Shown here in pieces: positions 1 to 64,000 of a DNA stretch of 64,000 bases. The stretch spans positions 19,734 to 83,733 of the forward strand of contig CAZCYB010000006.1 of the NCBI GenBank assembly GCA_964502805.1. The letters run 5' to 3'. Positions within the stretch are counted from its first letter, which is position 1, and every line of letters starts with the position of its first letter. The stretch is from an uncultured Desulfocurvus sp. (GTDB taxonomy: Bacteria; Desulfobacterota; Desulfovibrionia; Desulfovibrionales; Desulfovibrionaceae). The translations under genes and the position numbers were made by a program. The notes beneath the pieces were generated by a model. The model was not told where the DNA came from and searched no databases. It saw only the letters and a program-made list of their open reading frames with translations.

Positions 1-647
1 GGCGCCACGCTCATGCCCAGGCAGGAATCCACCGGCCCGCACATGCCCAGGTCGGTGATATAGGCCGTGCCCTGCTTGAGCAGCCGTGCGTCGGCGGTCT
101 GCACGTGGGTGTGCGTGCCCAGCATGGCGCTCACGCGGCCATCCAGGTGCCAGCCCATGGAGATCTTCTCGCTGGTGGCCTCGGCGTGGAAGTCCAGCAG
201 GCGGATCTTCACCTCCGGGTGCTCGGCGTCCAGCCGGGCCAAGAGCTCGTCCGCGGCGCGGAAGGGGCAGTCCAGGGCCTGCATGTAGGTGCGGCCCATG
301 AGGTTCAGCACCGCCACCGGTGGCAGCCCCTCGGGGGTGAGCACCATGACCCCGCTGCCCGGCGTTCCGGGCGGGTAGTTGGCCGGGCGGACGAGCCTGG
401 GCTCGCGCGCCATGTACGAGGGCATGTCCTTGAACTTCCAGATGTGGTTGCCGCTGGTCAGGCCGTCCACCCCGGCGCCGAAGAGCTCCTTGGCCCCCTC
501 GGCGGAGAGGCCCAGGCCGCCGGAGGCGTTCTCGGCGTTGGCCAGCACCAGGTCCGCGCCCAGCTCGGCGCGGAGGGACGCCAGGTGCTTCTTCACGGCG
601 TGGCGGCCGGGCCTGCCCACTATGTCGCCAAGGAAGAGGATGCGCAT
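1..647 (-). CDS. YmdB-like metallophosphoesterase (2',3'-cyclic-nucleotide phosphodiesterase family), C-terminus cut by window edge
   Basis: Minus-strand reading from the ATG at 647 gives MRILFLGDIVGRPGRHAVKKHLASLRAELGADLVLANAENASGG...ITDLGMCGPVDSCLGM. This matches the YmdB/TIGR00282 pattern. It lies directly downstream of rny, a common synteny. It is absent from the ORF track because there is no stop inside the window. Confidence 0.8.
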   Translation of the reverse strand, partial: MRILFLGDIVGRPGRHAVKKHLASLRAELGADLVLANAENASGGLGLSAEGAKELFGAGVDGLTSGNHIWKFKDMPSYMAREPRLVRPANYPPGTPGSGVMVLTPEGLPPVAVLNLMGRTYMQALDCPFRAADELLARLDAEHPEVKIRLLDFHAEATSEKISMGWHLDGRVSAMLGTHTHVQTADARLLKQGTAYITDLGMCGPVDSCLGMSVA

Positions 648-663
648 GGGAATTCCTTTGCCT

Positions 664-700
664 GAAAAAAACAGGCGGACCGGGGCGACCCCGATCCGCC
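664..700 (-). terminator. Hairpin plus U-tract between rny and the ymdB-like gene (terminator or attenuator)
   Basis: Minus strand reads GGCGGAUCGGGG-UCG-CCCCGGUCCGCC followed by UGUUUUUUU, 35 nt after the rny stop. Confidence 0.5.
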
Positions 701-734
701 CGATGTGTGCCGGACCGTGCCTGGGCGCGGCCCG

Positions 735-2303
<1,569 letters not shown>

Positions 2304-2498
2304 GCGCTGCTCCTTCCGGTTATATGGACAGGCCGGGTGGCCTGACTGTCGCGCGCGCGGACGTGAGAAATCCGCGGGCGCACGTGTACCGTGTCGACCG
2401 GAGCTTGAGGAGGGCGTCGATGCTGTGGTGCGGCGGAGCGGTTGCGGGGTGCCAGCCGTGCCTGGCCTGTCCTTGCGGACCTGGCCCGGGTTATGTGG

Positions 2499-2674
2499 AC
2501 CCCGGGGCGCCGTGTCGTTGTTGAGTTTTGAACCTCGCTTAGCGAGGTGGGCTCCTCCGGCTCGCCGTCAGGCTCCCCGCTCTGGGCGGGCATGCACACG
2601 GGCAAGCGGCTGGCGGATCCCATTTATTGAGTATTGGCTCAAGAACTCGAAAACAATCACGAACTCCCCAGGGT
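2499..2674 (-). ncRNA. ssrS: 6S (SsrS)-like regulatory RNA candidate
   Basis: Lies in a gene-free 415-nt gap downstream of zapA. The transcript ends ACCCUGGGGAGUUCGUGAUUGUUUU and AAAACUCAACAACGACACGGCGCCCCGGGGU form a long imperfect closing helix. Internal UUGAGCCAAUACUCAAUAAA, and the hairpin CCUCGCUAAGCGAGG followed by GGUUCAA, resemble central-bubble elements of E. coli 6S as I recall that sequence. Exact ends are uncertain. Confidence 0.6.
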
Positions 2675-2718
2675 GACTCCCGCTTTCTCCTATACGCAAG
2701 GCCGTCGGTACCGGCCTA

Positions 2719-2970
2719 TTACTGCCTCTCCAAAAGCTCCTGCATGCGGGCCTCCAGACCCGCAAGCTTGCGGCGGACCTCAAGATAGTCGTCCGCCATT
2801 CCAAGAGCCAGCAAGGTGAGAAGTTTCTCCCTGCTGATGTAGCGCCCGTCCCGGCTCAGGTCCGCAAAGCGTTCCTCAAGCAGGGCCTGGGCCTGTTTGA
2901 TGCGGTTCTCGTCCGCATCGGTCTTGAACGAGAGCTCCAGCCCGTTGACCGTGATGGTGTAGCGCGGCAT
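2719..2970 (-). CDS. zapA: Cell division protein ZapA
   Basis: 83-aa ORF MPRYTITVNGLELSFKTDADENRIKQAQALLEERF... with a coiled-coil tail. Size and pattern are typical of ZapA. Confidence 0.8.
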   Translation of the reverse strand: MPRYTITVNGLELSFKTDADENRIKQAQALLEERFADLSRDGRYISREKLLTLLALGMADDYLEVRRKLAGLEARMQELLERQ

Positions 2971-2982
2971 GGAACGGTTCCA

Positions 2983-3159
2983 TTAATCCAGCGCCGACTG
3001 CACCTTCGAAAGAAGGGCCTCGATGCGGCTTTGGACCTCGTTTTTCCTGCCGAGCTCCGCCTCCAACTGGGCGGCCAGCTCACGGTTGTCCTCTTCCAGC
3101 CGCCGGATGCGCTCCAACAGCTCGCCGAAGCGCGCTTCCAGCCTCTCGATAACTTCCAT
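2983..3159 (-). CDS. Small coiled-coil protein, ZapB-like (58 aa)
   Basis: Hand translation of the minus strand gives MEVIERLEARFGELLERIRRLEEDNRELAAQLEAELGRKNEVQSRIEALLSKVQSALD. It ends 12 nt upstream of zapA. At under 60 aa it is missing from the ORF track. Confidence 0.5.
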   Translation of the reverse strand: MEVIERLEARFGELLERIRRLEEDNRELAAQLEAELGRKNEVQSRIEALLSKVQSALD

Positions 3160-3190
3160 AATCGCTACGTAACCGCTTCCGACGCCGAAA

Positions 3191-4582
3191 TCAAGACTTC
3201 CGGCCCCGGCCCCCGCGGCCCCGGCCCTCGATATTGGCCTGCTTGCCCCGGGCGATGCCCAGGGCGCCCTCGGGCACGTCCTTGGTGATGACCGAGCCCG
3301 CGCCCACCAGGGCGTTTTTGCCCACCTTTACCGGGGCCACCAGGGCCGTGTTGCTGCCGATGAAGGCGCCTTCGCCGATCTCTGTGAGGTGCTTGTGCGT
3401 GCCGTCGTAGTTGCAGGTGATGGTGCCCGCGCCGATGTTGGCCCCGGCCCCCACCTGGGCGTCTCCCAGGTAGGTGAGGTGGCTGGCCTTGGCCCCGGGG
3501 CCCAGGGTGGCCTTCTTCATCTCCACGAAATTGCCCACCCGGGCGCCGTTTTCCAGCACCGCGCCGGGGCGCAGGCGGGCGTAGGGCCCGGCAATGGCCC
3601 CTGCGGCCAGGTCCGCGCCCTCCAGGTGGCAGTGCTCCCGCACCTCGGCTCCGGGGGCCAGGCGGCTGTCCACGACCTGCGTGAAGGCGCAAACGCGCGC
3701 GCCGCGCCCGACGACGCTCCCGCCCAGGATGCGGCAGGGGCCGAAGAGTTCCGCGCCGGGTTCGATGACCGCGCGCGGCCCGACGACCACGGCCTGGGGG
3801 TGGTGGATGAGCGCGCCAGCGGCCAGGTGGCGCATGACCAGGCCCGAGCGCAGGTGCTCCTCGGCCTGGGCCAGTTCCAGGGGGGAGTTGACCCCCAGGA
3901 GGTCGTGGGCGCCCTCGCGCCGCAGGGCATGGACAGAGAGCCCGGCCTGCACGGCCAGGCCCACCAGGTCGGTGATGTAGAACTCCCCGGCCTTGTTGGC
4001 GCTGGTGAGAGTGAACAGCAGAGACTCGATGGCGGCCACGCGCAGGCAGAACAGCCCTGTGTTCACCTCGCCGGTGTCCGGCCCGTGCGTCGCCGGGTCG
4101 AAGTCCTTGGCCTCCACGATGCCCGCCACCTCGCCATCGGCCCCGCGCACCACGCGGCCAAAGGCCCCGGCGGCGGGCAGCACGGCGGTGAGGAAGGCCA
4201 GGTCCGCGCCCTCGTGGCAGGCGGCCACAAGCTCGTTCAGGGCCTCAGCGGTCACCAGGGGGGTGTCGCCGTTGACCACCAGGCAGTGGCTGGCCCCGGA
4301 GGCGCGCACGCCCTCCCAGGCCACCTGCAGGGCGTGGCCCGTCCCCTTCTGCTCCGCCTGGACAACGAAGCCGCCCATGAGCTCCGGGTGCGCCTTGGCC
4401 ACCTGGTCCTGCCCGTGGCCGACCACGGTGAGCACGCTGGCGGCCACCTGGCCTGCGGCCCGGGCCACGTAGTGCAGCATGGTCTCGCCCAGGAGCGTCT
4501 GGAGCACCTTGGGCTTGTCGGAGTGCATGCGCGTGCCCTTGCCCGCGGCGAGGATGACGGCGACGGTGGATTTGTCTGACAT
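3191..4582 (-). CDS. glmU: Bifunctional GlcNAc-1-phosphate uridyltransferase / GlcN-1-phosphate acetyltransferase
   Basis: 463-aa ORF with an N-terminal LAAGKGTRM nucleotidyltransferase motif and C-terminal hexapeptide (left-handed beta-helix) repeats. It sits in the classic position after the atp genes. Confidence 0.95.
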   Translation of the reverse strand: MSDKSTVAVILAAGKGTRMHSDKPKVLQTLLGETMLHYVARAAGQVAASVLTVVGHGQDQVAKAHPELMGGFVVQAEQKGTGHALQVAWEGVRASGASHCLVVNGDTPLVTAEALNELVAACHEGADLAFLTAVLPAAGAFGRVVRGADGEVAGIVEAKDFDPATHGPDTGEVNTGLFCLRVAAIESLLFTLTSANKAGEFYITDLVGLAVQAGLSVHALRREGAHDLLGVNSPLELAQAEEHLRSGLVMRHLAAGALIHHPQAVVVGPRAVIEPGAELFGPCRILGGSVVGRGARVCAFTQVVDSRLAPGAEVREHCHLEGADLAAGAIAGPYARLRPGAVLENGARVGNFVEMKKATLGPGAKASHLTYLGDAQVGAGANIGAGTITCNYDGTHKHLTEIGEGAFIGSNTALVAPVKVGKNALVGAGSVITKDVPEGALGIARGKQANIEGRGRGGRGRKS

Positions 4583-4644
4583 GGGGCCCCCTGAGGAAAA
4601 TGCGGCGCAACCGTGCGCCCAGCCTGTGTACCTGAAGCGGTCGC

Positions 4645-4676
4645 AAAAAAAAAGCGGGCCGGAAAATCCGGCCCGC
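4645..4676 (-). terminator. Rho-independent terminator after atpC
   Basis: Minus strand reads GCGGGCCGG-AUUUU-CCGGCCCGC followed by nine U residues. Confidence 0.8.
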
Positions 4677-4723
4677 CTTGTATCACGGGTGTAGTCTGGC
4701 CGCCTCGGGGCGGGCGGAACCTG

Positions 4724-5146
4724 CTAGCAGGTGCCGGCCTTCTCCCCGGAGGTGCGGCAGCTCATACGGGCCAGGGACCGACGCAGCGCGGCCTGGGCAC
4801 GGGCGTAGTCGATCTTCTCCTGGGTCCGAGGCAGCCGCTGCTGCGCACGCTCCTGGGCCTTGCGGGCGCGCTCCACATCGATCTCAGCCGCCTTTTCCGC
4901 GGCCTCGGCCAGGATGGTGACCTTCTCAGGGCTGACCTCGGCGAAGCCTCCGGAAACAAAGATGTAGTGGGTCTTGCCCGCATCCTTGTAATAGAGGTTG
5001 CCGACGCCCAGTGCCGAGAGGAAGGGGATGTGGTTCGGCAGCACGCCGAACTCGCCCATGGCACCGGGAGCCCCGACATAGTCAACGTCCTGCGAGAGGA
5101 CCTTGCGGTCGGGCGTCACGATTTCAAGCAACAGCTTCTTGGACAT
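4724..5146 (-). CDS. atpC: F1 ATP synthase epsilon subunit
   Basis: 140-aa [31 protein letters not shown]..., immediately after atpD. Confidence 0.9.
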
Positions 5147-5152
5147 GGCGCA

Positions 5153-6571
<1,419 letters not shown>

Positions 6572-7447
6572 TTAACCTTTCAGCGCTTCAGAGCCGCCGA
6601 CGATATCCATAAGGTCTCTGGTGATGGCAGCCTGGCGCGTCTTGTTGAACAGAAGCGTCAGGGACCCGATCATGTCGTCGCAGGCGCGGGTGGCGTTGTC
6701 CATGGCGCTCATGCGGGCGGCGTGCTCGCTTGCGCTGGTGTCCAACATGCCACGGTAGACCTGGACTTTGATGAAGCGGGGCAGGAGTTCGGCCAACAGG
6801 CCCTCGACGGAGGGCTCGTAGATGTACTCCTTGCCGGAACCAGAGCTTTCACCGCCGCCGGGGGTACCGCTGATGGGCAGGATCTGCTGCACCACCGGGA
6901 CCTGCCGGGCTATGCTGATGAATTCGCCATACACCAGGATGACCTCGTCCAGCGTGCCGTCGAGGAAGGAGCTGATGAGCTCCTGCCCGAGCTTGCTCGC
7001 CAGGGTGAAGTCGAAGTGGTTCATCACGTCGCGGTACTGCACGGCGATCTCGTACTCGGCCTTGCGGACGGCGTCCCGGCCCTTCTTGCCCACGCAGTAG
7101 AACTTGACGCTCAGTCCCTCGGCCTGCTTCTCCTTGCCGAGCTTCAGTCCAGCCTTGATCAGGTTGGAGTTGAAGCTGCCGCAAAGGCCGCGGTCGCTGG
7201 TGACCATGACGATGCCAACGGTCTTCTTTTCGTCGCGCTTGGCCAAGAGCGGATGGACCGACTCGTCCGCCCCGGTCGCCAAGTCGCCAAGCATCTCGTA
7301 GAACTTCTGCGCGTACGGCTTGAACCGCTCGATGCGGCTCTGCGCGTTGCGCAGCTTCGCCGAGGCCACCATGTTCATGGCCTTGGTGATCTGCTTGGTC
7401 TTCTTGACCGCGCCTATTTTCGTTTTGACGTCCCTCAGGGAAGCCAT
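6572..7447 (-). CDS. atpG: F1 ATP synthase gamma subunit
   Basis: 291 aa with N-terminus MASLRDVKTKIGAVKKTKQITKAMNMVASAKLR. Confidence 0.95.
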   Translation of the reverse strand: MASLRDVKTKIGAVKKTKQITKAMNMVASAKLRNAQSRIERFKPYAQKFYEMLGDLATGADESVHPLLAKRDEKKTVGIVMVTSDRGLCGSFNSNLIKAGLKLGKEKQAEGLSVKFYCVGKKGRDAVRKAEYEIAVQYRDVMNHFDFTLASKLGQELISSFLDGTLDEVILVYGEFISIARQVPVVQQILPISGTPGGGESSGSGKEYIYEPSVEGLLAELLPRFIKVQVYRGMLDTSASEHAARMSAMDNATRACDDMIGSLTLLFNKTRQAAITRDLMDIVGGSEALKG

Positions 7448-7465
7448 TGCACCCTCCTGCGCCGG

Positions 7466-8974
7466 TTAGGCGCGGAAGCCCTTCTTGAACTCGTCGATGG
7501 CGGCCTTCAGGCGGCCTTCGAGGTCCGCGTCCAGCGCCTTCTTCTCCAGGATGTCCTTCAGGATGTCGGCCTTGGAGTTGCGCATGAACTCCACCATCTC
7601 GCTTTCGAACTTGCGGACGGCCTCCAGCGGCACGTCGTCCATGAAGCCGCGGGTGCCCGCGTACAGGGAGACGACCATCTCCTGGACCGGCATGGGCTGG
7701 TACTGCGGCTGCTTCAACAGCTCGACCATGCGGGCGCCGCGGTTGAGCTTCTGCTGGGTGGCCTTGTCCAGGTCGGAGCCGAACTGCGCGAAGGCGGCGA
7801 GCTCGCGGTACTGGGCGAGGTCGAGGCGCAGGGTGCCGGCCACCTGCTTGATGGCCTTGATCTGGGCGGCGCCGCCGACGCGGGAGACCGAGAGGCCGAC
7901 GTTGATGGCCGGGCGGATGCCGGCGTTGAACAGCGCGGGCTCCAGGTACACCTGGCCGTCGGTGATGGAGATGACGTTGGTCGGGATGTACGCGGACACG
8001 TCGCCGGCCTGGGTCTCAATGATGGGCAGGGCGGTCAGCGAACCGGCGCCGAGGCTGTCGTTCACCTTGCAGGCGCGCTCCAGCAGGCGGGAGTGGAGGT
8101 AGAACACGTCGCCGGGGAAGGCTTCGCGGCCGGGGGGGCGGCGGAGCAGCAGCGACATCTGGCGGTAGGCCACGGCCTGCTTGGACAGGTCGTCGTAGAT
8201 GATGAGCGCGTGCTTGCCGGAGTCGCGGTAGTACTCGGCCATGGTGCAGCCGGAGTACGCGGCGATGAACTGCAGCGGCGCGGGCTCGGAGGCGGTGGCG
8301 GAGATGATGGTGGTGTACTCCATGGCACCGTAGCGGCGCAGGGTGTCCGCCACGAGGGCGACGGTGGCCTTCTTCTGGCCGATGGCCACGTAGAAGCACT
8401 TCACGTCGCCGCCCTTCTGGGCCAGGATGGCGTCGATGCAGACCGCAGTCTTGCCGACCTGGCGGTCGCCGATGACCAGCTCGCGCTGGCCGCGGCCGAC
8501 GGGGGTCATGGCGTCGATGGCCTTGAGGCCGGTGGCCATGGGCTCGTGGACCGACTTACGGGCGACGATGCCGGGGGCCTTCAGTTCGACCGGGCGGGTC
8601 TCCTTGGCGGCGATGGGGCCCAGGCCGTCGATGGGGTTGCCGAGCGGGTCGATGACGCGGCCGGAAACGGCCTCGCCCACGGGCACGGAGAAGATCTTTC
8701 CGGTACGCTTGACCGGGTCGCCTTCCTTGATCTCGGTGCACTCGCCAAGGAGCGCGACGCCGACGTTATCCTCTTCGAGGTTGAGCACCATGCCCATGAG
8801 GCCGCCGGGGAACTCGAGGAGCTCCATGGCCATGGCGTTCTTCACGCCATGCACGCGGGCGATGCCGTCACCGACGTACAGAACGGTGCCGGTCTCGCTC
8901 ATCTCCACGCGGGACTCGTAATTCGAGATCTGTCCCTCAATGATTTTGCTGATTTCTTCCGCTTTGATCTGCAT
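7466..8974 (-). CDS. atpA: F1 ATP synthase alpha subunit
   Basis: Walker A GDRQVGKT and N-terminus [12 protein letters not shown]. The ATG at 8974 is preceded by GAGGGG and is preferred over the track's GTG at 8986. Confidence 0.96.
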
Positions 8975-8978
8975 GGCC

Positions 8979-9524
8979 CTACTCACCCCTCTTGATGGTT
9001 TCTTTCAAAATGTTCAGCTGAGCGCGCAGACTGGCGTCGAGCACGCTGTCCCCGATCTTGAGAACCAGGCCGCCCAGAATCTCCGGGTCGGCAGCGTATT
9101 CGAGGACGAGCTTCTTGCCGGTCTGCTTCTCCAGCTGTTCTTTCAGTGCCACCTGCCGGGCATCGGAAAGAGCGACCGCCGTGACGAGCTTGCCGCTGAC
9201 GATGCCATTGGCCTCGTCGAGCATGGCCTTGTAGTCGGCGGCGATTTCCGGAAGGGAGGCCAGGCGGCTCTTGTCAGCCAGCAGGTTGGCGAAGTTGGCC
9301 ACGGCCCCGGTGAGGCCCTGCTTCTCCATGATCTGCTTTAAGACCGCCTTCTTCTCCTCGACGCTGAAGACCGGGTTCTTGAAGAACCGCATGGCCTCCG
9401 GCGCCTGCGCCAATGCCCCAGCCAGGTCCAAGAGCTGTTTGCCGTAGGCCCCGGCGTCACCCGCCTTCGTGCCTACGGTGAACAGCGCCCCGGCGTACCT
9501 GCGTGCGACGATGTTCCCGCTCAA
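8979..9524 (-). CDS. atpH: ATP synthase delta (OSCP) subunit
   Basis: 181-aa ORF between the b and alpha subunit genes, with OSCP-like composition. Confidence 0.88.
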
Positions 9525-10090
9525 TTGAGCACCACCTTTGTTAAGTATTCATCCACAAGACGCTCATGATCCTTCTCGGTGAGCTTCTCGCGCACGATTT
9601 TCGTAGCCTGCTCGATGACCTGGTCGGCGATCTCGCCGCGCACGCGGTCGAACGCGGCACGGGCCTCGTTCTCGGCGCTGGTCTTGGCCTGGGCGCGCAT
9701 GTTGGCGGCGTCCTTCTCGGCCTTCTCGATGATGGCGGCCTTGATGGCCTCGCCCTGGGTCTTGGCCTCAGCCAGGATGGCGGCCTTTTCCTGCTCCAGG
9801 TTGCGGATGCCGGCCTCGACGTCCTTCAGCTTCTTCTCGGCGTCGGCCTTGCGGGTCTCAAGGTCGGCCAGGTCCTTCCGGATCTGTTCGCGGCGGCCGC
9901 CGAAGAAGGAGGCGATCTTGTCGCCGGCGAACTTGTAGATCAGGAAGATGAAGATGACGAAATTGACGATGCGGAAGGCAAAGTTGCCCCAGGGCAAAGG
10001 CTCGTGGGCCTCGCCGCCGCTGGCGTGGGCCAGGGCCGCGGTGGCCAGCACTGTGAGCAGGCCGAGTACGATGTGTCTTGCGACTTTCAA
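9521..10090 (-). CDS. atpF: ATP synthase Fo subunit b
   Basis: 189 aa with an N-terminal hydrophobic segment followed by a long charged Ala/Glu/Lys helix. It overlaps the atpH start by 4 nt. Confidence 0.85.
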   Translation of the reverse strand: MKVARHIVLGLLTVLATAALAHASGGEAHEPLPWGNFAFRIVNFVIFIFLIYKFAGDKIASFFGGRREQIRKDLADLETRKADAEKKLKDVEAGIRNLEQEKAAILAEAKTQGEAIKAAIIEKAEKDAANMRAQAKTSAENEARAAFDRVRGEIADQVIEQATKIVREKLTEKDHERLVDEYLTKVVLN

Positions 10091-10117
10091 AGTGGTCCCC
10101 CTCCTTTTCCTGTGGGC

Positions 10118-10540
10118 TTACGCCTGGCCAAGAATCTTGGCCGTGGCCTTCTGCGCGAATTTCTCCACATCGGCGGCCAGGGCCTGCTTGGCGCTGGCGA
10201 CCTGCGCGGCGATTTCCTTGTGGGCGGCCTGAAGCTCCGCAGCCACGTCCTTGCCGGCGGCAGCCATGATCTGCTGCTCGCTGGCGGCGCCATCGGCGCG
10301 CATCTGCTTGCGCAGCTCAAGCCCGTCGCGGCGGGCGGCGTCGATGGATTCCTGATAGCCCTTCATCTTCCCCTCCGCCTCGGAGGTGAAGCCCTCGATC
10401 TTGCCCAGCTGGTCGGCCATGAGCGTGTTGCGCTCCTTGATTTTCTCACGGATGGGCCGGATGAGCAGGGCATTGAGGCCCACCACGGTGATGAGAAAGT
10501 TGACCATCTGGATTCCCATAGTCTTGTCAATATCAATCAT
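10118..10540 (-). CDS. ATP synthase Fo subunit b'
   Basis: 140 aa with one TM segment (MVNFLITVVGLNALL) and a charged helix. It is the first gene of this atp cluster. Confidence 0.8.
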   Translation of the reverse strand: MIDIDKTMGIQMVNFLITVVGLNALLIRPIREKIKERNTLMADQLGKIEGFTSEAEGKMKGYQESIDAARRDGLELRKQMRADGAASEQQIMAAAGKDVAAELQAAHKEIAAQVASAKQALAADVEKFAQKATAKILGQA

Positions 10541-10597
10541 GACGGCCCCCGGCGCTTTGGAAATGGGATTGTGAATTTTGGTCCAAAGTCAGAGGGC

Positions 10598-10626
10598 TGC
10601 CTACACGATCGGGCGGGCCCCGTCAA
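10598..10626 (-). promoter_or_regulatory. Possible sigma70-type promoter of the atp (b'-b-delta-alpha-gamma-beta-epsilon) cluster
   Basis: Minus strand reads TTGACG-N17-TAGGCA, preceded by an A-rich stretch (GGAAAAAAGCA), about 58 nt upstream of the b' ATG. The -10 element is weak. Confidence 0.3.
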
Positions 10627-10795
10627 ATGCTTTTTTCCTTTTGAGCGCTTCCTTTGCGCCGGAAAAACGGCGCATTGCAACGCTTTTCGGGCAAAGGGGA
10701 GCGCTTGGCAAAAAAATCACGTTCGGCGCGATTTGCCCATTTGCAGGAAAAATAGGGGAGGGGATAGGGGAGGGGATACGGGGGCGGAAAATGGC

Positions 10796-11911
10796 TTACG
10801 TCTGCTTGAACAGGTAGCGGCGCATGGAGACGTTGAGCACCAGGCCCACCAGGCTGAAATTGACCAGGGTGGCGCTGCCGCCGTAGCTGATGAAGGGCAG
10901 CGGGATGCCCACCACGGGCATGAGCCCCATGACCATGCCCATGTTGATGAGGATCTGCCAGAAGAAGTAGAAGAACACCCCGGCGGCCAGGTAGCTGCCG
11001 TAGGCGTCCTTGGCATCGCGCGAGACGCAGGCCAGCTGGTACAGAAAGGCGCAGAACAGCGACAGCAGCACCATCATGCCGAAGAAGCCCCACTCCTCGC
11101 CGAACACGGCCACGGCGAAGTCGGAGTGCTTCTCCGGCAGGAAGCGCAGCTGGCTCTGGGTGCCGCCCAGAAAGCCCTTGCCGAAGAACCGCCCGCTGCC
11201 CAGGGCGATCTCGCTCTGCAGGATGTGGTAGCCCGAGCCCAGGGGGTCGGTGGCGGGGTCCAGGAAGGCCGTGATGCGGCGCTTCTGGTAGTCCTTGAGC
11301 ACGAACCAGCCCAGGGGCAGCACCATGGGCACCAGCACGCAGAGCACCTTGAACAGCCGGGGCTTGATGCCCCGGTACAGGATGAGCCCGCCCAAGAGCA
11401 GCAGCACGGAGAGCCCGGTGCCCAGGTCCGGCTGCTTGATGACCATGAGCGCGGGCACCGCGCCCACCAGCAGGATGTAGCCCAGGCGCTTGACGTCCAG
11501 GAGCTCCGGCTCCGTGGAGAGGATGCGCGCGCCCAGGATGAGCACGGTGAACTTGGCCAGCTCGCTGGGCTGGAAGCTGAACAGGCCGAAGTCGAGCCAG
11601 CGGCGGGCGCCGTACACGGTCTTGCCCACGAACGGCACGGCCAGCAGCAGCAGGATGGTGAGCGCGTACATGGGCCAGGCCACGCTTCTCAGCCGTCGGT
11701 AATCGAACATCATGCAGGCCAGCAGGCCCCCCAGGCCGATGAGGCCCCAGATGAACTGCTTCTGGTAGAAGCTCTCCACCTGCAGGCCGTCGCCCATGCG
11801 CACGCCGCTGGCCGAGTACAGGTTCAGCACGCCGATGAGGAACAACGCCGCCAGGATGCCCACCAGGGGCCAGTTCACGTGGTAGAACAGGCGTCTGTCG
11901 ATGGGGCTCAT
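10796..11911 (-). CDS. rodA: SEDS-family peptidoglycan polymerase RodA
   Basis: 371 aa from MSPIDRRLFYHVNWPL..., polytopic, ending ...PLPFISYGGSATLVNF. The start shares ATGA with the mrdA stop. Confidence 0.94.
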   Translation of the reverse strand: MSPIDRRLFYHVNWPLVGILAALFLIGVLNLYSASGVRMGDGLQVESFYQKQFIWGLIGLGGLLACMMFDYRRLRSVAWPMYALTILLLLAVPFVGKTVYGARRWLDFGLFSFQPSELAKFTVLILGARILSTEPELLDVKRLGYILLVGAVPALMVIKQPDLGTGLSVLLLLGGLILYRGIKPRLFKVLCVLVPMVLPLGWFVLKDYQKRRITAFLDPATDPLGSGYHILQSEIALGSGRFFGKGFLGGTQSQLRFLPEKHSDFAVAVFGEEWGFFGMMVLLSLFCAFLYQLACVSRDAKDAYGSYLAAGVFFYFFWQILINMGMVMGLMPVVGIPLPFISYGGSATLVNFSLVGLVLNVSMRRYLFKQT

Positions 11912-13800
11912 TGCGGCGCTCCGGGTTCCTGCACGGGATCGGGGAACTGGGGCTCCACCGGCTCCACGACGTAGCGCGGGCCGGAATCCGCCGCGGCGGT
12001 GTCCTTGGGCGGCAGCTCGCGCTTGCCCAGGAACAGGGCGTCGAGCATGGCCTTCATGGTGGGGCCCGCGCCGGAGGCGCCGTGCAGGCCGTGCTCCACC
12101 ATCACCGCGATGACGAAGCGCCGGCCGTCCTTCTCGCCGAAGCCGGCCATCCAGGCGTGGTCGCGGTACTTGTAGGGCACGTTGTCGCCCATGCGCTTGA
12201 GCTCGTCGGTGAGGCGCACCACCTGGGCGGTGCCGGTCTTGGCGCCCACCACAACCCCGGGGGTGAGCGCCCGGCGGCAGGTGCCGCTGGGCTCCTCCAC
12301 CGTGGCCACCATGGCCTTCTTGACCATGGCGGCGTGCTCCGGGGAGAGGGGCAGTGTGGCCTGGACCTCTGCCTGGGCCCCGCGCATGAGCTGGGGCCGA
12401 AGCACCTTGCCGCCGTTGATGAGCGCGCTGATGAACCGGGCCACCTGCAGCGGCGAGACCACTGTGTAGCCCTGGCCGATGGACATGTTCAGGTCCTCGC
12501 CCTTGGTCCAACGCACGCCGAAGCGCTTTTCCTTCCATTCCTTGCTGGCGATGAGCCCGCCCTTCTCGTGGGGCAGGTTGATGCCCGTGGGCGAGCCGAA
12601 GCCCCCGGCCTTGGCGAAGGCGCTCATGCGGTCCACGCCGAGCTTCATGCCCATCTTGTAGAAGTAGGAGTCGCAGGACTCCACCAGGGCGCGCTGGAAA
12701 TTCACCGTGCCGTGGCCGCCGCGCTTCCAGCAGCGGAACACGTGGCTGCCCAGGGCCACCTCGCCGGTGCAGTGCACGGTCTCCTTGGGGTCCACGCCGG
12801 CCTCCAGCGCCGCGGAGGCGATGGCCAGCTTGAACACCGAGCCGGGCGGATACACGCTTTGGGTGGCGCGGTTCTGCAGGGGATGCATGGGGTTGTCGCG
12901 CAGCTCCGCCCACTGGGCGCTGGAGAGGCCCGCGGTGAAGGCGTTGGAATCGTAGCTGGGCTCGCTCACCAGGGCGTGAATCTCGCCGGTGTCCGGGTCC
13001 ATGACCACCACGGCCCCGGCCTTGCCCTCGAGCATCCTGTGGCCAAGCTGCTGCAGGCCCAGGTCGATGGACAGGAAGAGCTCCTCCCCGGCCTTGGGCT
13101 CGGCCATGAGCTGCTCGGAGAGCTTGCGGCCGGTGACGTCCACCTCGATGAGCCGCTTGCCCTTGGCCCCGCGCAGGCGCTCGTCCAGGCGGTTCTCCAG
13201 GCCCTGCTTGCCCACGAAGTCGCCCAGGGAGAGGCTGGGGTCGGCCTGCATCTCGGCCTCGTTGGCCTCGGCCACGTAGCCCAGCACGTGCGAAAGCAGC
13301 TGGCCGTAGTTGTACTTGCGCCGGGTGCGCGAGAGGATCTCCAGCCCGGGCCAGCGCACGGCCGCGCCCTCCACCTTGGCGATGGTCTCGAACGTCATGT
13401 CCGGCACCAGCACCAGCGGCTCGAAGGGCTTCACCTTGGGCTTGCCGCGAGCGTAGATGTCCTTCAGGCGCTCCTGGGGGATGCCCGTGAGCTCGCCCAC
13501 CTTGGCCAGGGTCTCGGGAATGTCCTCGGCGTCCTCGCGGATGAGCCCCAGGGCGAAGGCGGGCTCGTTGACGGCCAGGAGCTCGCCGTTTCTGTCGCGC
13601 AGGAACCCGCGCGGGGCGAAGAGGTACTCCGTGCGCAGCTGGTTGTTGCGGCTCTTTTCGGTGAACACCGGGCCCAGGTGGATCTGCAGGTACCACAGGC
13701 GCAGGAAGAACAGGCAGAACAGCCCCAGCACCAGGCACTGGAGCAGGCCCACGCCAAGGCGCGGGGCTTCCTGTCCGTATGGGCTAGGGGCGCTCTTCAT
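11908..13800 (-). CDS. mrdA: Penicillin-binding protein 2 (elongasome transpeptidase)
   Basis: 630 aa with an N-terminal TM segment, SxxK (GSVFK), SCDSYF and KTGTAQ motifs. Confidence 0.95.
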   Translation of the reverse strand: MKSAPSPYGQEAPRLGVGLLQCLVLGLFCLFFLRLWYLQIHLGPVFTEKSRNNQLRTEYLFAPRGFLRDRNGELLAVNEPAFALGLIREDAEDIPETLAKVGELTGIPQERLKDIYARGKPKVKPFEPLVLVPDMTFETIAKVEGAAVRWPGLEILSRTRRKYNYGQLLSHVLGYVAEANEAEMQADPSLSLGDFVGKQGLENRLDERLRGAKGKRLIEVDVTGRKLSEQLMAEPKAGEELFLSIDLGLQQLGHRMLEGKAGAVVVMDPDTGEIHALVSEPSYDSNAFTAGLSSAQWAELRDNPMHPLQNRATQSVYPPGSVFKLAIASAALEAGVDPKETVHCTGEVALGSHVFRCWKRGGHGTVNFQRALVESCDSYFYKMGMKLGVDRMSAFAKAGGFGSPTGINLPHEKGGLIASKEWKEKRFGVRWTKGEDLNMSIGQGYTVVSPLQVARFISALINGGKVLRPQLMRGAQAEVQATLPLSPEHAAMVKKAMVATVEEPSGTCRRALTPGVVVGAKTGTAQVVRLTDELKRMGDNVPYKYRDHAWMAGFGEKDGRRFVIAVMVEHGLHGASGAGPTMKAMLDALFLGKRELPPKDTAAADSGPRYVVEPVEPQFPDPVQEPGAPQ

Positions 13801-14251
13801 CGCACTTCAACCGCTCGGGAAAAAGGTTCGCCGCCAAGTACCACACCAGGGGGTAGGAGAGGGTCTGCAGCAGGCCCTCCAGGGCCACGCGCCCCACGGG
13901 AAAGGCGCGCATCTCCAGCACGGCCATGAGGTAGAGCAGCAGGAAGTGGGCCAGGCCCAGGGCCAGGCCCAGGATGGCCTGGAACTGGAAGCTCGCCGGG
14001 TCCAAAAACCAGCGCCCGGTGTTCAGCAGGGCGAAGAGCACTGCGTACCAGAGCACCCCGTAGCCGAAGGCCAGGCCGCCCGCGCCCTCCTGCACGGCCA
14101 CCCATATGACGGCCAGCAGGAGCGTGACCCAGGGCTTTTGCCAGCGCAGGGAGAGCGCCAGCCCCGGCGCGAAGAAGTCCACCCCCGGCACCAGGGCCTG
14201 GCCCCAGATGCCGCAGATCGTGAACAGGCTCCACCACAGCGCCGCCAGCAT
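13784..14251 (-). CDS. mreD: Rod shape-determining protein MreD
   Basis: 155-aa polytopic ORF between mreC and mrdA. Confidence 0.8.
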   Translation of the reverse strand: MLAALWWSLFTICGIWGQALVPGVDFFAPGLALSLRWQKPWVTLLLAVIWVAVQEGAGGLAFGYGVLWYAVLFALLNTGRWFLDPASFQFQAILGLALGLAHFLLLYLMAVLEMRAFPVGRVALEGLLQTLSYPLVWYLAANLFPERLKCDEERP

Positions 14252-14254
14252 GGC

Positions 14255-15100
14255 CTAGTCCCAGAGTTCCTCGGTGGATTCCGGGGCGCTGGCGCGCTTG
14301 AGCAGCAGCACCTCCTCCAGCCGGGCGAAGTCCACCAGGGGCTCGGCGCGCACCACCATGAACAGCGTGCCCTCCTCGCGCTTGACGCTGGAGACCTTGG
14401 CCACGGGCAGGCCCTTGGGGTACACCCCGTCCATGCCCGAGGTCACCAGGACCTCTCCGGGTTCCATGTGCGAGTTCACGCCCACGTACTTCACGGCCAG
14501 GGGCTCGTCGGCCCCGTTGCCGTAGACCACGCCGGAGGCCCTGTTGTCGCGCCCCACCACGGCCACGCGGCTGGACGGGTCCACCAGCAGCAGCACGGTG
14601 GCCACGCCCCGGCCCGCGCGGTAGATGCGGCCCACCACGCCCTCGGGGCAGAGCACCGGGGTGTCCTCCGCGGCGCCGCTTATCTTGCCCCGGTCCACCA
14701 GGATGGTCTCCAGGATGGCCGTGGGGCCGATGCGGTGGGCGATGACCCGGGCCCCCTCGCGCCGCCAGTCCGGCGGCTCGGGAAAGCCCAGCAGGCGCTC
14801 CACCCGGGCGGTGGCCTCGGCCCGCTCGCGCAGGGTCATGTTCTCCAGGCGCAGGGCCTTGTTCTCCTCGGAGAGGGCCTCGTTCTGCTGCTTCAGGCCC
14901 ACCAGGTCAACGTAACGTTCCACGAAGTTGCCGGTGAATGTGCCCACCCATTTGCCCGGGCGCAACACCAGACCCACGCTGTCGAGCCCGGTGTACGTGC
15001 TCAGCCGGGTCAGGTGGCCCGTGCGCAGGTTCCAGGTGTAGAGGCTCAGGTAGAGAAAGAGCCCGACGACGAGGAGAATGACGATCCGTTTGGGGTTCAC
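14255..15100 (-). CDS. mreC: Rod shape-determining protein MreC
   Basis: 281 aa with an N-terminal TM segment, a coiled coil (NEALSEENKALRLENMTLRERAE) and a beta-rich C-terminus. Confidence 0.9.
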   Translation of the reverse strand: MNPKRIVILLVVGLFLYLSLYTWNLRTGHLTRLSTYTGLDSVGLVLRPGKWVGTFTGNFVERYVDLVGLKQQNEALSEENKALRLENMTLRERAEATARVERLLGFPEPPDWRREGARVIAHRIGPTAILETILVDRGKISGAAEDTPVLCPEGVVGRIYRAGRGVATVLLLVDPSSRVAVVGRDNRASGVVYGNGADEPLAVKYVGVNSHMEPGEVLVTSGMDGVYPKGLPVAKVSSVKREEGTLFMVVRAEPLVDFARLEEVLLLKRASAPESTEELWD

Positions 15101-15101
15101 G

Positions 15102-16178
<1,077 letters not shown>

Positions 16179-16260
16179 CTAGTCTGGGATTTTGCGGCGG
16201 TCGATTGTGGACGTTACCAAAACGTCATCTCGTACCAAAAGAACATCCGGCAGGCAATAC

Positions 16261-17247
16261 ATGAGCACATGCCCCGCCCCCACGGGCCGCGAGAATCCGC
16301 CCTGGCTGGCCCAGGGGGCCTGGTTCCGGGGGATTTTCGGCGCGCCCGCGCGCAAGGTGCCCCTGGACGCCGGGTTCTCCTGCCCCAACCGCGACGGCAC
16401 GCTTTCGCGCTCCGGCTGCCTGTTCTGCAACGCGGTGGGCTCCGGCACCGGGCTGGCGGCCCAGGGCCTGACTCTGGCCGAACAGTGGGAGCGGCTGGCC
16501 CCCCGCGTGCTGGCCAGGCACCCCGGCGCGCGCCTGCTGGCCTACCTGCAGGCATACTCTAACACACATGCGAGCCCCGAGCGCCTGCGCGCGCTGCTGG
16601 AGGAGGTGGCCGCGCTGCCCGAGGTCTCCGGGTTGTGCCTGGGCACAAGGCCGGACTGCCTGGATGCGGACACCACGCGGGAGCGGCTGGACATCCTGGG
16701 CGAGTTCGCGCCCCGGTTCGGCTTCCTCCAGCTCGACCTGGGCCTGCAGAGCGCGGACCCGGAGGTGCTCTTGCGCATCGGGCGCGGCCACGGGCCGGAG
16801 GTCTTCGCCCAGGCGGTGCGCCAGGCCGCCGCGCGGGGCATGCGCGTGTGCGCACACCTCATGCACGGCCTGCCCGGGGCCGGATTCATCGCCGGGGCGG
16901 AAGACCTGTTGCGTTCCGTGGAGTTCGTGAACGCCCTGCCCGTGGCCTCGGTGAAGTTCCACAACACCCTGGTGTGCCGGGGCACGGGCCTGGCGGCCCT
17001 GTGGCGCGCCGGGGGCTACGCCCCGCCCGGCCGCGATGAGTACGTGGCGGCCCTGGTCCGGGCCCTGGCGGCGCTCAGGCCGGACATCTGCGTGCAGCGC
17101 CTGGCCGCGGACCCCGCCGGGGACGAGCTTCTGGCCCCGGACTGGGGCGCGGACAAGGCCGGGACCCTGGCCCTGTTGCGCAGGCGCATGGAAGAGGGTA
17201 GTCTCTGGCAGGGAAAACACCTTCCGCATAGTCCTGATCAGCCCTGA
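16261..17247 (+). CDS. TIGR01212 (YhcC)-family radical SAM protein
   Basis: Contains LDAGFSCPNRDGTLSRSGCLFCN. The ATG at 16261 is preferred over the longer track start at 16192. Confidence 0.85.
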   Translation: MSTCPAPTGRENPPWLAQGAWFRGIFGAPARKVPLDAGFSCPNRDGTLSRSGCLFCNAVGSGTGLAAQGLTLAEQWERLAPRVLARHPGARLLAYLQAYSNTHASPERLRALLEEVAALPEVSGLCLGTRPDCLDADTTRERLDILGEFAPRFGFLQLDLGLQSADPEVLLRIGRGHGPEVFAQAVRQAAARGMRVCAHLMHGLPGAGFIAGAEDLLRSVEFVNALPVASVKFHNTLVCRGTGLAALWRAGGYAPPGRDEYVAALVRALAALRPDICVQRLAADPAGDELLAPDWGADKAGTLALLRRRMEEGSLWQGKHLPHSPDQP

Positions 17248-17265
17248 CCAGGAGGAGGAACGCTC

Positions 17266-17826
17266 ATGAAACGCGCCCCCCAGGCCAAGAAGCCCCGGCC
17301 CGCAAAGCGCCCCGCGCCCCAGGAGACCGTGGAGCTTGTCGCCGCGCCCCTGCCCGATGGCCGCGCCCTGACCCTGGACTTGCACTGGAAGGACGGGCGC
17401 ATCGCCGGGGCGCGCCTGGGGCTTGCGGCCAAGGCCCGCCCGTCGGCCAGCCCTTCCCCCGAGGCCGAGGCGGTGGCTGCGGGCATGGCCCGGATCATCG
17501 CCGGAAAGGATGCCGACTTCTCCGACCTGCCCCTGGACTGGGAGGGGCTGACCCCCTTCACCCGGGCCGTGCTGGAGGCGCTCTTCCGTCGTGTGCCCTG
17601 CGGGGCCACTGTGACCTACGGCCAACTGGCCGACATGGCCGGGCACCCCGGCAAGGCCCGCGCCGTGGGCGGGGCCATGGCCCGCAATCCCTGGCCGCTC
17701 CTCGTGCCCTGCCACCGTGTCCTGGGCGCGGACGGCTCCCTCACCGGCTACACCAACCCCCACGGCCTGGACCTGAAGGCCCTGCTGCTGGGCCTGGAGT
17801 GCCAGGGCGGGGGCGGCGAGGGATAG
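17266..17826 (+). CDS. ogt: Methylated-DNA--protein-cysteine methyltransferase
   Basis: Active-site motif VPCHRV preceded by TYGQLADMAGHPGKARAVGGAMARNP. Confidence 0.9.
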   Translation: MKRAPQAKKPRPAKRPAPQETVELVAAPLPDGRALTLDLHWKDGRIAGARLGLAAKARPSASPSPEAEAVAAGMARIIAGKDADFSDLPLDWEGLTPFTRAVLEALFRRVPCGATVTYGQLADMAGHPGKARAVGGAMARNPWPLLVPCHRVLGADGSLTGYTNPHGLDLKALLLGLECQGGGGEG

Positions 17827-17865
17827 GGCCGGAAAGACGGCGGGGCGCTCTGGCTCCGAAAAATG

Positions 17866-17897
17866 AGGCGGCCGCCCGGGGTTCCGGGCGGCCGCCT
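17866..17897. terminator. Bidirectional terminator hairpin between ogt and the RTX gene
   Basis: AGGCGGCCGCCCGG-GGTT-CCGGGCGGCCGCCT. It is followed by TGTTTG on the plus strand and by CATTTTTCGG on the minus strand. Confidence 0.7.
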
Positions 17898-17926
17898 TGT
17901 TTGCGCTGGAGCCTGTTCCGTGGCGG

Positions 17927-20900
17927 CTAGGCCACGGTGTTGTGGTTGGCGTCCACCATGATGATGTCCGTGGCGGCCATGGTGCCGCCCACGCCGCCCG
18001 CCACCATGACGGCCGCGCCGCCGCCCATGTCGCCGTCGGCGTCGAACATGAGCTTGTTGTTGATGCTGTCGTGGTAGAAGCAGGCCGTGCTGATGTCCGC
18101 GGCGTTGTATGCGGCCTCGCTGGTGTAGAAGTAGCTCTGGACCATGGAGGTGTTGTTGAAGCCGAAGTTGCCGCCGTCGGTGGTGCAGTAGAAGGCGAAC
18201 TTGTCCGTTCCGGTGGTGAAGTCGGTGACGGTGTCGCCGAACTCGCTCTGGGTCTTGTAGATGAACAGGTCGTTGCCCGCGCCGCCGGTGAGCGAGTCTG
18301 CCCCGGCCCGGCCGAAGAGCTTGTCCGCGCCGCCCAGGCCCGTGATCTGGTTGTTCTCGGCGTTGCCGAAGAGGTCGTCGGAATAGGCGCTGCCGGTGAG
18401 GTGCTCGAAGCCGTCGATGGTGATGGTGCGGCCGCCCTCGTCGATGCCCACCTGCGGCGCTGTGATGGCCAGGTCCACGTTCACGTCCAGGTCGGAGAAC
18501 TCGAAGCTCAGGGTGTCGGTGCCGTCGCCGCCGAACATGGTGTCGTTGCCCATGCCGCAGTGGACAGTGTCGTTGCCCGCGTCGCCGTAGACGGTGTCGT
18601 TGCCGTCCCCGGCGTAGATGACGTCGTTGCCGTCGTCGCCGTGAATGGTGTCGTCGCCTCCGAAGCCCTCGATGACGTTGGCCCCGGCGTTGCCGCTGAG
18701 GGTGTCGCCGAAGCCCATGGTGCCCTTGATGTTCTCGATATTCGACAGGGTGTCCGTGCAGCCGTAGCCGTCGCTGGCCGTGCCGGCCAGCAGGTTCACC
18801 GTCACCCCGGCGCTGGCCGGGCCGTAGGTCACGGTGTCCGTGCCCGCGCCGCCGTCCAGCGTGTCGTTGCCGATGCGGCCCATGAGCAGGTCGTTGCCGC
18901 CCCCGCCGTTGATGGTGTCGTTGCCGCTGCCGCCGTGGATGATGTCGTCCTGGTCCGAGCCGGTAATGTTGAGTGTGCCCGTGACGTCGGCCCCGTTGAA
19001 GCTGAAGGTGCCGCTCATGGCGCTGGCGTTGATGGTCAGGGTCTGGCCCGTGGTGCACAGATCCTCGTCGGCTTCGACGTCCGCCGCGCCGCTGCCCTTG
19101 ACCAGGATGGTCTCCACGTTGACCACCCCGCTCCAGTCCGTGGTGGCCAGCACGCTGCCGCCGTTGGTCCAGTATTCCAGGGTGTCGCTGCCCGCGCCGC
19201 CGTCCACGGTGTCGGCGGAGGTGAGGCGGTTCGCGCCGTCGTTGGCCACATGGAAGGTGTCGTCGCCGTCCCCGCCGTAGAGGGCCTTGGTGCCGTCGTC
19301 GTCGGTGATGGTGTCGTTGCCCGCGCCGCCGTAGATGGTGTCGTTGCCCGCGCCGCCTTCGATGCCGTCGTCTCCGTCGTCGCCGTAGATGGTGTCGTTG
19401 CCCATCTGGCCATTGAGCCAGTCGTTGCCTGCGCCGCCGTAGATGGTGTCGTTGTCCTCGCCGCCGAAGATGTCGTCGACACCGTCCTCGCCCTTGAGCA
19501 GGTCCGCGCCGTTGTAGCCGTAGATGGTGTCGTCGCCCGCGCCGGCGAACACGGTGTCGCCGCTGCTGGTGCCCAGGCCCGCGTTGCCCGCCATGATCTG
19601 GTCGTTGCCCGCGCTGCCGGTGATGTACAGGTAGCCGTCGCCCAGGCCGCTGGCGTCCAGGCTCAGGTTCTGCCCGGCCTGCAGGCTCGGGGCGCTGACG
19701 GTGATGGTGGTGCCGGCCTGACCGTTGAAAATGGTGTTGTTGTTGAAGACGGCGTCCACGCTGGTGGTGGCGTTGTCGAACTGGATGTACTTGAAGCTGC
19801 GGACGCCGTCGTAGTTCTCGCTTCCGTTGCTGATGACGTGCAGGGTGTCGTCGCCCGCGCCGCCGTCGATGACGTCGGTGGAGTTCAGGTTCACGTCCAT
19901 GTAGATCTGGTCGTCGCCCTGGGTGCCGGTGATCTGCTCCGCGCCCTGGTCGCCGCCGCCGTGCACTGTCACGCCCGTGGTCCAATTCGACAGGTTTATG
20001 ATGTCCGAGTCCTGGCCGCCGTTGATGACTTCCATGCCGGAGAAGGTGCTGTTGATGTTCGTGCCGGTGACGGAGCCCGCGCCCTGGGCCATGCCGCCGG
20101 TGATGGTCAGGGCGGTGCCGACGCCGATGGCCGAGTAGTCCAGGGTGTCCGTGCCCGCGCCGCCGTCGGCGATGTCGTCGCCGGTGCCCGGGGCCAGCTT
20201 GTCGTTGCCCAGGCCGCCGTCGAGCACGTCGTTGCCCGTGCCGCCGGTGATGGTGTTGGCGCCGGAATCACCGGTGAGGGTGTCGTTGTAGTTCGAGCCC
20301 AGGATGTTCTCGAACCCGTCGTGCGCGGCGATGACGATGCCCTCGCCCGTGCCCCCGCCCACGGAGACGTTCTGCGAGGTGCTGGTGGCAAGGCTGAAGA
20401 CCGCGGCGCTGGTGGCGCTGGCGAAGGAGATGGTGTCCGTGCCCGCGTCGCCGTGCAGGGTGTCCGTGCCCCACTTGCCGTCGATGCTGTCGTTGCCCGC
20501 CCCGCCCCAGATCTCGTTGTTGCCCTGGTCGCCCTTGAGGGTGTCGTTGTAGGCGGAGCCGATGAGCTTCTCGAAGCCGTCCAGGGTGTCCAGGCCGCCG
20601 CCGCCGGTGTTCTGCTGCGACTTCTGCGTCAGGTCCACGGTGACGGCGCTGCTGGCCTGGGCGTAGGTGATGGTGTCGTCCGTGCCCGCGCCGCCGATGA
20701 GCACGTCCGTGCCGGTGACGGTGCCGTGCACCGTGAGCGTGCCTGCGGCGGCGCTGCCGTCGAAGTTGAAGTTGCCGGTGAGCGTGTGGGCGTCGATCTC
20801 CAGGCTGTTGCCGGAGGTGACCAAGCTGGCGGCGGCGTTGACGCTGACCTCGGAGCTGCCGAGCACGTTGATCTTCTCCACGTTCACCACGCCGTGCCAG

Positions 20901-23900
20901 TCGTCCAGGTCGTTGGAACTGGTCGCCACGTTCAGGGTGTCGTACCCGCCGCCGCCGTTGATGGTGTCCGTGGAGTAGAGGTACCCGGTGCCGCCGTCGT
21001 TGGTGGTGATGGTGTCGTTGCCATCCCCGGCGTTCACCGTGTCGTCGCCGTTGCCTATGATGATGGTGTCGGCCTTGCTCGTGCCCACGATGGCGTTGTT
21101 GGCCGCTGTGCCCGTGATCTGCACGGTGTCCGCGCCCTGGTCCGCGTTCCAGCCGCTGCCGAAGGTCAGGCCGCTCAGGTCGAGGTTGGCGGAGTCCATG
21201 ATAACGCTCAGGGTGGTGTCGCCCGCGCCGGTGGAGTCCACCTGCAGGCCCGTGAGCGCCAGGATCTGGGAGGCGTTGAAGGCCGCGGAGACGCTGTTGC
21301 TCGTGGCGTCGAGCTTCACCTTCTCGATGTTAGTGAAGGTGATGGCCTGGGACAGGTCGTTGGTGCGCAGGTCGGCGTTGACGTAGGTGACCTTGATGGT
21401 GTCCGTGCCGTCTCCGCCGTCGATGCTGGTGACAGTCTCCAGCTTGTTCTGGTTCAGCCACAGGGTGTCGTTGTACTGCGAGCCCTGGGAGGTCTCGAAG
21501 CCGTCCACCGTGTCCGTGTTGCCGTAGGTGTCGGTGATGGTGCCCGCGCTGACGTTGATGGTGATGCCGCAGCCACCGGTTTCGCCCGCGTAGGTAAGGG
21601 CGTCGGTGCCGAGCCCGCCGTTCAGCGTGTCGTTCCCGGCCCCGCCGGTGATGGTGTCGTTGCCGTTGCCGCCGGAGATGGTGTCGTTGCCGTCGCCGCC
21701 GCTAAGGGTGTCGTTGTCGTCGCCGCCGTCGAGGATGTCCGCCCCGGCGCCGCCGGTGAGGATGTCGTTGCCGGTGCCGCCGTCCATGCTGTCGTCCCCC
21801 GCCTCGCCGGAGAGGGTGTCGGCGTTGGCGCCGCCCAGGATGGTGTCGTTGCCCGTTCCGCCGGTGATCTGGTCCGCGCCAGCGCCGCCCTTGAGGGTGT
21901 CGGCCCCGGCGCCGCCGGTGATGTACAGGGCGTAGTTGCCCACGCCGGAGGCGTCGAAGGTGAGGCTGTGCCCGGCGGTGAGGGCCGAGCCCACGATATC
22001 CACGTGGCCGTTGTAGTCCGCGCCCTGGGCCACCATCAGGCTGGTGGGGATGAGGTTGGTGGTGGCGTCGCCCAGCACCACGCGCTCCACGTAGCTCACG
22101 TTGTCCAGGTCGTGGGTCTGCCAGTTGCGGTTGGCCTCCACCACGGTGCCGTTGTCCAGCCGGGCGTAGTCCTCCACCTGGGCCACCTGGGTGAAGTTCA
22201 GGGTGTCGAACCCGTCGCCGCCCGCGATGGTGTCGCCCTGGGCCTTGAGGGGCCCGTCGGCGTAGTAGGTGGTGCTGCGCAGGCCCTGGCCCATGAAGAT
22301 GCTGTCGTCGCCCGCCCCGGCGTTGATGGTGTCCGTGCCGAGCTCGGCGTTGATGATGTCGGCCCCGTCGCCGCCGTTCACGGTGTCGTTGCCGTCGCCG
22401 CCGTCGAGGACGTCGTTGCCCTTGCCGCCGTGCAGGGTGTCGTCGCCCGCGCCGCCGTTCAAGGCGTCGTTGTCCACCACGGAATCGTCGGCGTCGCTGC
22501 CCCAGAGGACGTCGTTGCCCGCGCCGCCGCTGATGATGTCGTCGCCAGCCTCGCCGAAGATGGTGTCGTTGTCCGCGCCGCCGTCGATGATGTCGTTTCC
22601 TTCGTCGCCCTGGATGCTGTCCTCGCCAGCGCCGCCCTCGATGAGGTCGTTGCCCTCGGCGCCGTAGATGAAGTCGTTGCCGCCGCCGCCGTAGATGGCG
22701 TTGTTCGAGTCGTTGCCGATGATGACGTCGCCGAATTCGGAGCCGGTGACGTTGACCACGGACGAGCTGATGGAGGTCACCTGCTCGTTGTCGTACGCGC
22801 TCTGCTGCTCCCACATGGTGTGGTTGGCCAGGGTCTCGTAGTAGGGGCCGTCATCGCGCGGGCCGGGGTTGGGGAAGGAACTGTCGCCGTCCGGGTTCAG
22901 CGTGACGTACATGCCCTGGCTGGCCGTGAGGAAAGACAGGGAGTTGTCCGTGGTGATGTTGTTGATGGTGTCGGTGATTGTGGTGATGATGTCGTTGGGG
23001 TCGAAGCCGAGGTCACCAGGCTCGTTCAACTGGTCCAGCGCGCCCTGGGACAAGACGACCCCGTAGATTACGACAGAAGAAACCGGACCGGTGATGGGGC
23101 TATTGGGGTTGACCGGGTTGCTCGACATATCACCAATGCGAATAATGTCGCCAATGCCCAGCTTGCTTACATCGGTAAGGAAGGACGGCTGCTGTCCCTG
23201 TGCGGCCTGCTGGGCGGCGAAGTCCGCCGCCGCCTTGGCGGCATCGGCCAGGGCCTGGGCCTGCTGCGCGGCAAAGGCCTCCGTCGCCGCCTTGGCCGCC
23301 GCCTCCGCCGCCAGCTTGGCCGCCGCCTCCAGCTTGGCCGCCGCCGCCGCCGCGGCCTTGGCCGCCGCCTCGGCTGCGGCCTTGGCCGCCGGGTCCGTGG
23401 CCTTGGCCGCCGCCGCAGCAGCAGCTGCTGCCGCCGCCTTGGCCGCCGCCGCCTCGGCCGCCTTGGCCGCCGCCTCGGCCGCCGCCTTGGCCGAGGTGTC
23501 CGCCGCAGCCTGGACCTTGGGGTCCACCCGGCCTGTCTGCTGGCCGGGGGCGGTGGAGATGACGTCCGTAGGCGCGCCCTGGGTCTGGATGTTCGCCGGG
23601 GTGAGCGCCTGGAAATACTTGAATTCCTGGGGGGTCATGATGAGCACGGGGCCCGCGCCGAACTGGTTCACCTCCACCTTGACGCCGGAGGTGGACAGCA
23701 CCTGGAACTGCCCGCCGCCCAGGGGCTGCACGATGACGGGCTTGCCGTCGAAGACCATGATCAGGTGGTTCTCGCTGCCCTGGCCCGGAGGCGGAACGGT
23801 GTGGCCGGTCTCGGTGCCGCGTATGCCGATGGTGGCAAGCGGGCTCTGCATCTTGAAGCTTTCGGGGTTCTGCTTGACGATCTCGCCGGTGACGGTGCGG

Positions 23901-24166
23901 AAGGTGCCCTGGGCCATCTTGAACAGGGCCTGGCCCGTGCCCTTGTCGGCGTTGTAGACGTACTGGTCCAGGCTGACCTTGGAGGCCTCGCCCACGTTCA
24001 GCACGGTCTTGTCCAGGAACTCGATGGACCCGGCGGAACCCTTGGTGGTGGAAATGGTGTCGCCCTTGAACACGGGGTTGCCCTGTTCAAGGTTGCGGGT
24101 CCCTTCCGGACCCATGGCGTTCATCTGCCCCTTGACGACCTTGGCGACGCCGATCTGCTGGGCCAT
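17927..24166 (-). CDS. Giant RTX / hemolysin-type Ca-binding repeat protein with FecR-like N-terminal domain (probable type I secretion substrate)
   Basis: 2079-aa ORF. The N-terminus (VAKVVKGQMNAMGPEGTRNLEQGNPVFKGDTISTTKGSAGSIEFLDKTVLNVGE...IGIRGTE) looks like a FecR domain, followed by an Ala/Lys-rich linker. Several dozen GGxGxD nonapeptide repeats then occur in blocks. The C-terminus is GGAGNDLFIY...DTVTDFTTGTDKFAF, a T1SS-target-like tail with no Cys-rich or signal peptide features. Confidence 0.9.
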   Translation of the reverse strand: MAQQIGVAKVVKGQMNAMGPEGTRNLEQGNPVFKGDTISTTKGSAGSIEFLDKTVLNVGEASKVSLDQYVYNADKGTGQALFKMAQGTFRTVTGEIVKQNPESFKMQSPLATIGIRGTETGHTVPPPGQGSENHLIMVFDGKPVIVQPLGGGQFQVLSTSGVKVEVNQFGAGPVLIMTPQEFKYFQALTPANIQTQGAPTDVISTAPGQQTGRVDPKVQAAADTSAKAAAEAAAKAAEAAAAKAAAAAAAAAAAKATDPAAKAAAEAAAKAAAAAAAKLEAAAKLAAEAAAKAATEAFAAQQAQALADAAKAAADFAAQQAAQGQQPSFLTDVSKLGIGDIIRIGDMSSNPVNPNSPITGPVSSVVIYGVVLSQGALDQLNEPGDLGFDPNDIITTITDTINNITTDNSLSFLTASQGMYVTLNPDGDSSFPNPGPRDDGPYYETLANHTMWEQQSAYDNEQVTSISSSVVNVTGSEFGDVIIGNDSNNAIYGGGGNDFIYGAEGNDLIEGGAGEDSIQGDEGNDIIDGGADNDTIFGEAGDDIISGGAGNDVLWGSDADDSVVDNDALNGGAGDDTLHGGKGNDVLDGGDGNDTVNGGDGADIINAELGTDTINAGAGDDSIFMGQGLRSTTYYADGPLKAQGDTIAGGDGFDTLNFTQVAQVEDYARLDNGTVVEANRNWQTHDLDNVSYVERVVLGDATTNLIPTSLMVAQGADYNGHVDIVGSALTAGHSLTFDASGVGNYALYITGGAGADTLKGGAGADQITGGTGNDTILGGANADTLSGEAGDDSMDGGTGNDILTGGAGADILDGGDDNDTLSGGDGNDTISGGNGNDTITGGAGNDTLNGGLGTDALTYAGETGGCGITINVSAGTITDTYGNTDTVDGFETSQGSQYNDTLWLNQNKLETVTSIDGGDGTDTIKVTYVNADLRTNDLSQAITFTNIEKVKLDATSNSVSAAFNASQILALTGLQVDSTGAGDTTLSVIMDSANLDLSGLTFGSGWNADQGADTVQITGTAANNAIVGTSKADTIIIGNGDDTVNAGDGNDTITTNDGGTGYLYSTDTINGGGGYDTLNVATSSNDLDDWHGVVNVEKINVLGSSEVSVNAAASLVTSGNSLEIDAHTLTGNFNFDGSAAAGTLTVHGTVTGTDVLIGGAGTDDTITYAQASSAVTVDLTQKSQQNTGGGGLDTLDGFEKLIGSAYNDTLKGDQGNNEIWGGAGNDSIDGKWGTDTLHGDAGTDTISFASATSAAVFSLATSTSQNVSVGGGTGEGIVIAAHDGFENILGSNYNDTLTGDSGANTITGGTGNDVLDGGLGNDKLAPGTGDDIADGGAGTDTLDYSAIGVGTALTITGGMAQGAGSVTGTNINSTFSGMEVINGGQDSDIINLSNWTTGVTVHGGGDQGAEQITGTQGDDQIYMDVNLNSTDVIDGGAGDDTLHVISNGSENYDGVRSFKYIQFDNATTSVDAVFNNNTIFNGQAGTTITVSAPSLQAGQNLSLDASGLGDGYLYITGSAGNDQIMAGNAGLGTSSGDTVFAGAGDDTIYGYNGADLLKGEDGVDDIFGGEDNDTIYGGAGNDWLNGQMGNDTIYGDDGDDGIEGGAGNDTIYGGAGNDTITDDDGTKALYGGDGDDTFHVANDGANRLTSADTVDGGAGSDTLEYWTNGGSVLATTDWSGVVNVETILVKGSGAADVEADEDLCTTGQTLTINASAMSGTFSFNGADVTGTLNITGSDQDDIIHGGSGNDTINGGGGNDLLMGRIGNDTLDGGAGTDTVTYGPASAGVTVNLLAGTASDGYGCTDTLSNIENIKGTMGFGDTLSGNAGANVIEGFGGDDTIHGDDGNDVIYAGDGNDTVYGDAGNDTVHCGMGNDTMFGGDGTDTLSFEFSDLDVNVDLAITAPQVGIDEGGRTITIDGFEHLTGSAYSDDLFGNAENNQITGLGGADKLFGRAGADSLTGGAGNDLFIYKTQSEFGDTVTDFTTGTDKFAFYCTTDGGNFGFNNTSMVQSYFYTSEAAYNAADISTACFYHDSINNKLMFDADGDMGGGAAVMVAGGVGGTMAATDIIMVDANHNTVA

Positions 24167-24375
24167 GGCGATACTCCTGGCACGGGTGCGCTTCCTGGGG
24201 GGCGGGGGTCTTCGGGCGCGGGGGAACGCCGGGGGGTGAAGACTCCTCCCCTATTGAACTACGCACTACCCCCTTTGCAAGGGGGCGTCAATGCGCCGGG
24301 GGTGAGGGTCCCTTGCCCCCAGTGAACCGCGTATGGCGCCCGGTGCGTGGGGCCGCCGGGGTGGGGGGGCGGAGG

Positions 24376-24999
24376 TTACTGGGCTGTTTTCTTCTTGGAT
24401 TTCTTCGGCTTGTCCGCTGCGGGCTTGCCCTTGGTCTTGGCCGCCGCCTGGGCCTTGTCCTTGGACTTCTTGCCGGCCTTGGGCGCGTCGTTTTCTTTGC
24501 CGGGCTTGGCGGCCCTGCCGGATTTCTCGGCCTTTTCGCCCTTCGCGCCCTTGCGCTTGGCCTTGATGGCCTCGGCCCGGGCGGCCTTGCGCACGGCGGC
24601 GGGCTCGTACATGGGCACCTTGCCGATGCCCAGGAAGCCCGGATGCACGCCCAGCTCCCCGGCGGCCTGGCCCCAGCTCTTGCCGTCCCTGCGCATGTCC
24701 TCCACCTGGGCCGGGCTTACCCCGGCCACGTGGGCCAGGGCCTCGGCGCGGGTCTTCTCCAGGCGGGCCTCGCTGGCCTCGTAGGCGTCGGCGGCCTGGC
24801 GCGCGGCGTCCTTGCCCCGGCTGCGGGCCTTCCAGGCCTCGTCGCGCAGCCGCGCGTTCTCCTCCAGCACGGCGTCCATGCGCCGCAGCACCGGGTCGTC
24901 GCCCAGGGCCAGGGCCTCCGCCGCCAGGGGGCCGGACGCGCAGGCCAGTATCAGGATGGCCGCCAGGGCCAGCACGGTGCGCCGGGGATGTGCCGTCAT
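24376..24999 (-). CDS. Secreted or lipoprotein-like protein with histone-H1-like Lys/Ala-rich C-terminal tail
   Basis: The ATG at 24999 is preceded by GGAGAG. Sequence begins MTAHPRRTVLALAAILILACASG (signal or lipobox-like). The tail is AIKAKRKGAKGEKAEKSGRAAKPGKENDAPKAGKKSKDKAQAAAKTKGKPAADKPKKSKKKTAQ. I recognise no family. Confidence 0.55.
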   Translation of the reverse strand: MTAHPRRTVLALAAILILACASGPLAAEALALGDDPVLRRMDAVLEENARLRDEAWKARSRGKDAARQAADAYEASEARLEKTRAEALAHVAGVSPAQVEDMRRDGKSWGQAAGELGVHPGFLGIGKVPMYEPAAVRKAARAEAIKAKRKGAKGEKAEKSGRAAKPGKENDAPKAGKKSKDKAQAAAKTKGKPAADKPKKSKKKTAQ

Positions 25000-25066
25000 G
25001 TTCGCTCTCCGTATTCGCTGGCGCGCAGTGCCGCCCCTTGCCTGGGCGCGCACGCGCGGTGTGTTC

Positions 25067-26470
25067 TCATCGCCCGCCCGTGGCGGTGTCCGTCCCATCG
25101 GCGGCGTGGCCGCCAGCATCCCTGCCCTGGCTCCGGGCCGCCGCCAGGCCCAGGCACAGGGCCCCGGCCGTGGCCGGGACGTGCAAGGCCGGGGAAAGGG
25201 CCGAGCAGATCAAAAGCGTGGCCAAAAGCCCGAAGCCGAAGCGCGACCGCGCGGGCCGGGCCGGAAGGACGCAGAAAAGCGCCCCGGCCAGCACGGCCAC
25301 TGGGCCCGCGGCGCCCCAGGCGGCCAAAAGCCGCAGGGCCGAGGAGGGGATCTCGAAGATGGCCACGGCCAGGCCGCCGCCTTCCATGTCCAGCCCGGGC
25401 AGCAGCCACTCGTCGCTGATGGCCAGGGCCAGTGGCTCGCCCAGGGGCAGGCCGGTGAACGGGGCCATGGGGCTCTGGCCCAGGGCCTCGATGGTGGCGG
25501 TGAAGTACCAGGCCAGGCCCAGCTCCTCCCGCCCGCTGGCCATGTGCGGCAGGGGCAGGGTCAGGCTCATCCAGATGAGCAGCAGGCACACGCTGGCCAG
25601 GGCCAGGCGGGGGCGCAGGGGCCCGCGCGCGAGCGCGAGCAGGACGAAGCCCGCCGTGGCCAGGCCCGGGCGGGAGAACCCGGCGAACAGCCCGGCCAGG
25701 ATGAGCCAGCGCGGCAGCGCGGCAAGGGGCGTCCGGGCCTCGGGGTCGTCGTCCAGGGTGGCGCACAGGGCCAGGCAGAGCAGGGTGGCCAGGATGTCCG
25801 CCGTGGCCGGTCCGCTGGCCGCGACGCTTCCCGCTACACCGCCCGTCGCACCGAGGAACAGGCCCCCGCCCAGCACCAGGCCCTTGGCGGCGATGGCCGT
25901 GGCCAGGAAATCGAGCACCAAAAGCGCCCCCAGGGCGCCGCCCAGCCGGGCGATGGCCGCGCGCGGGGCCGGGCCGAAGTGGGCCGTCCACAGCCCGGCG
26001 AACAGGGCCAGGGCGGGCAGCCTGAGCTCGTCCAGCAGGGGGGCCAGGCTCTGGGCCTGGGCCAGCCGGGGGCCGAGGTATCTGTGCAGGGCCAGGGCCA
26101 GGGCGGCCACGGCCACGGCCAGGCCCAGGCGCGTCAGAAGCCGGGGGCGGGCCGGGGAGGGTTGCCCGCCATGGCCGGAGGCGGCGCGCCGGGGGGCCAG
26201 GGCGCTCATGCCCAGGCTGTACAGCAGGGCCAGGGCGGCCAGGGCGGCATAGAGGCCCATGCCCTGGGGCGTGAAATGGCGCAGGGCGTCGGGCTTGCCC
26301 GTGACCTTGGCCGCCAGCAGGGCCAGGGGCGCCAGCAGCAGAGCCGCGAAGAATGGCAGCTGCGCCATGACGGCCCCGGCCAGGGTGGCCGGGCGCGTGG
26401 TCTGGGGCTGGGGCGTGGAGGCGTCGGGCATGCTCGCTGGGCTCCGTCTATTCCGTCTGCTGGGGGCCAT
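25067..26470 (-). CDS. Polytopic integral membrane protein, function unknown
   Basis: 467-aa ORF with many Leu/Ala-rich hydrophobic segments. It is the only frame here with protein-like composition. Alternative starts exist at 26431 (GGAG upstream) and 26368. Confidence 0.5.
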   Translation of the reverse strand: MAPSRRNRRSPASMPDASTPQPQTTRPATLAGAVMAQLPFFAALLLAPLALLAAKVTGKPDALRHFTPQGMGLYAALAALALLYSLGMSALAPRRAASGHGGQPSPARPRLLTRLGLAVAVAALALALHRYLGPRLAQAQSLAPLLDELRLPALALFAGLWTAHFGPAPRAAIARLGGALGALLVLDFLATAIAAKGLVLGGGLFLGATGGVAGSVAASGPATADILATLLCLALCATLDDDPEARTPLAALPRWLILAGLFAGFSRPGLATAGFVLLALARGPLRPRLALASVCLLLIWMSLTLPLPHMASGREELGLAWYFTATIEALGQSPMAPFTGLPLGEPLALAISDEWLLPGLDMEGGGLAVAIFEIPSSALRLLAAWGAAGPVAVLAGALFCVLPARPARSRFGFGLLATLLICSALSPALHVPATAGALCLGLAAARSQGRDAGGHAADGTDTATGGR

Positions 26471-26537
26471 GCCCCGGCAGGGGGAATAGCGCGTCCTGGC
26501 CCCGGGGTAAAGCCCGGCGCGGAATCGGGCTGGCGGC

Positions 26538-28607
26538 TTACAGCTCCACCTGGCTGCCCAGCTCCACCACGCGCCCCGGCGGGATGCCGAAGAAGGTGGT
26601 GGCGTTCCAGGCGTTGCGCGACATGAAGGCGAACAGCGCCTTGCGCCAGGAGGCCATCTTCGACGGCCCGCCGGTGAGCAGGGTCTCTCGGCCCAGGTAG
26701 AAGGTGGTGGCCTGGAGCTGGGCGTCCAGTCCGTGGGCCTTGGCCATCTCCAGTATCTCCGGCACGCTGGGGGTCTGCATGAAGCCGTAGCGGGCGATGA
26801 CCCGGAAGAAGCCGTGGCCCAGGGGCTTCACGGTCAGGCGCTCCGCCCTGGGCACGTAGGGCGTCTCCGCGCTCTGGATGGACAAGAGCAGCACCTGCTC
26901 GTGCAGGATCTTGTTGTGCTTGAAGTTGTGCAGCAGCGTGATGGGCGTTCCCGTGGGCGAGACGGACATGAACACGCCCGTGCCCGGCACGCGCACCGGC
27001 TTCTGCGAGGCCACCACGCTGTTCAGGAACAGCTCCGTGGGCAGGCCCAGCTTGGCGAACTGCACGCCCAGGGCCCTTTTGCCCTCGCGCCAGGTGGCCA
27101 TGGCGATCATGATCAGCCCGGCCACGGTGAGGGTGAACCAGCCGCCGTCGGCGATCTTGAGCAGGTTGGCCGAGAGGAAGGACAGGTCGAAGAGCAGGAA
27201 CAGGGCCACCAGGGGCAGGGCCTTCCAGGCGGACCAGCCCCAGAGCATGGTGGACACGAACAGGAAGAAGATGGAGGTGATGGTCATGTCGATGGTGACG
27301 GCGATGCCGTAGGCCGCGGCTAGGCCGCTGGAGCTCTTGAAGGCCAGCACCAGGCCCAGGCAGGCCACCATCATGGCCCGGTTCACCCCGGGCAGGTAGA
27401 TCTGGCCCTTGGTGTGGGCGCTGGTGTTCACGATGCGGATGCGCGGGCAGAAGCCCATCTGCACCGCCTGCTGCGTGAGCGAGAACACCCCCGAGATCAT
27501 GGCCTGGGAGGCGATGACCGTGGCGAAGGTGGCCAGGGCCACCATGGGGTAGAGCAGGTTCTCGGGCACCAGGCCGTAGAAGGGGTTGAAGGACTTTTCC
27601 GGGCTGGCCAGCAAGAGCGCCCCCTGGCCGAAGTAGTTGAGCAGCAGGGCGGGCAGCACCAGCACGCACCAGGAGAGGCGGATGGGCGCGCGGCCGAAGT
27701 GGCCCATGTCCGCGTACAGGGCCTCGCCGCCGGTGATGCACAGCACCACCGAGCCCAGCACCACCATGCCGTGCAGGCGGTTCTCGATGAAGAAGCGCAC
27801 CGCGTGCAGGGGGTTCACGGCGGCCAGGATCTCCGGGTTATCCAGAATGGCCGAGAGGCCAAGCCCCGCCAGGGTGGCGAACCAGAGGATCATCACCGGG
27901 CCGAAGACCTTGCCGATGCTGTCCGTGCCGTGCTTCTGCATCAGGAACAGGCCCACCAGCACCGCGCAGGTGCCGGGGATGATGAAGGGCGTGGCGGCGT
28001 CCGTGGCCACGCTCAGTCCCTCCATGGCCGAGAGCACGGAGATGGCCGGGGTGATGATGCCGTCGCCGTACAGCAGCGCCGCGCCGAAGGTGGCCAGGAA
28101 GACCACGATGGCGTACTTGGCGCGGCTTTCGGCCTGGACCTTGGCCTGCAGCAGGGCCAGCAGGGCGAACACGCCGCCCTCGCCCTTGTTGTCGGCCCGG
28201 AGCACGAAGACCACGTACTTCACGCTCACCACCACGATGAGCGACCAGAGGATGAGCGAGAGCACGCCCAGGATGTTGGCGGGCAGAAGCGCGATGGCGT
28301 GGGGGCCGTGGAAGCATTCCTTCACGGCGTAGAGCGGGCTGGTGCCGATGTCTCCGTAGACCACGCCCAGTGCGGCCAGGGCCAGGGCCAGGGTGCGGGG
28401 ATTGCCGTGGGGCGCGTGGCCGCCGCCCTCGTGGGCGGGCTGTGCGGGCTGGCCGGCCTGGCTGGGCTGGGCGGGCTGTGCGGGCGCGGGCGGGACCTCG
28501 GCCTGGGGCGCTCCACCGCCTTCCTCGGCCACGCGGGCGAACAGCCGCGACAGGCGCGGCGCCAGCAGGGCCAGGGGACGGAACACTGCCCGGGGGGGAA
28601 ACGGCAT
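26538..28607 (-). CDS. kup: KUP/HAK/KT-family potassium uptake protein (copy 1)
   Basis: Contains LGVVYGDIGTSPLYAVKECF plus about 12 TM segments and a cytoplasmic C-domain. The ATG at 28607 (MPFPPRAVF) is preceded by GGAGG. The longer track start at 28796 would run through the riboswitch. Confidence 0.93.
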   Translation of the reverse strand: MPFPPRAVFRPLALLAPRLSRLFARVAEEGGGAPQAEVPPAPAQPAQPSQAGQPAQPAHEGGGHAPHGNPRTLALALAALGVVYGDIGTSPLYAVKECFHGPHAIALLPANILGVLSLILWSLIVVVSVKYVVFVLRADNKGEGGVFALLALLQAKVQAESRAKYAIVVFLATFGAALLYGDGIITPAISVLSAMEGLSVATDAATPFIIPGTCAVLVGLFLMQKHGTDSIGKVFGPVMILWFATLAGLGLSAILDNPEILAAVNPLHAVRFFIENRLHGMVVLGSVVLCITGGEALYADMGHFGRAPIRLSWCVLVLPALLLNYFGQGALLLASPEKSFNPFYGLVPENLLYPMVALATFATVIASQAMISGVFSLTQQAVQMGFCPRIRIVNTSAHTKGQIYLPGVNRAMMVACLGLVLAFKSSSGLAAAYGIAVTIDMTITSIFFLFVSTMLWGWSAWKALPLVALFLLFDLSFLSANLLKIADGGWFTLTVAGLIMIAMATWREGKRALGVQFAKLGLPTELFLNSVVASQKPVRVPGTGVFMSVSPTGTPITLLHNFKHNKILHEQVLLLSIQSAETPYVPRAERLTVKPLGHGFFRVIARYGFMQTPSVPEILEMAKAHGLDAQLQATTFYLGRETLLTGGPSKMASWRKALFAFMSRNAWNATTFFGIPPGRVVELGSQVEL

Positions 28608-28821
28608 GGACGGGACCTCCGAAGCGGACGCGGGGGCTGCCCCGCGCTGCGGAGGTGGGCCCCTTTCGATGCCTGCGAGGTGAGCTGACGGGCTGGGACC
28701 GAAAGGTGTCCCGCGCCTTGCTTCGGCGCTGCGCCCCGGTGAGGAGTGGTTCCCCCGCTTCCGGCCACGGGCCTGGAATTCGGCAGGGCACTTCATACTT
28801 GGCCGGGCGAGAGGGTGTCAA
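28608..28821 (-). promoter_or_regulatory. c-di-AMP riboswitch (ydaO/kimA class) with promoter and SD-sequestering helix, leader of kup copy 1
   Basis: The minus strand has TTGACA-N18-TATGAA. It then reads GCCGAAUUCC...AGCGGGGGAACCAC...CCGGGGCGCAGCG...ACACCUUUCGGUCCCAGCCCGUCAGCUCACCUCGCAGGCAUCGAAAGGGG. This matches remembered ydaO-motif blocks (GCCGAAUCC, GGGGGA-CC, GGGG-G, CCCG-CAGCUAACCUCG-AGGC). The anti-SD ACCUCCG pairs with the SD CGGAGGU 8 nt before the AUG. Confidence 0.8.
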
Positions 28822-28905
28822 GGCCACGCTGGTAGACCCCCCCCGCGAGGCGGAGGGGGAGGGGCGACTCGGGGGCAGGCTGCCTGCGGGCGGCGCCTTG
28901 CCCGG

Positions 28906-30876
28906 CTAGAGCTGCACCTGGCTGCCCAGCTCGACCACGCGCCCCGGCGGGATGCCGAAGAAGGTGGTGGCGTTCCAGGCGTTGCGCGACATGTAGGCGA
29001 AGAGCGTCTTGCGCCAGGCGCTCATGCGCGTGTCGCCGCCGGTCAGCAGGGTCTCGCGGCCCAGGTAGAAGGTGGTGGCCTCCATGGGCGCGCTCAGGCC
29101 GTGGTCCCTGGCCTTGAGCAGGATGTCCGGAACGCTGGGGGTCTGCATGAAGCCGTAGCGCGCCAGCACGCGGAAGAAGCCATGGCCCAGGGGCGTCACC
29201 TCCAGGCGCTCGGCCTCGGGCACGAAGGGCGTCTCCGCGCTCTGGATGGACAAGAGCAGCACCTGCTCGTGCAGCACCTTGTTGTGCTTGAAGTGGTGCA
29301 GGAGCGTGATGGGCGTGCCCGTGGGGGAAACGGACATGAACACGCCCGTGCCCGGGATGCGCAGCGGCGCCTGCTGGGACACCAGGCTGTCCAGGAACAG
29401 GTTGATGGGCAGGCCCAGCTGCGCGAACTGGCGGCCCAGGGCCTTCTTGCCGTCGCGCCAGGTCAGCATGGCCATCATGATGACCAGGGCCACGGTGATG
29501 GTGAACCAGCCGCCGTCGAAGAACTTGAGCAGGTTGGCGCCCAGGTAGGTCACGTCGAAGGCCAAAAACAGCGCGATGAGCGGGATGGTCTTCCAGTAGG
29601 GCCAGCGCCACAGGGTGTGCACCACGTAGAAGTAGATCACCGAGGTGATGCCCATGGTGGCGGTGACGGCGATGCCGTAGGCCCCGGCCAGGCCGCTGGA
29701 GCTCTTGAAGGCCAGTACCAGCCCCAGGCAGGCCACCATCATGGCGTTGTTCACCCCGGGCAGGTAGATCTGGCCCTTGGTCTCGGCGCTGGTGTTCACG
29801 ATGTGGATGCGCGGGCAGAAGCCCAGCTGCACGGCCTGCTGCGTCAGCGAATAGACCCCGGAGATCATGGCCTGGGAGGCGATGACCGTGGCCGCCGTGG
29901 ACAGGACCACCATGGGGTAGAGCAGGGCCCGGGGCACCAGGCCGTAGAAGGGGTTGAAGGCCAGCTCCGGGTGGTCGAGCAGCAGCGCCCCCTGCCCGAA
30001 GTAGTTGCACAAAAGCGCGGGCAGCACCATGGCGTACCACGATAGCCGGATGGGCACTGCGCCGAAGTGGCCCATGTCGGCGTAGAGGGCCTCGCCGCCG
30101 GTGATGCACAGCACCACCGAGCCCAGCACCACCAGGCCGTGCAGCCTGTTGGCCAGGAAGAAGTCCACGGCGTACGCCGGGTTCACGGCGGCCAGGATCT
30201 CCGGGCTCTGGGCCACCTCGGCCAGGCCCAGGGCGGCGATGACCGCGAACCAGACCACCATGAGCGGGCCGAAGACCTTGCCGATGCGCTCCGTGCCGTG
30301 CTTCTGCATGCGGAACAGCGCGATGAGGATGAGGCAGGTGCCGGGGATGATGAAGGGACGGGCCTTGTCCGTGGCCACGTCCAGGCCCTCCATGGCCGAG
30401 AGCACGGAGATGGCCGGGGTGATGATGCCGTCGCCGTAGAGCAGGGCCGCTCCGAACAGGGCCGCGGTGATGAGCAGGGCGTGGCCGGTCTTGCCCGTGC
30501 CGTCCACCGAGCCCTTGACCAGCGCCAGGAGCGCGAAGATGCCGCCCTCGCCCTTGTTGTGGGCGCGCATGATGAACATGACGTACTTGAGGCTGACCAC
30601 GATGAGCAGGGACCAGAAGATGAGCGAGAGCACGCCCATGACGTTGGCGGGCAGGAGCTCCACGGCGTGGGGGCCGTGGAAGCATTCCTTCACGGCGTAG
30701 AGGGGGCTGGTGCCGATGTCGCCGTAGACCACGCCCAGGGCGGCCAGGGCCAGGGCCATGGTGCGGCCGCCGTGGTGGCCGTGGCCTTCTCCGCCGTGGG
30801 GCGGGGAATCCTCGGGCAGGGCCAGGGCGGGTCGCGGCGCAATGAGGCCGCGCAGAAACCGCAAGGCGGCGGGCAT
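28906..30876 (-). CDS. kup: KUP/HAK/KT-family potassium uptake protein (copy 2)
   Basis: Carries the same signature, ALAALGVVYGDIGTSPLYAVKECFHGPHA. The ATG at 30876 (MPAALRFLRG) is preceded by GGAGG. The longer track start at 30921 lies inside the leader helix. Confidence 0.93.
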   Translation of the reverse strand: MPAALRFLRGLIAPRPALALPEDSPPHGGEGHGHHGGRTMALALAALGVVYGDIGTSPLYAVKECFHGPHAVELLPANVMGVLSLIFWSLLIVVSLKYVMFIMRAHNKGEGGIFALLALVKGSVDGTGKTGHALLITAALFGAALLYGDGIITPAISVLSAMEGLDVATDKARPFIIPGTCLILIALFRMQKHGTERIGKVFGPLMVVWFAVIAALGLAEVAQSPEILAAVNPAYAVDFFLANRLHGLVVLGSVVLCITGGEALYADMGHFGAVPIRLSWYAMVLPALLCNYFGQGALLLDHPELAFNPFYGLVPRALLYPMVVLSTAATVIASQAMISGVYSLTQQAVQLGFCPRIHIVNTSAETKGQIYLPGVNNAMMVACLGLVLAFKSSSGLAGAYGIAVTATMGITSVIYFYVVHTLWRWPYWKTIPLIALFLAFDVTYLGANLLKFFDGGWFTITVALVIMMAMLTWRDGKKALGRQFAQLGLPINLFLDSLVSQQAPLRIPGTGVFMSVSPTGTPITLLHHFKHNKVLHEQVLLLSIQSAETPFVPEAERLEVTPLGHGFFRVLARYGFMQTPSVPDILLKARDHGLSAPMEATTFYLGRETLLTGGDTRMSAWRKTLFAYMSRNAWNATTFFGIPPGRVVELGSQVQL

Positions 30877-31094
30877 GAAAATACCTCCGGTACGAGTGGG
30901 TGCGGGGGAGGCCCCGTCCAAACCGGAGGTCTTCCCCTTTCGACGCCTGCGAGGTTAGCTGACGGGCTCGGACCGAAAGGTGTCCTACGCGCTGATGCGC
31001 GATGCGCCCCAAGGGATGTGGGTCCCCCGCTCCCGGGAAACGTTCCCGGAATTCGGCAACGCGACGATTACGCCCGGAGCCGCGGGGCTGTCAA
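30877..31094 (-). promoter_or_regulatory. c-di-AMP riboswitch (ydaO/kimA class) with promoter and SD-sequestering helix, leader of kup copy 2
   Basis: The minus strand has TTGACA-N18-TAATCG. It then reads GUUGCCGAAUUCCGGGAACGUUUCCCGGGAGCGGGGGACCCACAUCCCUUGGGGCGCAUCGCGCAUCAGCGCGUAGGACACCUUUCGGUCCGAGCCCGUCAGCUAACCUCGCAGGCGUCGAAAGGGG. A perfect 9-bp helix, ACCUCCGGU/ACCGGAGGU, covers the SD. Confidence 0.85.
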
Positions 31095-31160
31095 GCGGTG
31101 GACGAGGTTGCCAAGGCGGGCGCGGGCGGGTACCCTGGCGCAAATGGACGGCGCGGGGGC

Positions 31161-31187
31161 TATGGTTTTCCCGTTTTCTGCCGATAT
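31161..31187 (+). promoter_or_regulatory. Sigma28 (FliA)-type promoter candidate for tatA-motA-motB-pilZ
   Basis: TATGGTTT-N11-GCCGATAT compared with the consensus TAAAGTTT-N11-GCCGATAA. It lies about 75 nt upstream of the tatA-like ATG. Confidence 0.45.
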
Positions 31188-31262
31188 CAACATCAGGTAT
31201 GCGCTTTGCATACCCGCTGGCCGTGGAGGAGCGCTCCTGGCCCGCGCCTTTGGGGGGCGTGC

Positions 31263-31451
31263 ATGAACCTGTTGGAGATCCTCCTCATTGTCATCATCGG
31301 TTTGGTATTGTTCAACTCGGGCAAGCTGCCGCAGGTGGGCGGCGGCATCGGAAAGGCCATCAGCAACTTCAAGCGCAGCCTGAACGAGCCCGAGGAGATT
31401 GACGTCACGGAGAAGAAAAAGGACCCGGGCGACACGCCGCCGAAGTCCTGA
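31263..31451 (+). CDS. tatA: TatA/TatE-family small membrane protein
   Basis: 62 aa: MNLLEILLIVIIGLVLFNSGKLPQVGGGIGKAISNFKRSLNE... This is a TM helix followed by an F-x-x-G-KLP hinge and an amphipathic helix, typical of TatA. Confidence 0.7.
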   Translation: MNLLEILLIVIIGLVLFNSGKLPQVGGGIGKAISNFKRSLNEPEEIDVTEKKKDPGDTPPKS

Positions 31452-31505
31452 CGCCCGCCAGACGGGCGGCGTGGTTCGGGCGCATTCGCCGCATAAGGGG
31501 AAGAC

Positions 31506-32372
31506 ATGTTCGCCATAATCGGCCTTGTCGTTGTCATGGGCGCGGTCATCGGCGGGTATCTGCTCGAGGGCGGAAACCTGCACGTGCTCTGGCAGCCCGT
31601 CGAGCTTCTGATCATCCTGGGCTCCGGCATCGGTTCGCTGCTGGTGGGCTCGCCCATGAAGGTCAACGTCACCATCGGCAAGAACCTCATGCAGGTGTTC
31701 ACCGGCAAGCCCAAGAGCAAGAGCGACTACCTGGACATCCTGCTGGTGCTCTTCGACCTCTTGTCCCTGGCCCGGCGCGAGGGCGTCATCGCCCTGGAAG
31801 CCCACGTGAACAAGCCCGCGGACAGCACCATGTTCACCAACCGGCCCACGGTGCTGAAGAACCACGCCGTGCTCGACTTCATCTGCGACAACTTTAAGAC
31901 CTACACCGCCGCCAGCATGGAGCCCCACGAGTTCGAGGCCCTCATGGACATCGACATCGAGGCCCACCACGAGGACGCCCACCAGGCCCCCACCAACCTG
32001 AACCGCATGGCCGACGCCTTCCCGGCCCTGGGCATCGTGGCCGCGGTCATGGGCGTCGTGCTCACCATGGGCAAGCTCTCCGAGCCGCCCGAGGTGCTGG
32101 GCAAGAGCATCGGCGCGGCGCTGGTGGGCACCTTCCTGGGCGTGCTCCTGTCCTACGGCGTCGCCGGTCCCCTGGCCGCCATCATGGACGCCATGGTCAA
32201 GGAGACCACCAGCCAGCTCAACGTGGTCAAGGCCGCCATGAACGCCTTCGCCATGGGCTGGCCCCCGGCCATGGCCCTGGAGAGCGCGCGCCGCGCCATC
32301 CCGGCCCACGACCGCCCCGGCTTCGACGAGCTGGAGGAACTGCTGCGCCAGAGCAAGAAGGGCGGCGCCTAG
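31506..32372 (+). CDS. motA: Flagellar stator protein MotA
   Basis: 288 aa beginning MFAIIGLVVVMGAVIGGYLLEGGNLHVLWQPVELLIILG, with four TM segments and a large cytoplasmic loop. Confidence 0.93.
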   Translation: MFAIIGLVVVMGAVIGGYLLEGGNLHVLWQPVELLIILGSGIGSLLVGSPMKVNVTIGKNLMQVFTGKPKSKSDYLDILLVLFDLLSLARREGVIALEAHVNKPADSTMFTNRPTVLKNHAVLDFICDNFKTYTAASMEPHEFEALMDIDIEAHHEDAHQAPTNLNRMADAFPALGIVAAVMGVVLTMGKLSEPPEVLGKSIGAALVGTFLGVLLSYGVAGPLAAIMDAMVKETTSQLNVVKAAMNAFAMGWPPAMALESARRAIPAHDRPGFDELEELLRQSKKGGA

Positions 32373-32397
32373 CCCCCTACGCAAGGAGTGGGCCCCA

Positions 32398-33444
32398 GTG
32401 GCTGAGAACAAGTCCATCATCATCAAGAAGGTCAAGAAGGGCCACGCGGGCGCGCACGGCGGCGCCTGGAAGGTGGCCTACGCCGACTTCATGACCGCCA
32501 TGATGGCCTTCTTCCTGCTCATGTGGCTCCTGTCCATGGTGGTGCCCGAGAAGCGCGCCGGCGTGGAGCAGTACTTCCGCGAATTCAGCCTCTTCGACAA
32601 GCAGTCCACCATGGACATCCGCCAGGGCGGGGCCATGATCCCGGACAAGGACAAGCCCCCCGTGCCCCAGCGCGACGAGCTCACCGAGCCCGACGATCGC
32701 GGCGTGCCCGCCGTGCAGCCCGTGGAGATCCAGAGGAAGCTCCGCCAGGCCGTGGACATCAACCTGCCCGAGCTCAAGGACCAGGTGGTGGTGGAGGCCA
32801 ACGAGGCCGGGGTGCGCATCCAGCTCTTGTACGACGAGAAGGACCCCATGTTCGCCAAGGGCAGCCCGGAGCTCACCGCCACCGGCAAGCGCGCCCTCAA
32901 GCTCGTGGCCGACCAGATCAACCCCCTGCCCAACAAGATCGCCGTGGAGGGCCATACCGACGCCGTGAACTACTCCGGCGGCAAGTACACCAACTGGGAG
33001 CTCTCCACCGCCCGGGCCAGCGCCGCCCGCGTGGCCCTGGAGCTCTCCGGCTTTCCGCAGGAGCGCCTGGCCCGCGTGGCTGGCTACGCCTCCACCCAGC
33101 CCATGTTTCCGGACAACCCCGTGGACCCGCGCAACCGGCGCATCAGCATCCTGGTCATGAACTACGTGAAGCCCGAGGGCGGCGAGGGCCTGCAGGAGCG
33201 CCTGGGGAGCAAGCCCAAAAAGCAGGAGCCCTCCCTGGCCGAGGAACTCAACGCCACCATCGAGAAGATGCTTTCCATCGAGGCCCGGCCAGAGGTGACC
33301 AAGGAAGTGGAGGCCCGCCGCGCCGCCGAAAAGGCCGTGGCCGCCAAGGCCGAGGCCGAGCGCAGGGCCGCCGAGAAGGCCGCCGCCGACGCCAAGGCCA
33401 AGGCCGAGGCGGACAGGAAGGCCAAGGCCGCGGCCAAACAGTAG
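32398..33444 (+). CDS. motB: Flagellar stator protein MotB (OmpA-like C-terminus, Ala/Lys-rich tail)
   Basis: GTG start 9 nt after AAGGAG. Has the plug/TM region WKVAYADFMTAMMAFFLLMWLL and the OmpA-like VEGHTD...NWELSTARA...DPRNRRISILV. Confidence 0.9.
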   Translation: MAENKSIIIKKVKKGHAGAHGGAWKVAYADFMTAMMAFFLLMWLLSMVVPEKRAGVEQYFREFSLFDKQSTMDIRQGGAMIPDKDKPPVPQRDELTEPDDRGVPAVQPVEIQRKLRQAVDINLPELKDQVVVEANEAGVRIQLLYDEKDPMFAKGSPELTATGKRALKLVADQINPLPNKIAVEGHTDAVNYSGGKYTNWELSTARASAARVALELSGFPQERLARVAGYASTQPMFPDNPVDPRNRRISILVMNYVKPEGGEGLQERLGSKPKKQEPSLAEELNATIEKMLSIEARPEVTKEVEARRAAEKAVAAKAEAERRAAEKAAADAKAKAEADRKAKAAAKQ

Positions 33445-33454
33445 GGGGGCCCTG

Positions 33455-34222
33455 ATGACCGCCGAAACCGCCCCGTTCAGGAATGTGGCCGCGCCGGACC
33501 TCTCGCCCGGCGCGCGCGTCTTTGTCGTGGCCCTCAAGGACCCGCTGCGCGAACGCATCGACGTGCGCCAGAGCACCGTGCTGCACCAGGAGGGCGACGT
33601 GCTCTTCCTGGCCCAGACCGACCCGCCCCTGGAGCCGGAGCACGCCGGGCTGAGCCTGGAAGTGGCCGCCCTGGCCCCGGACGACGGCGGCGAACTCGGC
33701 CCCGTGGGCTACGCCGCGCGGCTGCTCAACGTCACCGACTCCTTCCAGATCGGCGAGGCCGACGCCGTGCCCGCCCTGGCCGTAACCGCGCCCGCGCCCG
33801 GCGAGTTCTACGAGACCAGCCTGCGCATGCACTACCGCGTCGCCGTGGACGAGAGCATGAACGTGTTCGTGCGGCTGGAAGGCCTGCCGGACATCGACGA
33901 GGCCGAACTGCTCGACTTCTCCGCCGGTGGCGCGCGCGTGCGCCTGGACCTCTCCGCCAACCCCGGCCTGCGCATCCCCCTGGGACAGCGCCTGCCCGTC
34001 AAACTCCTGTTCATCGGCTCCGGCTACGCAGACGCCATCGGCGTGGTGCGCAGCGCCACCAGCGGGACCATCGCCGCCGAGGACGGAACCACCCGCCCCG
34101 CCCTCGTCCTGGGCCTGTGCTTCACCAACATGGAGATCCGGGACATCCGCTACCTCGAGCGCATGGTCGCCCGCACCGTGTCCTCCTGCCGCCAGCGCGA
34201 ACGCGAGGCCCAGTACCTGTAA
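33455..34222 (+). CDS. YcgR-like PilZ-domain c-di-GMP receptor (flagellar brake candidate)
   Basis: 255 aa. PilZ signatures are RxxxR (LRMHYRV) and DxSxxG (LDFSAGGARV) about 30 residues later. It starts 10 nt after the motB stop. Confidence 0.8.
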   Translation: MTAETAPFRNVAAPDLSPGARVFVVALKDPLRERIDVRQSTVLHQEGDVLFLAQTDPPLEPEHAGLSLEVAALAPDDGGELGPVGYAARLLNVTDSFQIGEADAVPALAVTAPAPGEFYETSLRMHYRVAVDESMNVFVRLEGLPDIDEAELLDFSAGGARVRLDLSANPGLRIPLGQRLPVKLLFIGSGYADAIGVVRSATSGTIAAEDGTTRPALVLGLCFTNMEIRDIRYLERMVARTVSSCRQREREAQYL

Positions 34223-34322
34223 GTGAGGAGAGGAGCGAGTATCGGGAACCCCTCCCCACCCCCTTCCAAAACTTTTGTTGGGGTGAGGTGAGCAGGACCA
34301 AAAAACGGGCCGGCCGACCGCC

Positions 34323-34370
34323 AAAGCCGAGAGCCCCTTCAGCGCGCGCGCTGAAGGGGCTCTCGGCTTT
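34323..34370. terminator. Bidirectional terminator between the PilZ gene and rnhA
   Basis: Perfect long palindrome AAAGCCGAGAGCCCCTTCAGCGCG/CGCGCTGAAGGGGCTCTCGGCTTT. Confidence 0.7.
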
Positions 34371-34425
34371 CGGGGCCATATCGCGGGGTCCGGGGGCCCC
34401 TCCGATACGACAGGCGCCCCCGGCG

Positions 34426-34896
34426 CTACTTCAGCTCCTCGTCCGGCGGCAGGCCGCGCCCGGAGGCGGCGGTGCGGGCCAGCACATCGCAGCGCTCGTT
34501 CTCGGGGTGGCCGTTGTGCCCGCGCACCCAGTGCCAGTGCACCGTGTGGCCCTCGATGAGCTTGAGCAGGTGCTTCCAGAGGTCCTGGTTCTTCACGGGC
34601 TGCTTGGCGGCGGTTTTCCAGCCGTTCTTCAGCCAGCTCTTGAGCCAGCCGTCGGTGAAGGCCTTCTTGACGTATTGCGAGTCGGTGTACAGGTCCACCT
34701 CGCTGGGCTGCTTGAGGCTTTCCAGGGCGGCGATGACGGCGCGCATCTCCATGCGGTTGTTGGTGGTGCCGGAGTAGCCCTGGGCCAGTTCCTTGCGGTG
34801 CTCGCCGCAGATGAGGATGGCGCCGTAGCCGCCGGGGCCGGGGTTTCCCAGGCAGGAGCCGTCGGTGTAGATGGTGATGCGGGGCTTGGTGGTCAC
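34426..34896 (-). CDS. rnhA: Ribonuclease HI
   Basis: Contains [19 protein letters not shown]...TTNNRMEM...DSQYV...[12 protein letters not shown]. The GTG start overlaps the upstream stop (GTGA). Confidence 0.92.
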
Positions 34897-35444
34897 GGTT
34901 TCGCGCTGTCCTTTTCGCCGGGGGGCGGCGGGGTTTCTGTGGTTGCGCCCAGGGCGGCCAGGCGCGTCTGGATGAGGTCCAGGGCCAGGAGCAGGCCCTT
35001 CTGCCACTTCCTGCCCGGGGCGAAGTGGAAGGGGAAGTGCTCGTCCACGAGCTGCCGGGCGAACTCCGGCCCCAGGGCGCGCTCCACCAGGGGCGGCAGG
35101 ATGACCACGGCGGTCTTTTGCGCGGGCGAGACGCCCACGAACAGGGTCTTGGCCGCGGCCTTGCCCGTGTCCGGAGGCTGTGGGTCGCCCTCGGCGATCT
35201 GGACGCGGGCCTCGATGCCGTAGCGGTTGCGCAGGTCGGTGATGAAGGCCTGCACCTGGTCGCGCTCGGCCTCGGTGAGCTGGCGGGCGGCGTCGCCCAG
35301 GCCCATGCGCGCGTTCAGGCGTTCGGCCTGGCGCTGGCTGTTGGCCCAGAAGCCCCAGATGGTCAGGCTGAATACCAGGAGCACGCCCACGAGGCGCAGC
35401 AGGTGTTCCCGGATGCCGCCGGAGCGCACGGAAAGCAGGCCCAT
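34893..35444 (-). CDS. Membrane-anchored hypothetical protein (single N-terminal TM)
   Basis: 183-aa ORF with TM segment [19 protein letters not shown], translationally coupled to rnhA. I recognise no family with confidence; any TPM-like resemblance is only a guess. Confidence 0.55.
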
Positions 35445-35590
35445 GTCGATCCTCCGCTGGCGGGTGTGTAGCCCGGCGGCGGCCCGGTGGCAAGCGGGGG
35501 CTTGCCGGGGACTTGCCGAGGGTCGGCGGTTGGGCTATCAGCAGGAGTCGGCATGGTGCCGCGTTTGCTTGCAAAGAGAAGGAGTGGGGA

Positions 35591-36301
35591 ATGAGGCGAC
35601 TGGTCCTTGGGGTTGTGGCGGTTGCGCTGTTCGGGCTCACCGCCTGCGCCCAGCATGATCCGAACCTGCGGGTGCGCGGGCTGGAGGAATTCGGCAAGGC
35701 GCCGGGCGGCTACACCCTGTCGCTCAAGACCTACGAGCTGGACGAGAAGGGCCAGGCCAGGCTGGCCAGCGCCCAGGACGCCTCGCTGGCCGGGTTTGCT
35801 TCCCGCGCCCTGGCGGCCAAGGGCTACAAGGCCTCCGCCCCGGCGAAATATTCCGTGGAGGCCCACCTGCTGTGCGCCAACCCGCGCAAGGCCGACCTGG
35901 GCCTGCGCTCCGAGGAGATCCGCATCCCCGCCGCCGCCGCTGGCGCGGCCTACCACGAGGAACTGCACTTCTGGCTGCCGGGCGAGTCCTCGCCGGTGTC
36001 CGGCCGCGACACCATGGACCGCCGCGACGCACTCATGGGCCGCCGCAACCGGGGCACCTTCATGCGCACCAGCCAGGACCCGGTGAGCGGCACGCCCTTT
36101 GCCCGCGCGGCCGACGCCTCGGCCTGCCAGGGCCGCGTGCTGCTGCTCGTCTCCCCGGTGTCCGGCGGGTCCCCGGTGCGCGAGGTCTTCGCGGCCCAGG
36201 GCGCCACGGCGGACTGCGCCTCGGTGGAGGGCTGTCCGGTAGGCACCTGCCGCTCCGCCCTGGAGGACGTGCTGGTGAACATGATCGAATCGGGCATGTA
36301 G
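35591..36301 (+). CDS. Lipoprotein, function unknown
   Basis: The ATG at 35591 follows AAGGAG. The sequence [19 protein letters not shown] contains a lipobox. The C-terminal part contains four Cys. Confidence 0.6.
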
Positions 36302-36325
36302 CCGCAAGATCCGCAGGATTTCGAG

Positions 36326-36357
36326 GGGCCGCTCCGCAGGGGGCGGCCCTTTGTGTT
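36326..36357 (+). terminator. Rho-independent terminator after the lipoprotein gene
   Basis: GGGCCGC-loop-GCGGCCC followed by TTTGTGTT. Confidence 0.6.
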
Positions 36358-36465
36358 GCCGCGGGGGTGTTGCGCGGGGGGGGGCCTCTGGGGTATTTTC
36401 CCTCAAACTCCAGCGAGGTCCGCCATGCAAACGCTCCCCACCGCCACCGCCACGGGGGCCGCGCC

Positions 36466-37908
36466 ATGAGGCGCATCGGCCGCTATTCCATCCTGGGCCT
36501 GCTGGGCCGCGGGGGCATGGGCGCGGTGTACAAGGCCGCCATGCCGCACACCGGGCGGGTGGTGGCGCTCAAGCTCTTGAAACCCTCGGAGATGCTGGCC
36601 GCCACGGCGGACTTGCGCGCGCTGCGACGGGACTTCCTGCGCGAGGCCGCGCTCATGGCGCGCATCCGCCACCCGGGCGTGGCCCAGGTGCTGGATGTGG
36701 ACGAGGACGCGGACGGGCGGCCCTTCTTCGTCATGGAGTACTACTGCAACAACCTGGGCGCGCTTTTGGGCGAGGACTACCGCGTAGAAGAGCCCACGCG
36801 CAGGCTGGGGGTGGAGCAGGCGCTTTCCCTGGCGCGGCAGCTGGCCTCGGCCCTGGCCCGGCTGCACCACGAGGGCGTGCTGCACCGCGACGTGAAGCCC
36901 TTCAACCTGATGCTGGCCGAGGAGGACCCCCTCTCCGGCGGCGGCGACGTGGTGAAGCTCATCGACTTCGGGCTCTCGCGCCTGCGGGGGGAGGTGCCCG
37001 GAGAGGCCATGGAACTGGGCGTGGCCGGTCGGCCCAGGGGCGCGGTGGTGGGCTCGCCCTACTACGCCGCGCCGGAGCAGGAGGCCGACCCCGCCACGGC
37101 GGACGAGCGCGCGGACGTGTTTTCCGCCGGGGTGACGCTGTTCCGCTGCCTCACCGGGCGGCTGCCACAGGAGGGCATTGCCGCCAGCGCCCTGCGCCAG
37201 GGCCTGGACGCGCGCTTCGACGACTTCTTTTCCCGCTGCTGCCACCAAAGCCGGGCCGTGCGCCCGGCGGGGGCCCGCGCCCTGCTGGCCGAGTTGGACG
37301 GCCTGGCCGAGCACTGGGCGCGCCTGCGCGAGGCCGCCTGCGCCCTGCCCGAGGATTTGCGGGAGGATGCCCCGGCCCCGGCCAACGCTACGGCCCTGCC
37401 CCGGAGCGAGCCCATCCGCCAGCCCCTGGCGGGCGCGCGGGAGCGCTTCGGCCTGGACGCGCTGTGGCGGCCCAGGGCCGGAACCGGCGCGGGCCCGGAG
37501 CGCTTCGAGGCCCTGGCGGAGGAAGGCGGCAGGCCGGCGAACGAAAGGCCAGTGCAGGAAAGGCTGGTGCGCGACAGGCTCACGGGCCTGGTCTGGCAGC
37601 GCGGGGGCACGCCCTATCCCGTCACCCTGGCCGGGGCCCGGGCCTATGCGGCCAGGCTTGGGCGCGAGGGCTTTGCCGGGCGTACGGGCTGGCGGCTGCC
37701 CACCACGGAGGAGTTGGCCACCCTGCTGACCCCGGAGCCGGACCTGCGCAGGCTGTGCGTGGGGCCCTGCTTCGACCCGCTGCAACGCAGGCTGTGGAGC
37801 GCGGACGGCAAGTCCTTCACCTCCGCCTGGTACGCCGACGCCGAGCACGGCTTCCTGTGGTGGCAGGACGCCACCTGCGAGTTCCACGCCCGCTGCGTCT
37901 GCGGCTGA
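36466..37908 (+). CDS. Ser/Thr protein kinase fused to a C-terminal DUF1566 (Lcl C-terminal-like) domain
   Basis: Kinase motifs are GRGGMGAVYKA, VALK, HRDVKPFN and DFGLS. The C-terminus is LTGLVWQRGG...GWRLPTTEELATLL...LWSADGKSFTSAWYADAEHGF...FHARCV. Confidence 0.85.
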   Translation: MRRIGRYSILGLLGRGGMGAVYKAAMPHTGRVVALKLLKPSEMLAATADLRALRRDFLREAALMARIRHPGVAQVLDVDEDADGRPFFVMEYYCNNLGALLGEDYRVEEPTRRLGVEQALSLARQLASALARLHHEGVLHRDVKPFNLMLAEEDPLSGGGDVVKLIDFGLSRLRGEVPGEAMELGVAGRPRGAVVGSPYYAAPEQEADPATADERADVFSAGVTLFRCLTGRLPQEGIAASALRQGLDARFDDFFSRCCHQSRAVRPAGARALLAELDGLAEHWARLREAACALPEDLREDAPAPANATALPRSEPIRQPLAGARERFGLDALWRPRAGTGAGPERFEALAEEGGRPANERPVQERLVRDRLTGLVWQRGGTPYPVTLAGARAYAARLGREGFAGRTGWRLPTTEELATLLTPEPDLRRLCVGPCFDPLQRRLWSADGKSFTSAWYADAEHGFLWWQDATCEFHARCVCG

Positions 37909-37920
37909 GGCGGGGGCCGT

Positions 37921-39156
37921 CTACGCCGCCACGCCCCGGCCCCAGATCCAGCGCTTGCGGGCCAGCAGCATGAACGAGCGGTGGCCGTGGACCATCTCCG
38001 CCAGGCGCGCGGGCGCGCTGGTGACGAAGAGCCGGATGGGCGAGGGCCCGAGGTGCCTGAGCGCGCGGAAGAGCATCCAGCGCAGCCTGTCGGACCAGAG
38101 CAACTCGGGCCGCACGGTGGCGTCGAGCAGGCGCTGGTACTCGGCGTGGGCCGTGGCCGGGGAGCCCGGGCCTTCCAGGGCCGCCAGTATGGCCGAGGCG
38201 GCGTGGGCCCCGGTGCACAGGGCGTAGAAGATGCCCTCGCCGAAGAGCGGCTCCACGAAGCCCCCGGCGTCTCCGGCCAGGAGCAGGCGGCCCAGGCAGG
38301 GGGTGCCCAGGGCGTTGCCGTAGGGCAGGGGGTGCCCGTGCAGGGGCACGGCCTGGGGCTCCCGCACGCCCAGCAGGGCCAGGTAGCGGCGGAAGACGGT
38401 GCCGAAGTCCCCGCCGGGGCCCTGCGCCCGGGTGAGCCCGCAGATGCCGACCTTGGGCCCGCGCGGCCCGGGAAACACCCAGCCGTAGCCCGCCTCTGGC
38501 TGGCCCACATGCAGCTCCGGGGCGTGCACCTCCCGAGGGAAGCGCCCGGGCCCCACGCCCACGGGCAACTCCACCTCGATGGCGGCGGCCAGGTTGTATT
38601 GCCAGGCGGCCTTGGGCGCCAGCCCGGCGGCGGTGAGGCTGCGCCGCAGCACGGAGTTGGCCCCGTCCGCGCCGATGAGGAAGCGGCCCTGGAACTCGCC
38701 CAGGCTGGTGTGGAGCAGGCCGGTTGCAGGGGCGCAGCCCGTGGCCGGCGTGCCCGGGAAAAAGGCCGCGCCGCGCCGGATGGCGGGTTCCGGCAGCAGG
38801 GCGTCGAAGGCCGGGCGGTCCACGAAGCGGAAGGGCTCGGCGGCGGCGCCGGAGAGCAGCGCGCGGTTCTCGTGCAGGAAGCGGTAGTCCGGCGTCTTGT
38901 GGAACATTCCGCCGGAGTGGGCCAGGGCGGTCTCGGCCAGGCCGAAGATGCGGGCCAGGGCGTCCATGCTCTTGGCCGTGAGCAGCCCGCCGCAGAGCTT
39001 GGGCCTGGGGGGGCTGGCGCGGTCCACCACGGCCACGGAGAGCCCGCGCCCGGCCAGCACGGCGGCGGCGGCGCTGCCTGCCGGGCCCGCCCCGGCGATC
39101 ACCACGTCAAAGCCCTTGACCACGCTTCCTCCGTGCTTCACATTCCTGGCGAACAT
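37921..39156 (-). CDS. FAD-dependent oxidoreductase, geranylgeranyl-reductase-like family
   Basis: Dinucleotide-binding motif DVVIAGAGPAGSAAA plus the conserved RPKLCGGLL shortly after it, in a protein of about 410 aa. Confidence 0.75.
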   Translation of the reverse strand: MFARNVKHGGSVVKGFDVVIAGAGPAGSAAAAVLAGRGLSVAVVDRASPPRPKLCGGLLTAKSMDALARIFGLAETALAHSGGMFHKTPDYRFLHENRALLSGAAAEPFRFVDRPAFDALLPEPAIRRGAAFFPGTPATGCAPATGLLHTSLGEFQGRFLIGADGANSVLRRSLTAAGLAPKAAWQYNLAAAIEVELPVGVGPGRFPREVHAPELHVGQPEAGYGWVFPGPRGPKVGICGLTRAQGPGGDFGTVFRRYLALLGVREPQAVPLHGHPLPYGNALGTPCLGRLLLAGDAGGFVEPLFGEGIFYALCTGAHAASAILAALEGPGSPATAHAEYQRLLDATVRPELLWSDRLRWMLFRALRHLGPSPIRLFVTSAPARLAEMVHGHRSFMLLARKRWIWGRGVAA

Positions 39157-39188
39157 GTACCCCGGCCCAGGCGCGGCTTCAAGCCCCC

Positions 39189-39944
39189 ATGGGCCGATAC
39201 CTCAAGGACGCCCAAGCCATGCCCCATCCCCCGCGCGACTCCCTGGCCGCCCACCTGGACCCCCTGCCCGCCCAGGCCCTGCTGTTCGACTTCGACGGCA
39301 CCCTGGCCCACCTGACCATCGACTTCGCGCTCCTGCGCCGGAAGATCGCCGCCCTGGCCGAGAGCTTCCTGGGCGAGCAGCCCGAGGTGGAGGAGGGCCG
39401 CTCCGTGCCCGTGCTGGAGTGGCTGGACGAGCTGGCCGACGAGGTGCGCGAGTTCGACCACGCCCTGGGCCAGGAGTTCCACTGCCGGGGCAGGCTGGTG
39501 ATCCAGGCCACGGAGCTGGACGCCGCGCGCCAGGCCGAGCTGTTCCCCTTCACCCGGCCCCTGCTCTCCGCGCTGCGCGCCGGGGGCGTGCGCACGGGCA
39601 TCCTGACGCGCAACTCCACGGCGGCGGTGAAAGTGGTGTTCCCGGACGTGGAGGCGGCCTGCGACGCCTTCGTGGCCAGGGAGGACGCCCCCCGGGTCAA
39701 GCCGCACCCGGACCACGCCCTGGAGGTGCTGCGGCGGCTGGGCGTGGCCCCGCACCGGGCCATCCTGGTGGGCGATCATCCCCTGGACGTGGAGACCGCG
39801 CGCCGGGCCGGGCTGTTCAGCGCGGCGGTGGCCAGCGGGGCCGTGCCCCGCGAGGTGCTGGCCGAGGCCGGGCCGGACTGGCTGGCGGCGGACTGCGAGG
39901 AACTGACGGACCAGCTGCGGCGCGAGGGCGTCTTGTCTTTTTAG
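39189..39944 (+). CDS. HAD-superfamily hydrolase (phosphoglycolate phosphatase-like)
   Basis: Motif I is LLFDFDGTLA and motif IV-like is LVGDHPLDVE. The alternative start at 39219 cannot be excluded. Confidence 0.8.
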   Translation: MGRYLKDAQAMPHPPRDSLAAHLDPLPAQALLFDFDGTLAHLTIDFALLRRKIAALAESFLGEQPEVEEGRSVPVLEWLDELADEVREFDHALGQEFHCRGRLVIQATELDAARQAELFPFTRPLLSALRAGGVRTGILTRNSTAAVKVVFPDVEAACDAFVAREDAPRVKPHPDHALEVLRRLGVAPHRAILVGDHPLDVETARRAGLFSAAVASGAVPREVLAEAGPDWLAADCEELTDQLRREGVLSF

Positions 39945-40000
39945 CCTGCGCAGCTTAGAGGAGTTGCCACTCTCGGCTCCGGGGCAGGCACGGCACAGGC

Positions 40001-41164
40001 ATGGAACAGCGCATCAAACGCAGCGAACTCAAGCTGGGCATGTACGTGCTCTCGTACGGCCTGGGCACCTTCGAAAGCCCCCTGGTGCGCGTGGACAAGC
40101 CCCTGCTCACGCCCGCCGACCTGGCCGCGCTGGTGCCGCAGGACGCGGGCAGCGTGCTCATAGAGTCCTCCATCAACATAGGGCTTTTGGGCCAGGAGCG
40201 GCCCGTGGGCGTGCCCGTCACCACCAGCCTGGGCGACGAGCTGCCCATCGCCAAGCGCCTGTACACCGAGGCCCTGGCCCACGTGCGCGGCTTTGTGGAC
40301 GACGTGCGCCGGGGCAAGGACATCGACTACCGCGAGGCCACGCCCCTGGTGGACAACCTCATCGACAGCGTGTTCCGCAACGAGACCGCCTGCGCCACCC
40401 TGTTCAAGCTGCGCTGGTTCGACGAGTACACGTACACCCACTCCATCAACGTGAGCATCCTGGCCATCATCCTGGGCCGCCACATGGACATGGACAGGCC
40501 CACCCTGCAGAAGCTGGGCATAGCGGGGCTGTACCACGACGTGGGCAAGGCCCGCGTGCCCGAGGCCATCCTGAACAAGCCGGGCAAGCTCACGGAGCAG
40601 GAGTTCCAGGTCATGAAGGGCCACCCGCTGGAGGGCTACAGGATCATGGAAGGCCAGCCCGGCCTGGATCCGGAGGTGTCGCGCGCGGTGCTGGAGCACC
40701 ACGAGCGCATCGACGGCACGGGCTACCCGCGCGGCCTGGCCAAGGGCAAGATCGGGCGGTTCTCGCGCATCATCAGCGTGGTGGACGTGTACGACGCGCT
40801 CACCAGCCGCCGCGTGTACAAGGACCCCATCCCCCCGGCCAAGGCCCTGGGCATGATGTACCAGTGGCGCGACCGCGACTTCACCCCCCAGGCCATAGAG
40901 AACTTCATCCGCTGCATGGGCGTGTTCCCGGTGGGCAGCCTGGTGCGCCTGTCCAACGGCGAGTACGGCATCGTGGCCACGGCCAACGCCGTGCGGCCCA
41001 CCAAGCCGGAGGTGAAGGTGGTGCTCGACGCCAAGAAGCGCCCGCAGATCCCCAGGGTGCTGGACCTGCACGCCCTGGAGGACACCCCCGGGGCCGTGGA
41101 CATCGTGGAGGTGCTGAACCCCGCTGCGCTCAAGATCGACCTGGAGCGCTTCTTCTTCGCCTAG
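40001..41164 (+). CDS. HD-GYP domain c-di-GMP phosphodiesterase
   Basis: Contains HSINVSILA...LYHDVGKARVP...KGHP...HHERIDGTGYPRGL. Confidence 0.9.
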   Translation: MEQRIKRSELKLGMYVLSYGLGTFESPLVRVDKPLLTPADLAALVPQDAGSVLIESSINIGLLGQERPVGVPVTTSLGDELPIAKRLYTEALAHVRGFVDDVRRGKDIDYREATPLVDNLIDSVFRNETACATLFKLRWFDEYTYTHSINVSILAIILGRHMDMDRPTLQKLGIAGLYHDVGKARVPEAILNKPGKLTEQEFQVMKGHPLEGYRIMEGQPGLDPEVSRAVLEHHERIDGTGYPRGLAKGKIGRFSRIISVVDVYDALTSRRVYKDPIPPAKALGMMYQWRDRDFTPQAIENFIRCMGVFPVGSLVRLSNGEYGIVATANAVRPTKPEVKVVLDAKKRPQIPRVLDLHALEDTPGAVDIVEVLNPAALKIDLERFFFA

Positions 41165-41364
41165 AGGGGCTGCCTCAAAAAGCGCCTTTTGCCCCGGACG
41201 GTTCCTCCCCCGCCAGGGAACACTCTCCATCTTCTTGTCGACAGCCCCACCCCCTGTTCTGGTTTGCCCCGGGGAGGGGCAAGAACGTCCCTCCCGGCAG
41301 CTTTTTCCGCCCCGTCGCGGGCGGCGGGCACACTCAACACGCTGAAATTACTGCGCGCCGCCTT

Positions 41365-41380
41365 TGGCACGGTCCTTGAT
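41365..41380 (+). promoter_or_regulatory. Sigma54-type (-24/-12) promoter candidate for fliK-flgD-flgE
   Basis: TGGCACGGTCCTTGAT. The -24 TGGCACG is perfect and the spacing is correct. The -12 is TTGA instead of TTGC. It lies 26 nt before the fliK ATG, which has an AAGGAG SD. Confidence 0.4.
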
Positions 41381-41405
41381 TGATGGCCGGGCAAAGGAGC
41401 CGAAC

Positions 41406-43196
41406 ATGCAGGAAGTTCCCGCCATCAAGACCGTGTCCAGCGATCCCTTCGAGCAGCTGCGCTCCGCAGCCCTGGTGGACACCTCCTCCCAGGCCAAGGC
41501 CTTCTCCGACTTCATGGGCCTGCTCGCCCGCTCCGGCCAGGACAAGCCCGCCACCGCGCCCCAGCCCGCCCGGGCCGAGGCCTCCCTGTTCGCCGACGGC
41601 GCCCAGGCCCAGGCTCCGGCGCAGGCCGTACCCGCGGCTCCGCGCGTTGAGACGGTCTCCAGCGAGCCCGTGCGCGTGGCCGTGGACTCCAGCGGCGCCA
41701 GCGCCCCCAGCCCCCTGGTGCAGAGCACCACGGCGGCGGCGGTGAACACCCAGGCCCGCCAGGCGGGCTCGTCTACTTCCTCCGGCTCCTCCGGCTCCGC
41801 CAGCTCCGCGGGGTCCGAGTCCAGGCTTTCCTCCGCCAAGAACGCCCCGGTCTCCCGCGAGGCCTTTGAGGAGATGCGCCCGGTGCTGGCCAAGGCCGGG
41901 CTCTCCGAGCGCGAGATCGAGGACCTGGCCTCCCGCGTGCAGGCCGGAACCCTGACCTGGGGCAAGCTGGTGCACACCCTGGCCGGCACCATGGCCGGGG
42001 CCAAGAAGCCCGTTGAACTTTCCGCCAGCCAGGCCCAGGGCATGGCCTCCCTGTTCCAGAAGCTGGGCTTCTCCTCGGAGCAGGCCCAGGGCATGGTCCT
42101 GGACGTGGCCAAGGGCGAGGGCCTGAAGGTGCTCTCGAACATCCAGCAGAAGCTGGCCACCCTGCCCGAGGGCATGACCCTCTCCCTGGACAAGCAGGAG
42201 CTGCAGGGGCTGTTCAAGGCCCTGCGCCTGCCCCAGGACTCCGCCGCCAAGCTCGCCCAGTTCATGGAAGGCGAGCGCACCGTGGCGGACATGAAGAGCG
42301 CCCTGAACCAACTGGGCCAGGCCCTGCAGGAGCAGCGCGCCAAGGGCAACGCCGCCGACACGGACATCGCCAAGGCCATAGGCCGCATCATGGACAAGGA
42401 CGTGGCCAAGGCCGGGCGCGACGCCAGCCAGACCACGGGCCAGGCCCAGGCCGACTCCTCCACCCCGCACCTGACCTACGAGATGAAGGCCAAGGACCGC
42501 AACGACACCTCCTGGTTCGACCAGCGGGAGAAGAAGCAGGGCAAGGCCGAGGACGGCTCCTGGCGCGACTTTTTGAACAAGGTGCGGCCCGAGGCCGAGG
42601 CCCAGGCCCAGGCCCGGACCACCCAGGCCGGGGCCAGGGAGTCCCTGGACGCCTTGGGCTCCCGCAACGCCTCTCTCCAGGCCGCCCAGCAGGGCAGGGC
42701 CGAGGCCGCGCAGCAGGCCAAGCCCTTCGACAAGGTGGCCGCCCCCAGAATGCTCGATCAGGTCCAGGAGGCCATGCTGAAGGACCTGGGTCAGGGCCGC
42801 AAGCAGCTGACCCTGAACCTGGACCCGGAAAGCCTGGGCAAGCTCCAGATCATGCTCCAGGTGCGCGACAAGGACGTGAACGCCGTGCTGCGCGCCGAGG
42901 ACGCGGACACCGCCCGCATGCTCACCGCCCAGCTCGACACCATCAAGAAGACCCTGGAGGACCAGGGACTCAAGGTGCAGAGCCTGGAGGTGCAGACCGG
43001 ACTCTCCGGCGGGGCCGGGCAGCAGGCCCAGTTCAGCGCCGACCAGCACAACCAGGCCCAGGAGCGGCAGGAGCTTTCGCGGATTTTCTCGCAGCTCAGA
43101 ATGCTGCGCGCGGACGGCTCGGACGTGGCCCGCGATATGCACAATGAGGGCGTGCAGGCAATAATTGCCGAGCGCGGCCTGCACATCGTCGCCTAA
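41406..43196 (+). CDS. fliK: Flagellar hook-length control protein FliK
   Basis: Low-complexity Ala/Ser/Gln-rich body and C-terminal Flg_hook-type domain LTLNLDPESLGKLQIMLQVRDKDVNAVLRAEDADTARML. It sits directly upstream of flgD. Confidence 0.85.
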   Translation: MQEVPAIKTVSSDPFEQLRSAALVDTSSQAKAFSDFMGLLARSGQDKPATAPQPARAEASLFADGAQAQAPAQAVPAAPRVETVSSEPVRVAVDSSGASAPSPLVQSTTAAAVNTQARQAGSSTSSGSSGSASSAGSESRLSSAKNAPVSREAFEEMRPVLAKAGLSEREIEDLASRVQAGTLTWGKLVHTLAGTMAGAKKPVELSASQAQGMASLFQKLGFSSEQAQGMVLDVAKGEGLKVLSNIQQKLATLPEGMTLSLDKQELQGLFKALRLPQDSAAKLAQFMEGERTVADMKSALNQLGQALQEQRAKGNAADTDIAKAIGRIMDKDVAKAGRDASQTTGQAQADSSTPHLTYEMKAKDRNDTSWFDQREKKQGKAEDGSWRDFLNKVRPEAEAQAQARTTQAGARESLDALGSRNASLQAAQQGRAEAAQQAKPFDKVAAPRMLDQVQEAMLKDLGQGRKQLTLNLDPESLGKLQIMLQVRDKDVNAVLRAEDADTARMLTAQLDTIKKTLEDQGLKVQSLEVQTGLSGGAGQQAQFSADQHNQAQERQELSRIFSQLRMLRADGSDVARDMHNEGVQAIIAERGLHIVA

Positions 43197-43219
43197 CCCG
43201 CGCCACAGGAGGAACGACC

Positions 43220-43927
43220 ATGGCCTCAGCTGAAACCGTCAACCTGCTCAACTCCACAAGCACCGCGGGCACCTCCAGCGCCGCCAAGGAGCACAAGACC
43301 AGCCTGGACCAGGATGCGTTCCTGAAAATCATGATCGCCCAGCTGAACCACCAGGACCCGAACAATCCCATGGACGACAAGGAGATGACCGCGCAGCTCG
43401 CGCAGTTCTCCAGCCTGGAGCAGCTCACCAACATCAACAACAACATCAAGACGCTGGTGGCGGCCCAGAGCCAGGGCACCATGCTCTCGGGCGTGGGCTA
43501 CATCGGCAAGAGCATCAAGGCCTCGGGCTACAACCTCTCCAAGAGCGGGGACACGGTGAGCACCGTGTACTACAGCCTGGGCGAGAGCGTCTCCAACCTG
43601 CAGGTCAACGTCTACAACAGCGACGGCAGCCTCGTGCGCTCCGACTCCCTCGGCTCCAAGGGCACGGGCGACTTCACCTACGTCTGGGACGGCAAGGACA
43701 CCAACGGTAACAAGATGGCCGACGGCACCTACGGCATCGCCATCGTGGCCGAGGACACCAGCGGGGCTCCGGTGGTGGTGCAGTCCAAGATCAGCGGCGT
43801 GGTCACCGGGGTCAAGAGCGTCAACGGCACCACCATGCTCACCCTGCAGGACGGGCGGCTGGTGCAGCTCTCTCTCGTTACCGAGGTGGTCAACACCGCC
43901 ACCACAAAAGACGCGACGGCCTCGTAA
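43220..43927 (+). CDS. flgD: Flagellar hook assembly (capping) protein FlgD
   Basis: Contains DQDAFLKIMIAQLNHQDPNNPMDDKEMTAQLAQFSSLEQL. Confidence 0.92.
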   Translation: MASAETVNLLNSTSTAGTSSAAKEHKTSLDQDAFLKIMIAQLNHQDPNNPMDDKEMTAQLAQFSSLEQLTNINNNIKTLVAAQSQGTMLSGVGYIGKSIKASGYNLSKSGDTVSTVYYSLGESVSNLQVNVYNSDGSLVRSDSLGSKGTGDFTYVWDGKDTNGNKMADGTYGIAIVAEDTSGAPVVVQSKISGVVTGVKSVNGTTMLTLQDGRLVQLSLVTEVVNTATTKDATAS

Positions 43928-44008
43928 TCGGTCAGGGCCGCGCGCCAGGCATACAGGCAGACAATTCGGTCGAACTTTCGCAAAGCAACGGGGTCAAGGA
44001 GGTCAAGA

Positions 44009-45679
44009 ATGTCTCTCACATCATCGCTGTACCAGGGCATCTCGGGCTTGACCGCCCACTCGGAAAAGATTTCCGTCATCGGCAACAATCTGGCCAACGT
44101 CAGCACCGTGGGCTTCAAGGGCGCGAACATCTACTTCGAAGACCTGATGAGCCAGGACGTGAACACCTCCGCAGGCGTGGCCCAGATGGGCCGCGGCGTG
44201 CGCGTGGCCGCCATCTACACCGACTTCGCCCAGGGCAGCTTCGAGACCACCACGGAGTCCACGGACCTGGCCATCGGCGGCAGCGGGTTCTTCACCGTCA
44301 AGGTGCCGGGCACCGAGCAGAACTACTACACCCGGGCGGGCAACTTCCGCTTTGACAACGACGGCTACCTGGTGGATCCGCACGGCTACATCCTGCAGGG
44401 CTGGGCCATGCAGCGCGCCACCACCTCCTCGGTGGCCTCCGGCGCCACGGCCACCGACACCCCGGAATACTCCATCGTCGGCTCGCCCACGGACATCCGC
44501 ATCAACAACTTCCAGAGCCCGCCGGAAGCCACCACCAAGGTGAACATCATCACCAACCTGGACCCCAACCAGACCAGCAAGTCCAACAACTCCACCGACC
44601 CCTACTTCGCCCTGTTCAACAACTGGGACGGCACGGCCACCACCCCGCTGGACAGCACGTCCTACGGCTACAGTTCCACGCTCAAGATCTACGACGACGT
44701 GGGCGCCTCGCACAACCTCACCGTGTATTTCGACAAGGTCACCATGTCCAACGCGGGCAGCGACACCGTGTGGGAGTACGTGGTCACCTGTCCGCCCAGC
44801 GAGGACGGCCGCATCCTCTCCGGCGCAGACGGCAACATGCTGCGCATGAGCGAGACCTCTGGCGCGGGCATCCTGATGATCGGCACCATGACCTTCCGCG
44901 CCGGGCAGTTGGTGGGGCAGAGCGCCTTCACCCTGCAGAGCAACGGCGGCGCCCTGGGCGTGAAGAACCTGCAGAGCTGGAAGCTGGCCGACTTCTCCAC
45001 CGCGGGCTACCCGCTCATCACCCCCAACTTCATCCAGGCCTCCAACGCCAGCACCGCCGTGGCCACCAGCGCCAACCCCATCGCCATCAACTTCGGCATC
45101 CGCGCCACGGACCTGACCAGCAACACCGGCGGCTCGTGGTCCGTGGGCTGGGCGCAGAACCGCGGCACCCTGGCCAGCAACGCCTCGGCCATCGGCGCGG
45201 CCATCAGCAACTCCGGCTGGCTGCCCAACTTCAAGACCCCCAGCGTGGACGCCCTGTCCACCCAATCGTACGACACCGGCGGCTCGAGCACCCTGTTCCA
45301 GAGCCAGAACGGCTACACCGCGGGCTACCTGCAGAACGTGTCCGTGTCCCGTGACGGCATCCTCACCGGCACCTACTCCAACGGCCAGGTGCTGGACCTC
45401 TACTCGCTCACGCTGACCAGCTTCACCAACCAGTGGGGCTTAAGGCGCGAGGGCGGCAACCTGTTCAGCGAAACGCGCGAGTCCGGCCCGGCGCTCACCG
45501 GCCAGGCCAACAGCGCGGGCAAGGGCTCCATAGCCTCCAACAGCCTGGAATCGTCCAACGTGGACATGGGCGCGCAGTTCGTGCAGATGATCACGGCCCA
45601 GCGCGGCTTCCAGGCCAACACCAAGGTCATCACCACGGCGGACAGCCTGCTCGGCGAAATCATCGCCATGAAGCGCTAG
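44009..45679 (+). CDS. flgE: Flagellar hook protein FlgE
   Basis: N-terminus LYQGISGLTAHSEKISVIGNNLANVSTVGFK and C-terminus QRGFQANTKVITTADSLLGEIIAMKR. Confidence 0.95.
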   Translation: MSLTSSLYQGISGLTAHSEKISVIGNNLANVSTVGFKGANIYFEDLMSQDVNTSAGVAQMGRGVRVAAIYTDFAQGSFETTTESTDLAIGGSGFFTVKVPGTEQNYYTRAGNFRFDNDGYLVDPHGYILQGWAMQRATTSSVASGATATDTPEYSIVGSPTDIRINNFQSPPEATTKVNIITNLDPNQTSKSNNSTDPYFALFNNWDGTATTPLDSTSYGYSSTLKIYDDVGASHNLTVYFDKVTMSNAGSDTVWEYVVTCPPSEDGRILSGADGNMLRMSETSGAGILMIGTMTFRAGQLVGQSAFTLQSNGGALGVKNLQSWKLADFSTAGYPLITPNFIQASNASTAVATSANPIAINFGIRATDLTSNTGGSWSVGWAQNRGTLASNASAIGAAISNSGWLPNFKTPSVDALSTQSYDTGGSSTLFQSQNGYTAGYLQNVSVSRDGILTGTYSNGQVLDLYSLTLTSFTNQWGLRREGGNLFSETRESGPALTGQANSAGKGSIASNSLESSNVDMGAQFVQMITAQRGFQANTKVITTADSLLGEIIAMKR

Positions 45680-45721
45680 CCGGCGTAGGACAAGACAGCT
45701 CAGGTCTCCACCCCGCATGAA

Positions 45722-45766
45722 GGCCCCGTCCGGATGACCGACCGGACGGGGCCTTTCCCTTTTGTT
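45722..45766 (+). terminator. Rho-independent terminator after flgE
   Basis: GGCCCCGTCCGG-ATGACCGA-CCGGACGGGGCC followed by TTTCCCTTTTGTT. Confidence 0.8.
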
Positions 45767-45927
45767 CCCGCCTTCTTTCAGGGGGGCGCGTCGAAACGGT
45801 GGCTGCTGTCCTGTGGCGAGGAAGGGGCCGCCGGAGGGGCGGGGAGAGTACCCTTGGCGGTACAGCCACGTCCCGGCCCGGCTCATGACGACGCCCAGGG
45901 GAGGAGAGGCGCGCTTCGGGGCCGCCC

Positions 45928-47355
45928 CTACCCGCAGACCTCGGCCAGGGCCTCCAGGTGCTCCAGGGCCTGGCGCAGGGCCCCGGGCGAGCCGTCGCCG
46001 TTTCGCACCAGCACGTCCAGGTAGCCCGCCAGGGGCCGCCAGAAGGGCGCCGCGCCCGCAAGCGAGGGCCCGGCCTGGCGCTTGAGGTCCCTGCTCACGG
46101 CGGACAGGCTCCTGCCCAGGCCTCGGGCCAGGGCCGGGTGCCGGTGGGAAAGCTCCGCCCAGGCCGCGCGGGCGGCGTTTCTTTGCCGCTCCCCGCCCCC
46201 GGGCAGTTCCGCGCCGGAGAGCCGCCAGAGGAAGAAGTCGCGCCAGAACTCCCCGGCCTGTTCGCCCGCCGTGGCGCCGGGCTCCGGGCCCAGGGGGCGC
46301 AGGGCGTACAGGCCCTCGGGCCCGCGCGCGCTTTCGTAGAGGCGCAGCCCGGGCATGGAGACGCGCGCCAGGCGGTCCTCCTGCCCGGCCAGGGCCAGGG
46401 CGGCCAGGGCGGCGATGCGCCGGGGGGTCAGGGCATCGCGGCAGAGGTGCCGGGCCCGACCGCAGGCCCAGCAGCCCCGCGCGCAGGAGGCCCGGGAGCG
46501 CACCACCAGGTGCCCGGGCTGGTAGGGCCCGGTCTCCCAGGGGCTCACGTTGCCCACGGAAAGGTTCAGGGTGCGCAGGCCGGTCCAGGCGGCCAGGTGC
46601 ATGGGCCCGGTGTCCGGGGTGATCATGAGCCCCAGGGTCTTGCCGATGGCCGCCAACTCGGCCACGGAGAGCCTGCCGGTCATGTCCAGGGGCTTGTGCG
46701 GGCACAGGGCCAGCACGGCCTCGGCCACGGGGCGGTCGTCCGGCCCGCCCAGGAGCACGGGCCTGAGGTCGCGGGCCAGGAGCTCGGCCACCAGCCCGGC
46801 GTAGAACTCCGGGGTGGGGCGCTTGCCCGGCTCGCTGGCGCCCACGAACACGCCCACGGCCTTGTCCAGGCCCGCAGGGTTCCCCTTGGCCGGGATGTTC
46901 GGCGGGGCGAAGCGCGTGCCGCCCAGCAGGTCCGGCGGGATGGCGTCCAGGGCGTTCAGGTCCGCCCAGTGGAAGCGGTTGTGGCGGTTGTTGTGCACCA
47001 GGCTGGCGCGATAGAGCTGCCAGGGCCCGTGGATGCGCAGGATCCCGTCCGCCCCCAGCACCGGGCCCAGGACGCGCTCGGCCCTGAGGCTGCCCGCCAG
47101 GCGCGCGGCCTCCTCGCGGATGCTCAGGTTGATGACCAGACTGTAGTCCGTGCCCGCCAGGGCCCCGGAAGCGGCCTCGGGCCAGGTGACGTACCCCGCC
47201 GGGGGGCTCACGGGCAGAAGCGGGGTGAAGAAGCGCTCCTCGGCCACCACGCGCAGGATGGGCCCGGGGTGCAGCCGCCGGAGCAGCAACAGCAGCGGAA
47301 AGGACAGCACCAGGTCGCCCATGCGCTGCATCTGGAGCACCAGGATGGGCTGCAT
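45928..47355 (-). CDS. Glycosyltransferase family 9 (heptosyltransferase-like) with about 170-aa C-terminal extension
   Basis: GT9 hallmarks: MQPILVLQMQRMGDLVLSFPLL..., ...PDTGPMHLAAW. The extra C-terminal region starts with CARGCWACGRARHLC. Confidence 0.75.
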   Translation of the reverse strand: MQPILVLQMQRMGDLVLSFPLLLLLRRLHPGPILRVVAEERFFTPLLPVSPPAGYVTWPEAASGALAGTDYSLVINLSIREEAARLAGSLRAERVLGPVLGADGILRIHGPWQLYRASLVHNNRHNRFHWADLNALDAIPPDLLGGTRFAPPNIPAKGNPAGLDKAVGVFVGASEPGKRPTPEFYAGLVAELLARDLRPVLLGGPDDRPVAEAVLALCPHKPLDMTGRLSVAELAAIGKTLGLMITPDTGPMHLAAWTGLRTLNLSVGNVSPWETGPYQPGHLVVRSRASCARGCWACGRARHLCRDALTPRRIAALAALALAGQEDRLARVSMPGLRLYESARGPEGLYALRPLGPEPGATAGEQAGEFWRDFFLWRLSGAELPGGGERQRNAARAAWAELSHRHPALARGLGRSLSAVSRDLKRQAGPSLAGAAPFWRPLAGYLDVLVRNGDGSPGALRQALEHLEALAEVCG

Positions 47356-47359
47356 GGCC

Positions 47360-48598
47360 CTACGCCCCCGCCCCGCCGACGCCGAAGATCGTCTGGTCCA
47401 TGGCCGCCAGCATGGCCGAGAGCCGGTGCTCGTAGGTGTGCTCGGCCAGCACGCGCCTGCGCCCGGCCTCGGCCATGCGCGCGCGCTCCCCGGGATCGGC
47501 CAGGTAGCGCTCCAGCAGGCCGGGGATCTCCTCCGGGCCGTGGAACAGGGCCACCTCGCGCCCCGGCTCGAAGAGCCGCTCCATCTGCCTGCGGTGGTCG
47601 GTGAGCAGGAACGAGCCCGAGGCGGGCACGTCGAACACGCGCTGGTTCACCGCGCCCTTCATCTGCTTGCTGGTGCAGTTGAAGTTCACCTCGCTCAGCG
47701 GGTAGAAGCCCGGCAGCTCCTCGTAGTAGTTGATCTCGCCCGTGAGGCGGTGGCCGTTTCTCCCGGCCAGCAGCTCTTGCCAGCCGGGGTCCCCGGCGAT
47801 GAGCGGTGCGTAGGGCAGGGTGCGCAGCACGCAGCCCAGACGGTAGACGAGGGTGGCCTGCCAGGCCACGGCGGTCTCGTAGGCCGTGCGCCTGAGCACG
47901 TCCAGTTCGGCCAGTTCGGCGGAGAGCTCGGGCCTCTCCGCGGCCAGGAAGGCCTTCACGCTGCCCTGGTCCGAGGCGGCGAAGTCCCGCGCCAGGGGGG
48001 CGAAGGCCTCCGCCAGCGCCGGGGTGGGCCGCGCGGCCTGGAGGCGCTGCAGGGTCTTCTTCAGCATGGAGTTGCCCACGAAGCTCACGCGGGCGGTCCA
48101 CTGGGCCCGGCGCTCCTGCGGGGCCTGGCGCCCGGGGTGGAAGCGCCGGGGATCCGCGCCCAGGGGCAGCCAGAACACGTTGGCGAACCCGTGGCCGCGC
48201 ACGGCCTCCACGCTGTCGGCGTCCCAGGTGAAGACCAGGGTGCGGGCCGGGTCCGGCGGGGGAAAGATGGGCAGGATGAACTCCGGGTTGTCCACGAACC
48301 AGGAGACGATGGGCAGGCGGTGGTCCCGGGCCAGGGCGTAGAGCACGCCCTCGCGGTCCACGCCCAGGTGGTTCACGGTGAGGATGGCGTCGGGCCTGAA
48401 GGAGCCGAAGGCCTCGCGCAGGGTGCGCACGAAGCTCTCCGCCGTGACTTCCCTGGCCGCCAGGTCCACCAGCAGGTGGGGCACGCCCATGCGCTCGCAG
48501 GCGGCCTTGACCTCGCCCAGCAGGAAGTAGGCGCTGGTGAGCAGCAACAGGCGCGGCAGGCGGCCGGAATGCCTCAGCGGCAAGGCGTCGTCCATCAT
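47360..48598 (-). CDS. CgeB-family glycosyltransferase (DUF3880 plus Glyco_trans_1_2-like)
   Basis: C-terminus reads NCTSKQMKGAVNQRVFDVPASGSFLLTDHRRQMERLFEPGREVALF...ARMAEAGRRRVLAEHTYEHR. The MMDD start at 48598 is preferred over the track start at 48754. There is a 4-nt gap to the GT9 gene. Confidence 0.65.
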   Translation of the reverse strand: MMDDALPLRHSGRLPRLLLLTSAYFLLGEVKAACERMGVPHLLVDLAAREVTAESFVRTLREAFGSFRPDAILTVNHLGVDREGVLYALARDHRLPIVSWFVDNPEFILPIFPPPDPARTLVFTWDADSVEAVRGHGFANVFWLPLGADPRRFHPGRQAPQERRAQWTARVSFVGNSMLKKTLQRLQAARPTPALAEAFAPLARDFAASDQGSVKAFLAAERPELSAELAELDVLRRTAYETAVAWQATLVYRLGCVLRTLPYAPLIAGDPGWQELLAGRNGHRLTGEINYYEELPGFYPLSEVNFNCTSKQMKGAVNQRVFDVPASGSFLLTDHRRQMERLFEPGREVALFHGPEEIPGLLERYLADPGERARMAEAGRRRVLAEHTYEHRLSAMLAAMDQTIFGVGGAGA

Positions 48599-48777
48599 GG
48601 GGGCAAACCCTAGCCCGGTCCGCGCCGGGTGTAAAGCGCGAGCGGCCCGGCAGCGTATCCTGAAATGGGTATACGTAATTTCCCGCTTCGGGTGTGCAAT
48701 CAAAGCAAAACTCGCATAGACAGTCCGTTCAGTTGCCGTCTTGATGTAAAGCAATACTCAATACTGACAGGAAGGCC

Positions 48778-50487
48778 ATGCCCCCCCTCCATCAGCTCAT
48801 CGCGGACACCTGCCACCACTGGGAACTGCTTGAGGACCTCACGGGCCTGGTGGAGTACTGCTCGCCCTCCTGCGCCGCCGTCACCGGCTTTGCGCCGGAG
48901 CACTTTCTGAACCGCCAAAGCGCGCTCTCCCGCCTGGCGCACCCCACCAGCCGGGTGCCCCTGGAACACTTTCTGGCCGAGCTGCGCGGCGGGCCCCCGC
49001 ACATGCAGAAGAGCCTGGAGCTGCGCATCCTGCGCCAGGACGGCGCCACCCGCTGGGTGGTCTGCCACGCCCGGCGCGTGGTGGACGAGGACGGGGGCAT
49101 GCACCTGCGCGCCAGCGTGCGCGACATCACCCGCCGCAAGACCCTGGACCTGGAACTGGCCTCCTCGCGCCTCAAGGACCCCATCACCGGGCTGCACAAC
49201 CGCGCCTGGTGCATGGAGCAGCTGAACAGGCAGATGGAGCGCGCCCGCTCCGGCGGCAGCTTCGCCGTGGTCATGGTGGACATCGACCGGCTGAAGAAGG
49301 TCAACGACACCCTGGGCCCGGCCTACGGCGACGACATCATCCGCAAGGCCGCCGAGCGCATCGCCTCCACGGTGGCCCCGCCCGACGCCGTGGCCCGCAT
49401 CTCCGGCGACGGCTTCGCGCTCATCCTGCAGGACCGCACCCCGCGCGAGGTCATCAAGCACGTCAAGCGCATCCAGGCGGTGATGGCCGACCCCTTCGAC
49501 CTGCGCGGCCACGAGGTCACCATCACGGCCAGCGCGGGCATCGTCGTGGCTCCCAAGGCCGGAGACCGGCCCGAGGAGATCCTGCGCAACTGCAACATCG
49601 CGCTCAGGCGGGCCAAGGGCAACCGCCACCACCGCCACAAGGTCTTCCACTCCCGCATGTTCGAGGAGAGCTCGCGGCAGATGGAGATCGAGATCGACCT
49701 GACCTCGGGCCTGAAGAACCGGGAGTTCTTCCTGGTCTACCAGCCCATAGTCTGCCTGGAGACCAGGCGGCTCACCAGCCTGGAGGCCCTGCTGCGCTGG
49801 AACCACCCGCGCCACGGCCTCATGCGGCCCGACGAGTTCCTGCCCGTGGCCGAGGCCACGGACTTCATCGTGCCCCTGGGCGAGTGGGTGCTGGGCCAGG
49901 CCTGCGCGGACATGGTGGAGATCATGGCCGCCCACCCGGAGCTTGCCGACCTGTCCATGAGCGTGAACATCTCCGCCCGGCAGCTGGCCCAGCACGACAT
50001 CACCGACGTGGTGGCCCGCACCCTGCGCGAGACGCGCATGGACCCCACCCGGCTCAAGCTGGAGCTCACCGAGACCGTGGCCATGGAGAACCCGGCGCTC
50101 ACCGCCCAGCGGCTGCACGCCATCCGTTCCCTGGGCGTGCGCATCAGCATCGACGACTTCGGCACCGGCTACAGCTCGCTCTCCAGCCTGCAGAACTTCC
50201 CCATCGACACGATAAAGGTGGACAAGAGCTTCGTGGGCCGCATGGACTCCAGCGCCGAGCAGCGCAAGATCGTGCGCTCGGTGATCTCGCTGGCCCACAG
50301 CCTGAACCTGGACGTGGTGGCCGAGGGCATCGAGCTCAAGGAACAGTGGAGCATGCTCAAGGTGCTGGACTGCCAGAGCGGGCAGGGCTTCCTGTTCTCC
50401 CACCCCGTGGACGGCCCCACCCTGCGCGCCATGCTGGCCGAGAAGGCCGCGAGGCCCGACAAGGCCGGTCGCGCCTCCTCCCACTAG
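48778..50487 (+). CDS. PAS - degenerate GGDEF - EAL protein (predicted c-di-GMP phosphodiesterase)
   Basis: The GGDEF site reads SGDGF (49402-49416). The EAL domain looks intact: EALLRWNHP, DDFGTGYSSL, KVDKSFV, AEGIE and QGFLFSHP. Confidence 0.9.
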   Translation: MPPLHQLIADTCHHWELLEDLTGLVEYCSPSCAAVTGFAPEHFLNRQSALSRLAHPTSRVPLEHFLAELRGGPPHMQKSLELRILRQDGATRWVVCHARRVVDEDGGMHLRASVRDITRRKTLDLELASSRLKDPITGLHNRAWCMEQLNRQMERARSGGSFAVVMVDIDRLKKVNDTLGPAYGDDIIRKAAERIASTVAPPDAVARISGDGFALILQDRTPREVIKHVKRIQAVMADPFDLRGHEVTITASAGIVVAPKAGDRPEEILRNCNIALRRAKGNRHHRHKVFHSRMFEESSRQMEIEIDLTSGLKNREFFLVYQPIVCLETRRLTSLEALLRWNHPRHGLMRPDEFLPVAEATDFIVPLGEWVLGQACADMVEIMAAHPELADLSMSVNISARQLAQHDITDVVARTLRETRMDPTRLKLELTETVAMENPALTAQRLHAIRSLGVRISIDDFGTGYSSLSSLQNFPIDTIKVDKSFVGRMDSSAEQRKIVRSVISLAHSLNLDVVAEGIELKEQWSMLKVLDCQSGQGFLFSHPVDGPTLRAMLAEKAARPDKAGRASSH

Positions 50488-50505
50488 GCCCGGGGCCGCT
50501 TTCCG

Positions 50506-52491
50506 CTAGTCCCTGGGGAAGCCTTCCGCCAGGCGCAGGGCGTTGCCTCCGGCGTGCTTGGCCTCGTACATGGCCTGGTCCGCCCGGATGAGCAGGGTGT
50601 CCTGGTCCGCGCCGTTCTGCGGGTAGCAGGCCAGGCCCAGGGAGGCCCCCAGGAACATGGTGCCCCCGGCCACCTCCGGCTGGAACAGGGTCTCCAGGAT
50701 CTTGCGGGCCACGGGCAGCGCGTCCGTGGCGCGGAACAGGTCCGTGAGGATGATCACGAATTCGTCCCCGCCCAGCCGGGCCACGGTGTCGGAGTCGCGC
50801 ACGCAGGCGCGCAGGCGCATGGCCGTCTCCACCAGCACCCGGTCGCCGTGGGCGTGGCCGTGGGCGTCGTTCAGGCTCTTGAAGCGGTCCAGGTCCACGA
50901 ACACCAGCACCACGTGCATGCCCACCCGCTTGGCCCGGCGCAGGGCCTGGTCCAGCCGGTCGGCGAAGAGCTGGCGGTTGGGCAGCCCGGTCAAGGTGTC
51001 GTGCAGGGCCATGTGCCGCACGCGCTCCTCGCTGGCCTTGATCTGGGTGATGTCCTGGGCGTTCAACACCACCTTGCCGCCGTCCATGTGCGAGACCTTG
51101 AGTCGGCACCAGCGCTTTCCGCCGTCCTTGTGCACGTAGCTGAACACGCGCTCCGGCGAGCCGCTCTGCGCCATGTCGGCCAGCAGGCTGGCCACCAGCA
51201 CGTTGCGGTCCTCGCGGTCGGGCATGATGAACTCGGCCAGGGCGGCCAGGGAGGCGGCCTCCGCCACGGAGTAGCCGAACAGCCGCTCCATGCCCGGGTT
51301 CATGTAGGCGATGCTGCCGTCCATCCCGGCCACGGCGATGCCGTCGAAGGAGGTGGTGAGGATGGCCTCGCGCTCCTGGCCCTCGCGTTCCAGGCGCGCG
51401 TACAGGCCGGAGAGCTCCGTGGTCATGGAGTTGAAGGCCACGGCCAGGTTGCCCAGCTCGTCGCGGGTGAGCACCGGCGCCCGGGCCGAGAGGTCGCCGT
51501 CGGCCACGGCCATGGCCGCGCGGGTCACGCTCAGGATGGGCCTGGCCACCCGGCGCGAAAGCACCAGGGCCCCCGCCCCCAGGCATACGCCCGTGAGCCC
51601 GCCCACCAGCACGATGACCAGGGCCAGCCGCCGGGCCGGGGCGAAGGCCTCCTCCTGGCTCATCTCGGCCATGAGCGCCATCTGGTAGCTGGGCAGCCAG
51701 CGGTACACGCCCAGCACCGGCACTCCGGCGGCGTTGGAGTACTGCCCCTGGCCGCTTACCCCGGCCAGGGCCCGGGTGACGCCCTCGGTGGCGGCCTGGC
51801 GCCGCCCGCCGCCCTGGAGGAGCTGCTCGGACACCACCAGGGTGCGCGTGGTGTCCACCAGGTAGGTCTCGCCCGTCTGGCCCAGGCCCGCGCGGGAGCG
51901 GATGATCTGGTCGATGGGCTCCAGCCCCAGGTGCATGGCCACCACGGCCAGCAGGCGGCCTTGCGCGTCCTTCACGGGCATGCTGAGGGTCAGGATGGGC
52001 CGCAGGGACTCCGGCGAAGGGTACAGGCTCTGCACCGCCGGGCCCTGCCTGCCCTGGGCGTAGTAGCTGTAGATGGCGCGGTACTCGCCCACGTGGGTCG
52101 GTTCGGTGGAGGCCAGCACCCGCCCGCCCTCGGGCGACATGATGAGCACCTCCTGCACGTCGGGCTGGGTGGCCTTGAAGTGGCGGAGGTACCGGGAGAG
52201 GAACCGGGCCTCATGGGCAATGGTCCGGCCCGTGGCCGAGGCCGCGAGGTCGTCGGCCATGTACACGCTGAGGAAGCGCAGGTCGCGCAGGCGCTCCTCC
52301 AGCCACAGGGCGATGTCCGTCTCCTTCTGGCGGCTGGTGGTCTCCAGGCGGGCCAGCACGGCATCGCGCAGCAGGGCGCGCCCGGCCAGGTACGAGGCCG
52401 CGCCCACGCAGGCCGTGGCCAGAAGCGAGAACACCAGGTAGGTGCTGACCAGCCGGGCCACCAGACTTCTGCTCAGGGGGACCGTGCCCAT
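50506..52491 (-). CDS. Membrane Cache-like sensor - HAMP - PAS - GGDEF diguanylate cyclase
   Basis: 661 aa with two TM segments flanking a periplasmic region of about 250 aa. Has HAMP (DELGNLAVAFNSM), PAS, and an intact RLGGDEFVIIL motif. Confidence 0.9.
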   Translation of the reverse strand: MGTVPLSRSLVARLVSTYLVFSLLATACVGAASYLAGRALLRDAVLARLETTSRQKETDIALWLEERLRDLRFLSVYMADDLAASATGRTIAHEARFLSRYLRHFKATQPDVQEVLIMSPEGGRVLASTEPTHVGEYRAIYSYYAQGRQGPAVQSLYPSPESLRPILTLSMPVKDAQGRLLAVVAMHLGLEPIDQIIRSRAGLGQTGETYLVDTTRTLVVSEQLLQGGGRRQAATEGVTRALAGVSGQGQYSNAAGVPVLGVYRWLPSYQMALMAEMSQEEAFAPARRLALVIVLVGGLTGVCLGAGALVLSRRVARPILSVTRAAMAVADGDLSARAPVLTRDELGNLAVAFNSMTTELSGLYARLEREGQEREAILTTSFDGIAVAGMDGSIAYMNPGMERLFGYSVAEAASLAALAEFIMPDREDRNVLVASLLADMAQSGSPERVFSYVHKDGGKRWCRLKVSHMDGGKVVLNAQDITQIKASEERVRHMALHDTLTGLPNRQLFADRLDQALRRAKRVGMHVVLVFVDLDRFKSLNDAHGHAHGDRVLVETAMRLRACVRDSDTVARLGGDEFVIILTDLFRATDALPVARKILETLFQPEVAGGTMFLGASLGLACYPQNGADQDTLLIRADQAMYEAKHAGGNALRLAEGFPRD

Positions 52492-52499
52492 GGCGCCGC

Positions 52500-53714
52500 C
52501 TACTGTTGGCCCTGGTTGACGACCTTGAGCAGCTCCGTGCGCCCCCCCGCCACCTTGAGCACGTGGACGCTGCGGTCCGTGTCCCCGTTGGCCCGGAAGG
52601 AAATCCTGCCCGTGAGCCCCTCGAACCCGCGCAGGCCCAGCAGACCCTCGCGCAGGTCCCTGGGGGCCAGGCTCTGGGCCTTGCCCGCCGCGGCCAGGAT
52701 GAGCGCGAGGCTGTCCAGGGTGAGCACGGAGTCCTTGTCCAGGGGCTCGCCCAGCACGGCGGCGTAGCTGTCCAGCTCCGAGCGGGCCTTCTCGCCCAGG
52801 CCGCCGGGGAAGAAGTCCGCCGTGAACACGGCCCCCTCGGCCTCGGGGATGGTGTGCAGGCTGCGGTCGCCGTCCCAGGAGTCCGCGCCCATGAACACTC
52901 CGGAGAACCCGGCGGCGCGGGCCTGGACCACCTGCAGCTTCAGGTAGTGGGAGTAGTTGGGCAGGTAGAGCAGGCTGGCGCCGGAGGCGCGCACCCTCCC
53001 CATGGCTCCGGTGAAGTCCCTGGCGTCCGGTGGGTGGCCTTCGAAGAGCACCACGCGCCCGCCCAGGCTGGTGAAGAAGTCGCGGAAATACCCGGCCAGG
53101 CCTCGGCTGTAGGCGTCGCCCGCCTCGTACAGCACCGCCGCGGTGGCCAGGCGCATGTCCTTCACCGCGCAGCTGGCCATGGCCTGGGCCTGGTCCGTGT
53201 CCACCAGGCAGGCGCGGAAGACGTAGCCGCGCCCGCGCGTCACCTCCGGGCTGCTGGCCGTGGGGGTCAGCATCACCACCTGCGCGGCCTCGGCCACCGC
53301 GCCCACGGGGGTGGCCTCGCGGCTGTAGTAGGGGCCCACCATGGCCGCCACGCGGTCCACCTGGATGAGCCTGTTGGCCGCGTTCATCACCCGCTCGATC
53401 TGGTTGCCGGTGTCCTCCACGAACAGGCGCACCCTGGCCTTGCCCGAGGGGGTGTCCACCCCGCCCGCGGCGTTGATGCGGGAAATATACTGCTCCGCCG
53501 CGCGATGGGCGATGAAGCGGTCGGGCGTGTTCGTCAGGGGGATGAGCAGGCCGATGCGCAGCTCCTGCTCCTGGGGCTTGCGCTCGCAGCCCGGCAGCAG
53601 AAGCAGCCCCGCCAGCAGCAAGGCCGCAAGCCCCGCCACCAGCAGGGCCGCGCGCCCCCCGCGCGCCGCAAGCCGCCTGTCTCCGCTGGTGCTCATGCCC
53701 ATGCTCCTCTTCAC
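52500..53714 (-). CDS. LivK/Peripla_BP_6-type periplasmic solute-binding protein (paralog B)
   Basis: 404 aa with signal/TM segment ALLVAGLAALLLAGLLLLPGC. Fold-typical pattern: IGLLIPLT...YSRE...GASLLYLPNY. Confidence 0.85.
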   Translation of the reverse strand: MKRSMGMSTSGDRRLAARGGRAALLVAGLAALLLAGLLLLPGCERKPQEQELRIGLLIPLTNTPDRFIAHRAAEQYISRINAAGGVDTPSGKARVRLFVEDTGNQIERVMNAANRLIQVDRVAAMVGPYYSREATPVGAVAEAAQVVMLTPTASSPEVTRGRGYVFRACLVDTDQAQAMASCAVKDMRLATAAVLYEAGDAYSRGLAGYFRDFFTSLGGRVVLFEGHPPDARDFTGAMGRVRASGASLLYLPNYSHYLKLQVVQARAAGFSGVFMGADSWDGDRSLHTIPEAEGAVFTADFFPGGLGEKARSELDSYAAVLGEPLDKDSVLTLDSLALILAAAGKAQSLAPRDLREGLLGLRGFEGLTGRISFRANGDTDRSVHVLKVAGGRTELLKVVNQGQQ

Positions 53715-53716
53715 GC

Positions 53717-54943
53717 CTAGCGCCCGGCCACGGCTTCGGGGGTGATGGTCTCGACGTACTGCAGCCCGCGCGAGGAGACCTCCATGACCAGGGCGTCGCG
53801 CTCCGGCGTGCCGTCCTGGTACAGGGCGCGCCCGGCCACGCCGTGGAACTCGCGCACCTTGGCCAGCTCCTGGCGCAGGGCCTGGGCGTCCAGGGCGCGG
53901 GCGGTGCGGGCCGCCAGGAACGCCAGCGCGAAGGCGTCGTACACCAGGGCCTCCACCGAGGTGGGCTGCTGGCCGAAGGCCGCGGTGTAGCGCTCCAGAA
54001 ATTCCTTGGATTTGGCGCTCATGGGCGCGCCGGGCCGCCAGGGCACCAGGAAGCGGGCGCCGATGAGCTCGGGCGGCAGCTCCCCGGAGAGCATGTCCCA
54101 GCCGTCGGTGCCCACGATGCCGCCCTTGAAGCCCAGGGCGCGCGCCCGCCGCGCCTGTTCCGGCACCTCGGTGTGGTAGCCGGGCAGGAAGAGCACGTCG
54201 GGCCTGGCCTTGGCCACGGGCAGCAGGGCCTTGCCCAGGTCAAGCCCGTTGGAGACGTAGCCCGCATCAACCAGGACCTGCCCGCCCAGGGCGCGGAAGG
54301 CCCGCTCGAACTCGTCGGCCAGGCCGCTGGAGTAGATGTCCGTGCGGTTGAAGAACACCGCCGCCGTGGCCGCGCCGGAGTCGCGGCAGAGCCTGGCCAG
54401 GGCCTTGGCCTGGAAGGCGTCGGAGTAGGGGGTGCGGAACACGTGGGCGCGCCTGCCGACGAGGTCCGGGTGGGTGGCGCCGGGGCTGATGAAGGGCACG
54501 CGCAGTTCCTCGGCCAGGGCGGCCATGGGCAGGGCCTGGCGCGAGACCGGCCCGCCGATGATGACGCCGTTGCCCTCCGAGGCCGCCTGGCGCAGGGCCC
54601 GCAGGGCCGATTCCACGTCCTCGCCGTGGACGATGACCTGGAGTTCCAGCGGCGCGCGGCCCAGGGGCCGCTCCACGCCTCCGGCCGTCTCGGTGCGGAC
54701 CATCTGGGCCACGTTCTTGTAGGCCTGGCCAAGGCCCGCCAGCTCCGGGCCCTCGGACACCAGCAGGGCGACCTTGAGCCGTTCGGCCTTGGGCTCGGCG
54801 GGCTGGCCCGAGCATCCGGGCAGCACCAGCGCCAGCATCATCGCCAGCGCCAGCGCGAACACCGCCGACGCCGCCCCAGGCAGGCGGGGCGCCGCTGGCC
54901 CGGGGGCCGGGACGTGGTGTGGTGAACGCTCGCTCGCGGACAT
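53717..54943 (-). CDS. LivK/Peripla_BP_6-type periplasmic solute-binding protein (paralog A)
   Basis: 408 aa with a lipobox-like LVLPGCSG. Fold-typical pattern: VALLVSEG...FISPGATHP...DVLFLPGYH. The ATG is preceded by AAGGAG. Confidence 0.85.
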   Translation of the reverse strand: MSASERSPHHVPAPGPAAPRLPGAASAVFALALAMMLALVLPGCSGQPAEPKAERLKVALLVSEGPELAGLGQAYKNVAQMVRTETAGGVERPLGRAPLELQVIVHGEDVESALRALRQAASEGNGVIIGGPVSRQALPMAALAEELRVPFISPGATHPDLVGRRAHVFRTPYSDAFQAKALARLCRDSGAATAAVFFNRTDIYSSGLADEFERAFRALGGQVLVDAGYVSNGLDLGKALLPVAKARPDVLFLPGYHTEVPEQARRARALGFKGGIVGTDGWDMLSGELPPELIGARFLVPWRPGAPMSAKSKEFLERYTAAFGQQPTSVEALVYDAFALAFLAARTARALDAQALRQELAKVREFHGVAGRALYQDGTPERDALVMEVSSRGLQYVETITPEAVAGR

Positions 54944-55007
54944 GGCCGCACTCCTTGCCCCTCGGCCAATGGCCTTGCCGCCTGGCCGCCGGACGTTTCC
55001 GGGGGCT

Positions 55008-55035
55008 AATATAACACGCGCAGGCCAAAAAACAA
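55008..55035 (-). promoter_or_regulatory. Sigma70-type promoter candidate for the PBP-PBP-diguanylate cyclase operon
   Basis: Minus strand reads TTGTTT-N16-TATATT within a locally AT-rich island, about 65 nt upstream of the first PBP ATG. Confidence 0.35.
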
Positions 55036-55078
55036 GGAAATCCGAGTCAACGTACCGTGATTGGCACCCGCCGGGGCG

Positions 55079-56614
55079 TCAGGCCCTGCGCCAGGGCAAA
55101 CGCCTGGCCACCGCCTCCAGCAGCAGGCGCGCCTCCTCCAGGCCCAGCGCCCGCGCCAGGCCGAAGTACAGCCCCGCCCACACCGGGATGAGCAGGGCCC
55201 AGGCCCACTGTGTGCCCGCCGTGGCCCAGGCGCCAAGCCCGATGGCCAGGCTGGCCGCCGCGCACTTGAGCACCGGCCCGCGCTCCAGGGCCCACAGGCC
55301 CGTGCGGCGCTTGAGCAGCAGCGCCAACAGCCCCACGTTGACGAAGCTGGCCACGCTCACGGCCAGGGCCAGGCCGGCATGGGCCATGGAGCCCATGAGC
55401 CCCCAGCCCAGCAGAACGTTCACCGCCACGCACAGGGTGGCCACCATCACCGGGGTGCGCGTGTCCTCCAGGGCATAGAAGGCCCCCACCAGCGGCCGCA
55501 CCAGGGCGATGGCCGGCAGGCCCACCCCGTAGGCCACCAGGGCCGTGGCCGTGGCGCGCACCGCCTCCGGCCCGAAGGCACCGCGCCCGAACAATAGCCC
55601 GATGAGCGGCGCGGCCAGGGCGATCAAGCCCGCCATGGCCGGCAGGCTGATGAACAGCGACAGGCGCATGGACGAGCGGATGACCTGGCCGAATTCCTCG
55701 GTCTTGCCCTGGGCGCACAGGCGCGAAAGGCTGGGCAGGGCCGCCGTGCTCACCGCCAGGCCGAACACGCCCACCGGGAACTGCACCAGGCGGTCGGCGT
55801 AGTACAGGTACGAGATGCTGCCCACCGGCAGGAACGAGGCCAAAAGCGTGCCCAGGAGCAGGTTGATCTGGTACACCGCGCTGCCGAACACCGAGGGCAG
55901 CATGAGCCTGCCCATGCGCAGCACCGCCGGGTCCAGCCAGCGCCAGGGCCCGCGCCAGCGGAAGCCCAGCCGCGCCAGGTACGGCTGCTGGAACAGCCAC
56001 TGGCCCAGGCCCGAGGCCAGCACGCCCCAGGCCAGGCAGTAGGCCACGTTGAGTCCCAGGGCCCAGCCCGCCAGGCCGAACACAATGAATCCCACGTTGA
56101 GCAGGCACGGCGCGAAGGCCGGGGCGAAGAAATGGTCCAGCGCGTTCAGGATGCCCATGCACAGGCCCACGGCGCTGATGAAGATGATGAACGGAAAACA
56201 GATGCGCAGCAGGCTGGCCGTGGTCTCCAGGAGCTCCGGCTTGGCCCCGAAGCCCGGGGCGATGAGCGCCGTGAGCTCCGGCGCGAACGCAATGGCCAGG
56301 GCCGTGATCACCGCCAGGATGCTCACCAGCCAGGCCAGCACCGAGCGCGCCATCTCCCGGGCCCGCTCCTCGCCCTCCTCCTCCCGCACCCTGGAGAACG
56401 CCGGGATGAAGGCCATGGTCAGCGAGCCCTCGGCAAACAGGCTCCTGAGCAGGTTCGGGATCCGGAAGGCCACGAAGAACGCGTCCGCGAACAGCCCCGC
56501 GCCCAGCGTGAACGCCGTGATGAGGTCGCGCACGAAGCCCAGCACGCGCGAGACCAGCGTGGCGCCGCCCACCGTGGCCGCCCTGCGGGCAATCTGGCGC
56601 GATTCGACATTCAT
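55079..56614 (-). CDS. murJ: Lipid II flippase MurJ
   Basis: Contains ATLVSRVLGFVRDLITAFTLGAG...FFVAFRIPNLLRSLFAEGSL and is polytopic. The MNVESRQ start at 56614 is preferred; the track start is 56635. Confidence 0.92.
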   Translation of the reverse strand: MNVESRQIARRAATVGGATLVSRVLGFVRDLITAFTLGAGLFADAFFVAFRIPNLLRSLFAEGSLTMAFIPAFSRVREEEGEERAREMARSVLAWLVSILAVITALAIAFAPELTALIAPGFGAKPELLETTASLLRICFPFIIFISAVGLCMGILNALDHFFAPAFAPCLLNVGFIVFGLAGWALGLNVAYCLAWGVLASGLGQWLFQQPYLARLGFRWRGPWRWLDPAVLRMGRLMLPSVFGSAVYQINLLLGTLLASFLPVGSISYLYYADRLVQFPVGVFGLAVSTAALPSLSRLCAQGKTEEFGQVIRSSMRLSLFISLPAMAGLIALAAPLIGLLFGRGAFGPEAVRATATALVAYGVGLPAIALVRPLVGAFYALEDTRTPVMVATLCVAVNVLLGWGLMGSMAHAGLALAVSVASFVNVGLLALLLKRRTGLWALERGPVLKCAAASLAIGLGAWATAGTQWAWALLIPVWAGLYFGLARALGLEEARLLLEAVARRLPWRRA

Positions 56615-56656
56615 GTTGGCGGGAACATAGCCCATGCGCCTTGCGCTGTCACCGGG

Positions 56657-57652
56657 CTAGCGCAGTGAAAGAAGTGCGGTCGCCACGTCCTCGGGCAGGC
56701 GGATGGGCGCGCGGGGGATGCGGGCGAGGTCGAAGCCCGGCACGAGGTCGCGCGGGTGCAGGGGGCGCGCTTCGGGGACGAGCCCTGCCAGGGACGCCAG
56801 GTAGCCGGTGATGGCCCGGGGCGTGGCGCCCCGGTCGCGCAGCGCGGCCAGGGTGAGCGAGCCGTGGCGCTTGGCCAGGCGCTCGCCCTGGTGGTCCAGG
56901 ATGAGCGGCAGGTGGGCGTAGGCGGGGGCAGGCGCGTTGAAAAGATCGTAGAGCAGCATCTGGCGCGGGGTGCTGGCGAGGATGTCGTCGCCGCGCACCA
57001 CCTGGGTGACGCCCATGTGGATGTCGTCGATCACCACGGCCAGCTGGTAGGCCACCACCCCGTCGGAGCGGCGCAGGGCGAAGTCGCCGCCGCAGTCCGC
57101 GAGGGTGAAGCGCTGCGGCCCTGCCACGAGGTCCGTGAAGGCCACTTCGCCCGCCCCGCAGTCCAGGCGCAGGCAGGGGGTGCGGCCCTGGGCCAGCCTG
57201 CGGGCGCGCTCCTCCGGGGCCAGGAGGCGGCAGGTGCCGGGATAGACGGGCGAGCCGTCGCCCACAAGGGGGGCATGGGGCGCGCTGGCCAGCTCGCGCA
57301 GCTCCCTGCGCGTGCAGAAGCAGGGGTACACCCGCCCGGCGCGCTCCAGGGTGGCGATGGCCCCGGCGTAGGCGTCCAGCCGGGCGCTCTGCTCGTATGG
57401 GCCGCGCGGGCCGCCCAGGTCCGGGCCCTCGTCCCAGTCCAGGCCCAGCCATTTCAGGTCCCGGATGATGTCCTGGGCGTACTCCCGGCGCGAGCGGTCG
57501 GGGTCGATGTCCTCCATGCGCAGGACGATCCCGCCCCCGGCCGAGCGCGCCGCCAGCCAGGCCAGCAGGAAGGCCCAGGCGTTTCCCAGGTGCAGGTGCC
57601 CTGTGGGGCTGGGGGCCAGCCTGCCCCGGACTATTGGCGCGCTCGATTCCAT
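56657..57652 (-). CDS. gluQ: Glutamyl-Q tRNA(Asp) synthetase
   Basis: 331 aa with RLAPSPTGHLHLGNA and RMEDID. It is a truncated GluRS-like catalytic domain with no anticodon-binding domain. The start is 2 nt after the upstream stop. Confidence 0.88.
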   Translation of the reverse strand: MESSAPIVRGRLAPSPTGHLHLGNAWAFLLAWLAARSAGGGIVLRMEDIDPDRSRREYAQDIIRDLKWLGLDWDEGPDLGGPRGPYEQSARLDAYAGAIATLERAGRVYPCFCTRRELRELASAPHAPLVGDGSPVYPGTCRLLAPEERARRLAQGRTPCLRLDCGAGEVAFTDLVAGPQRFTLADCGGDFALRRSDGVVAYQLAVVIDDIHMGVTQVVRGDDILASTPRQMLLYDLFNAPAPAYAHLPLILDHQGERLAKRHGSLTLAALRDRGATPRAITGYLASLAGLVPEARPLHPRDLVPGFDLARIPRAPIRLPEDVATALLSLR

Positions 57653-57654
57653 GC

Positions 57655-58968
57655 TCACCTGCCCGTCTCGCTGCCCAGGCACATGAGCTGGCCCACGGCC
57701 CAGGGGCAGTGCCCGCAGGGCACGCTCTCGCCCAGGCAGTCCTGCTCGAAGGGCCCGGCGGCGCCGCAGGCGTCGCTGCACATGCCCATGTCGCAGTCGC
57801 CGCAGGCCGGGTACTCCCCGGCCCTGGCGCGCTGGCGGAAGGCCGCCCAGGCCGGGCCGTTCCAGAGTTCGGCGAGGGGGGTGGCGGCGATGTTGCCGAG
57901 GTGCGCGGGGTGTACGCGCTTGGGTTCGCCGTAGATGCGGCATTCGTAGCCGTGCCAGAGGAAGTGGCAGGGCGCGGCGTTGCCCTGCCAGTCGAGGAAG
58001 GCGGCGTCCGCCTCGATGAAGGCGCAGCGGCGGTCCCGGGCGCTGTCCGGGGCGGAGAGGGCGGGCAGGCGCAGGTCCAGGCCCGAGGCGGCTGCGCGCT
58101 GCCGGGCCTGCGCGAACAGGGCCTCCAGCTCCGCGAGCCGGGCGTAGTCCGTGCGCGCCAGGCGCCCCAGGTTCAGCCACAGGCCCTGCTCGTGGGCCTG
58201 CTGGTGCATGCGCCGGGCCAGGTCCACCAGGGCGTTCTCCTCGGGACCGCGCCGGAAGCGCATGGCCGCGCGGGTGAGGTCGGCCAGGTCCAGGCCCCTG
58301 GCCTCGGCCTCGCTCCGCCAGGCGGAGAAGAGGCGCAGGGCCGCGCCGCTGCACGGGTGGAACAGGGCCTCGGGCTCCTGCCCGGTCGTGGCGGGCAGCA
58401 GGTGGGTCACGAGCAGGAAGTCCAGGCCCGTGGCGCTGGCCCAGTCCACCAGGGTAGGCAACTGGAAGGCGTTGCCGCGCATGAGCACCACCTCCGCGCC
58501 CAGGCGCAGGGTCCTGCCCTGGGCCGTGGCGGCCTGGCGCAGCAGGGCGCAGCCGCGCGCGGCGACGTCCTCCTGGCCCGGCCCGTGGCCGTGCCCGGCG
58601 CCAGGGCCGCAGGCGTCGCCGTCCACGGAGAAGCACACGACGTCCAGCCCGGCGCTGGCGAGGCCTTCGGCGATCTCGGGGGTGAGCAGCAGGCCGTTGG
58701 TCTGCAGGCCGCACCAGCCTTCCCTGGGCTGGCAGGCCTTCACCAGGGCCACCATGCGTGGCAGGTCCGGGTGGGTCAGCGGCTCGCCCATGCCGTTCAA
58801 CACCACGGCCTCGGCGCGGGCGAGGTCCGGGGCCAGGCGCTGGAACAGGGCGAGGTCCATGTGCCCCTCGCCGCCCTGCCAGCCCGGCTGGTTCTTCACG
58901 CACATGGGGCAGGCCAGGTTGCAGCGCGTGGTGGTCTCCACGAAGAGGGTGCGCGGGAAGTCGCTCAT
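57655..58968 (-). CDS. Radical SAM / SPASM-domain enzyme, substrate unknown
   Basis: Radical SAM cluster motif TTRCNLACPMCV and the GMGEPLTHPD motif. The C-terminus is Cys-rich: CHFLWHGYEC...CGDCDMGMCSDACG...CGHCPW. Confidence 0.85.
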   Translation of the reverse strand: MSDFPRTLFVETTTRCNLACPMCVKNQPGWQGGEGHMDLALFQRLAPDLARAEAVVLNGMGEPLTHPDLPRMVALVKACQPREGWCGLQTNGLLLTPEIAEGLASAGLDVVCFSVDGDACGPGAGHGHGPGQEDVAARGCALLRQAATAQGRTLRLGAEVVLMRGNAFQLPTLVDWASATGLDFLLVTHLLPATTGQEPEALFHPCSGAALRLFSAWRSEAEARGLDLADLTRAAMRFRRGPEENALVDLARRMHQQAHEQGLWLNLGRLARTDYARLAELEALFAQARQRAAASGLDLRLPALSAPDSARDRRCAFIEADAAFLDWQGNAAPCHFLWHGYECRIYGEPKRVHPAHLGNIAATPLAELWNGPAWAAFRQRARAGEYPACGDCDMGMCSDACGAAGPFEQDCLGESVPCGHCPWAVGQLMCLGSETGR

Positions 58969-58986
58969 GCCGGGAAGCGTCCGTCC

Positions 58987-60078
58987 TTAGGGTTTGCAGT
59001 CCACGTGGCACACGCCGGCCAGGGTTCCGGGGTCGTTCGGGAACCAGCGGCGCTTGAGCCACAGGGCCACGTTCACCAGCCCGATGAGCACCGGCACCTC
59101 CACCAGCGGGCCGATGACCGCGGCGAAGGCCTGGCCGGAGTCCAGCCCGAACACGGCCACGGCCACGGCGATGGCCAGCTCGAAGTTGTTGGACGCGGCG
59201 GTGAAGCTCAGGGTGGCGCTCTGGGCGTAGGTGGCCCCCGCCTTCCAGGAGAGCCAGAACGAGGCCAGGAACATGACCAGGAAGTAGATGAGCATGGGCA
59301 GGGCCACGCGCAGCACGTCCAGGGGCAGGGCCACCATGACCTCGCCCTTGAGGGAGAACATGACCAGGATGGTGAACAAGAGGGCCACCAGGGTGATGGG
59401 CCCGATCCTGGGCGCGAACTCCGTGTCGTACCATTCCCGGCCCTTGAGCTTGAGCCCGATGATCCGCGTGGCCAGCCCGGCCAGGAAGGGGATGCCCAGG
59501 TAGATGAACACGCTCTCGGCGATCTGGCCCATGGAGATGTCCACCGTCGCGCCTTCCAGGCCGAGCCAGCCGGGCAGCACGGTGAGGAAGACCCAGGCGT
59601 AGAGCGGGAAGAACAGCACCTGGAAAACGGAGTTGAAGGCCACCAGCCCGGCGCAGTATTCGCGGTCGCCCCCGGCCAGGTCGTTCCAGACGATGACCAT
59701 GGCGATGCAGCGGGCCAGGCCGATGAGGATCAGGCCGGTCATGTAGGCGTGCTGGCCGGAGAGGAAGGCCACGGCAAGGCCGAACATGAGGATGGGCCCG
59801 ATGACCCAGTTCTGGACCAGGGACAGCGCCAGCACGCGGCCGTTGCGGAACACCTGGCCCATGAGCTCGTAGCGCACCTTGGCCAGGGGCGGGTACATCA
59901 TGAGGATGAGGCCCGCGGCTATGGGCACGTTGGTGGTGCCGCTCTGCATGCCGCCCACGGCCTGCTTGAGCGCCGGGAAGGCGTAGCCCGCCGCGATGCC
60001 CGCGAACATGGCCGCGAAGATCCACAGGGTCAGCCAGCGGTCCAGGAAGGACAGTTTGCGCGTCACGGACTCGGACAT
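58987..60078 (-). CDS. acr3: ACR3-family arsenite efflux transporter
   Basis: 363 aa beginning [24 protein letters not shown]...[15 protein letters not shown], with about 10 TM segments. Confidence 0.92.
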
Positions 60079-60103
60079 GGGTGCCTCCTTTGCTTTCTCG
60101 GGT

Positions 60104-60571
60104 CTACTTGGTCTTGCCGGGGCCGTTCAGGGCAGCCATGAAGTCGCGGGCCTCGTCGCCGCGCAGGAGCTCCGCCAGGCCCACCAGCCCGCCCACAAGG
60201 TAGCAGGCGTTGTAGCCCTTGGTGCTCAGGTAGACCATGGCGATGCTGGAGCGGTCGATGTGCGGGCAGGCCGTGACGATGACCTTGTCCCTGGGCAGTT
60301 CCCCGAGCCGGGCGGGCAGCTCGTTGAGGGGGATTTTCAGGGCGAAGCCGGGCCCCCAGGCCCGCTGCTCCTCGGGGAAGCGGATGTCCACCAGCACGGC
60401 CTGCTTTTTCACCAGCATGGCCAGCAGTTCCTTGCCCGAGCACTTCATTGTCTTGCGGGTCTCGTAGTCGAAGTCGCGGACGTAGGCGTCGAGGCTCATG
60501 GGCTCCTGGGCCAGGGCGGGGCGCGCCGTCAGCAGAAGCAGCGCGGCCAGCAGCAGGGCGGGAATTCTCAT
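60104..60571 (-). CDS. Periplasmic single-domain rhodanese (sulfurtransferase-like)
   Basis: Signal peptide [21 protein letters not shown]. Has [10 protein letters not shown] and the active-site loop CPHIDRS. The ATG is preceded by GGAGA. Confidence 0.8.
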
Positions 60572-60594
60572 GCGATTCTCCAGTGATTGTTTGC

Positions 60595-61317
60595 TCAGTT
60601 CAGCCCAACGCCCAAGAGCGGCGAGACGAGGAAATACACGCCCAGGAGGCCCACCAGCGCCCCGGCGGCGCGGCGAACCCACAGGCTGCCGCCGGAGAAG
60701 CCCTCCATGAGCCGCCGGGCCAGGGCCGCGGAGCTTCCGGCCAGGACGATGGGCAGGCAGTGCCCCAGGGCGAAGGCCAGGATGAGCAGGAAGCCCTCCA
60801 GGGCCCGGCCCTGGAAGGTGATGAGCGCCAGCATGGGCGCGAGGAAGCCGAAGGTGCAGGAGCCGGACAGCAGGCCGTAGCCCAGGCCCAGGGCCAGGGC
60901 GCCGGGCAGTCCGCGCAGGGTCAGCCGCGCAAGGGCCCCGCCGCCCAGACGGCACCTGGCCACCCCGAGCATGTCCAGGGCCAGCCAGAGCAGCGCAGCG
61001 CCCACGGGCAGGGTCCACCAGGGGCCGATGTCGCCCAGCATGCGGCCCAGCAGGGCGCAGGCCAGGCCCACCAGCGCGATGGTGGCGAACAGCCCCAGGG
61101 TGAAGGCCAGGGCGTAGCGCACGGCCTCGCGGCCTTCCACCAGCCGCCCCTGCCCGGCCACGTAGCCCACCATCAGCGGGATGGAGGCCAGGTGGCAGGG
61201 GCTGAACAGCACGCTCACCAGCCCCCACAGGAAGGCCCCGGCCAGCGCCAGGGCCAGGCCGGACATGCCGTCCAGGGCCATCCAGGCGTTGATGGTGAGC
61301 AGCAGCTGGTCGAACAT
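60595..61317 (-). CDS. ccdA: CcdA/DsbD-family transmembrane thiol-disulfide electron transporter
   Basis: 240 aa with six TM segments. The two signature Cys are in LFSPCHL and SGSCTFGF. Confidence 0.85.
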   Translation of the reverse strand: MFDQLLLTINAWMALDGMSGLALALAGAFLWGLVSVLFSPCHLASIPLMVGYVAGQGRLVEGREAVRYALAFTLGLFATIALVGLACALLGRMLGDIGPWWTLPVGAALLWLALDMLGVARCRLGGGALARLTLRGLPGALALGLGYGLLSGSCTFGFLAPMLALITFQGRALEGFLLILAFALGHCLPIVLAGSSAALARRLMEGFSGGSLWVRRAAGALVGLLGVYFLVSPLLGVGLN

Positions 61318-61329
61318 GTTCCCGCCCCG

Positions 61330-61710
61330 CTATTTGGCCAGCAGCAGGTTCAGCCTGGCCGAGATGGCCTGCTTGTCCATGAAGCCCTCGTGGCGCGAGA
61401 CCTCGCGCCCGCTCCTGTCGTAGAAGATCTGGGTGGGGATGGCCCGGATGCCGAACCGCTTCGCCGCGTCGTAGTCCTCGCGCACGTCGATGAACACCAC
61501 CGCCGCCCGGCCCCTGTACTCGCGTTCCAGCTCCACCAGGATGGGCGCCATCATCTTGCAGGGGATGCACGTCTTGGCGCCCAGGTCCACCATGGTCACC
61601 ATGCCCTTCACCGGCACGGCGGGAGAGGCGGGCGCCGCCAGGGCGGGCGCGCGCAGCAGCCCGGCGCCCAGCAGGACCGCGAGGCACAGCAGGGCTATGC
61701 GCCGAGCCAC
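61330..61710 (-). CDS. Exported thioredoxin-fold protein (CIPC active site)
   Basis: Signal-like segment ARRIALLCLAVLLGAGLL, then DLGAKTCIPCKMMAPIL...IPTQIFY. The GTG start at 61710 was chosen; the ATG at 61749 is also possible. Confidence 0.78.
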   Translation of the reverse strand: MARRIALLCLAVLLGAGLLRAPALAAPASPAVPVKGMVTMVDLGAKTCIPCKMMAPILVELEREYRGRAAVVFIDVREDYDAAKRFGIRAIPTQIFYDRSGREVSRHEGFMDKQAISARLNLLLAK

Positions 61711-61940
61711 GCCAGCACGTCCTTCTTGGAAGGCACCCTGCCCGAGCACTTCACCACGCCGTCCACCACCACCGCAGGGGTGGCGAACACGCCCAGCATG
61801 GCCATCTCCTGGAAGTCGGAGACCTTGACCACCTCGGCGCTGTTCCTGATGTCCGGCCCGGCCTCGGCCACGGCCTCACGCACCAGCCTCTCCGTCTCGT
61901 GACATTTGGGGCAGCCCGGCCCCAGCACCTTGATCAGCAT
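61695..61940 (-). CDS. TM0996/MTH895-type small thioredoxin-like protein (redox-active disulfide protein 2)
   Basis: 81 aa: MLIKVLGPGCPKCHETERLVREAV...ATPAVVVDGVVKCSGRVPSKKDV. Confidence 0.8.
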   Translation of the reverse strand: MLIKVLGPGCPKCHETERLVREAVAEAGPDIRNSAEVVKVSDFQEMAMLGVFATPAVVVDGVVKCSGRVPSKKDVLAWLGA

Positions 61941-61951
61941 ATGGTTCGCTC

Positions 61952-62554
61952 CTATTTTTTCAGCTCGGCCACGATGCCCGAGAGCGGCCGTCCGTCCGGG
62001 GTCTTGGCGCCCGGGTTGATCTCGATGAGCCTGCCCCAGGTGGCGGCGGCCCCGGCCTTGTCGCCGGTGTCGTGCAGCTGCACCACGCCCATGTTGTACA
62101 GGGCGTTCTCGTGGCGGGGGTTGATGGCCAGGGCGGCGTTGAAGGCGTCGATGGCCTTCCCGGGCTGCTTGTCCTCGCGGTGCATGATGCCCAGGTCCGT
62201 CCACACGTCCGGGCTGGCCTTGCCCAGGCCCAGGGCGGTCTCGTAGGCGCGGATGGACAGCTTGGCCTGGTGGGTGTCGAAGTACAGGTTGCCCAGCTCG
62301 ATCCACTGGGCCTGGTCCTTGGGGTTGGCGGCGGTGGCGGCCTCCAGCTCCTTGATGCGCGCAAGCTCGGCGGCGTGGTCGTGGCCGTCCGCCCCGGGGC
62401 CTTCCGGCTGGGCCTGGCCCATGGCCTGGGCCTTGGGGGCCGCCGGGGCCTTGAGCTCCATGAACACCGTGCCGCCGTAGAAGCCCACGGCCAGGGCCAC
62501 CAGCACCGCCGCAATGAGTTCGCCCTTGCCGAAGGTCCGCGCTTTCTCCGCCAT
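61952..62554 (-). CDS. Membrane-anchored TPR-repeat protein (CcmH/NrfG-like appearance)
   Basis: N-terminal TM segment LIAAVLVALAVGFYGG. TPR-like repeats follow: WIELGNLYFDTHQAKLSIRAYETAL, WTDLGIMHREDKQPGKAIDAFNAAL, NALYNMGVV. Confidence 0.7.
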   Translation of the reverse strand: MAEKARTFGKGELIAAVLVALAVGFYGGTVFMELKAPAAPKAQAMGQAQPEGPGADGHDHAAELARIKELEAATAANPKDQAQWIELGNLYFDTHQAKLSIRAYETALGLGKASPDVWTDLGIMHREDKQPGKAIDAFNAALAINPRHENALYNMGVVQLHDTGDKAGAAATWGRLIEINPGAKTPDGRPLSGIVAELKK

Positions 62555-62591
62555 GTGCTCTCCTTGTGCCGCCCTCGCCTGGGGGCGGCGG

Positions 62592-62987
62592 TTATTTCAG
62601 TTCGCTGGCCGCCAGGCGCCCGGCGCGCAGCAGCAGTTCCTCGGGCAGGGCCTCGTGCTCCTGGCCGTCCACGCACAGGGTCCGGCAGTCCGTCTGGCCG
62701 CCCAGCATGTCGCAGCAGGACTGGCAGTGGTTCATGCCCACGGCCACCTCGTGCCGTTCGCCCAGGATGTCCTCCACGGCCCGGCCGTTGAAGAACACGC
62801 GGTTTGACTCCTCCACCGCGAAGGGCGGCAGGGCCTTTTCCGTCAGAACCACCTCGATGTCCAGGGGGGCCAGTTCGGCGCGCAGGGTCTCGGCCATGCG
62901 GCGCACGCTCTGGCCGGTGTCACCGCAGCGCTGGCAGGTACCGCCGTCCACGGTCACGCGCTGCCACAGGATTTCCAGCCGCTTCAT
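62592..62987 (-). CDS. DUF2703-like Cys-rich small protein
   Basis: 131 aa with CQRCGD near the N-terminus and CQSCCDMLGGQTDCRTLC later. It sits directly after the permease, a pairing I recall for DUF2703. Confidence 0.65.
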   Translation of the reverse strand: MKRLEILWQRVTVDGGTCQRCGDTGQSVRRMAETLRAELAPLDIEVVLTEKALPPFAVEESNRVFFNGRAVEDILGERHEVAVGMNHCQSCCDMLGGQTDCRTLCVDGQEHEALPEELLLRAGRLAASELK

Positions 62988-62997
62988 GGCGTTTCTC

Positions 62998-64000
62998 CTA
63001 CAGGATTGCGTTGAACAAGAAGCCCACGAGCATGATGCCGGAGCCCACCACGCCCACGAAGGTCCAGATGAGCCGGGGCTTGAGCACCTTGCGCAGGATC
63101 ACCAGCTCCGGCAGGGAAAGGGCGATGACGGCCATCATGAAGGCCAGCACCGTGCCCAGGGCCGCGCCCTTTTCCAGCAGGGCGTGCACCACGGGCACGA
63201 TGCCAGCGGCGTTGGAATACATGGGCACGCCGATGGCCACGGCCACGGGCACGCTCCACCAGGCGCCCTTGCCCATTATGGAGGCCAGGAAGCCCTCGGG
63301 CACGTAGCCGTGGATGCCCGCGCCCACGGCGATGCCCGCCACCACCCAGGGCCAGACCTTGCCCACGATGTCGCGCACGGCGGCCCAGCCGGCGTCCAGC
63401 CGCCCGGCCCAGGTCGGCTCCGGGCCCGCCTCGCCGCCGGTGGCGTGCACGTTCTTCACCCAGCCCTCCAGGTGCTCCTCCATGCCCAGCTTGCCGATGA
63501 CCAGGCCGCTGACGATGGCCACGGCAAGCCCGGTGCCCATGTACAGGGCCGCCACCTTCCAGCCCAGCAGGCCATAGAGCAGCACCACGGCGATCTCGTT
63601 GACCATGGGCGCGGAGATGAGGAAGGAGAAGGTGACGCCAAGCGGCACACCCGCGCCCAGAAAGCCTATGAACAGCGGCACGGCGGAGCAGGAGCAGAAG
63701 GGCGTGACGATGCCCAGCAGGGCGGCCAGCACGTTGCCCACGGCGGTTCTCTTCCCGGCCAGCAGCCGCCGGGTGCGCTCCGGGGTGAAGAAGCTGCGGA
63801 TGACGCCCACGCCGTAGACCACCAGGGCCAGGAGCAGCAGCACCTTGGGCGTGTCGTAGAGGAAGAACTCCACGCTGGCGGCCAGGTGGGTGCCGCGCTC
63901 CAGGCCCAGGGCGGAGTAGGTCAGGGCGGCGGCCAGGCCGGGCAGGCTTGCGTAGGCCAGCCACCAGGCCGCCAGCCCACCGGCCAGGGCGGCCAGCCTG
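62998..64000 (-). CDS. ArsP/YraQ-like (UPF0718) permease, N-terminus beyond window
   Basis: Contains FFLYDTPKVLLLL...GIVTPFCSCSAVPLFIGF...SAPMVNE. The reading frame stays open and hydrophobic upstream of the track's GTG at 63873 (…LAAWWLAYASLPGLAAALTYSALGLERGTHLAAS), so the gene probably starts beyond 64000. Confidence 0.85.
   Translation of the reverse strand, partial: RLAALAGGLAAWWLAYASLPGLAAALTYSALGLERGTHLAASVEFFLYDTPKVLLLLALVVYGVGVIRSFFTPERTRRLLAGKRTAVGNVLAALLGIVTPFCSCSAVPLFIGFLGAGVPLGVTFSFLISAPMVNEIAVVLLYGLLGWKVAALYMGTGLAVAIVSGLVIGKLGMEEHLEGWVKNVHATGGEAGPEPTWAGRLDAGWAAVRDIVGKVWPWVVAGIAVGAGIHGYVPEGFLASIMGKGAWWSVPVAVAIGVPMYSNAAGIVPVVHALLEKGAALGTVLAFMMAVIALSLPELVILRKVLKPRLIWTFVGVVGSGIMLVGFLFNAIL

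Follow-up and report, generated by a model that had tools for sequence, protein, structure and literature searches.

Riboswitches of family RF00379 (ydaO/kimA type) control kimA and ktrAB in Bacillus subtilis and kdpFABC in B. thuringiensis. c-di-AMP riboswitches act as OFF switches for K+ importers, and the leaders of kup genes, including those of Proteobacteria, have already been listed among their predicted members (PMC6488665). Adjacent kup paralogues are also known. In Lactococcus lactis, kupA and kupB are neighboring KUP genes of more than 70% identity, which have been attributed to local duplication and take part in a c-di-AMP/K+ circuit (PMC6108528, PMC10243994). KupA and KupB of Lactococcus differ in their response to c-di-AMP (PMC10284832); there, the nucleotide is bound by the Kup proteins themselves, and the riboswitch is missing from lactic acid bacteria (PMC10243994). 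No sequence signature for c-di-AMP binding has been established for Kup proteins (PMC10284832). Both the association of the riboswitch with kup and the adjacency of kup paralogues have thus been described, and the locus reported here represents no new mechanism or element class. Our literature search found no experimentally tested c-di-AMP riboswitch from Desulfovibrionaceae.

Herein, we analyzed a stretch of 64,000 nucleotides from an uncultured Desulfocurvus sp. (the window), which carries two collinear riboswitch-kup units on the minus strand. In unit A, a −35 box, TTGACA (31089..31094), was read in the sequence and is followed, after a 16-nt spacer, by the −10-like CGTAAT (31072-31067), a putative c-di-AMP riboswitch aptamer of RF00379 (aptamer A, 30929..31068), an expression platform (30877..30930), and kupA (28906..30876), which encodes a KUP/HAK/KT K+ transporter of 656 aa (PF02705 and PF22776, E = 2.6e-183). 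A spacer (28822..28905) containing a G+C-rich hairpin without a U-tract leads to unit B, in which the same elements recur on the same strand: TTGACA (28816..28821), likewise read in the sequence, the −10-like TATGAA (28797-28792), a B-type variant of the RF00379 aptamer (aptamer B, 28656..28795), an expression platform (28608..28656), and kupB (26538..28607; 689 aa, KUP/HAK/KT K+ transporter, PF02705 and PF22776, E = 3e-183). The conserved TTGACA box lies about 20-25 nt upstream of the aptamer, and the aptamer 50-55 nt upstream of the kup start codon, in both units. The gap of about 85 nt given by the first-pass annotation is 84 nt when measured from the kupA stop codon (28906) to the −35 box of unit B. 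One flank contains tatA, motA, motB, and a PilZ gene, and the other two genes without known function and a giant RTX protein gene; no IS element, integrase, or other mobile-element gene was found in the flanks, in agreement with that annotation.

The two units are homologous and collinear from promoter through stop codon, with about 80% nucleotide identity in a global alignment. Direct repeats of 259-300 nt with 80-85% identity share one common offset of 2368 nt, which holds for the coding repeats, whereas the aptamers are offset by 2274 nt because of an N-terminal indel. We consider it probable that an old, single tandem duplication in a Humidesulfovibrio-type ancestor produced the pair, that both riboswitch-kup copies were kept, and that they subsequently evolved as mosaics.

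Each copy appears to be transcribed on its own. TTGACA was present at a constant distance from the aptamer in 12/12 related leaders, and outgroup leaders had TTGACA or TTGACG at the equivalent place. The −35 box of unit B was kept in all B leaders, including those without an aptamer, and its conservation even where the aptamer is deleted suggests that kupB has an independent promoter. Generic promoter and terminator scans called neither element at either unit; the unit A promoter was missed because its −10 element is weak. No terminator was called by the generic scan in the 84-nt spacer, folding of the spacer hairpin did not stand out from that of shuffled sequence (z = −0.22), and transcription from kupA may continue into unit B. 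By eye, we also rejected the idea that the conserved TTGGCAAC motif is a sigma-54 element, as the −12 element is absent at the right spacing.

According to folding, the platform of unit A forms a hairpin, ACCUCCGG...CCGGAGGU, which buries the Shine-Dalgarno (SD) sequence GGAGG (30888-30884) with a probability of about 0 that it is unpaired, and which is followed by UAUUUUC and then the start codon. In unit B, the folded hairpin ACCUCCG...CGGAGGU buries the SD at 28620-28616. A U-tract follows the hairpin in unit A but not in unit B. SD-to-ATG spacing is equal in the two units, and A, B, kimA-type, and outgroup leaders have all retained the two-tier SD-burying hairpin. In thermodynamic folding, in which the ligand was not modeled, the SD was always paired and no competing ON structure emerged. 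Folding therefore leaves the ON state unexplained. We propose that the aptamer GCGGGG might pair with the anti-SD CCUCCG as the alternative structure.

Both aptamers lie on the strand of the kup genes, between the promoter and the K+ uptake gene, and both span model positions 1-134 in Rfam, that is, the full model, at 89.9 bits (A) and 68.6 bits (B) against a gathering score of 38 bits. With a clade model, aptamer B reached 120 bits. Standard pairs filled 98.4% of the pair cells in a set of 12 clade aptamers, versus 35-51% in slid controls, and covariation analysis of the same set found double-sided changes at two pairs. With the helices formed and the B variants found in nature, the claim of the first-pass annotation that both copies retain intact aptamers held up: both aptamers in the window look intact, and aptamer B is plausibly functional. 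Both are putative c-di-AMP binders, and for B there is indirect support in the occurrence of its variant bases in other natural aptamers.

It is nevertheless conceivable, though we regard it as unlikely, that aptamer B is a decaying relic, so that kupB would be effectively constitutive and c-di-AMP would regulate kupA only. Consistent with this, aptamer B scores lower than A, and B aptamers evolve faster, with mutual identities of 59-77% versus 78-92% for A aptamers. The closest relative (L081) has a deletion of the B aptamer and another relative (L085) lacks it, with the promoter kept, and that of L087 is degenerate (54.5 bits), whereas an orthologue of the aptamer upstream of kupA is present in 5/5 relatives. 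The B aptamer is labile in evolution. In the window, however, a single pair of aptamer B is flagged as non-standard by Rfam, its stem differences from A are compensatory changes, and the SD-burying hairpin is intact. Each of its bases off the clade consensus is present in 8-27% of 104 metagenomic aptamers, its G...CG combination recurs among other aptamers, and the aptamer of one metagenomic contig (L154) shares three of the B-type states. As the same bases are common among those 104 aptamers, we dropped the description of aptamer B in the window as eroding.

The age of the pair was assessed from relatives that came from the protein database. Five related Humidesulfovibrio-type assemblies, including H. 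mexicanus, carry the kupA-kupB tandem with the surrounding synteny conserved, and outgroups had a single copy. The first-pass annotation implied a recent event, and a recent lineage-specific tandem duplication would explain the identical runs between the copies (60, 53, 49, and 49 nt) as its leftovers and would fit the low apparent dS of 0.31 (NG86; dN 0.18, omega 0.59). We regard such an event as very improbable. The near-identical protein cores and the long identical runs that had been pointed out are no sign of recency, and KupA and KupB share only 75% identity (492/655 aligned residues). The closest relative has an 88%-identical orthologue of each copy, and amino-acid sites in the quartet of the window and L081 gave 86 orthology patterns versus 1 concerted. 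The ortholog pairs already refute recency. The dS value is no counterweight: the GC3 of the two kup genes is 96-97%, and a GC3 of 97% leaves synonymous sites effectively two-state, while conversion mixes histories. We therefore discarded dN/dS as a clock, although the first-pass annotation had recommended it, and used codon identity versus expectation, four-fold sites by segment, and quartet patterns instead.

The 60-nt run described near both 3′ ends does exist (28993-28934 = 26625-26566). It is nearly invariant across the 14 homologous genes compared, and we rejected it both as a conversion tract and as a sign of recency; it reflects constraint together with extreme codon bias (97% GC at third positions). 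One of the 49-nt runs (alignment nt 1755-1804) is different: the stretch around it shows, in other genomes, states that are specific to the genome and common to its A and B genes, which fits conversion.

Equally improbable, in our judgment, is that two distant kup paralogues, each with a riboswitch, entered on separate occasions, perhaps through horizontal transfer, and came to be neighbors, the case that the first-pass annotation had named as fatal to a local duplication. The aptamers of the two units are only about 75% identical, with B not specifically close to A, and the deep A/B split is weakly supported (57% and 32% for proteins, 60% for the membrane-domain segment), both of which would suit this account. 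However, 59 A-type and B-type proteins were recovered as a single clade (100% bootstrap), apart from every other Kup found, including those of other Desulfovibrionaceae, and the best matches in a GTDB scan (one genome per species) were at most 58% identical, only distant Kup. The units further agree in promoter, aptamer, hairpin, and start-codon architecture as well as in SD spacing, and mobile-element genes are missing nearby. As for an assembly artefact that built one locus as two copies, only the general repeat risk in assemblies speaks for it, and it is practically excluded by the differences at about 20% of bases with several indels, including a 33-codon N-terminal difference, and by the same arrangement in five assemblies obtained independently from NCBI and JGI.

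An old tandem duplication remains the preferred reading, and outgroups supply the starting state. Single-copy kup leaders with RF00379 were found in Fundidesulfovibrio terrae (99.7 bits), F. magnetotacticus (74.3 bits), and the L090 contig (89.2 bits), and each of the three genes is directly preceded by a leader with an SD-burying hairpin and a −35 box (TTGAC). The cassette predates the duplication, because promoter, aptamer, and hairpin are of the same kind in the single-copy kup genes of sister genera. The whole promoter-aptamer-hairpin-kup cassette was copied as one unit, as the first-pass annotation had proposed, and the duplication is old, from before the Humidesulfovibrio-type clade radiated. 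The view that a riboswitch was duplicated together with its transporter was confirmed, but its notability is lower than assumed, since the link had been predicted earlier (PMC6488665) and in relatives as many as three K+ importers stand side by side, each under a c-di-AMP switch of its own.

Segmental gene conversion gives concerted evolution of tandem paralogues as a general phenomenon. In the quartet site patterns of the kup pair, orthology in the membrane domain gave way to concerted patterns in the C-terminal third, where amino-acid sites counted 208 concerted versus 30 orthology. When the tree was built from the 3′ 621 nt, A grouped with B of the same genome (86-100% bootstrap), whereas the membrane-domain segment grouped by A versus B and not by genome. 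These patterns show that the 3′ third of the kup genes has been repeatedly homogenized by gene conversion and that the membrane domain has stayed copy-specific. The 3′ third is the region for the cytoplasmic C-terminal domain, to which conversion is mainly confined; it also reaches the aptamer in two relatives. The A-B divergence at four-fold sites of the C-terminal part was 0.03-0.05 in L082 and L086, and 0.17 in the window. Given the latter value and the 86-to-1 pattern against L081, conversion in the window itself is old. Conversion explains the similarity of the 3′ third. Genome-specific codon bias could contribute to the concerted signal at synonymous sites, but as the whole explanation it is contradicted by the amino-acid pattern and by the segment trees. 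Nothing here is unusual for tandem paralogues: one segment tracks the paralogue and another tracks the genome.

Both open reading frames encode full-length K_trans and K_trans_C domains (PF02705, 610 bits; PF22776, 163-171 bits), and both products are predicted K+ uptake transporters. The nearest solved relative is the plant 'Potassium transporter 5' (E = 2e-98). The hydropathy of KupA shows about 12 TM segments, its diagnostic residues match those of the outgroups, and it falls in the A-type clade. KupB, which falls in the B-type group, has a Pro/Ala/Gln-rich N-terminal extension. The derived residues I113V, A406I, T407D, and Phe at 414 were found in 21/22 B-type proteins and include an Asp in the predicted TM10 of the membrane domain. 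KupA is therefore the copy with ancestral residues and KupB the derived copy. With its derived residues, variant aptamer, and platform without a U-tract, KupB suggests that the two copies are not redundant clones. The sub-functionalization suggested by the first-pass annotation gains some support from the fixed membrane residues of KupB and the labile B aptamer.

Taken together, we propose the following model for the locus. In the ancestral Desulfovibrionaceae cassette, kup would have stood behind a sigma-70-type promoter, an aptamer for c-di-AMP, and an SD-burying hairpin. This cassette would have undergone tandem duplication as a whole in the ancestor from which the Humidesulfovibrio-type clade arose, with both copies retained, each transcribed from its own promoter. 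At high c-di-AMP, a sign of sufficient K+, the ligand would lock the aptamer, so that the downstream anti-SD arm is free and pairs with the SD. The hairpin of unit A, with its UAUUUUC tract, also resembles an intrinsic terminator and may act as one. With the hairpin closed, less Kup would be made and less K+ taken up; at low c-di-AMP, both importers would be made. The present analysis establishes the layout of the units, their homology, the age of the duplication, the mosaic evolution, and the loss of the B aptamer in relatives; the ligand response, the OFF logic, and any functional difference between the copies are what we infer from these features.

A more tentative extension, which we think rather doubtful, is that the pair forms a module for K+ uptake with two thresholds, perhaps of heteromeric make-up. 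If so, kupB, through its B-type aptamer variant and its platform without a U-tract, could differ in c-di-AMP set-point or control (translational only) from kupA (termination and translation), and the fact that relatives have repeatedly lost the B aptamer alone would reflect a retuned second threshold. Conversion would then keep the C-terminal dimerization/regulatory domains alike for KupA-KupB heterodimers, and the differing membrane domains, with the Asp of KupB in TM10, would confer different transport properties.

The locus is a clean, datable natural case in which a riboswitch was copied along with the promoter, expression platform, and gene to which it belongs. Its aftermath is also visible, as one copy has stayed ancestral and the other has acquired membrane changes and a drifting sensor, with conversion keeping the cytoplasmic domains alike. 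It would also extend riboswitch control of Kup-type importers to the sulfate-reducing Desulfovibrionaceae. Compared with the c-di-AMP riboswitches of Bacillus, the aptamer family, the position in the 5′ leader, and the expected OFF logic at high c-di-AMP are the same. However, in the characterized Bacillus examples a canonical intrinsic terminator is placed far ahead of the start codon, whereas the units described here have an SD-burying hairpin immediately before the ATG, with a U-tract in unit A only. Like kupA-kupB of L. lactis, the present pair consists of two adjacent KUP paralogues from local duplication, although the duplication in Lactococcus is independent of the Humidesulfovibrio-type one. 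Each copy here has a predicted RNA sensor, whereas in Lactococcus the sensing is by direct protein binding.

All parts of the two units lie on the minus strand in identical order, and unit A is transcribed first. Unit A begins with a -35 box TTGACA (31094-31089) and a -10-like CGTAAT (31072-31067), both read in the sequence, followed by c-di-AMP aptamer A (31068-30929), which matched the Rfam family RF00379 with 89.9 bits (gathering score, 38). The Shine-Dalgarno (SD) sequence GGAGG is buried in a hairpin with arms ACCUCCGG (30930-30923) and CCGGAGGU (30890-30883), and UAUUUUC and kupA (30876-28906, 656 aa) come next. After an 84-nt spacer, unit B carries its -35 box TTGACA (28821-28816, read in the sequence), aptamer B (28795-28656, RF00379, 68.6 bits), an SD-burying hairpin (28656-28615), and kupB (28607-26538, 689 aa). 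By family match, both products were full-length KUP/HAK/KT transporters (PF02705 and PF22776, E ~1e-183 each). In all relatives, both paralogs varied more at the N-terminus than anywhere else, and a Pro/Ala/Gln-rich low-complexity extension of KupB (PAPAQPAQPSQAGQPAQPAHEGGGH, residues ~17-70; 28400-28560, minus strand), not present in KupA, accounts for their length difference of 33 residues.

The first-pass annotation had read 26538-31094 as a tandem duplication of a complete promoter-riboswitch-kup cassette. The direct repeats shared a single offset of 2368 nt, and global alignment of the units gave ~80% identity from promoter to stop codon, confirming that they are collinear; the proteins were 75% identical. 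The 60-nt identical stretch reported near both 3' ends was real (28993-28934 = 26625-26566), and the units shared three more such runs, of 53, 49, and 49 nt. As a sign of recent duplication these runs carry little weight, because the 60-nt run sits in a stretch whose nucleotides were almost unchanged across the 14 genes compared, and the GC3 of the window kup genes is 96-97%, so that synonymous sites are scarcely able to diverge. The proposed dN/dS comparison of the paralogs yielded an NG86 dS of 0.31 and an omega of 0.59, values not usable at this GC3. As had been claimed, no transposase or integrase genes were found among the neighbors. One flank holds tatA (31263-31451, plus strand), motA, motB, and a gene for a PilZ protein; the other has two unknown genes and the gene for an RTX protein of 2079 aa.

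Neighbor-joining of 68 Kup proteins placed all 59 A-type and B-type sequences in one clade with 100% bootstrap, outside which were the Fundidesulfovibrio and Nitratidesulfovibrio sequences; the A/B split within the clade was weakly supported (57% and 32%). RF00379 aptamers were located directly upstream of the single-copy kup genes of the outgroups F. terrae, F. magnetotacticus, and contig L090 (99.7, 74.3, and 89.2 bits, respectively), and in each leader a TTGAC -35 box was present and a hairpin of like design buried the SD. No aptamer was found at more distant kup genes (Myxococcota, Geobacteraceae, Deinococcales). Because the outgroup leaders carry the same parts and the A+B clade is fully supported, these sequences indicate that the promoter-riboswitch-platform-kup cassette is ancestral in Desulfovibrionaceae and was copied as a unit, riboswitch included. 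Thus, the core of the duplication reading is correct and the finding is real.

The closest proteins in a large protein collection were labeled Humidesulfovibrio or Desulfovibrio, and several relatives had two Kup proteins on one contig. In a survey of copy number, five of the seven genomic contexts fetched contained the tandem pair (GCA_034286495, H. mexicanus GCA_900188225, JGI 3300048576, GCA_050251495, and GCA_018822105), with the common order PilZ-motB-motA(-tatA), kupA kupB, and two unknown genes. The same arrangement in five assemblies rules out an assembly artefact and indicates that the pair predates these lineages. For each window copy, the closest relative (L081) had an ortholog of 88% identity; at 86 amino-acid sites the two A copies agreed, as did the two B copies, with A differing from B, versus one site with the opposite pattern. 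Judged from these comparisons, the pair is an old, conserved arrangement. The other two assemblies had a lone B-type kup elsewhere in the genome without a riboswitch. In these (L083, 5430-6001; L084, 5540-6001; one genome being a complete 2.99-Mb chromosome), amtB-glnK was upstream and tatA downstream. The leader had a TTGACA box, and a clade-specific model run at E <= 1 still detected no aptamer upstream, indicating a B-type gene without riboswitch control in some lineages.

Compared with more distant relatives, site patterns shifted along the kup gene. The paralog-specific pattern was kept in alignment columns 150-200 (82 vs 7) and 450-500 (117 vs 7), whereas starting at column 500 the dominant pattern was agreement between the copies of one genome (208 vs 30, amino-acid level). 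Segment trees conflicted accordingly: the membrane-domain segment separated an A group from a B group, whereas in the tree of the last 621 nt, A joined the B of the same genome with 100% support in L082, L085, and L086 and 86% in L087, and the pair of window and L081 A copies joined the pair of window and L081 B copies (95%). The A-B divergence at four-fold sites of the 3' segment was 0.03-0.05 in L082 and L086, indicating recent conversion, and 0.17 in the window, indicating old conversion. Aptamers A and B of L082, and likewise those of L086, had identical variable stem-loops, so that conversion extends to the leader in those genomes. Positions 113, 406, 407, and 414 (KupA numbering) separated the copies. 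A-type proteins had the outgroup residue at the first three (I, A, T), making B the derived copy, and I at 414, where outgroups mostly have L; 21 of 22 B-type proteins had V, I, D, and F. Positions 406-414 lie within predicted TM10, so that the derived copy has acquired a conserved acidic residue within its membrane domain, in a region that resisted conversion.

The aptamer evolved faster in B than in A. In line with the claim that both aptamers are intact, aptamer B looked sound in the window, with a single non-standard pair marked by Rfam; in relatives, however, aptamer B was deleted in L081, where promoter and SD were kept in a ~100-nt leader, and was absent in L085. The window B stems differed from the A stems by compensatory changes. 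Five aptamer-B bases off the clade consensus each occurred in 8-27% of 104 metagenome-recovered aptamers, among which the G...CG combination recurred. For these reasons, the window aptamer B is probably functional, and its properties may be unlike those of aptamer A. On a short Humidesulfovibrio-like metagenome contig (L154:1-480, Ga0183099_1010054), an aptamer with B-type base states was followed by a low-GC insert of ~135 nt and an exact repeat of the aptamer's 3' half, which would stem from a mis-assembly or from an insertion accompanied by duplication; the contig's kup reading frame was broken.

On K+ importers, riboswitches for c-di-AMP act as OFF switches (PMC6488665). An anti-SD (CCUCC)/SD hairpin eight nucleotides before the ATG was conserved in A-type, B-type, kimA-type, and outgroup leaders. 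Window A and some relatives have a U-tract after this hairpin, and window B has none; hence both termination and a block of translation may operate in unit A, and translational control alone in unit B. In thermodynamic folding the SD was always paired, so that no SD-free (ON) conformation emerged. In the ligand-free state, GCGGGG of the aptamer may leave its own partner CCUCGC unpaired and bind the similar CCUCCG downstream.

At ~10-15 nt ahead of the unit A -35 box (31104-31113, minus strand), CTTGGCAACC represents a conserved motif, CTTGGCAAC(C), built around the odd palindrome TTGnCAA. The motif was also present in the L081, L082, L086, L085-kimA, and L087-kimA leaders, was confined to the first unit of each array, adjoining the divergent tatA, and had no correctly spaced sigma-54 -12 element; it is a possible binding site for a regulator. 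Two conserved genes trailed kupB in all five tandem-pair relatives (~400-420 and 190-220 aa as called); in the window (24376-26470, minus strand), the candidate ORFs of 467 and 247 aa had no Pfam match. The first resembles a polytopic membrane protein, and both may belong to the kup functional neighborhood. The RTX gene two genes downstream of kupB (17927-24166, minus strand) encodes a protein with a FecR domain at the N-terminus and 23 matched stretches of RTX calcium-binding repeats, and L082 and L086 had a similarly large gene at this position. A 6S RNA (RF00013, 103.8 bits) was located at 2495-2677 (minus strand).

L087 and L085 had three riboswitch-importer units in a row, the third being a KimA-like AA_permease_2 gene with its own c-di-AMP aptamer upstream of kupA (L087:3410-3720, L085:2554-2845). 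In L087, this aptamer was 98% identical to the kupA aptamer of that genome, and the leader ran into a ~34-codon ORF resembling a Kup N-terminus (MPAV..FRPLALL) and ending at the permease SD. The 5' part of a kup cassette seems to have been copied in front of another gene here. KUP-family proteins dimerise via cytoplasmic domains, and that of KimA binds c-di-AMP (PMC10284832), which makes the concerted evolution of this domain worth a functional look.

We found no paper on a tandem riboswitch-kup system in Desulfovibrionaceae. In several phyla, Proteobacteria among them, kup leaders have been predicted as targets of c-di-AMP riboswitches (PMC6488665). Like the window, Lactococcus lactis has neighboring kup genes, kupA and kupB, which are >70% identical and are attributed to duplication; however, c-di-AMP acts there on the Kup proteins with no riboswitch (PMC6108528, PMC10243994, PMC10284832), whereas each window copy has an aptamer. 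Each ingredient of the riboswitch-kup pair is already known; what the window adds is evolutionary detail, namely that B is the derived copy, that gene conversion was segmental, and that the B aptamer is labile.

What the first reader, a model, noticed from the sequence alone, without database searches (positions are those of the whole stretch)
28608..28821. c-di-AMP (ydaO/kimA-class) riboswitch in the leader of kup copy 1
The minus-strand leader carries the hallmark blocks of the ydaO motif:
- GCCGAAUUCC
- AGCGGGGGAACCAC
- CCGGGGCGCA
- CCCAGCCCGUCAGCUCACCUCGCAGGCAUCGAAAGGGG

It starts about 7 nt after a TTGACA-N18-TATGAA promoter. Downstream, ACCUCCG can pair with the SD CGGAGGU, with a nested GC hairpin (GCGGGG/CCCCGC) between them. 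This suggests translational control.

c-di-AMP is the established master regulator of K+ uptake, so the gene association is coherent.
Basis: partly seen in the sequence, partly recalled or inferred. Interest (0 to 1): 0.7.

Follow-up and report, generated by a model that had tools for sequence, protein, structure and literature searches.

The report
c-di-AMP riboswitch upstream of kup
This is a genuine but ordinary member of a well-known RNA switch family that senses the bacterial signal c-di-AMP; it sits in front of a potassium-uptake gene and most likely blocks that gene's translation when the signal is high.

Summary
The finding holds. Rfam's c-di-AMP model (RF00379) matches window 28656-28795 (-) over its full length at 68.6 bits (gathering 38, E 8e-14). 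This lies 48 nt upstream of the ATG (28607) of a 689-aa Kup K+ transporter.

A second, better copy (89.9 bits, 30929-31068) precedes a tandem kup paralogue that is 76% identical. The nearest relatives are Desulfovibrionaceae (Humidesulfovibrio).

The family's pseudoknot is present: loop CCUUUCG x tail CGAAAGG, 7 bp, matched by 0 of 500 shuffles. It covaries across lineages.

Downstream, an invariant CCUCCG anti-SD pairs with the SD in 12 of 12 related leaders (6-11 bp). No terminator is present, so translational repression is the likeliest output.

How the ligand toggles this helix is inferred. I favour a relay in which the pseudoknot tail, an SD mimic, competes for the anti-SD. Equilibrium folding did not reproduce a switch.

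Caveats:
- Copy 1 carries substitutions at 4 family-conserved junction nucleotides.
- Its orthologues are degenerate or deleted in several relatives, so it may be weakened.
- No diadenylate cyclase lies in the window.

The kup association has already been predicted in the literature. This is a new member of a known kind, of low to moderate interest.

The parts
28816..28821 (-). -35 box TTGACA of the copy 1 promoter
   Evidence: Sequence. TTGACA is invariant at 29-36 nt upstream of P1 in nearly all related kup leaders. It was not found by the strict consensus scan.
28792..28797 (-). -10-like hexamer TATGAA, 18-nt spacer from the -35 box
   Evidence: Sequence. Only the TA is conserved at this position across leaders. 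The transcription start just 5' of P1 is inferred, not shown.
28656..28795 (-). c-di-AMP (ydaO/RF00379) riboswitch aptamer, copy 1
   Evidence: cmscan: 68.6 bits, gathering 38, E 8.4e-14, model positions 1-134 of 134.
28782..28785 (-). P1 5' strand (UGCC)
   Evidence: Rfam alignment structure line. Pairs with 28670-28673.
28670..28673 (-). P1 3' strand (GGCA)
   Evidence: Rfam alignment structure line.
28700..28706 (-). Pseudoknot strand in the loop of the last aptamer hairpin (CCUUUCG)
   Evidence: RNAduplex with the tail: 7 bp, -9.6 kcal/mol, 0 of 500 tail shuffles as good. The pairing covaries in 19 of 20 aptamers.
28662..28668 (-). Pseudoknot 3' strand in the aptamer tail (CGAAAGG); the G-run GGGG is 28660-28663
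   Evidence: The tail also folds into a small hairpin with the anti-SD (GGGG:CCUC, -3.4 kcal/mol).
28650..28656 (-). Anti-SD ACCUCCG
   Evidence: CCUCCG is invariant in 12 of 12 Desulfovibrionaceae leaders. It pairs with the SD in the MFE fold and in every leader counted.
28630..28645 (-). Apical GC hairpin GCGGGG-CAGC-CCCCGC inside the SD-sequestering stem-loop
   Evidence: MFE fold. A GC hairpin is present at this position in all related leaders, with varying sequence.
28615..28621 (-). Shine-Dalgarno CGGAGGU (GGAGG at 28616-28620), 8 nt before the ATG
   Evidence: Sequence. GGAGG-N5-9-AUG is conserved in all leaders. Unpaired probability <=0.03 and opening cost about 10 kcal/mol.
26538..28607 (-). 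kup copy 1 CDS (689 aa, ATG at 28605-28607)
   Evidence: Pfam K_trans E 3e-183 and K_trans_C E 2.2e-50. An identical 689-aa protein, P0001, is in the public collection.
30929..31068 (-). Second c-di-AMP riboswitch aptamer (copy 2), paralogous leader
   Evidence: cmscan: 89.9 bits, E 1e-19. The leaders are 80% identical from the -35 box to the SD.
30883..30930 (-). Copy 2 expression platform: anti-SD ACCUCCGGU (30922-30930) pairing with SD ACCGGAGGU (30883-30891)
   Evidence: 9 contiguous bp.
28906..30876 (-). kup copy 2 CDS (656 aa)
   Evidence: Pfam K_trans E 2.8e-183. 76% identical to copy 1. Equals P0032 on the same public contig as P0001.

Best explanation
Window 28656-28795 (-) is a class member of the c-di-AMP (ydaO/kimA, RF00379) riboswitch. 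It is transcribed from its own TTGACA promoter as the 5' leader of kup copy 1.

Shown:
- The aptamer, with all helices and the family pseudoknot.
- A conserved stem-loop that buries the Shine-Dalgarno sequence in a 7-bp helix with an invariant CCUCCG anti-SD.
- No intrinsic terminator.

Inferred:
- It is an OFF switch acting on translation initiation.
- When c-di-AMP is bound, the 3' tail (CGAAAGG) is docked into the pseudoknot. The anti-SD 4 nt downstream is then free to hold the SD closed, and Kup synthesis falls.
- When c-di-AMP is low, the undocked G-rich tail competes for the anti-SD and raises the fraction of mRNA with an open SD. The tail (CGAAGG in most relatives, CGAAAGG here) mimics the SD CGGAGG.
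- The tandem paralogue kup copy 2 is controlled in the same way by its own, better-conserved riboswitch.
For: - Family membership: 68.6 bits against a gathering score of 38, full length.
- Pseudoknot: 7 bp, 0 of 500 shuffles as good, covarying across lineages (CCUUUCG/CGAAAGG, CUCUUCG/CGAAGGG, CUUCCAA/UUGGAGG, CUUUCAG/CUGGAAG).
- Gene: Kup.
- Conservation: RF00379 aptamers sit upstream of kup in L081, L083, L085, L086, L087, L168, L170, L001, L036, L047, L057, L069, L140 and L148.
- Platform: CCUCCG is invariant while the neighbouring spacer and linker drift. There are 6-11 contiguous anti-SD:SD bp in 12 of 12 leaders. The geometry is fixed: 3-5 nt spacer, 30-37 nt between the strands, 5-9 nt from SD to AUG.
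- The SD is predicted paired, with an opening cost of 7-15 kcal/mol. No terminator is present.
- Tail:anti-SD hairpins exist in every intact leader (-3.4 to -5.2 kcal/mol) and are much stronger in the distant L148 (-7.4) and L001.
- Acidobacteriota kup leaders place the SD (UUGGAGG) itself in the pseudoknot tail. This shows that tail docking is what communicates with the ribosome-binding site in this gene family.
- Literature: c-di-AMP riboswitches are OFF switches on K+ importers (PMC6488665, PMC11302148). The ydaO class is grouped with ligand-promoted docking of the expression platform (PMC10907184). A translational c-di-AMP riboswitch with the same GGAG/CUCC/GGAG relay idea was proposed for C. 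glutamicum nlpC (PMC9960051).
Against: - Equilibrium folding predicts the SD is sequestered whether the tail is blocked or free. The difference in opening energy is small and inconsistent in sign, both here and in all homologues tested.
- The tail:anti-SD hairpin is only 4 bp here.
- Covariation in the anti-SD:SD helix is minimal, because both strands are constrained by the SD sequence.
- Copy 1 has substitutions at 4 junction nucleotides (28729, 28712, 28695, 28682) that are invariant in 11 other intact aptamers and upper-case in the Rfam consensus.
- The orthologous downstream-copy aptamer is degenerate (L081 at 54.5 bits; L170 below threshold) or deleted (L168) in relatives.
- No diadenylate cyclase gene lies in the window.
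Confidence: 0.6

Rival explanations
1. Copy 1's aptamer is a decaying relic. It is still recognisable by sequence but no longer binds c-di-AMP, or binds it only weakly. kup copy 1 is then governed by a constitutive SD-masking hairpin and by its promoter, and only copy 2 is truly c-di-AMP controlled.
For: - Five of 67 otherwise invariant columns are changed. Four of them are unpaired junction nucleotides that are also conserved family-wide.
- The A>C change at 28682 is shared with the clearly degenerate L081 downstream copy.
- Orthologous downstream-copy aptamers score 54.5 bits (L081), fall below threshold (L170/L171) or are deleted (L168, the closest relative with context). Upstream copies always score 90-96 bits.
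- The most similar Kup proteins include a stand-alone paralogue with no aptamer at all (L082, L084, L169, L172).
Against: - 68.6 bits is still 30 bits above the gathering score.
- All helices are kept through compensatory changes relative to copy 2.
- The pseudoknot is a perfect 7 bp.
- The anti-SD, SD and spacing are intact, whereas L081_dn has lost its anti-SD.
- L083 and L085 keep high-scoring downstream copies (88-90 bits).
Confidence: 0.2
2. The riboswitch acts mainly on transcription or mRNA fate. The SD stem-loop would work as a weak attenuator, or the untranslated leader would trigger Rho-dependent termination or decay. SD masking would then be secondary.
For: - The best-studied c-di-AMP riboswitches (B. 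subtilis kimA/ydaO, B. thuringiensis kdp) terminate transcription (PMC6488665, PMC9960051 introduction).
- In some paralogues the SD hairpin is followed by a U-rich run: win_c2 UAUUUUC, L085_dn UUUUUUC.
- L087 has a terminator-like GGGGUGGGGG...CCCCACCC-UUUU hairpin.
Against: - No intrinsic terminator was detected in 28400-31400.
- Copy 1's hairpin is followed by UCCCGUCC, with no U tract.
- The U-rich run is not conserved across leaders, whereas the anti-SD:SD complementarity is.
- Rho involvement cannot be tested here.
Confidence: 0.12
3. The match is a chance resemblance in GC-rich DNA and not an RNA element.
For: The overall MFE of the leader is not unusual for its composition (z = -0.9).
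Against: - E 8e-14, full-length covariance-model match.
- A paralogous copy and more than 14 orthologous examples lie in the same position before kup.
- The pseudoknot covaries.
Confidence: 0.01

Closest known systems
c-di-AMP riboswitch, Rfam RF00379 (ydaO/kimA leader of Bacillus subtilis; structures 4QLM/4QLN)
   Same: Same aptamer family by covariance model. It has the same pseudo-dimeric helix set, and the same pseudoknot between the last hairpin loop and the 3' tail (in the 4QLM sequence, GAAGGAG x CUCCUUC). It sits upstream of a K+ importer and is expected to be an OFF switch.
   Different: The Bacillus members use an intrinsic terminator. This one has no terminator and instead has an SD-sequestering stem-loop. 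The host is a high-GC Desulfovibrionaceae-like bacterium. The gene is kup rather than kimA or ktrAB. Copy 1 has 4 substitutions at conserved junction nucleotides.
c-di-AMP riboswitch of the Bacillus thuringiensis / B. anthracis kdpFABC operon (PMC6488665, PMC11302148)
   Same: A c-di-AMP aptamer in the 5' UTR that represses a K+ uptake system. That paper already lists kup among the predicted riboswitch-associated transporter genes (citing Nelson 2013 and Block 2010).
   Different: It has an experimentally shown transcription-termination platform 143 nt upstream of the start codon. Here the platform abuts the start codon and masks the SD.
C. glutamicum nlpC c-di-AMP riboswitch (PMC9960051)
   Same: It lacks a canonical terminator. 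Reporter data point to repression at the level of translation. The authors propose that a CUCC element pairs with an upstream GGAG without ligand and with the RBS GGAG with ligand. This is the same three-element relay inferred here.
   Different: The regulated gene is a cell-wall peptidase and the host is an actinobacterium. The relay is also only a hypothesis there.
kup leaders of Acidobacteriota / Vicinamibacterales
   Same: An RF00379 aptamer directly upstream of kup, with its output on the ribosome-binding site.
   Different: There the pseudoknot 3' strand UUGGAGG is itself the SD, 6-7 nt before GUG, so ligand-promoted docking would mask it directly. The window uses an extra anti-SD and a separate SD.
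KupA/KupB of Lactococcus lactis as direct c-di-AMP receptor proteins (Quintana et al. 2019, cited in PMC11302148)
   Same: The same second messenger restrains the same transporter family.
   Different: Control is post-translational, by protein binding. Here it acts at the mRNA level.

Membership tests
c-di-AMP riboswitch (Rfam RF00379, ydaO-yuaA/kimA class) | Covariance-model score at or above the curated gathering threshold, over the full model | tested here: met
   68.6 bits against 38, E 8.4e-14, model 1-134 of 134, at 28656-28795 (-). Copy 2 scores 89.9 bits.
c-di-AMP riboswitch (Rfam RF00379, ydaO-yuaA/kimA class) | All consensus helices can form (P1 through the last hairpin) | tested here: met
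   The cmscan alignment flags only two non-canonical pairs, both in the short CC/GG hairpin. Stem sequences differ from copy 2 but remain paired.
c-di-AMP riboswitch (Rfam RF00379, ydaO-yuaA/kimA class) | Pseudoknot of 5-7 bp between the loop of the last hairpin and the 3' tail | tested here: met
   CCUUUCG (28700-28706) x CGAAAGG (28662-28668): 7 bp, -9.6 kcal/mol, 0 of 500 shuffled tails as good. The pairing covaries in 19 of 20 aptamers. A pseudoknot of 5-6 bp is stated in PMC5393176.
c-di-AMP riboswitch (Rfam RF00379, ydaO-yuaA/kimA class) | Conserved unpaired junction nucleotides that build the two ligand pockets | tested here: inconclusive
   Most are present. However 28729 (U>G), 28712 (A>G), 28695 (G>C) and 28682 (A>C) depart from positions that are invariant in 11 other intact aptamers and upper-case in the Rfam consensus. 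I could not obtain the structure papers to say which of these contact the ligand.
c-di-AMP riboswitch (Rfam RF00379, ydaO-yuaA/kimA class) | Located in the sense-strand 5' leader of a gene for K+/osmolyte transport or cell-wall metabolism | tested here: met
   It lies 48 nt upstream of the ATG of a Kup transporter, between a conserved promoter and the SD. kup is a previously predicted association (PMC6488665).
c-di-AMP riboswitch (Rfam RF00379, ydaO-yuaA/kimA class) | Selective binding of c-di-AMP (two molecules) | not testable with these tools
   Needs in-line probing, ITC or a similar assay.
c-di-AMP riboswitch (Rfam RF00379, ydaO-yuaA/kimA class) | An expression platform whose fold depends on aptamer occupancy | tested here: inconclusive
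   A conserved SD-masking stem-loop is adjacent to the pseudoknot tail. Tail-free and tail-blocked equilibrium models give the same SD accessibility.
c-di-AMP signalling organism | The genome encodes a diadenylate cyclase (DAC/DisA_N domain) | not testable with these tools
   A six-frame search of the 64-kb window for the DGA...G[TSA]RH[RT] DAC motifs found nothing credible. The source contig could not be retrieved and carries no name. Indirect support: relatives keep 90-96-bit aptamers, and DACs are reported in most bacteria (PMC12448109).

The most novel reading that the evidence does not exclude
The two tandem kup paralogues may be set to different c-di-AMP thresholds. Copy 1's aptamer, with four substitutions at normally invariant junction nucleotides, would be a re-tuned sensor (lower affinity, single-site, or even altered ligand) rather than a decaying one. 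Both leaders would use a so far uncharacterised three-element relay, in which the pseudoknot 3' strand is an SD mimic that competes with the real SD for one invariant anti-SD.
Probability: 0.15. Interest if true: 0.5.

Novelty: new member of a known kind. Interest (0 to 1): 0.25.

Why it matters
It adds a clean, comparatively well-supported example of c-di-AMP control of K+ uptake at the mRNA level in a Gram-negative sulfate-reducer lineage (Desulfovibrionaceae-like). This biology has been studied almost only in Firmicutes and Actinobacteria.

The leader is also a compact candidate for working out how c-di-AMP riboswitches control translation rather than termination. The set of relatives helps here, because it spans several states:
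- intact upstream copies;
- intact, weakened, degenerate and deleted downstream copies;
- Acidobacteriota versions with the SD inside the pseudoknot.

Together these form a natural series for studying how a riboswitch is lost after gene duplication.

None of this changes current understanding. The family, its ligand and its link to kup are already known or predicted.

Tried and rejected
- **Myxococcota origin.** My first guess, from the high GC content and the GTDB hits (best only 63%), was wrong. The protein search places the nearest Kup relatives in Humidesulfovibrio/Desulfovibrio.
- **Pseudoknot partner.** I first thought the tail paired with the loop of the short CC...GG hairpin. I rejected this after comparing with the crystallised 4QLM sequence and running the duplex and covariation test. 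The partner is the loop of the last hairpin.
- **Strict promoter and terminator scan.** It found no sites. The promoter is supported only by conservation.
- **Equilibrium models of the switch.** I compared three states: tail blocked, tail free and 3' half free. They showed no ligand-proxy-dependent change in SD accessibility for the window or for L001, L148, L088, L168, L170 and L087. The method is uninformative here and is not evidence either way.
- **Other alternative pairings.** I considered the anti-SD pairing with the aptamer GCGGGGG strand, and the SD pairing with the aptamer ACCUCG strand. Neither frees the SD, so I did not adopt them.
- **Source contig and organism name.** Retrieving the contig failed, and so did getting a name.
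- **Structure and discovery papers.** Nelson 2013, Ren & Patel, Gao & Serganov, Jones & Ferre-D'Amare and Galperin 2023 are not held. Ligand-contact assignments could therefore not be checked.
- **Diadenylate cyclase.** The motif search of the window was negative.
- **Downstream unannotated genes.** Pfam and NCBIfam gave nothing for the two genes.

Full report
**1. The observation**

- The four aptamer blocks.
- TTGACA (28816-28821), an 18-nt spacer, then TATGAA (28792-28797).
- The P1 strand UGCC, starting at 28785.
- ACCUCCG (28650-28656) and CGGAGGU (28615-28621).
- The hairpin GCGGGG/CCCCGC (28640-28645 / 28630-28635).
- ATG at 28605-28607.

A scan of the whole window against Rfam 15 at gathering thresholds gives RF00379 (c-di-AMP riboswitch, ydaO/yuaA leader) at 28656-28795 (-). 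The score is 68.6 bits against a gathering score of 38, E 8.4e-14, covering model positions 1-134 of 134.

**2. Surroundings**

The ORF that starts 48 nt after the aptamer (26538-28607, 689 aa) is a complete Kup/HAK/KT K+ transporter: K_trans E 3e-183, K_trans_C E 2e-50. An identical 689-aa protein exists in the public collection (P0001), which supports this start codon.

Immediately upstream lies a second kup (28906-30876, 656 aa). It is 76% identical to the first and has its own RF00379 aptamer at 30929-31068, at 89.9 bits. The two leaders are paralogous from the -35 box to the SD, with 80% column identity.

Neighbouring genes:
- Divergent TatA and MotA/ExbB genes lie upstream.
- Two genes without family matches and a 2079-aa FecR/RTX-repeat protein lie downstream.

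**3. Source organism**

The best match among GTDB species representatives is only 63%. The large protein collection places the nearest named relatives in Desulfovibrionaceae. These are Humidesulfovibrio sp. at 79-82%, H. mexicanus at 76%, and Desulfovibrio MAGs.

The source contig could not be fetched and carries no name.

**4. Relatives**

The same synteny (TatA/MotA, kup, kup, two unknown genes, giant protein) occurs in L081, L083 (H. mexicanus), L085, L168 and L170.

RF00379 scores:

| Locus | Upstream kup (bits) | Downstream kup, orthologue of window copy 1 |
|---|---|---|
| L168 | 95.7 | aptamer deleted |
| L083 | 96.2 | 89.6 bits |
| L085 | 94.6 | 88.2 bits |
| L081 | 91.5 | 54.5 bits |
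| L170 | 89.9 | below threshold |
| window | 89.9 | 68.6 bits |

- In L081 the downstream aptamer core is degenerate and the anti-SD is lost.
- In L170/L171 a remnant remains that keeps P1, the tail, the anti-SD and the SD but has lost the CCCGUCAGCUAACC core.
- In L168, the closest relative with context, the aptamer is gone. What remains is a 105-nt intergenic region with the promoter and CCGGAGGUCCUGUCCAUG.

Single-copy kup genes in L086 (Fundidesulfovibrio magnetotacticus) and L087 also carry the aptamer.

A third kup paralogue class has no aptamer even at E<=1. It lies next to amtB-glnK or TatA in L082, L084, L169 and L172, and is 79-84% identical to copy 1.

An nhmmer profile found the aptamer in front of kup in about 14 of the 167 kup loci fetched up to that point, which span many phyla. 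These include a Myxococcota-like MAG (L001), Longimicrobium (L036) and several Acidobacteriota (L047, L057, L069, L136, L140). The association is therefore recurrent but patchy.

**5. Aptamer anatomy**

The cmscan alignment forms all consensus helices.

The family's pseudoknot is reported as 5-6 bp (PMC5393176). In the crystallised 4QLM RNA the matching complement is tail GAAGGAG x loop CUCCUUC of the last hairpin.

In copy 1 it is loop CCUUUCG (28700-28706) x tail CGAAAGG (28662-28668): 7 bp, -9.6 kcal/mol, with 0 of 500 shuffled tails as good. Across 19 of 20 aptamers the two strands covary:
- CUCUUCG / CGAAGGG
- CUUCCAA / UUGGAGG
- CUUUCAG / CUGGAAG
- CUCUUCC / GGAGGAG

Weak point: compared with 11 other intact aptamers, copy 1 differs at 5 of 67 invariant columns.
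- 28774 G>A is a stem bulge.
- 28729 U>G, 28712 A>G, 28695 G>C and 28682 A>C are unpaired junction positions.
- Those four are also upper-case in the Rfam consensus.
- 28682 A>C is shared with the degenerate L081 copy.

I could not obtain the structure papers, so I cannot say which of these touch the ligand.

**6. Expression platform**

No intrinsic terminator is detected between 28400 and 31400.

After the tail G-run come these elements, in order:
- a 4-nt spacer;
- the anti-SD ACCUCCG;
- a 3-bp middle stem and a 6-bp GC hairpin;
- the SD CGGAGGU;
- 8 nt, then AUG.

The minimum-free-energy fold contains the 7-bp anti-SD:SD helix.

In an alignment of 12 Desulfovibrionaceae leaders, CCUCCG is invariant while the spacer, the hairpin loop and the linker to the SD drift. 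Anchored counting gives:
- 6-11 contiguous anti-SD:SD bp in 12 of 12 leaders;
- a spacer of 3-5 nt;
- 30-37 nt between the two strands;
- 5-9 nt from SD to AUG.

Covariation is slight: one A-U to U-A flip and some G-C to G.U changes. Both strands are tied to the SD sequence, which limits what can vary.

The promoter is supported by conservation only. TTGACA lies 29-36 nt upstream of P1, followed by N17-18 and a TA-initiated hexamer, in nearly all leaders.

**7. Mechanism**

Shown: aptamer, pseudoknot, SD-masking helix, and absence of a terminator.

Inferred: an OFF switch on translation initiation.

The Acidobacteriota leaders put the SD (UUGGAGG, 6-7 nt before GUG) inside the pseudoknot tail. 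This fits the view that ligand binding promotes docking of the tail onto the aptamer (PMC10907184).

In the window's lineage the tail is not the SD but resembles one: CGAAGG in most relatives and CGAAAGG here, against CGGAGG. It can pair with the anti-SD just downstream:
- -3.4 kcal/mol for copy 1;
- up to -5.2 kcal/mol in close relatives;
- -7.4 kcal/mol in L148, and much stronger in L001.

The simplest model is a relay.
- With ligand, the tail is locked in the pseudoknot, the anti-SD holds the SD, and kup is not translated.
- Without ligand, the free tail competes for the anti-SD and more mRNA has an open SD.

The same three-element idea was proposed, untested, for the C. glutamicum nlpC riboswitch, which appears to act on translation (PMC9960051).

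Against the relay, equilibrium partition-function models show the SD paired in every state. The unpaired probability is <=0.03 and the opening cost is 7-15 kcal/mol. Opening energies do not differ consistently between tail-blocked and tail-free states, either here or in six homologues. The switching step therefore remains an inference. It may depend on co-transcriptional kinetics or tertiary effects that these tools do not model.

**8. Rivals**

- (a) Copy 1 is a weakened or dead relic. This is supported by the junction substitutions and by repeated loss of the downstream-copy aptamer in relatives. It is opposed by a score still 30 bits above threshold, maintained helices, a perfect pseudoknot and an intact platform.
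- (b) Control is mainly transcriptional or Rho-dependent. Some paralogues have U-rich runs after the SD hairpin, and L087 has a terminator-like hairpin. Copy 1 has none, and the U run is not conserved.
- (c) Chance. This is excluded.

**9. Comparison with what is known, and novelty**

This is a member of RF00379. K+ importers are the classic targets of the family. kup is already listed among predicted riboswitch-associated genes across several phyla, including Proteobacteria (PMC6488665, citing Nelson 2013 and Block 2010).

What is somewhat new here:
- the tandem kup pair with one riboswitch each;
- the invariant anti-SD platform in Desulfovibrionaceae;
- the contrast with SD-in-pseudoknot versions in Acidobacteriota;
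- the apparent evolutionary decay of the downstream copy.

I rate it a new member of a known kind, of low to moderate interest.

**10. Limits**

- No binding or expression data are available.
- The diadenylate cyclase criterion could not be tested. The window holds no DAC motif and the genome was unavailable. The high conservation of the upstream-copy aptamers in relatives is only indirect evidence that c-di-AMP is made.

Noticed in passing
window 30929-31068 (-), platform 30883-30930, kup copy 2 at 28906-30876: There is a second, better-scoring c-di-AMP riboswitch (89.9 bits) with the same promoter/aptamer/anti-SD/SD layout in front of the upstream tandem kup paralogue. The upstream copy is the strongly conserved one in all relatives (90-96 bits).
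   Followed up: yes
L168:3395-3501, L170:3262-3501, L081:3272-3461 compared with window 28608-28821: The riboswitch of the downstream kup copy is evolutionarily labile. It is intact in L083 and L085, substituted in the window, degenerate with a lost anti-SD in L081, a sub-threshold remnant in L170/L171, and deleted in L168, where the promoter and SD are retained.
   Followed up: yes
L047:492-640, L057:3469-3640, L069:3298-3500, L136:1-70, L140:127-330: Acidobacteriota/Vicinamibacterales kup leaders carry RF00379 aptamers whose pseudoknot 3' strand UUGGAGG is itself the Shine-Dalgarno, 6-7 nt before a GUG (CUG in L057) start. This is a direct SD-in-pseudoknot design, unlike the relay design in the window.
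   Followed up: partly
L082, L084, L169, L172 (kup at 3501 or 1533): A third kup paralogue class is 79-84% identical to window copy 1. It lies next to amtB-glnK and/or TatA-VTT genes and has no c-di-AMP aptamer even at E<=1.
   Followed up: partly
L087:3183-3500: This Desulfovibrio MAG kup leader has a much longer platform. It includes a terminator-like hairpin, GGGGUGGGGG-AAGCUUU-CCCCACCC followed by UUUU, just before the SD. It may be a transcriptional variant of the same riboswitch-kup pairing.
   Followed up: no
window 2495-2677 (-): A 6S (SsrS) RNA gene: RF00013, 103.8 bits, full length.
   Followed up: no
window 24376-26470 (-) and 17927-24166 (-): Two genes with no Pfam or NCBIfam match follow kup copy 1 on the same strand and are syntenic in all tandem-kup relatives. 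In relatives they encode about 400-420 aa and 190-220 aa. After them comes a 2079-aa FecR plus RTX-repeat protein (HemolysinCabind, 23 stretches). The first two could be co-transcribed with kup.
   Followed up: partly
window 28400-28607 (-), N-terminus of Kup copy 1: About 70 residues precede the K_trans domain, including a Pro/Ala/Gln-rich low-complexity stretch (AQPAQPSQAGQPAQPAHEGGGH). The extension varies in length and sequence among paralogues, but the SD-AUG arrangement is conserved.
   Followed up: no
window 33455-34222 (+): A PilZ-domain protein (a c-di-GMP receptor-type domain, E 8e-7) lies a few kb from the c-di-AMP-controlled kup genes.
   Followed up: no

Follow-up and report, generated by a model that had tools for sequence, protein, structure and literature searches.

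The question raised by this locus is what the leader of the first of two tandem kup genes does: whether it senses c-di-AMP, and how the signal might be passed on to the synthesis of the K+ transporter. We propose that positions 31094-30874 on the minus strand of the window (the whole stretch of DNA that was analysed, 64,000 nucleotides long) comprise the kup copy 2 promoter and the leader that follows it, and that this leader carries a functional-looking c-di-AMP riboswitch, which probably acts as a translational OFF switch. The motifs quoted in the original prediction are all found on the minus strand, where the elements follow one another in the order TTGACA, TAATCG, aptamer, anti-SD, inner hairpin, SD strand, UAUUUUC and AUG. 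The gene itself is defined by two features:

28906-30876, minus strand: coding sequence of kup copy 2, 656 amino acids, K_trans and K_trans_C
30874-30876, minus strand: AUG of kup copy 2, 7 nt (UAUUUUC, 30883-30877) past GGAGG; this start agrees with the 656-residue database protein P0001

The product shows 100% identity over equal length to P0001, which carries the Pfam families K_trans and K_trans_C, and its best named relatives are Kup of Humidesulfovibrio and of other Desulfovibrionaceae. An N-terminal extension of about 38 residues (MPAALRFLRGLIAPRP...HGGEGHGHHGG; window 30876-30760, minus strand) precedes the conserved LALAALGVVYGD core. Upstream lie the divergent genes tatA (31263-31451, plus strand), motA (31506-32372), motB (32398-33444) and a PilZ-like gene (33455-34222), in an order that is kept in the closest relatives. 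Downstream of kup copy 2 come another promoter, another aptamer and kup copy 1, giving two tandem riboswitch-kup units; the 98-kb contig that encodes P0001 also encodes a 689-residue, 76%-identical protein. Elsewhere in the window we noted a full-length 6S RNA (RF00013; 2495-2677, minus strand, 103.8 bits) and, from the mechanical list of open reading frames, very long reading frames on both strands of 17897-24325 (2142 residues on the plus and 2079 on the minus strand).

The aptamer and its helices were located as follows:

30929-31068, minus strand: c-di-AMP riboswitch aptamer (RF00379), Rfam cmscan 89.9 bits, gathering score 38, E = 1e-19
31058-31055 with 30947-30944, minus strand: P1, UGCC paired with GGCG
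31030-31025 with 30954-30949, minus strand: long-range helix, GCGGGG paired with CCUCGC
30974-30980, minus strand: 5' strand of the pseudoknot, CCUUUCG, in the loop of the hairpin 30985-30970 and complementary to the 3' tail
30936-30942, minus strand: 3' strand (tail) of the pseudoknot, CGAAAGG, followed by a purine linker, GGAAG (30935-30931)

The proposal of a c-di-AMP riboswitch in this leader is strongly borne out by the covariance-model search (89.9 versus 38 bits), the match covering the entire model (1-134 of 134) with zero non-canonical pairs flagged, and copy 2 is indeed closer to the motif than copy 1 (89.9 versus 68.6 bits). A further membership feature is a place 5' of a gene that serves K+ transport, osmolyte transport or cell-wall metabolism, and copy 2 lies directly before the gene for the 656-residue Kup. 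All the sequence-testable defining features of RF00379 are present in copy 2. We compared it with its counterparts in eleven related loci, which were retrieved through exact-protein look-up of homologues; together, 17 intact Desulfovibrionaceae leaders, copy 1 included, were analysed. The RNAalifold consensus of the 17 aptamers recovered P1, P2, the GCGGGG:CCUCGC long-range helix and both hairpins of the 3' half. The relatives keep 34 predicted pairs, of which 8 carry compensatory double changes, and the aptamer is clearly under purifying selection. The pseudoknot, which was absent from the original prediction, is equally well kept, with 99.2% of cells paired over the 17 sequences and one column that changes from U-A to C-G in four of them. 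In this class the pseudoknot joins the loop of a hairpin to the 3' tail that follows P1, and it is the most ligand-sensitive element of the Thermoanaerobacter riboswitch (PMC11963983). Here the tail ends 5 nt upstream of the anti-SD, and it is most likely the link between ligand binding and the expression platform.

The promoter had been described as TTGACA-N18-TAATCG, and this sequence is present:

31089-31094, minus strand: -35 hexamer TTGACA, identical in all riboswitch leaders of the alignment (15 of 15), its distance from P1 fixed and its flanks variable
31065-31070, minus strand: -10-like hexamer TAATCG, after an 18-nt spacer, of which only TA is invariant (15 of 15 leaders)

A scan for the sigma-70 consensus flagged nothing at the kup copy 2 promoter, which we attribute to a -10 element that lacks the final T. 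The constancy of TTGACA and of the TA of the -10 in all 15 leaders of the promoter alignment nevertheless speaks for a genuine promoter whose -10 element is weak, from which we infer a transcription start at about 31057-31060, a few nt from P1. The conserved TTGGCAAC upstream of the -35 was considered as a sigma-54 site and rejected, as no GC element stands at the distance required; the -35 (TTGCCA) of a divergent tatA promoter is the better reading. This likely promoter (window 31108-31136, plus strand) would consist of TTGCCA at 31108-31113, 17 nt and TACCCT at 31131-31136, and the TTGGCAA block and a TAnnnT are kept in those leaders of relatives that are adjacent to tatA.

Between the pseudoknot and the start codon, the leader contains a hairpin that can hide the Shine-Dalgarno sequence:

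30922-30930, minus strand: anti-SD strand ACCUCCGGU; an anti-SD is found in 17 of 17 intact leaders
30903-30916, minus strand: inner hairpin CGGGG-CCUC-CCCCG, within the sequestering helix
30883-30891, minus strand: SD strand ACCGGAGGU, with GGAGG at 30888-30884; its partner is 30930-30922

The perfect 9-bp helix ACCUCCGGU/ACCGGAGGU that had been proposed to mask the GGAGG 7 nt before the AUG is correct in pairing, coordinates and spacing, and the GGGG/CCCC hairpin that it was said to enclose is present, as CGGGG/CCCCG. The 9-mer has just these two occurrences on either strand of the 64-kb window, where 0.48 would be expected by chance. In the relatives, a sequestering helix of 7-11 bp is found in 17 of 17 Desulfovibrionaceae leaders. 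Its columns contain 85% paired cells compared with 30-44% in registers displaced by 1-3 columns, counts that were made on an alignment anchored on both arms, where the anchoring favours the structure and the slid-register control offsets this in part. We used this arm-anchored alignment because MAFFT of the whole platform set copy 1 out of register. Twelve cells of the helix are changed on both sides, a number reached by none of 500 shuffles, and three covarying pairs were seen at the inner end of the helix (UAC/GUA, CAU/AUG and UUCA/UGAA). In the outer 7 bp there is hardly any variation, as is expected of a Shine-Dalgarno sequence and its complement. The inner G-run/C-run hairpin can form in all the relatives and is kept by sequence, not by covariation. 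One platform design is common to all 17 intact leaders: the pseudoknot tail CGAA(A)GGG(G) is joined by an invariably purine-rich linker of 3-5 nt to the anti-SD, (A)CCUCCG(G...), behind which come an inner hairpin made of a G-run and a C-run, then (...C)CGGAGG(U) and, after a further 5-9 nt, the AUG.

Copy 1 is built to the same design:

28656-28795, minus strand: c-di-AMP aptamer of copy 1, cmscan 68.6 bits, with its own TTGACA at 28821-28816
28605-28668, minus strand: expression platform of copy 1, with tail CGAAAGG (28668-28662) and anti-SD ACCUCCG (28656-28650)
same platform, minus strand: inner hairpin 28645-28630, CGGAGGU 28621-28615 and AUG 28607-28605
26538-28607, minus strand: coding sequence of kup copy 1, 689 amino acids

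It had been suggested that the platforms of the two copies have diverged while the aptamer core is conserved. This holds mildly in terms of identity (62% for the platform, 73% for the aptamer), but the platform design is identical in both copies. In copy 1 the sequestering helix is 7 bp long (ACCUCCG/CGGAGGU), the inner hairpin is longer than in copy 2 and the spacer is rich in C where that of copy 2 is rich in U; its aptamer scores 21 bits lower and departs from the model at a few conserved positions. That the two copies might differ in ligand threshold is speculation from these sequence differences.

The distribution of the hairpin follows that of the aptamer. In the related loci RF00379 aptamers lie 5' of kup, and in four of these loci there is also one 5' of an AA_permease_2 gene, which sits between tatA and kup and gives the relatives a third riboswitch unit. 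We take AA_permease_2 to be the Pfam family of B. subtilis KimA/YdaO and refer to these genes as KimA-like. Two kup leaders of the same clade that lie in an amt-glnK context (loci L090 and L092) contained neither aptamer nor anti-SD hairpin, and at locus L087 (5682-5822) a decayed aptamer of 54.5 bits goes with loss of the anti-SD. Because the module tracks the presence and the decay of the aptamer in this way, we regard the SD-masking helix as a real, selected feature of the riboswitch. In the closest relatives, the second kup is preceded by just 105-120 nt without an aptamer (L082 5490-5594, L083 5508-5627), where the window keeps copy 1, and locus L084 has a platform-like sequence at about 5640-5738 without an Rfam match.

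A protein-guided scan of genome contigs gave 80 remoter Kup loci, all in other phyla (50-57% identity), and among them an aptamer lay 5' of kup only in two Acidobacteria (L067 and L075), with one more on the opposite strand at L006; a DNA-pattern scan of metagenomes returned a single locus. In both Acidobacteria (L067 3783-4000, L075 3812-4000) the pseudoknot tail before kup contains GGAGG, as does the tail in L006 (3558-3758, minus strand), a Deltaproteobacteria MAG in which the aptamer faces away from kup. The partner of the GGAGG-bearing tail is the loop of the hairpin, as in the pairing of UUGGAGGU with ACCUUCAA, a layout that places the Shine-Dalgarno sequence directly in the pseudoknot.

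The four AA_permease_2 leaders (L084 248-343, L086 1069-1161, L087 1101-1205 and L088 1072-1161) have a further peculiarity. There, the riboswitch-controlled SD and AUG open a 29-34-residue uORF (MPAV...AALRP...), whose stop overlaps or abuts the Shine-Dalgarno sequence or start of the transporter gene, as in CGC-TAG-GGAGG...ATG or an overlapping GTGA, which suggests translational coupling between uORF and transporter. The first codons of kup copy 2, AUG CCC GCC, and the platform that precedes them are nearly identical to those of these uORFs. Since the locus has no permease gene between tatA and kup, the kup copy 2 leader may derive, by inheritance, from a lost permease unit.

What, then, would the riboswitch do? 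Most likely it makes the translation of kup subject to repression by c-di-AMP. Of the c-di-AMP riboswitches, just one has been tested for control at the level of translation, and it turns expression off when ligand binds, by way of its pseudoknot (PMC11963983). This precedent from Thermoanaerobacter, the Acidobacteria kup leaders with the Shine-Dalgarno sequence in the pseudoknot and the inhibitory effects of c-di-AMP on K+ importers lead us to the OFF direction. To our knowledge, every effect of c-di-AMP on K+ importers is inhibitory (cf. PMC6488665). We hypothesize that at high c-di-AMP, in K+-replete cells, two ligand molecules would lock the aptamer and pseudoknot, and that this would withdraw the SD-like tail with its many purines, along with further G-rich strands of the aptamer, from the single-stranded pool. 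If free, these strands could serve as competitors for the anti-SD or as a landing site for the 30S subunit. With them locked away, the Shine-Dalgarno sequence would stay buried in the hairpin and Kup synthesis would be repressed at translation initiation, while at low c-di-AMP the aptamer would be loose, opening of the SD cheaper and kup translated.

This scheme is at its weakest where ligand binding has to be passed on to the hairpin. In secondary-structure models, forcing the SD open costs 5-23 kcal/mol, and the SD helix belongs to the minimum-free-energy structure of the whole leader whether the aptamer is free to compete or not. The ensemble mean of the opening energy is 10.2 kcal/mol with a free aptamer and 11.4 kcal/mol with aptamer and tail blocked. 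Opening is costlier with the aptamer blocked in 13 of the 17 leaders, by +1.2 kcal/mol on average and +2.4 for copy 2, a difference that is small and of mixed sign, comes from mutually related leaders and is calculated with a model that ignores tertiary structure. The direction of this modelled shift fits an OFF switch.

Folding models of the 17 leaders gave no anti-sequestor that is both strong and conserved. The weak candidates are the tail GGGG with CCUC and the aptamer GCGGGGG with the platform CCCCCGC. Three links could be envisaged: the tail GGGG may pair with the CCUC of the anti-SD when it is outside the pseudoknot, the SD-like purine tail may be a ribosome standby site that is hidden by the pseudoknot, or the sequestering helix may stack on the folded aptamer across the 3-5-nt linker. 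We also considered a relay, in which pairing of the aptamer GCGGGGG with the platform CCCCCGC frees the G-run of the platform for the anti-SD. The pairings of this relay do occur in prefix folds, but its second step, of about 4 bp, loses to the 9-bp helix and we rejected it. Pairing of the P1 3' strand (GGCGU) with AUGCC was likewise set aside as evidence: it is compatible with the sequences but tells us little, since each of the two strands has its own, unrelated reason to be invariant.

The hairpin could also act on transcription. We think it unlikely, though worth weighing, that it mainly or additionally stops transcription, as an intrinsic terminator made of the 9-bp GC-rich stem and UAUUUUC or through Rho after a block of translation, with c-di-AMP lowering kup mRNA. 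The characterised Bacillus members (kimA, kdp) work in this way (PMC6488665), UAUUUUC (30883-30877) directly abuts the copy 2 stem, and a run of 5-6 U follows the stem in each of the four KimA-like leaders and in one more kup leader. However, a terminator scan of the copy 2 leader was negative, and intrinsic terminators do not usually have as much as the 31 nt that this stem encloses. Furthermore, the U-tract is present in 6 of the 17 leaders and missing from the other 11, copy 1 (UCCCGUCC) among them; as these 11 retain the SD pairing, it is SD masking that emerges as the conserved feature. Termination could contribute in the leaders that do have a U run.

The same thermodynamic models, in which the helix is closed in both states and has no conserved competitor, would also suit a constitutive translational damper that is blind to the ligand, beside an aptamer that acts by another route or no longer regulates. 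This we consider very unlikely, as the hairpin is confined to intact aptamers, where its distance from the pseudoknot tail is fixed at 3-5 nt, and as the aptamer is clearly under purifying selection with compensatory changes. An ON switch seems to us more improbable still. When the ligand-free state is modelled, the AUG and the pyrimidine-rich spacer can be bound by the 3' strand of P1 and by the G-rich tail, which suggests a logic opposite to OFF, since such pairing would shut the ribosome-binding site further. Without ligand, GGCGU and the G-rich tail would pair with AUGCC and the U-rich spacer and so extend the sequestration over the whole ribosome-binding site; ligand would recruit GGCGU to P1 and the tail to the pseudoknot, so that the start codon becomes partly free. 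The isolated platform does fold in this manner in copy 2 and most relatives, and an engineered ON c-di-AMP riboswitch relies on the same idea of strand displacement (PMC11963983). Yet the core 9-bp SD helix would still be closed in the ligand-bound state, the pairing with the spacer is not conserved, with 7 of 17 spacers not pyrimidine-rich, and the opening energy of the ribosome-binding site is higher with the aptamer blocked in 12 of 17 leaders. Inhibition as the effect of c-di-AMP on the K+ importers for which it is known is also contrary to an ON switch. We therefore favour translational repression by c-di-AMP, and compare it below with systems already described.

A c-di-AMP riboswitch upstream of kup had been predicted earlier (PMC6488665), and the aptamer is a plain member of RF00379, detectable by standard Rfam-based annotation, and not a new kind of element. 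Nor do we rank the separate anti-SD hairpin as a new kind, because platforms vary widely within riboswitch classes. The leader shares its aptamer family, including the long-range helix and pseudoknot, with the ydaO/kimA motif (RF00379) of B. subtilis kimA and B. thuringiensis kdpFABC, which there, too, is part of the leader of a gene for K+ uptake, and OFF is the expected logic in both (PMC6488665). In the Bacillus members an intrinsic terminator is placed well upstream of the start, whereas the kup leader has a hairpin that pairs with the Shine-Dalgarno sequence and a U-tract that is not conserved among relatives. The host also differs, being a Gram-negative, Humidesulfovibrio-like sulfate reducer. 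As read from its sequence, the leader would place K+ uptake in this type of organism under c-di-AMP control and extend the Firmicutes paradigm to the Desulfovibrionaceae. In their order of aptamer, anti-SD and SD, and in having a conserved sequestering helix, the leaders resemble platforms of the E. coli thiM TPP type. In thiM-type platforms the anti-sequestor is plain to see, since without ligand a strand of the aptamer takes up the anti-SD; none of comparable strength was found here.

A further close parallel is riboCdA of Thermoanaerobacter pseudethanolicus, a translational OFF switch (PMC11963983), with which the kup leader shares the aptamer class, the loop-to-tail pseudoknot and the proposed action on translation initiation. 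In riboCdA the Shine-Dalgarno sequence lies inside the 3' strand of the pseudoknot and is hidden directly, and the Acidobacteria kup leaders L067 and L075 are alike in this. In the kup leader, by contrast, the tail CGAAAGG is SD-like and is not the Shine-Dalgarno sequence; the real one lies about 45 nt downstream, under a separate anti-SD. It is conceivable, though we would call it distinctly unlikely, that the Desulfovibrionaceae have a platform of their own, in which the pseudoknot hides an SD-like purine tail (a standby site or a competitor for the anti-SD) and not the Shine-Dalgarno sequence itself, or, with less likelihood, which works as an ON switch; if true, either version would be a mode of coupling so far undescribed for c-di-AMP riboswitches. 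Set beside the terminators of Bacillus and the SD-bearing pseudoknot of riboCdA, the conserved, covarying anti-SD hairpin offers a compact natural test case for the ways in which such an aptamer could drive translation and not termination.

Follow-up and report, generated by a model that had tools for sequence, protein, structure and literature searches.

At the right-hand end of the window, meaning the whole 64,000-nucleotide stretch analysed here from contig CAZCYB010000006.1 of an uncultured Desulfocurvus sp., lies a run of ten closely spaced minus-strand genes (Table 1), whose families were assigned by comparing the gene calls with Pfam and NCBIfam profiles. The calls of the first-pass annotation, along with their order and spacing, were all confirmed, and its gaps of 2-37 nt and single 16-nt overlap (between the Trx3 and thioredoxin genes) are exact; the range it gave, 58987-64000, is right for genes 1-8, whereas genes 9 and 10 lie outside it, at 56657-58968. 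Since the close spacing runs on into murJ, spacing by itself cannot delimit the unit. The gluQ gene, earlier counted as a member, is a mere neighbour, as it is inverted in relative L176, absent from this position in L182 and undetected after the rSAM gene in L015.

Table 1. Genes of the cluster in order of transcription
Gene product	Position	Strand	Remark	Assigned by
PF03773 (ArsP_1/YraQ-type) permease, FCSCS	62998..64000	-	5' end beyond window	Pfam
DUF2703 protein	62592..62987	-		Pfam DUF2703, 105.5 bits
TPR protein, membrane-anchored	61952..62554	-	One N-terminal membrane segment	TPR family matches
Trx3 (small CPKC protein, MTH895/ArsE family)	61695..61940	-		Thioredoxin_3/TIGR00412
Secreted thioredoxin, CIPC	61330..61710	-	Signal-like N-terminus	PF00085
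CcdA (DsbD transmembrane core)	60595..61317	-		PF02683
Secreted rhodanese	60104..60571	-	Single domain	PF00581
ACR3 arsenite efflux permease	58987..60078	-		TIGR00832
rSAM/SPASM enzyme	57655..58968	-		TIGR04311
GluQRS (gluQ)	56657..57652	-		

None of ArsR, ArsC, ArsA and ArsD is encoded in the stretch examined, and the cluster is cut by the end of the window: the permease ORF has no start inside it, and its frame is open to base 63999. In all four of the closest relatives compared (L015, L017, L176 and L182, the last being the type strain of Humidesulfovibrio mexicanus), whose proteins are 57-93% identical to those of the window, arsR and a thioredoxin-type (LMW-PTP-type) arsC stand immediately 5' of the permease gene. 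The complete permeases of relatives have 370-395 aa and an N-terminal CxC motif. The ArsR of L017 carries the motif ELCACE, and its gene is preceded by a promoter-like site (TTGACA-17-TATTGT) and a ribosome-binding site (GGAGGA), while L176 and L182 have a second arsC, with the rSAM gene between ACR3 and that arsC. Because the first gene of the cluster runs off base 64000, the missing arsR and arsC are, judging from these relatives, an effect of the window's edge, and both genes are predicted just past that base. The regulator that the first-pass annotation guessed to lie there is thus matched in all four relatives, but the departure from a canonical ars operon that it saw, with neither ArsR nor arsenate reductase, is not upheld. 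The region is very probably an extended ars operon, and the full cluster, with its first two genes predicted from the relatives, would read arsR-arsC-permease(FCSCS)-DUF2703-TPR-Trx3-secreted Trx(CIPC)-CcdA-secreted rhodanese-ACR3-rSAM/SPASM.

On the export side, the permease scores 246.9 bits against Pfam ArsP_1 and falls under the cut-offs of the NCBIfam SaoE (134; cut-off 325) and SO_0444 (104; cut-off 300) families; its FCSCS motif is kept in 44 of the 45 permease homologues that adjoin the rhodanese family. ACR3 matches TIGR00832 at 437.7 bits (cut-off 282.8) and shares one 90%-identity cluster with the ACR3 of H. mexicanus. The DUF2703 protein, whose gene keeps its position in all four close relatives, has seven cysteines (CQRC, CQSCC, C..C) and is predicted to be cytoplasmic, with neither a hydrophobic segment nor a signal-like N-terminus. 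DUF2703 has been classed as thioredoxin-fold, and some other proteins carry it joined to ArsD (PMC3091736). In the window it might serve the permease as a metalloid-binding or redox partner.

The putative thiol relay begins with Trx3, which scores 85.4 bits against TIGR00412, the 'MTH895/ArsE family' (cut-off 62), matches PDB 1ILO (MTH895) at E = 5.8e-10 and, having no signal-like N-terminus, is predicted to be cytoplasmic. ArsE of the ArsEFG system was reportedly treated by Chen, Zhang and Rosen in 2019. The CIPC thioredoxin (52.2 bits against PF00085) has TrxA-type thioredoxins as its nearest solved structures; its N-terminus is a hydrophobic signal-like segment ending in ALA-A, and the CIPC motif is found in 52 of 61 family members. 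CcdA (51.8 bits against PF02683, DsbD_TM) has six hydrophobic segments, with Cys41 in SPCH and Cys154 in GSCT. Export of the thioredoxin and the rhodanese, proposed in the first-pass annotation, stands as a prediction from the signal-like N-termini of both, and it is reasonably likely that the relay works from cytoplasm to periplasm as part of the resistance function.

The rhodanese (30.3 bits against PF00581; cut-off 22.2) combines a signal-peptide-like N-terminus with a six-residue CX4R loop, the catalytic Cys102 standing in CPHIDRS. Its family is tight (CPHxDR), with CPH[KIYN]DR[SA] in 79 of 80 members and Cys102 as the sole invariant cysteine. The AlphaFold model (pLDDT 84.7) is best matched by single-domain sulfurtransferases and by the rhodanese domains of persulfide reductases, and among solved structures its closest kin are GlpE and the rhodanese domains in 3NTA, 8A56 and 3ICR. 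By these resemblances, the protein appears to be of the sulfurtransferase type. The aspartate in its loop is not what one would expect of a site for anionic sulfur donors (thiosulfate, for example); sulfur handling is plausible, and the specific sulfane-sulfur chemistry proposed below is doubtful.

The TPR protein lacks cysteines and is confined to the Desulfovibrionaceae lineage; in Desulfovibrio aminophilus (L175), its gene lies between those for the permease and Trx3, under ArsR. The rSAM/SPASM enzyme (456.8 bits against TIGR04311; cut-off 400) carries CxxxCxxC at residues 16-23, and its C-terminus is rich in Cys; its gene stands between arsC and arsA in L179, and related enzymes adjoin ACR3 or Trx-CcdA in L133, L172 and L121, making it a recurrent ars-operon member in anaerobes. 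Both proteins are genuine, lineage-specific accessory members. No report of this rhodanese, TPR protein or rSAM/SPASM enzyme in ars operons was found in the literature.

Around 83 rhodanese loci in other genomes, the neighbours include ArsR (63 loci), Trx3 (62), CcdA (58), thioredoxin (57), the permease (45), ACR3 (31) and ArsC (22), with a metal(loid) exporter of some kind in 66; CxC[DE] is present in 79 of the 86 ArsR copies at these loci. CDF exporters occur in 25 of the 83 and RND exporters in at least 14. For 41 loci from other genomes that extend 5 kb or more to each side of the rhodanese homologue, the neighbours inside that distance, almost always on the same strand, are Trx3 (35 loci), the permease (29), CcdA (28) and thioredoxin (27). 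Among 28 metagenome loci found through the thioredoxin, CcdA is directly 3' of it in 26, and the 26 loci that are 8 kb or longer contain a permease (22), Trx3 (20), ArsR (18), ACR3 (11) and ArsC (6). The module, which turns up in hundreds of genomes and metagenome contigs, mostly belongs to Geobacterales, Desulfuromonadales, Desulfovibrionales and Geothrix. Such grouping far exceeds what chance would give, and its recurrence, mostly on one strand, bears out the earlier view of a co-conserved unit as opposed to independent housekeeping genes. Rhodanese accompanies just one of the 28 metagenomic Trx-CcdA pairs of ArsR-controlled clusters and is missing from L176 and L182; it is an optional extra rather than part of the relay's core and, since the relay mostly occurs without it, cannot be the relay's main purpose. 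Arsenic specificity is not strict, in that the rhodanese-Trx-CcdA set also occurs with CDF and RND exporters (L010, L013).

These surveys bear on the original proposal of a stand-alone, periplasm-centred system for handling thiophilic metalloids or reactive sulfur species (thioarsenate, selenite, tellurite or polysulfide), one that would dispense with ArsR control and with arsenate reduction in the cytoplasm. Such a system would fit a stretch devoid of arsR and arsC, the predicted export of the thioredoxin and rhodanese, and the sulfurtransferase type of the latter; it is nevertheless very unlikely, given arsR and arsC directly upstream in every close relative, ArsR beside the module at most rhodanese loci, and no recurrent selenium- or tellurium-linked gene near the module in the loci surveyed.

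Alternatively, CcdA, the secreted thioredoxin and a CcmH/NrfG-like TPR protein might form the thiol-reduction branch of housekeeping cytochrome c maturation, standing beside ars genes by chance, or, in a weaker form, the relay might shield apocytochrome CXXCH thiols from arsenite. The TPR protein weakly matches TPR_CcmH_CycH and NrfG, its relatives are named CcmH/NrfG by JGI, and the taxa in which the module is mostly found are rich in multihaem cytochromes. However, the TPR_CcmH_CycH score is under the Pfam cut-off (30.7 vs 42 bits), the thioredoxin is TrxA-like rather than of the CcmG/ResA/TlpA type, and the cluster has no ccm or ccs genes; moreover, Trx-CcdA keeps company with ArsR, the permease and Trx3 in metagenomes and in taxa far apart, and D. 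aminophilus has its TPR gene within an ArsR-permease-Trx3-CcdA-Trx unit. This explanation is quite improbable.

CcdA, thioredoxin and Trx3 were already named as ars-operon genes, by bioinformatics only and from eight cases, by Castillo and Saier (2010; PMC2963123), whose proposal was a cytoplasmic electron supply to thioredoxin-dependent ArsC with no transmembrane role. Seven of their eight cases include arsC, the close relatives of the window have an LMW-PTP-type ArsC, and the cytoplasmic Trx3 could well serve it. Yet most CIPC thioredoxins have a signal-like N-terminus and so should not meet a cytoplasmic ArsC, export is likewise predicted for the rhodanese that accompanies the Trx-CcdA pair, and ArsC is present at just 22/83 and 6/26 loci; this proposal is highly improbable. 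The present cluster shares with that report the co-occurrence of CcdA, Trx and a TIGR00412 protein in ArsR-controlled clusters with ArsP-type permeases, ACR3 and arsC. To this it adds a rhodanese, predicted thioredoxin export, a TPR protein and an rSAM/SPASM enzyme; that report contains no occurrence of rhodanese, and its CcdA passages nothing on thioredoxin export, TPR or rSAM/SPASM. In Pseudodesulfovibrio mercurii ND132, which makes a presumed thioarsenical, an arsR-arsP-arsE operon (operon C) is arsenic-induced (bioRxiv 10.1101/2022.10.17.512643). Such operons resemble the window in that, with ArsR in control, a PF03773 permease precedes a thioredoxin-like protein (PF13192/TIGR00412), but CcdA, a secreted thioredoxin and a rhodanese are not in their descriptions. 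The arsenic-resistance genes of Fusibacter include a pyridine-nucleotide-disulfide oxidoreductase with a rhodanese domain (PMC9751042), by analogy a possible Gram-positive parallel.

On balance, the region probably comprises the last nine genes of an operon for arsenic (soft-metalloid) resistance, under ArsR control, that couples export with a thiol relay. Its most likely function would be arsenite-induced export plus a cytoplasm-to-periplasm relay, with an optional client that handles sulfane sulfur, the chemistry being deduced. Arsenite would free the promoter of ArsR, as the ELCxCE motif of the relatives' ArsR suggests, and arsenate would be reduced in the cytoplasm by ArsC, for which Trx3 is a candidate reductant. 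From what is known of the families, ACR3 would be the exit route of arsenite and the FCSCS permease a second exporter, whose cargo would be an arsenical or metal that reacts with thiols; the DUF2703 protein, rich in Cys, may feed this permease. CcdA, whose predicted topology fits the CcdA/DsbD family, would pass reducing equivalents from cytoplasmic thioredoxin to the secreted CIPC thioredoxin, which may keep extracytoplasmic cysteines reduced during arsenite release. One client in the window strain would be the secreted single-cysteine rhodanese, the two together working like the separate halves of a periplasmic persulfide reductase or sulfurtransferase: the rhodanese might take sulfane sulfur from polysulfide or thiosulfate, and the thioredoxin would then discharge it as sulfide, or the rhodanese hand it to arsenite, either route turning exported arsenite into sulfide or thio-arsenic species.

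Precedents exist for parts of this scheme. In sulfur oxidisers, SoxV (CcdA) feeds the periplasmic thioredoxins SoxW/SoxS so that a periplasmic cysteine sulfur carrier stays functional, and some sox clusters include the periplasmic, rhodanese-like SoxL. The window likewise has a CcdA homologue, secreted thioredoxin and periplasmic rhodanese, but differs in its ArsR regulation and metalloid-exporter partners, and no gene was identified as sox in the clusters examined. In 3NTA (Npsr), 8A56 (CoA-persulfide reductase), 3ICR (CoADR-RHD) and GlpE plus thioredoxin, a rhodanese persulfide is discharged by an adjacent dithiol/disulfide centre, as may happen here; the persulfide reductases (3NTA being NADH-dependent) are cytoplasmic single polypeptides with FAD and CoA, whereas the window would use a separate secreted thioredoxin recharged via CcdA. 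The copper-tolerance system ScsABCD pairs a membrane DsbD-type reductase with periplasmic thioredoxin-fold proteins, and DsbD-DsbC/DsbG protects single cysteines such as that of the periplasmic rhodanese PspE. As proposed for the window, they combine a membrane reductase with periplasmic thioredoxin-fold proteins that are induced by a thiophilic metal or protect against it, and PspE is a precedent for a DsbD-dependent, single-cysteine periplasmic rhodanese (it matches the rhodanese family weakly, E = 0.0095), but the window has only the CcdA core and a TrxA-like thioredoxin, and inducer class and taxa differ.

Another reading is a general periplasmic defence against soft metals, like the copper-induced Scs system, in which the relay would mend or shield periplasmic thiols whenever a metalloid or a thiophilic cation (Zn, Cd, Cu) attacks them, arsenic being just one of several inducers. 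The frequency of CDF and RND exporters noted above speaks for it, as do L010 and L016, where ArsR, Trx3, Trx, CcdA and CDF accompany a rhodanese that has 77% identity to that of the window and ACR3 is lacking; among named families, the permease comes closest to metal exporters, namely SaoE and the Cu/Zn family SO_0444. The specificity markers of the window lineage (ArsR ELCACE, two arsC genes and ACR3) are, however, all of the arsenic type, leaving this broader defence rather unlikely as the explanation for the window. It overlaps with the arsenic-resistance reading more than it excludes it.

On the minus strand, from position 56657 to the end of the window, lie ten tightly packed genes that, based on Pfam and NCBIfam matches, encode in the sense of transcription a permease, a DUF2703 protein, a TPR protein with a single membrane segment at its N-terminus, a small cytoplasmic CPKC protein (Trx3), a secreted-type thioredoxin with a CIPC motif, CcdA, a rhodanese, ACR3, a radical SAM/SPASM (rSAM/SPASM) enzyme and GluQRS. 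Every family named in a first-pass annotation of this DNA was confirmed, and the spacing that it described, with gaps of 2–37 nt and a single overlap of 16 nt, matches exactly; the range that it gave, 58987–64000, holds the first eight genes but leaves out the ninth and tenth. The permease ORF lacks a start codon in the window, its frame remaining open up to base 63999, so that the cluster is cut by the window end. None of the gaps in the cluster shows a terminator-like site on the minus strand, and equally tight spacing runs on into murJ, so that the unit cannot be delimited from spacing alone. A GC-rich inverted repeat with eight G-C pairs (62567–62590) fills the 37-nt gap between the DUF2703 and TPR genes (62555–62591); lacking a T-run on the transcribed strand, it is not terminator-like, and it could form a hairpin in the mRNA. 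The sole sigma-70-like site found between 53 and 64 kb (56624–56652, minus strand) covers the start codon of murJ (56635) as well as the gap between gluQ and murJ, and murJ may therefore have a promoter of its own. Additionally, the minus strand has Rfam matches above gathering score to a 6S RNA and two c-di-AMP riboswitches (2495–2677; 28656–28795; 30929–31068), which are unrelated to the cluster.

The DNA upstream of the permease was read in the four closest relatives, i.e. two metagenome-assembled genomes (L015 and L017), L176 (GCA_029980345.1) and the type-strain genome of Humidesulfovibrio mexicanus (L182; FZOC01000004.1). Identity to the window, in the three relatives that were aligned, is about 92 % for ACR3 and 81–83 % for the permease. 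In all four, arsR, an LMW-PTP-type (LMWPc) arsC and the permease gene directly adjoin one another in that order. The ArsR of L017 has the motif ELCACE, a cysteine motif of the As(III)-binding kind, and 5' of its gene are a TTGACA-17-TATTGT site and a GGAGGA ribosome-binding site. Judging from these relatives, arsR and arsC presumably lie just upstream of the window's permease as well. Neither ArsR nor ArsC is encoded within the window, which breaks off inside the operon at base 64000; the first-pass remark that there is 'no ArsR or ArsC' is hence true of the window but reflects an edge effect. The interpretation that went with it, a stand-alone, ArsR-independent periplasmic system, is contradicted by the arsR-arsC pair directly 5' of the permease in the relatives, and the earlier reading as a whole is partly supported. 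A second arsC, located 3' of the rSAM/SPASM gene in L176 and L182, places the rSAM gene inside the ars operon. On the other hand, gluQ, which had been counted as a cluster member, is inverted in L176, absent from this place in L182 and undetected after the rSAM gene in L015, and is therefore rejected as an operon member and regarded as a neighbour. The cluster, very probably an extended ars operon, is an elaborated form of an operon type that was spotted bioinformatically in 2010 (Castillo and Saier, PMC2963123). That report, a bioinformatic study only, described eight cases and suggested that the CcdA, Trx and Trx3 genes feed ArsC; it does not mention a rhodanese.

ACR3 scores 437.7 bits against TIGR00832 (cut-off 282.8) and has Cys124 within an RCIAMV motif, which identifies it as an arsenite efflux pump. 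The permease belongs to PF03773 (ArsP_1, 246.9 bits) and has a conserved cysteine pair in an FCSCS motif; among NCBIfam models, it has no match to the ArsP equivalog and falls below the cut-offs for SaoE and SO_0444. Its full-length relatives start with a cytoplasmic extension of ~90–100 residues in which a CxC motif occurs as PCSCQ or PCACQ; the CxC-bearing part falls past the window end. According to a preprint, a pair consisting of the permease and ArsE, under ArsR, is arsenic-induced in Pseudodesulfovibrio mercurii ND132 (bioRxiv 10.1101/2022.10.17.512643). Trx3 itself matches the MTH895/ArsE model TIGR00412 (85.4 bits; cut-off 62), its CPKC being a CxxC motif, and finds PDB entry 1ILO at E = 5.8e-10. 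For the DUF2703 protein, whose gene also occurs within an arsenate-induced ars cluster of Rhodococcus, a sequence search of the PDB gave nothing useful; the family is classed as thioredoxin-fold, and fusions to ArsD exist (PMC3091736).

The CcdA protein has a PF02683 (DsbD_TM) core (51.8 bits; cut-off 27.1), six hydrophobic segments and the cysteines Cys41 and Cys154. The CIPC thioredoxin is a PF00085 protein with a signal-like N-terminus, whose closest structures are of the TrxA type and whose export is predicted; in 26 of 28 loci, a CcdA gene adjoins it. A working transmembrane thiol relay, formed by these two proteins as part of resistance, is considered probable. Two other roles for the pair have been weighed. 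The 2010 proposal, by which electrons are supplied to ArsC entirely within the cytoplasm, conflicts with the signal-like N-termini of both the CIPC thioredoxin and the rhodanese and with the presence of ArsC in a minority of loci only. A housekeeping role in the thiol-reduction branch of cytochrome c maturation, in which CcdA works with CcmG/ResA and CcmH/CcmI, is rejected as the primary function on the basis of the thioredoxin type (PF00085/TrxA-like rather than CcmG/ResA/TlpA), a sub-threshold TPR_CcmH_CycH match (30.7 bits; cut-off 42) and gene context; linkage to ccm or ccs genes was not found, ars genes are the neighbours in every relative, and the TPR gene of Desulfovibrio aminophilus sits within an ArsR-permease-Trx3-CcdA-Trx unit. 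It is possible, nevertheless, that the relay guards apocytochrome thiols.

How widely these genes travel together was assessed from two directions. A profile scan of species-representative genomes gave at least 580 stretches matching the rhodanese, and all ORFs were clustered for 83 loci, comprising the best 80 of these stretches and three others. Within this set, ArsR is encoded in 63 loci, with a CxC[DE] motif in 79 of 86 ArsR copies, and the redox genes are nearly as frequent (Trx3 in 62, CcdA in 58, thioredoxin in 57). The FCSCS permease is found in 45 of the same 83 loci and an exporter of any kind in 66, with ACR3 in 31 and a CDF exporter in 25; ArsC is found in 22. In 27 of the 41 loci with at least 5 kb available on each side of the rhodanese gene, that distance takes in Trx3, thioredoxin and CcdA alike, almost always on the same strand. 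In the reverse direction, the CIPC thioredoxin served as the anchor in metagenome contigs. Of the 28 loci with enough downstream DNA, 26 have CcdA next after it, and the 26 long loci include a permease (22), Trx3 (20) and ArsR (18). The rhodanese occurs in only one of these 28 loci, which rules it out as the relay's main client, and no conserved gene replaces it after CcdA in the thioredoxin-anchored loci. Together with the rhodanese-less L176 and L182, the reverse survey defines ArsR-permease-Trx3-Trx-CcdA as the core unit; the rhodanese depends on this core, and the core does not depend on the rhodanese.

The gene set is not confined to one order or to one exporter. In a Geobacter-type locus (L014), the ArsR gene is followed by ACR3-CMD-DUF2703-permease-Trx3-Trx-CcdA-rhodanese, i.e. 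the same genes in another order. That module adjoins genes for a molybdopterin oxidoreductase, a cytochrome c7, a PhnD-like binding protein with a GGDEF partner, and ArsR, and the region may be an arsenate-respiration (arr) island. An ArsR-headed cluster in L010 encodes Trx3, DGC (PF08859), MauE, a GDSL lipase, Trx, CcdA, a CDF exporter, the rhodanese and a MacB-type ABC exporter; genes for Rad52, PDDEXK and DUF932 proteins alongside suggest a mobile element. By tblastn, L016 has an L010-like spacing of Trx3, Trx, CcdA and rhodanese, and the rhodaneses of both loci are 77 % identical to that of the window. A broader role in soft-metal handling is a real possibility, as the same rhodanese-Trx-CcdA set accompanies CDF and RND exporters and, in L010, adjoins genes of mobile-element type.

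Based on sequence comparison, the rhodanese represents a distinct, tight family. It matches PF00581 (30.3 bits; cut-off 22.2), has a signal-like N-terminus, and its catalytic cysteine starts a six-residue CX4R loop (CPHIDR); Cys102, in the loop CPH[KIYN]DR[SA], is the sole invariant cysteine of the family. Homologues with 55–90 % identity are found in Desulfovibrionales, Geobacterales, Desulfuromonadales and Acidobacteriota, among others, and, among 1.84 billion proteins, only 33 representatives (at 50 % identity) were obtained at E <= 1e-30. It is not an orthologue of GlpE or PspE, scoring 24.2 bits with the GlpE model (cut-off 102) and E = 0.0095 with PspE. By sequence, the nearest solved structures are the rhodanese domains of an NADH-dependent persulfide reductase (3NTA), a CoA-persulfide reductase (8A56) and a CoADR-RHD (3ICR), followed by GlpE, and a fold search with a confident structure model (pLDDT 84.7) returned the same sulfurtransferase neighbours on top. 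None of the 50 structural matches listed for the model is a phosphatase or an arsenate reductase, Cdc25 and Acr2 structures included. A six-residue CX4R loop is that of sulfurtransferases, and the Cdc25/Acr2 arsenate reductases have a seven-residue CX5R loop; a periplasmic arsenate reductase of Acr2/Cdc25 type is therefore ruled out by the CX4R loop in the members examined and by the structural neighbours. In the fused persulfide reductases, the cysteine persulfide of the rhodanese domain is discharged by an adjoining thiol/disulfide redox centre. The arsenic-resistance genes of Fusibacter include a pyridine-nucleotide-disulfide oxidoreductase with a rhodanese domain (PMC9751042), and this fused protein is a possible Gram-positive parallel. 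As regards the history of the gene, G+C is 0.66–0.68 across ACR3 and the rhodanese (59000–60500) compared with 0.70–0.75 on the flanks, and the rhodanese is missing from L176 and L182, which is consistent with its insertion here or its loss in the relatives. A tblastn search of plasmids with this rhodanese as query gave no match.

The rSAM/SPASM enzyme matches TIGR04311, a 'putative metalloenzyme maturase' model (456.8 bits; cut-off 400), and has Radical_SAM and SPASM domains with a CxxxCxxC motif formed by Cys16, Cys20 and Cys23. Enzymes of this type recur within ars operons of anaerobes, at the sites listed in the table, and TIGR04311-type or closely related enzymes adjoin ACR3 or Trx-CcdA in three further loci (L133, L172 and L121); other TIGR04311 members, in Desulfocurvibacter africanus and Deferrisoma camini (L177 and L178), have no ars linkage. 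No account of a TIGR04311-type enzyme in ars operons was found in the literature search.

Positions of cluster genes in the window and of related features in the loci compared
Feature	Locus	Position	Strand	Context
FCSCS permease	window	62998 to beyond 64000	minus	first gene of the cluster
Trx3	window	61695–61940	minus	
CIPC thioredoxin	window	61330–61710	minus	
rSAM/SPASM	window	57655–58968	minus	3' of ACR3; likewise 3' of ACR3 in L015 and L017
TIGR04311-type rSAM/SPASM	L176	9083–10375		between ACR3 and second arsC
TIGR04311-type rSAM/SPASM	L182	10110–11408		between ACR3 and second arsC
TIGR04311-type rSAM/SPASM	L179	6001–7347		between arsC and arsA/arsD fusion; 36 % identical to window's
Permease N-terminal extension	L017	6251–6550		CxC motif
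Permease N-terminal extension	L015	6270–6500		CxC motif
TauE/SafE-family anion exporter	L182	6840–7754		between Trx3 and secreted-type thioredoxin
Module and neighbouring genes	L014	1–4869		Geobacter-type locus
ArsR-headed cluster	L010	4758–10525		

From the parts that sequence supports, namely the gene families, their predicted topology and, in relatives, the association with ArsR, ArsC and ACR3, we infer the remainder of the following mechanism. Arsenite would derepress the operon, arsenate would be reduced by ArsC, with Trx3 as a possible reductant, and ACR3 and the FCSCS permease would move arsenite or thiol-reactive arsenicals out, the DUF2703 protein being a possible cytoplasmic carrier that feeds the permease. 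CcdA would pass reducing equivalents to the secreted CIPC thioredoxin, which would hold cysteines outside the cytoplasm in reduced form as arsenite is pumped out. In operons that have it, the secreted rhodanese would be a client of the thioredoxin carrying sulfane sulfur; either the thioredoxin would release this sulfur as sulfide or it would pass to arsenite, and by either route exported arsenite would be taken to sulfide or thio-arsenic species. Sulfane-sulfur chemistry of the rhodanese is put forward tentatively. A still more speculative reading, and an unlikely one, combines the rhodanese, CIPC thioredoxin and CcdA into a split extracytoplasmic persulfide reductase/sulfurtransferase that would make or dismantle thio-arsenic where arsenite exits from ACR3, with the rSAM/SPASM enzyme of the ars operon catalysing an O2-independent reaction of arsenic; examples would be As-C bond cleavage or formation, or the modification of a cysteine in a partner protein. 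If true, this would be the first enzymological account of how thioarsenate is turned over biologically, along with a novel arsenic enzyme that works anaerobically. On the conservative reading, periplasmic thiols are protected while arsenite is being exported; even that, if true, would add a new layer of metalloid defence.

In the usual picture of resistance, arsenic is reduced in the cytoplasm and then exported; operons of this type bring in further machinery, predicted to act outside the cytoplasmic membrane. The secreted rhodanese, the membrane-anchored TPR protein and the rSAM/SPASM enzyme are three apparently unreported accessory members of the operon type. CcdA, rhodanese, radical SAM and DUF2703 all go unmentioned in a survey of ars genes from 2018, and the literature searched contains no test of the CcdA-thioredoxin relay in ars operons since 2010 and no description of the module or of its rhodanese, TPR and rSAM/SPASM members, including in work on the arsenic island of Geobacter sp. 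OR-1 and on thioarsenate. ND132 makes a presumed thioarsenical, and the preprint explicitly leaves the route of its formation open (bioRxiv 10.1101/2022.10.17.512643). If the rhodanese-thioredoxin pair handles sulfane sulfur beside an arsenite exporter, it would offer a genetic handle on microbial formation or consumption of thio-arsenic. The operon type is frequent among iron-, sulfur- and sulfate-reducing bacteria of sediments and aquifers, the kind of bacteria that govern how mobile arsenic is in groundwater and paddy soils. Cultured carriers include H. mexicanus DSM 13116, Desulfovibrio aminophilus and Geobacter sp. OR-1, the last of which has the rhodanese. In H. mexicanus (L182), which has no rhodanese, a TauE/SafE-family anion exporter is encoded between Trx3 and the secreted-type thioredoxin. 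The ORF following CcdA in another locus (L131) begins with a markedly hydrophobic stretch and might be TauE/SafE-like; if so, the module would have a second link to sulfur anions.
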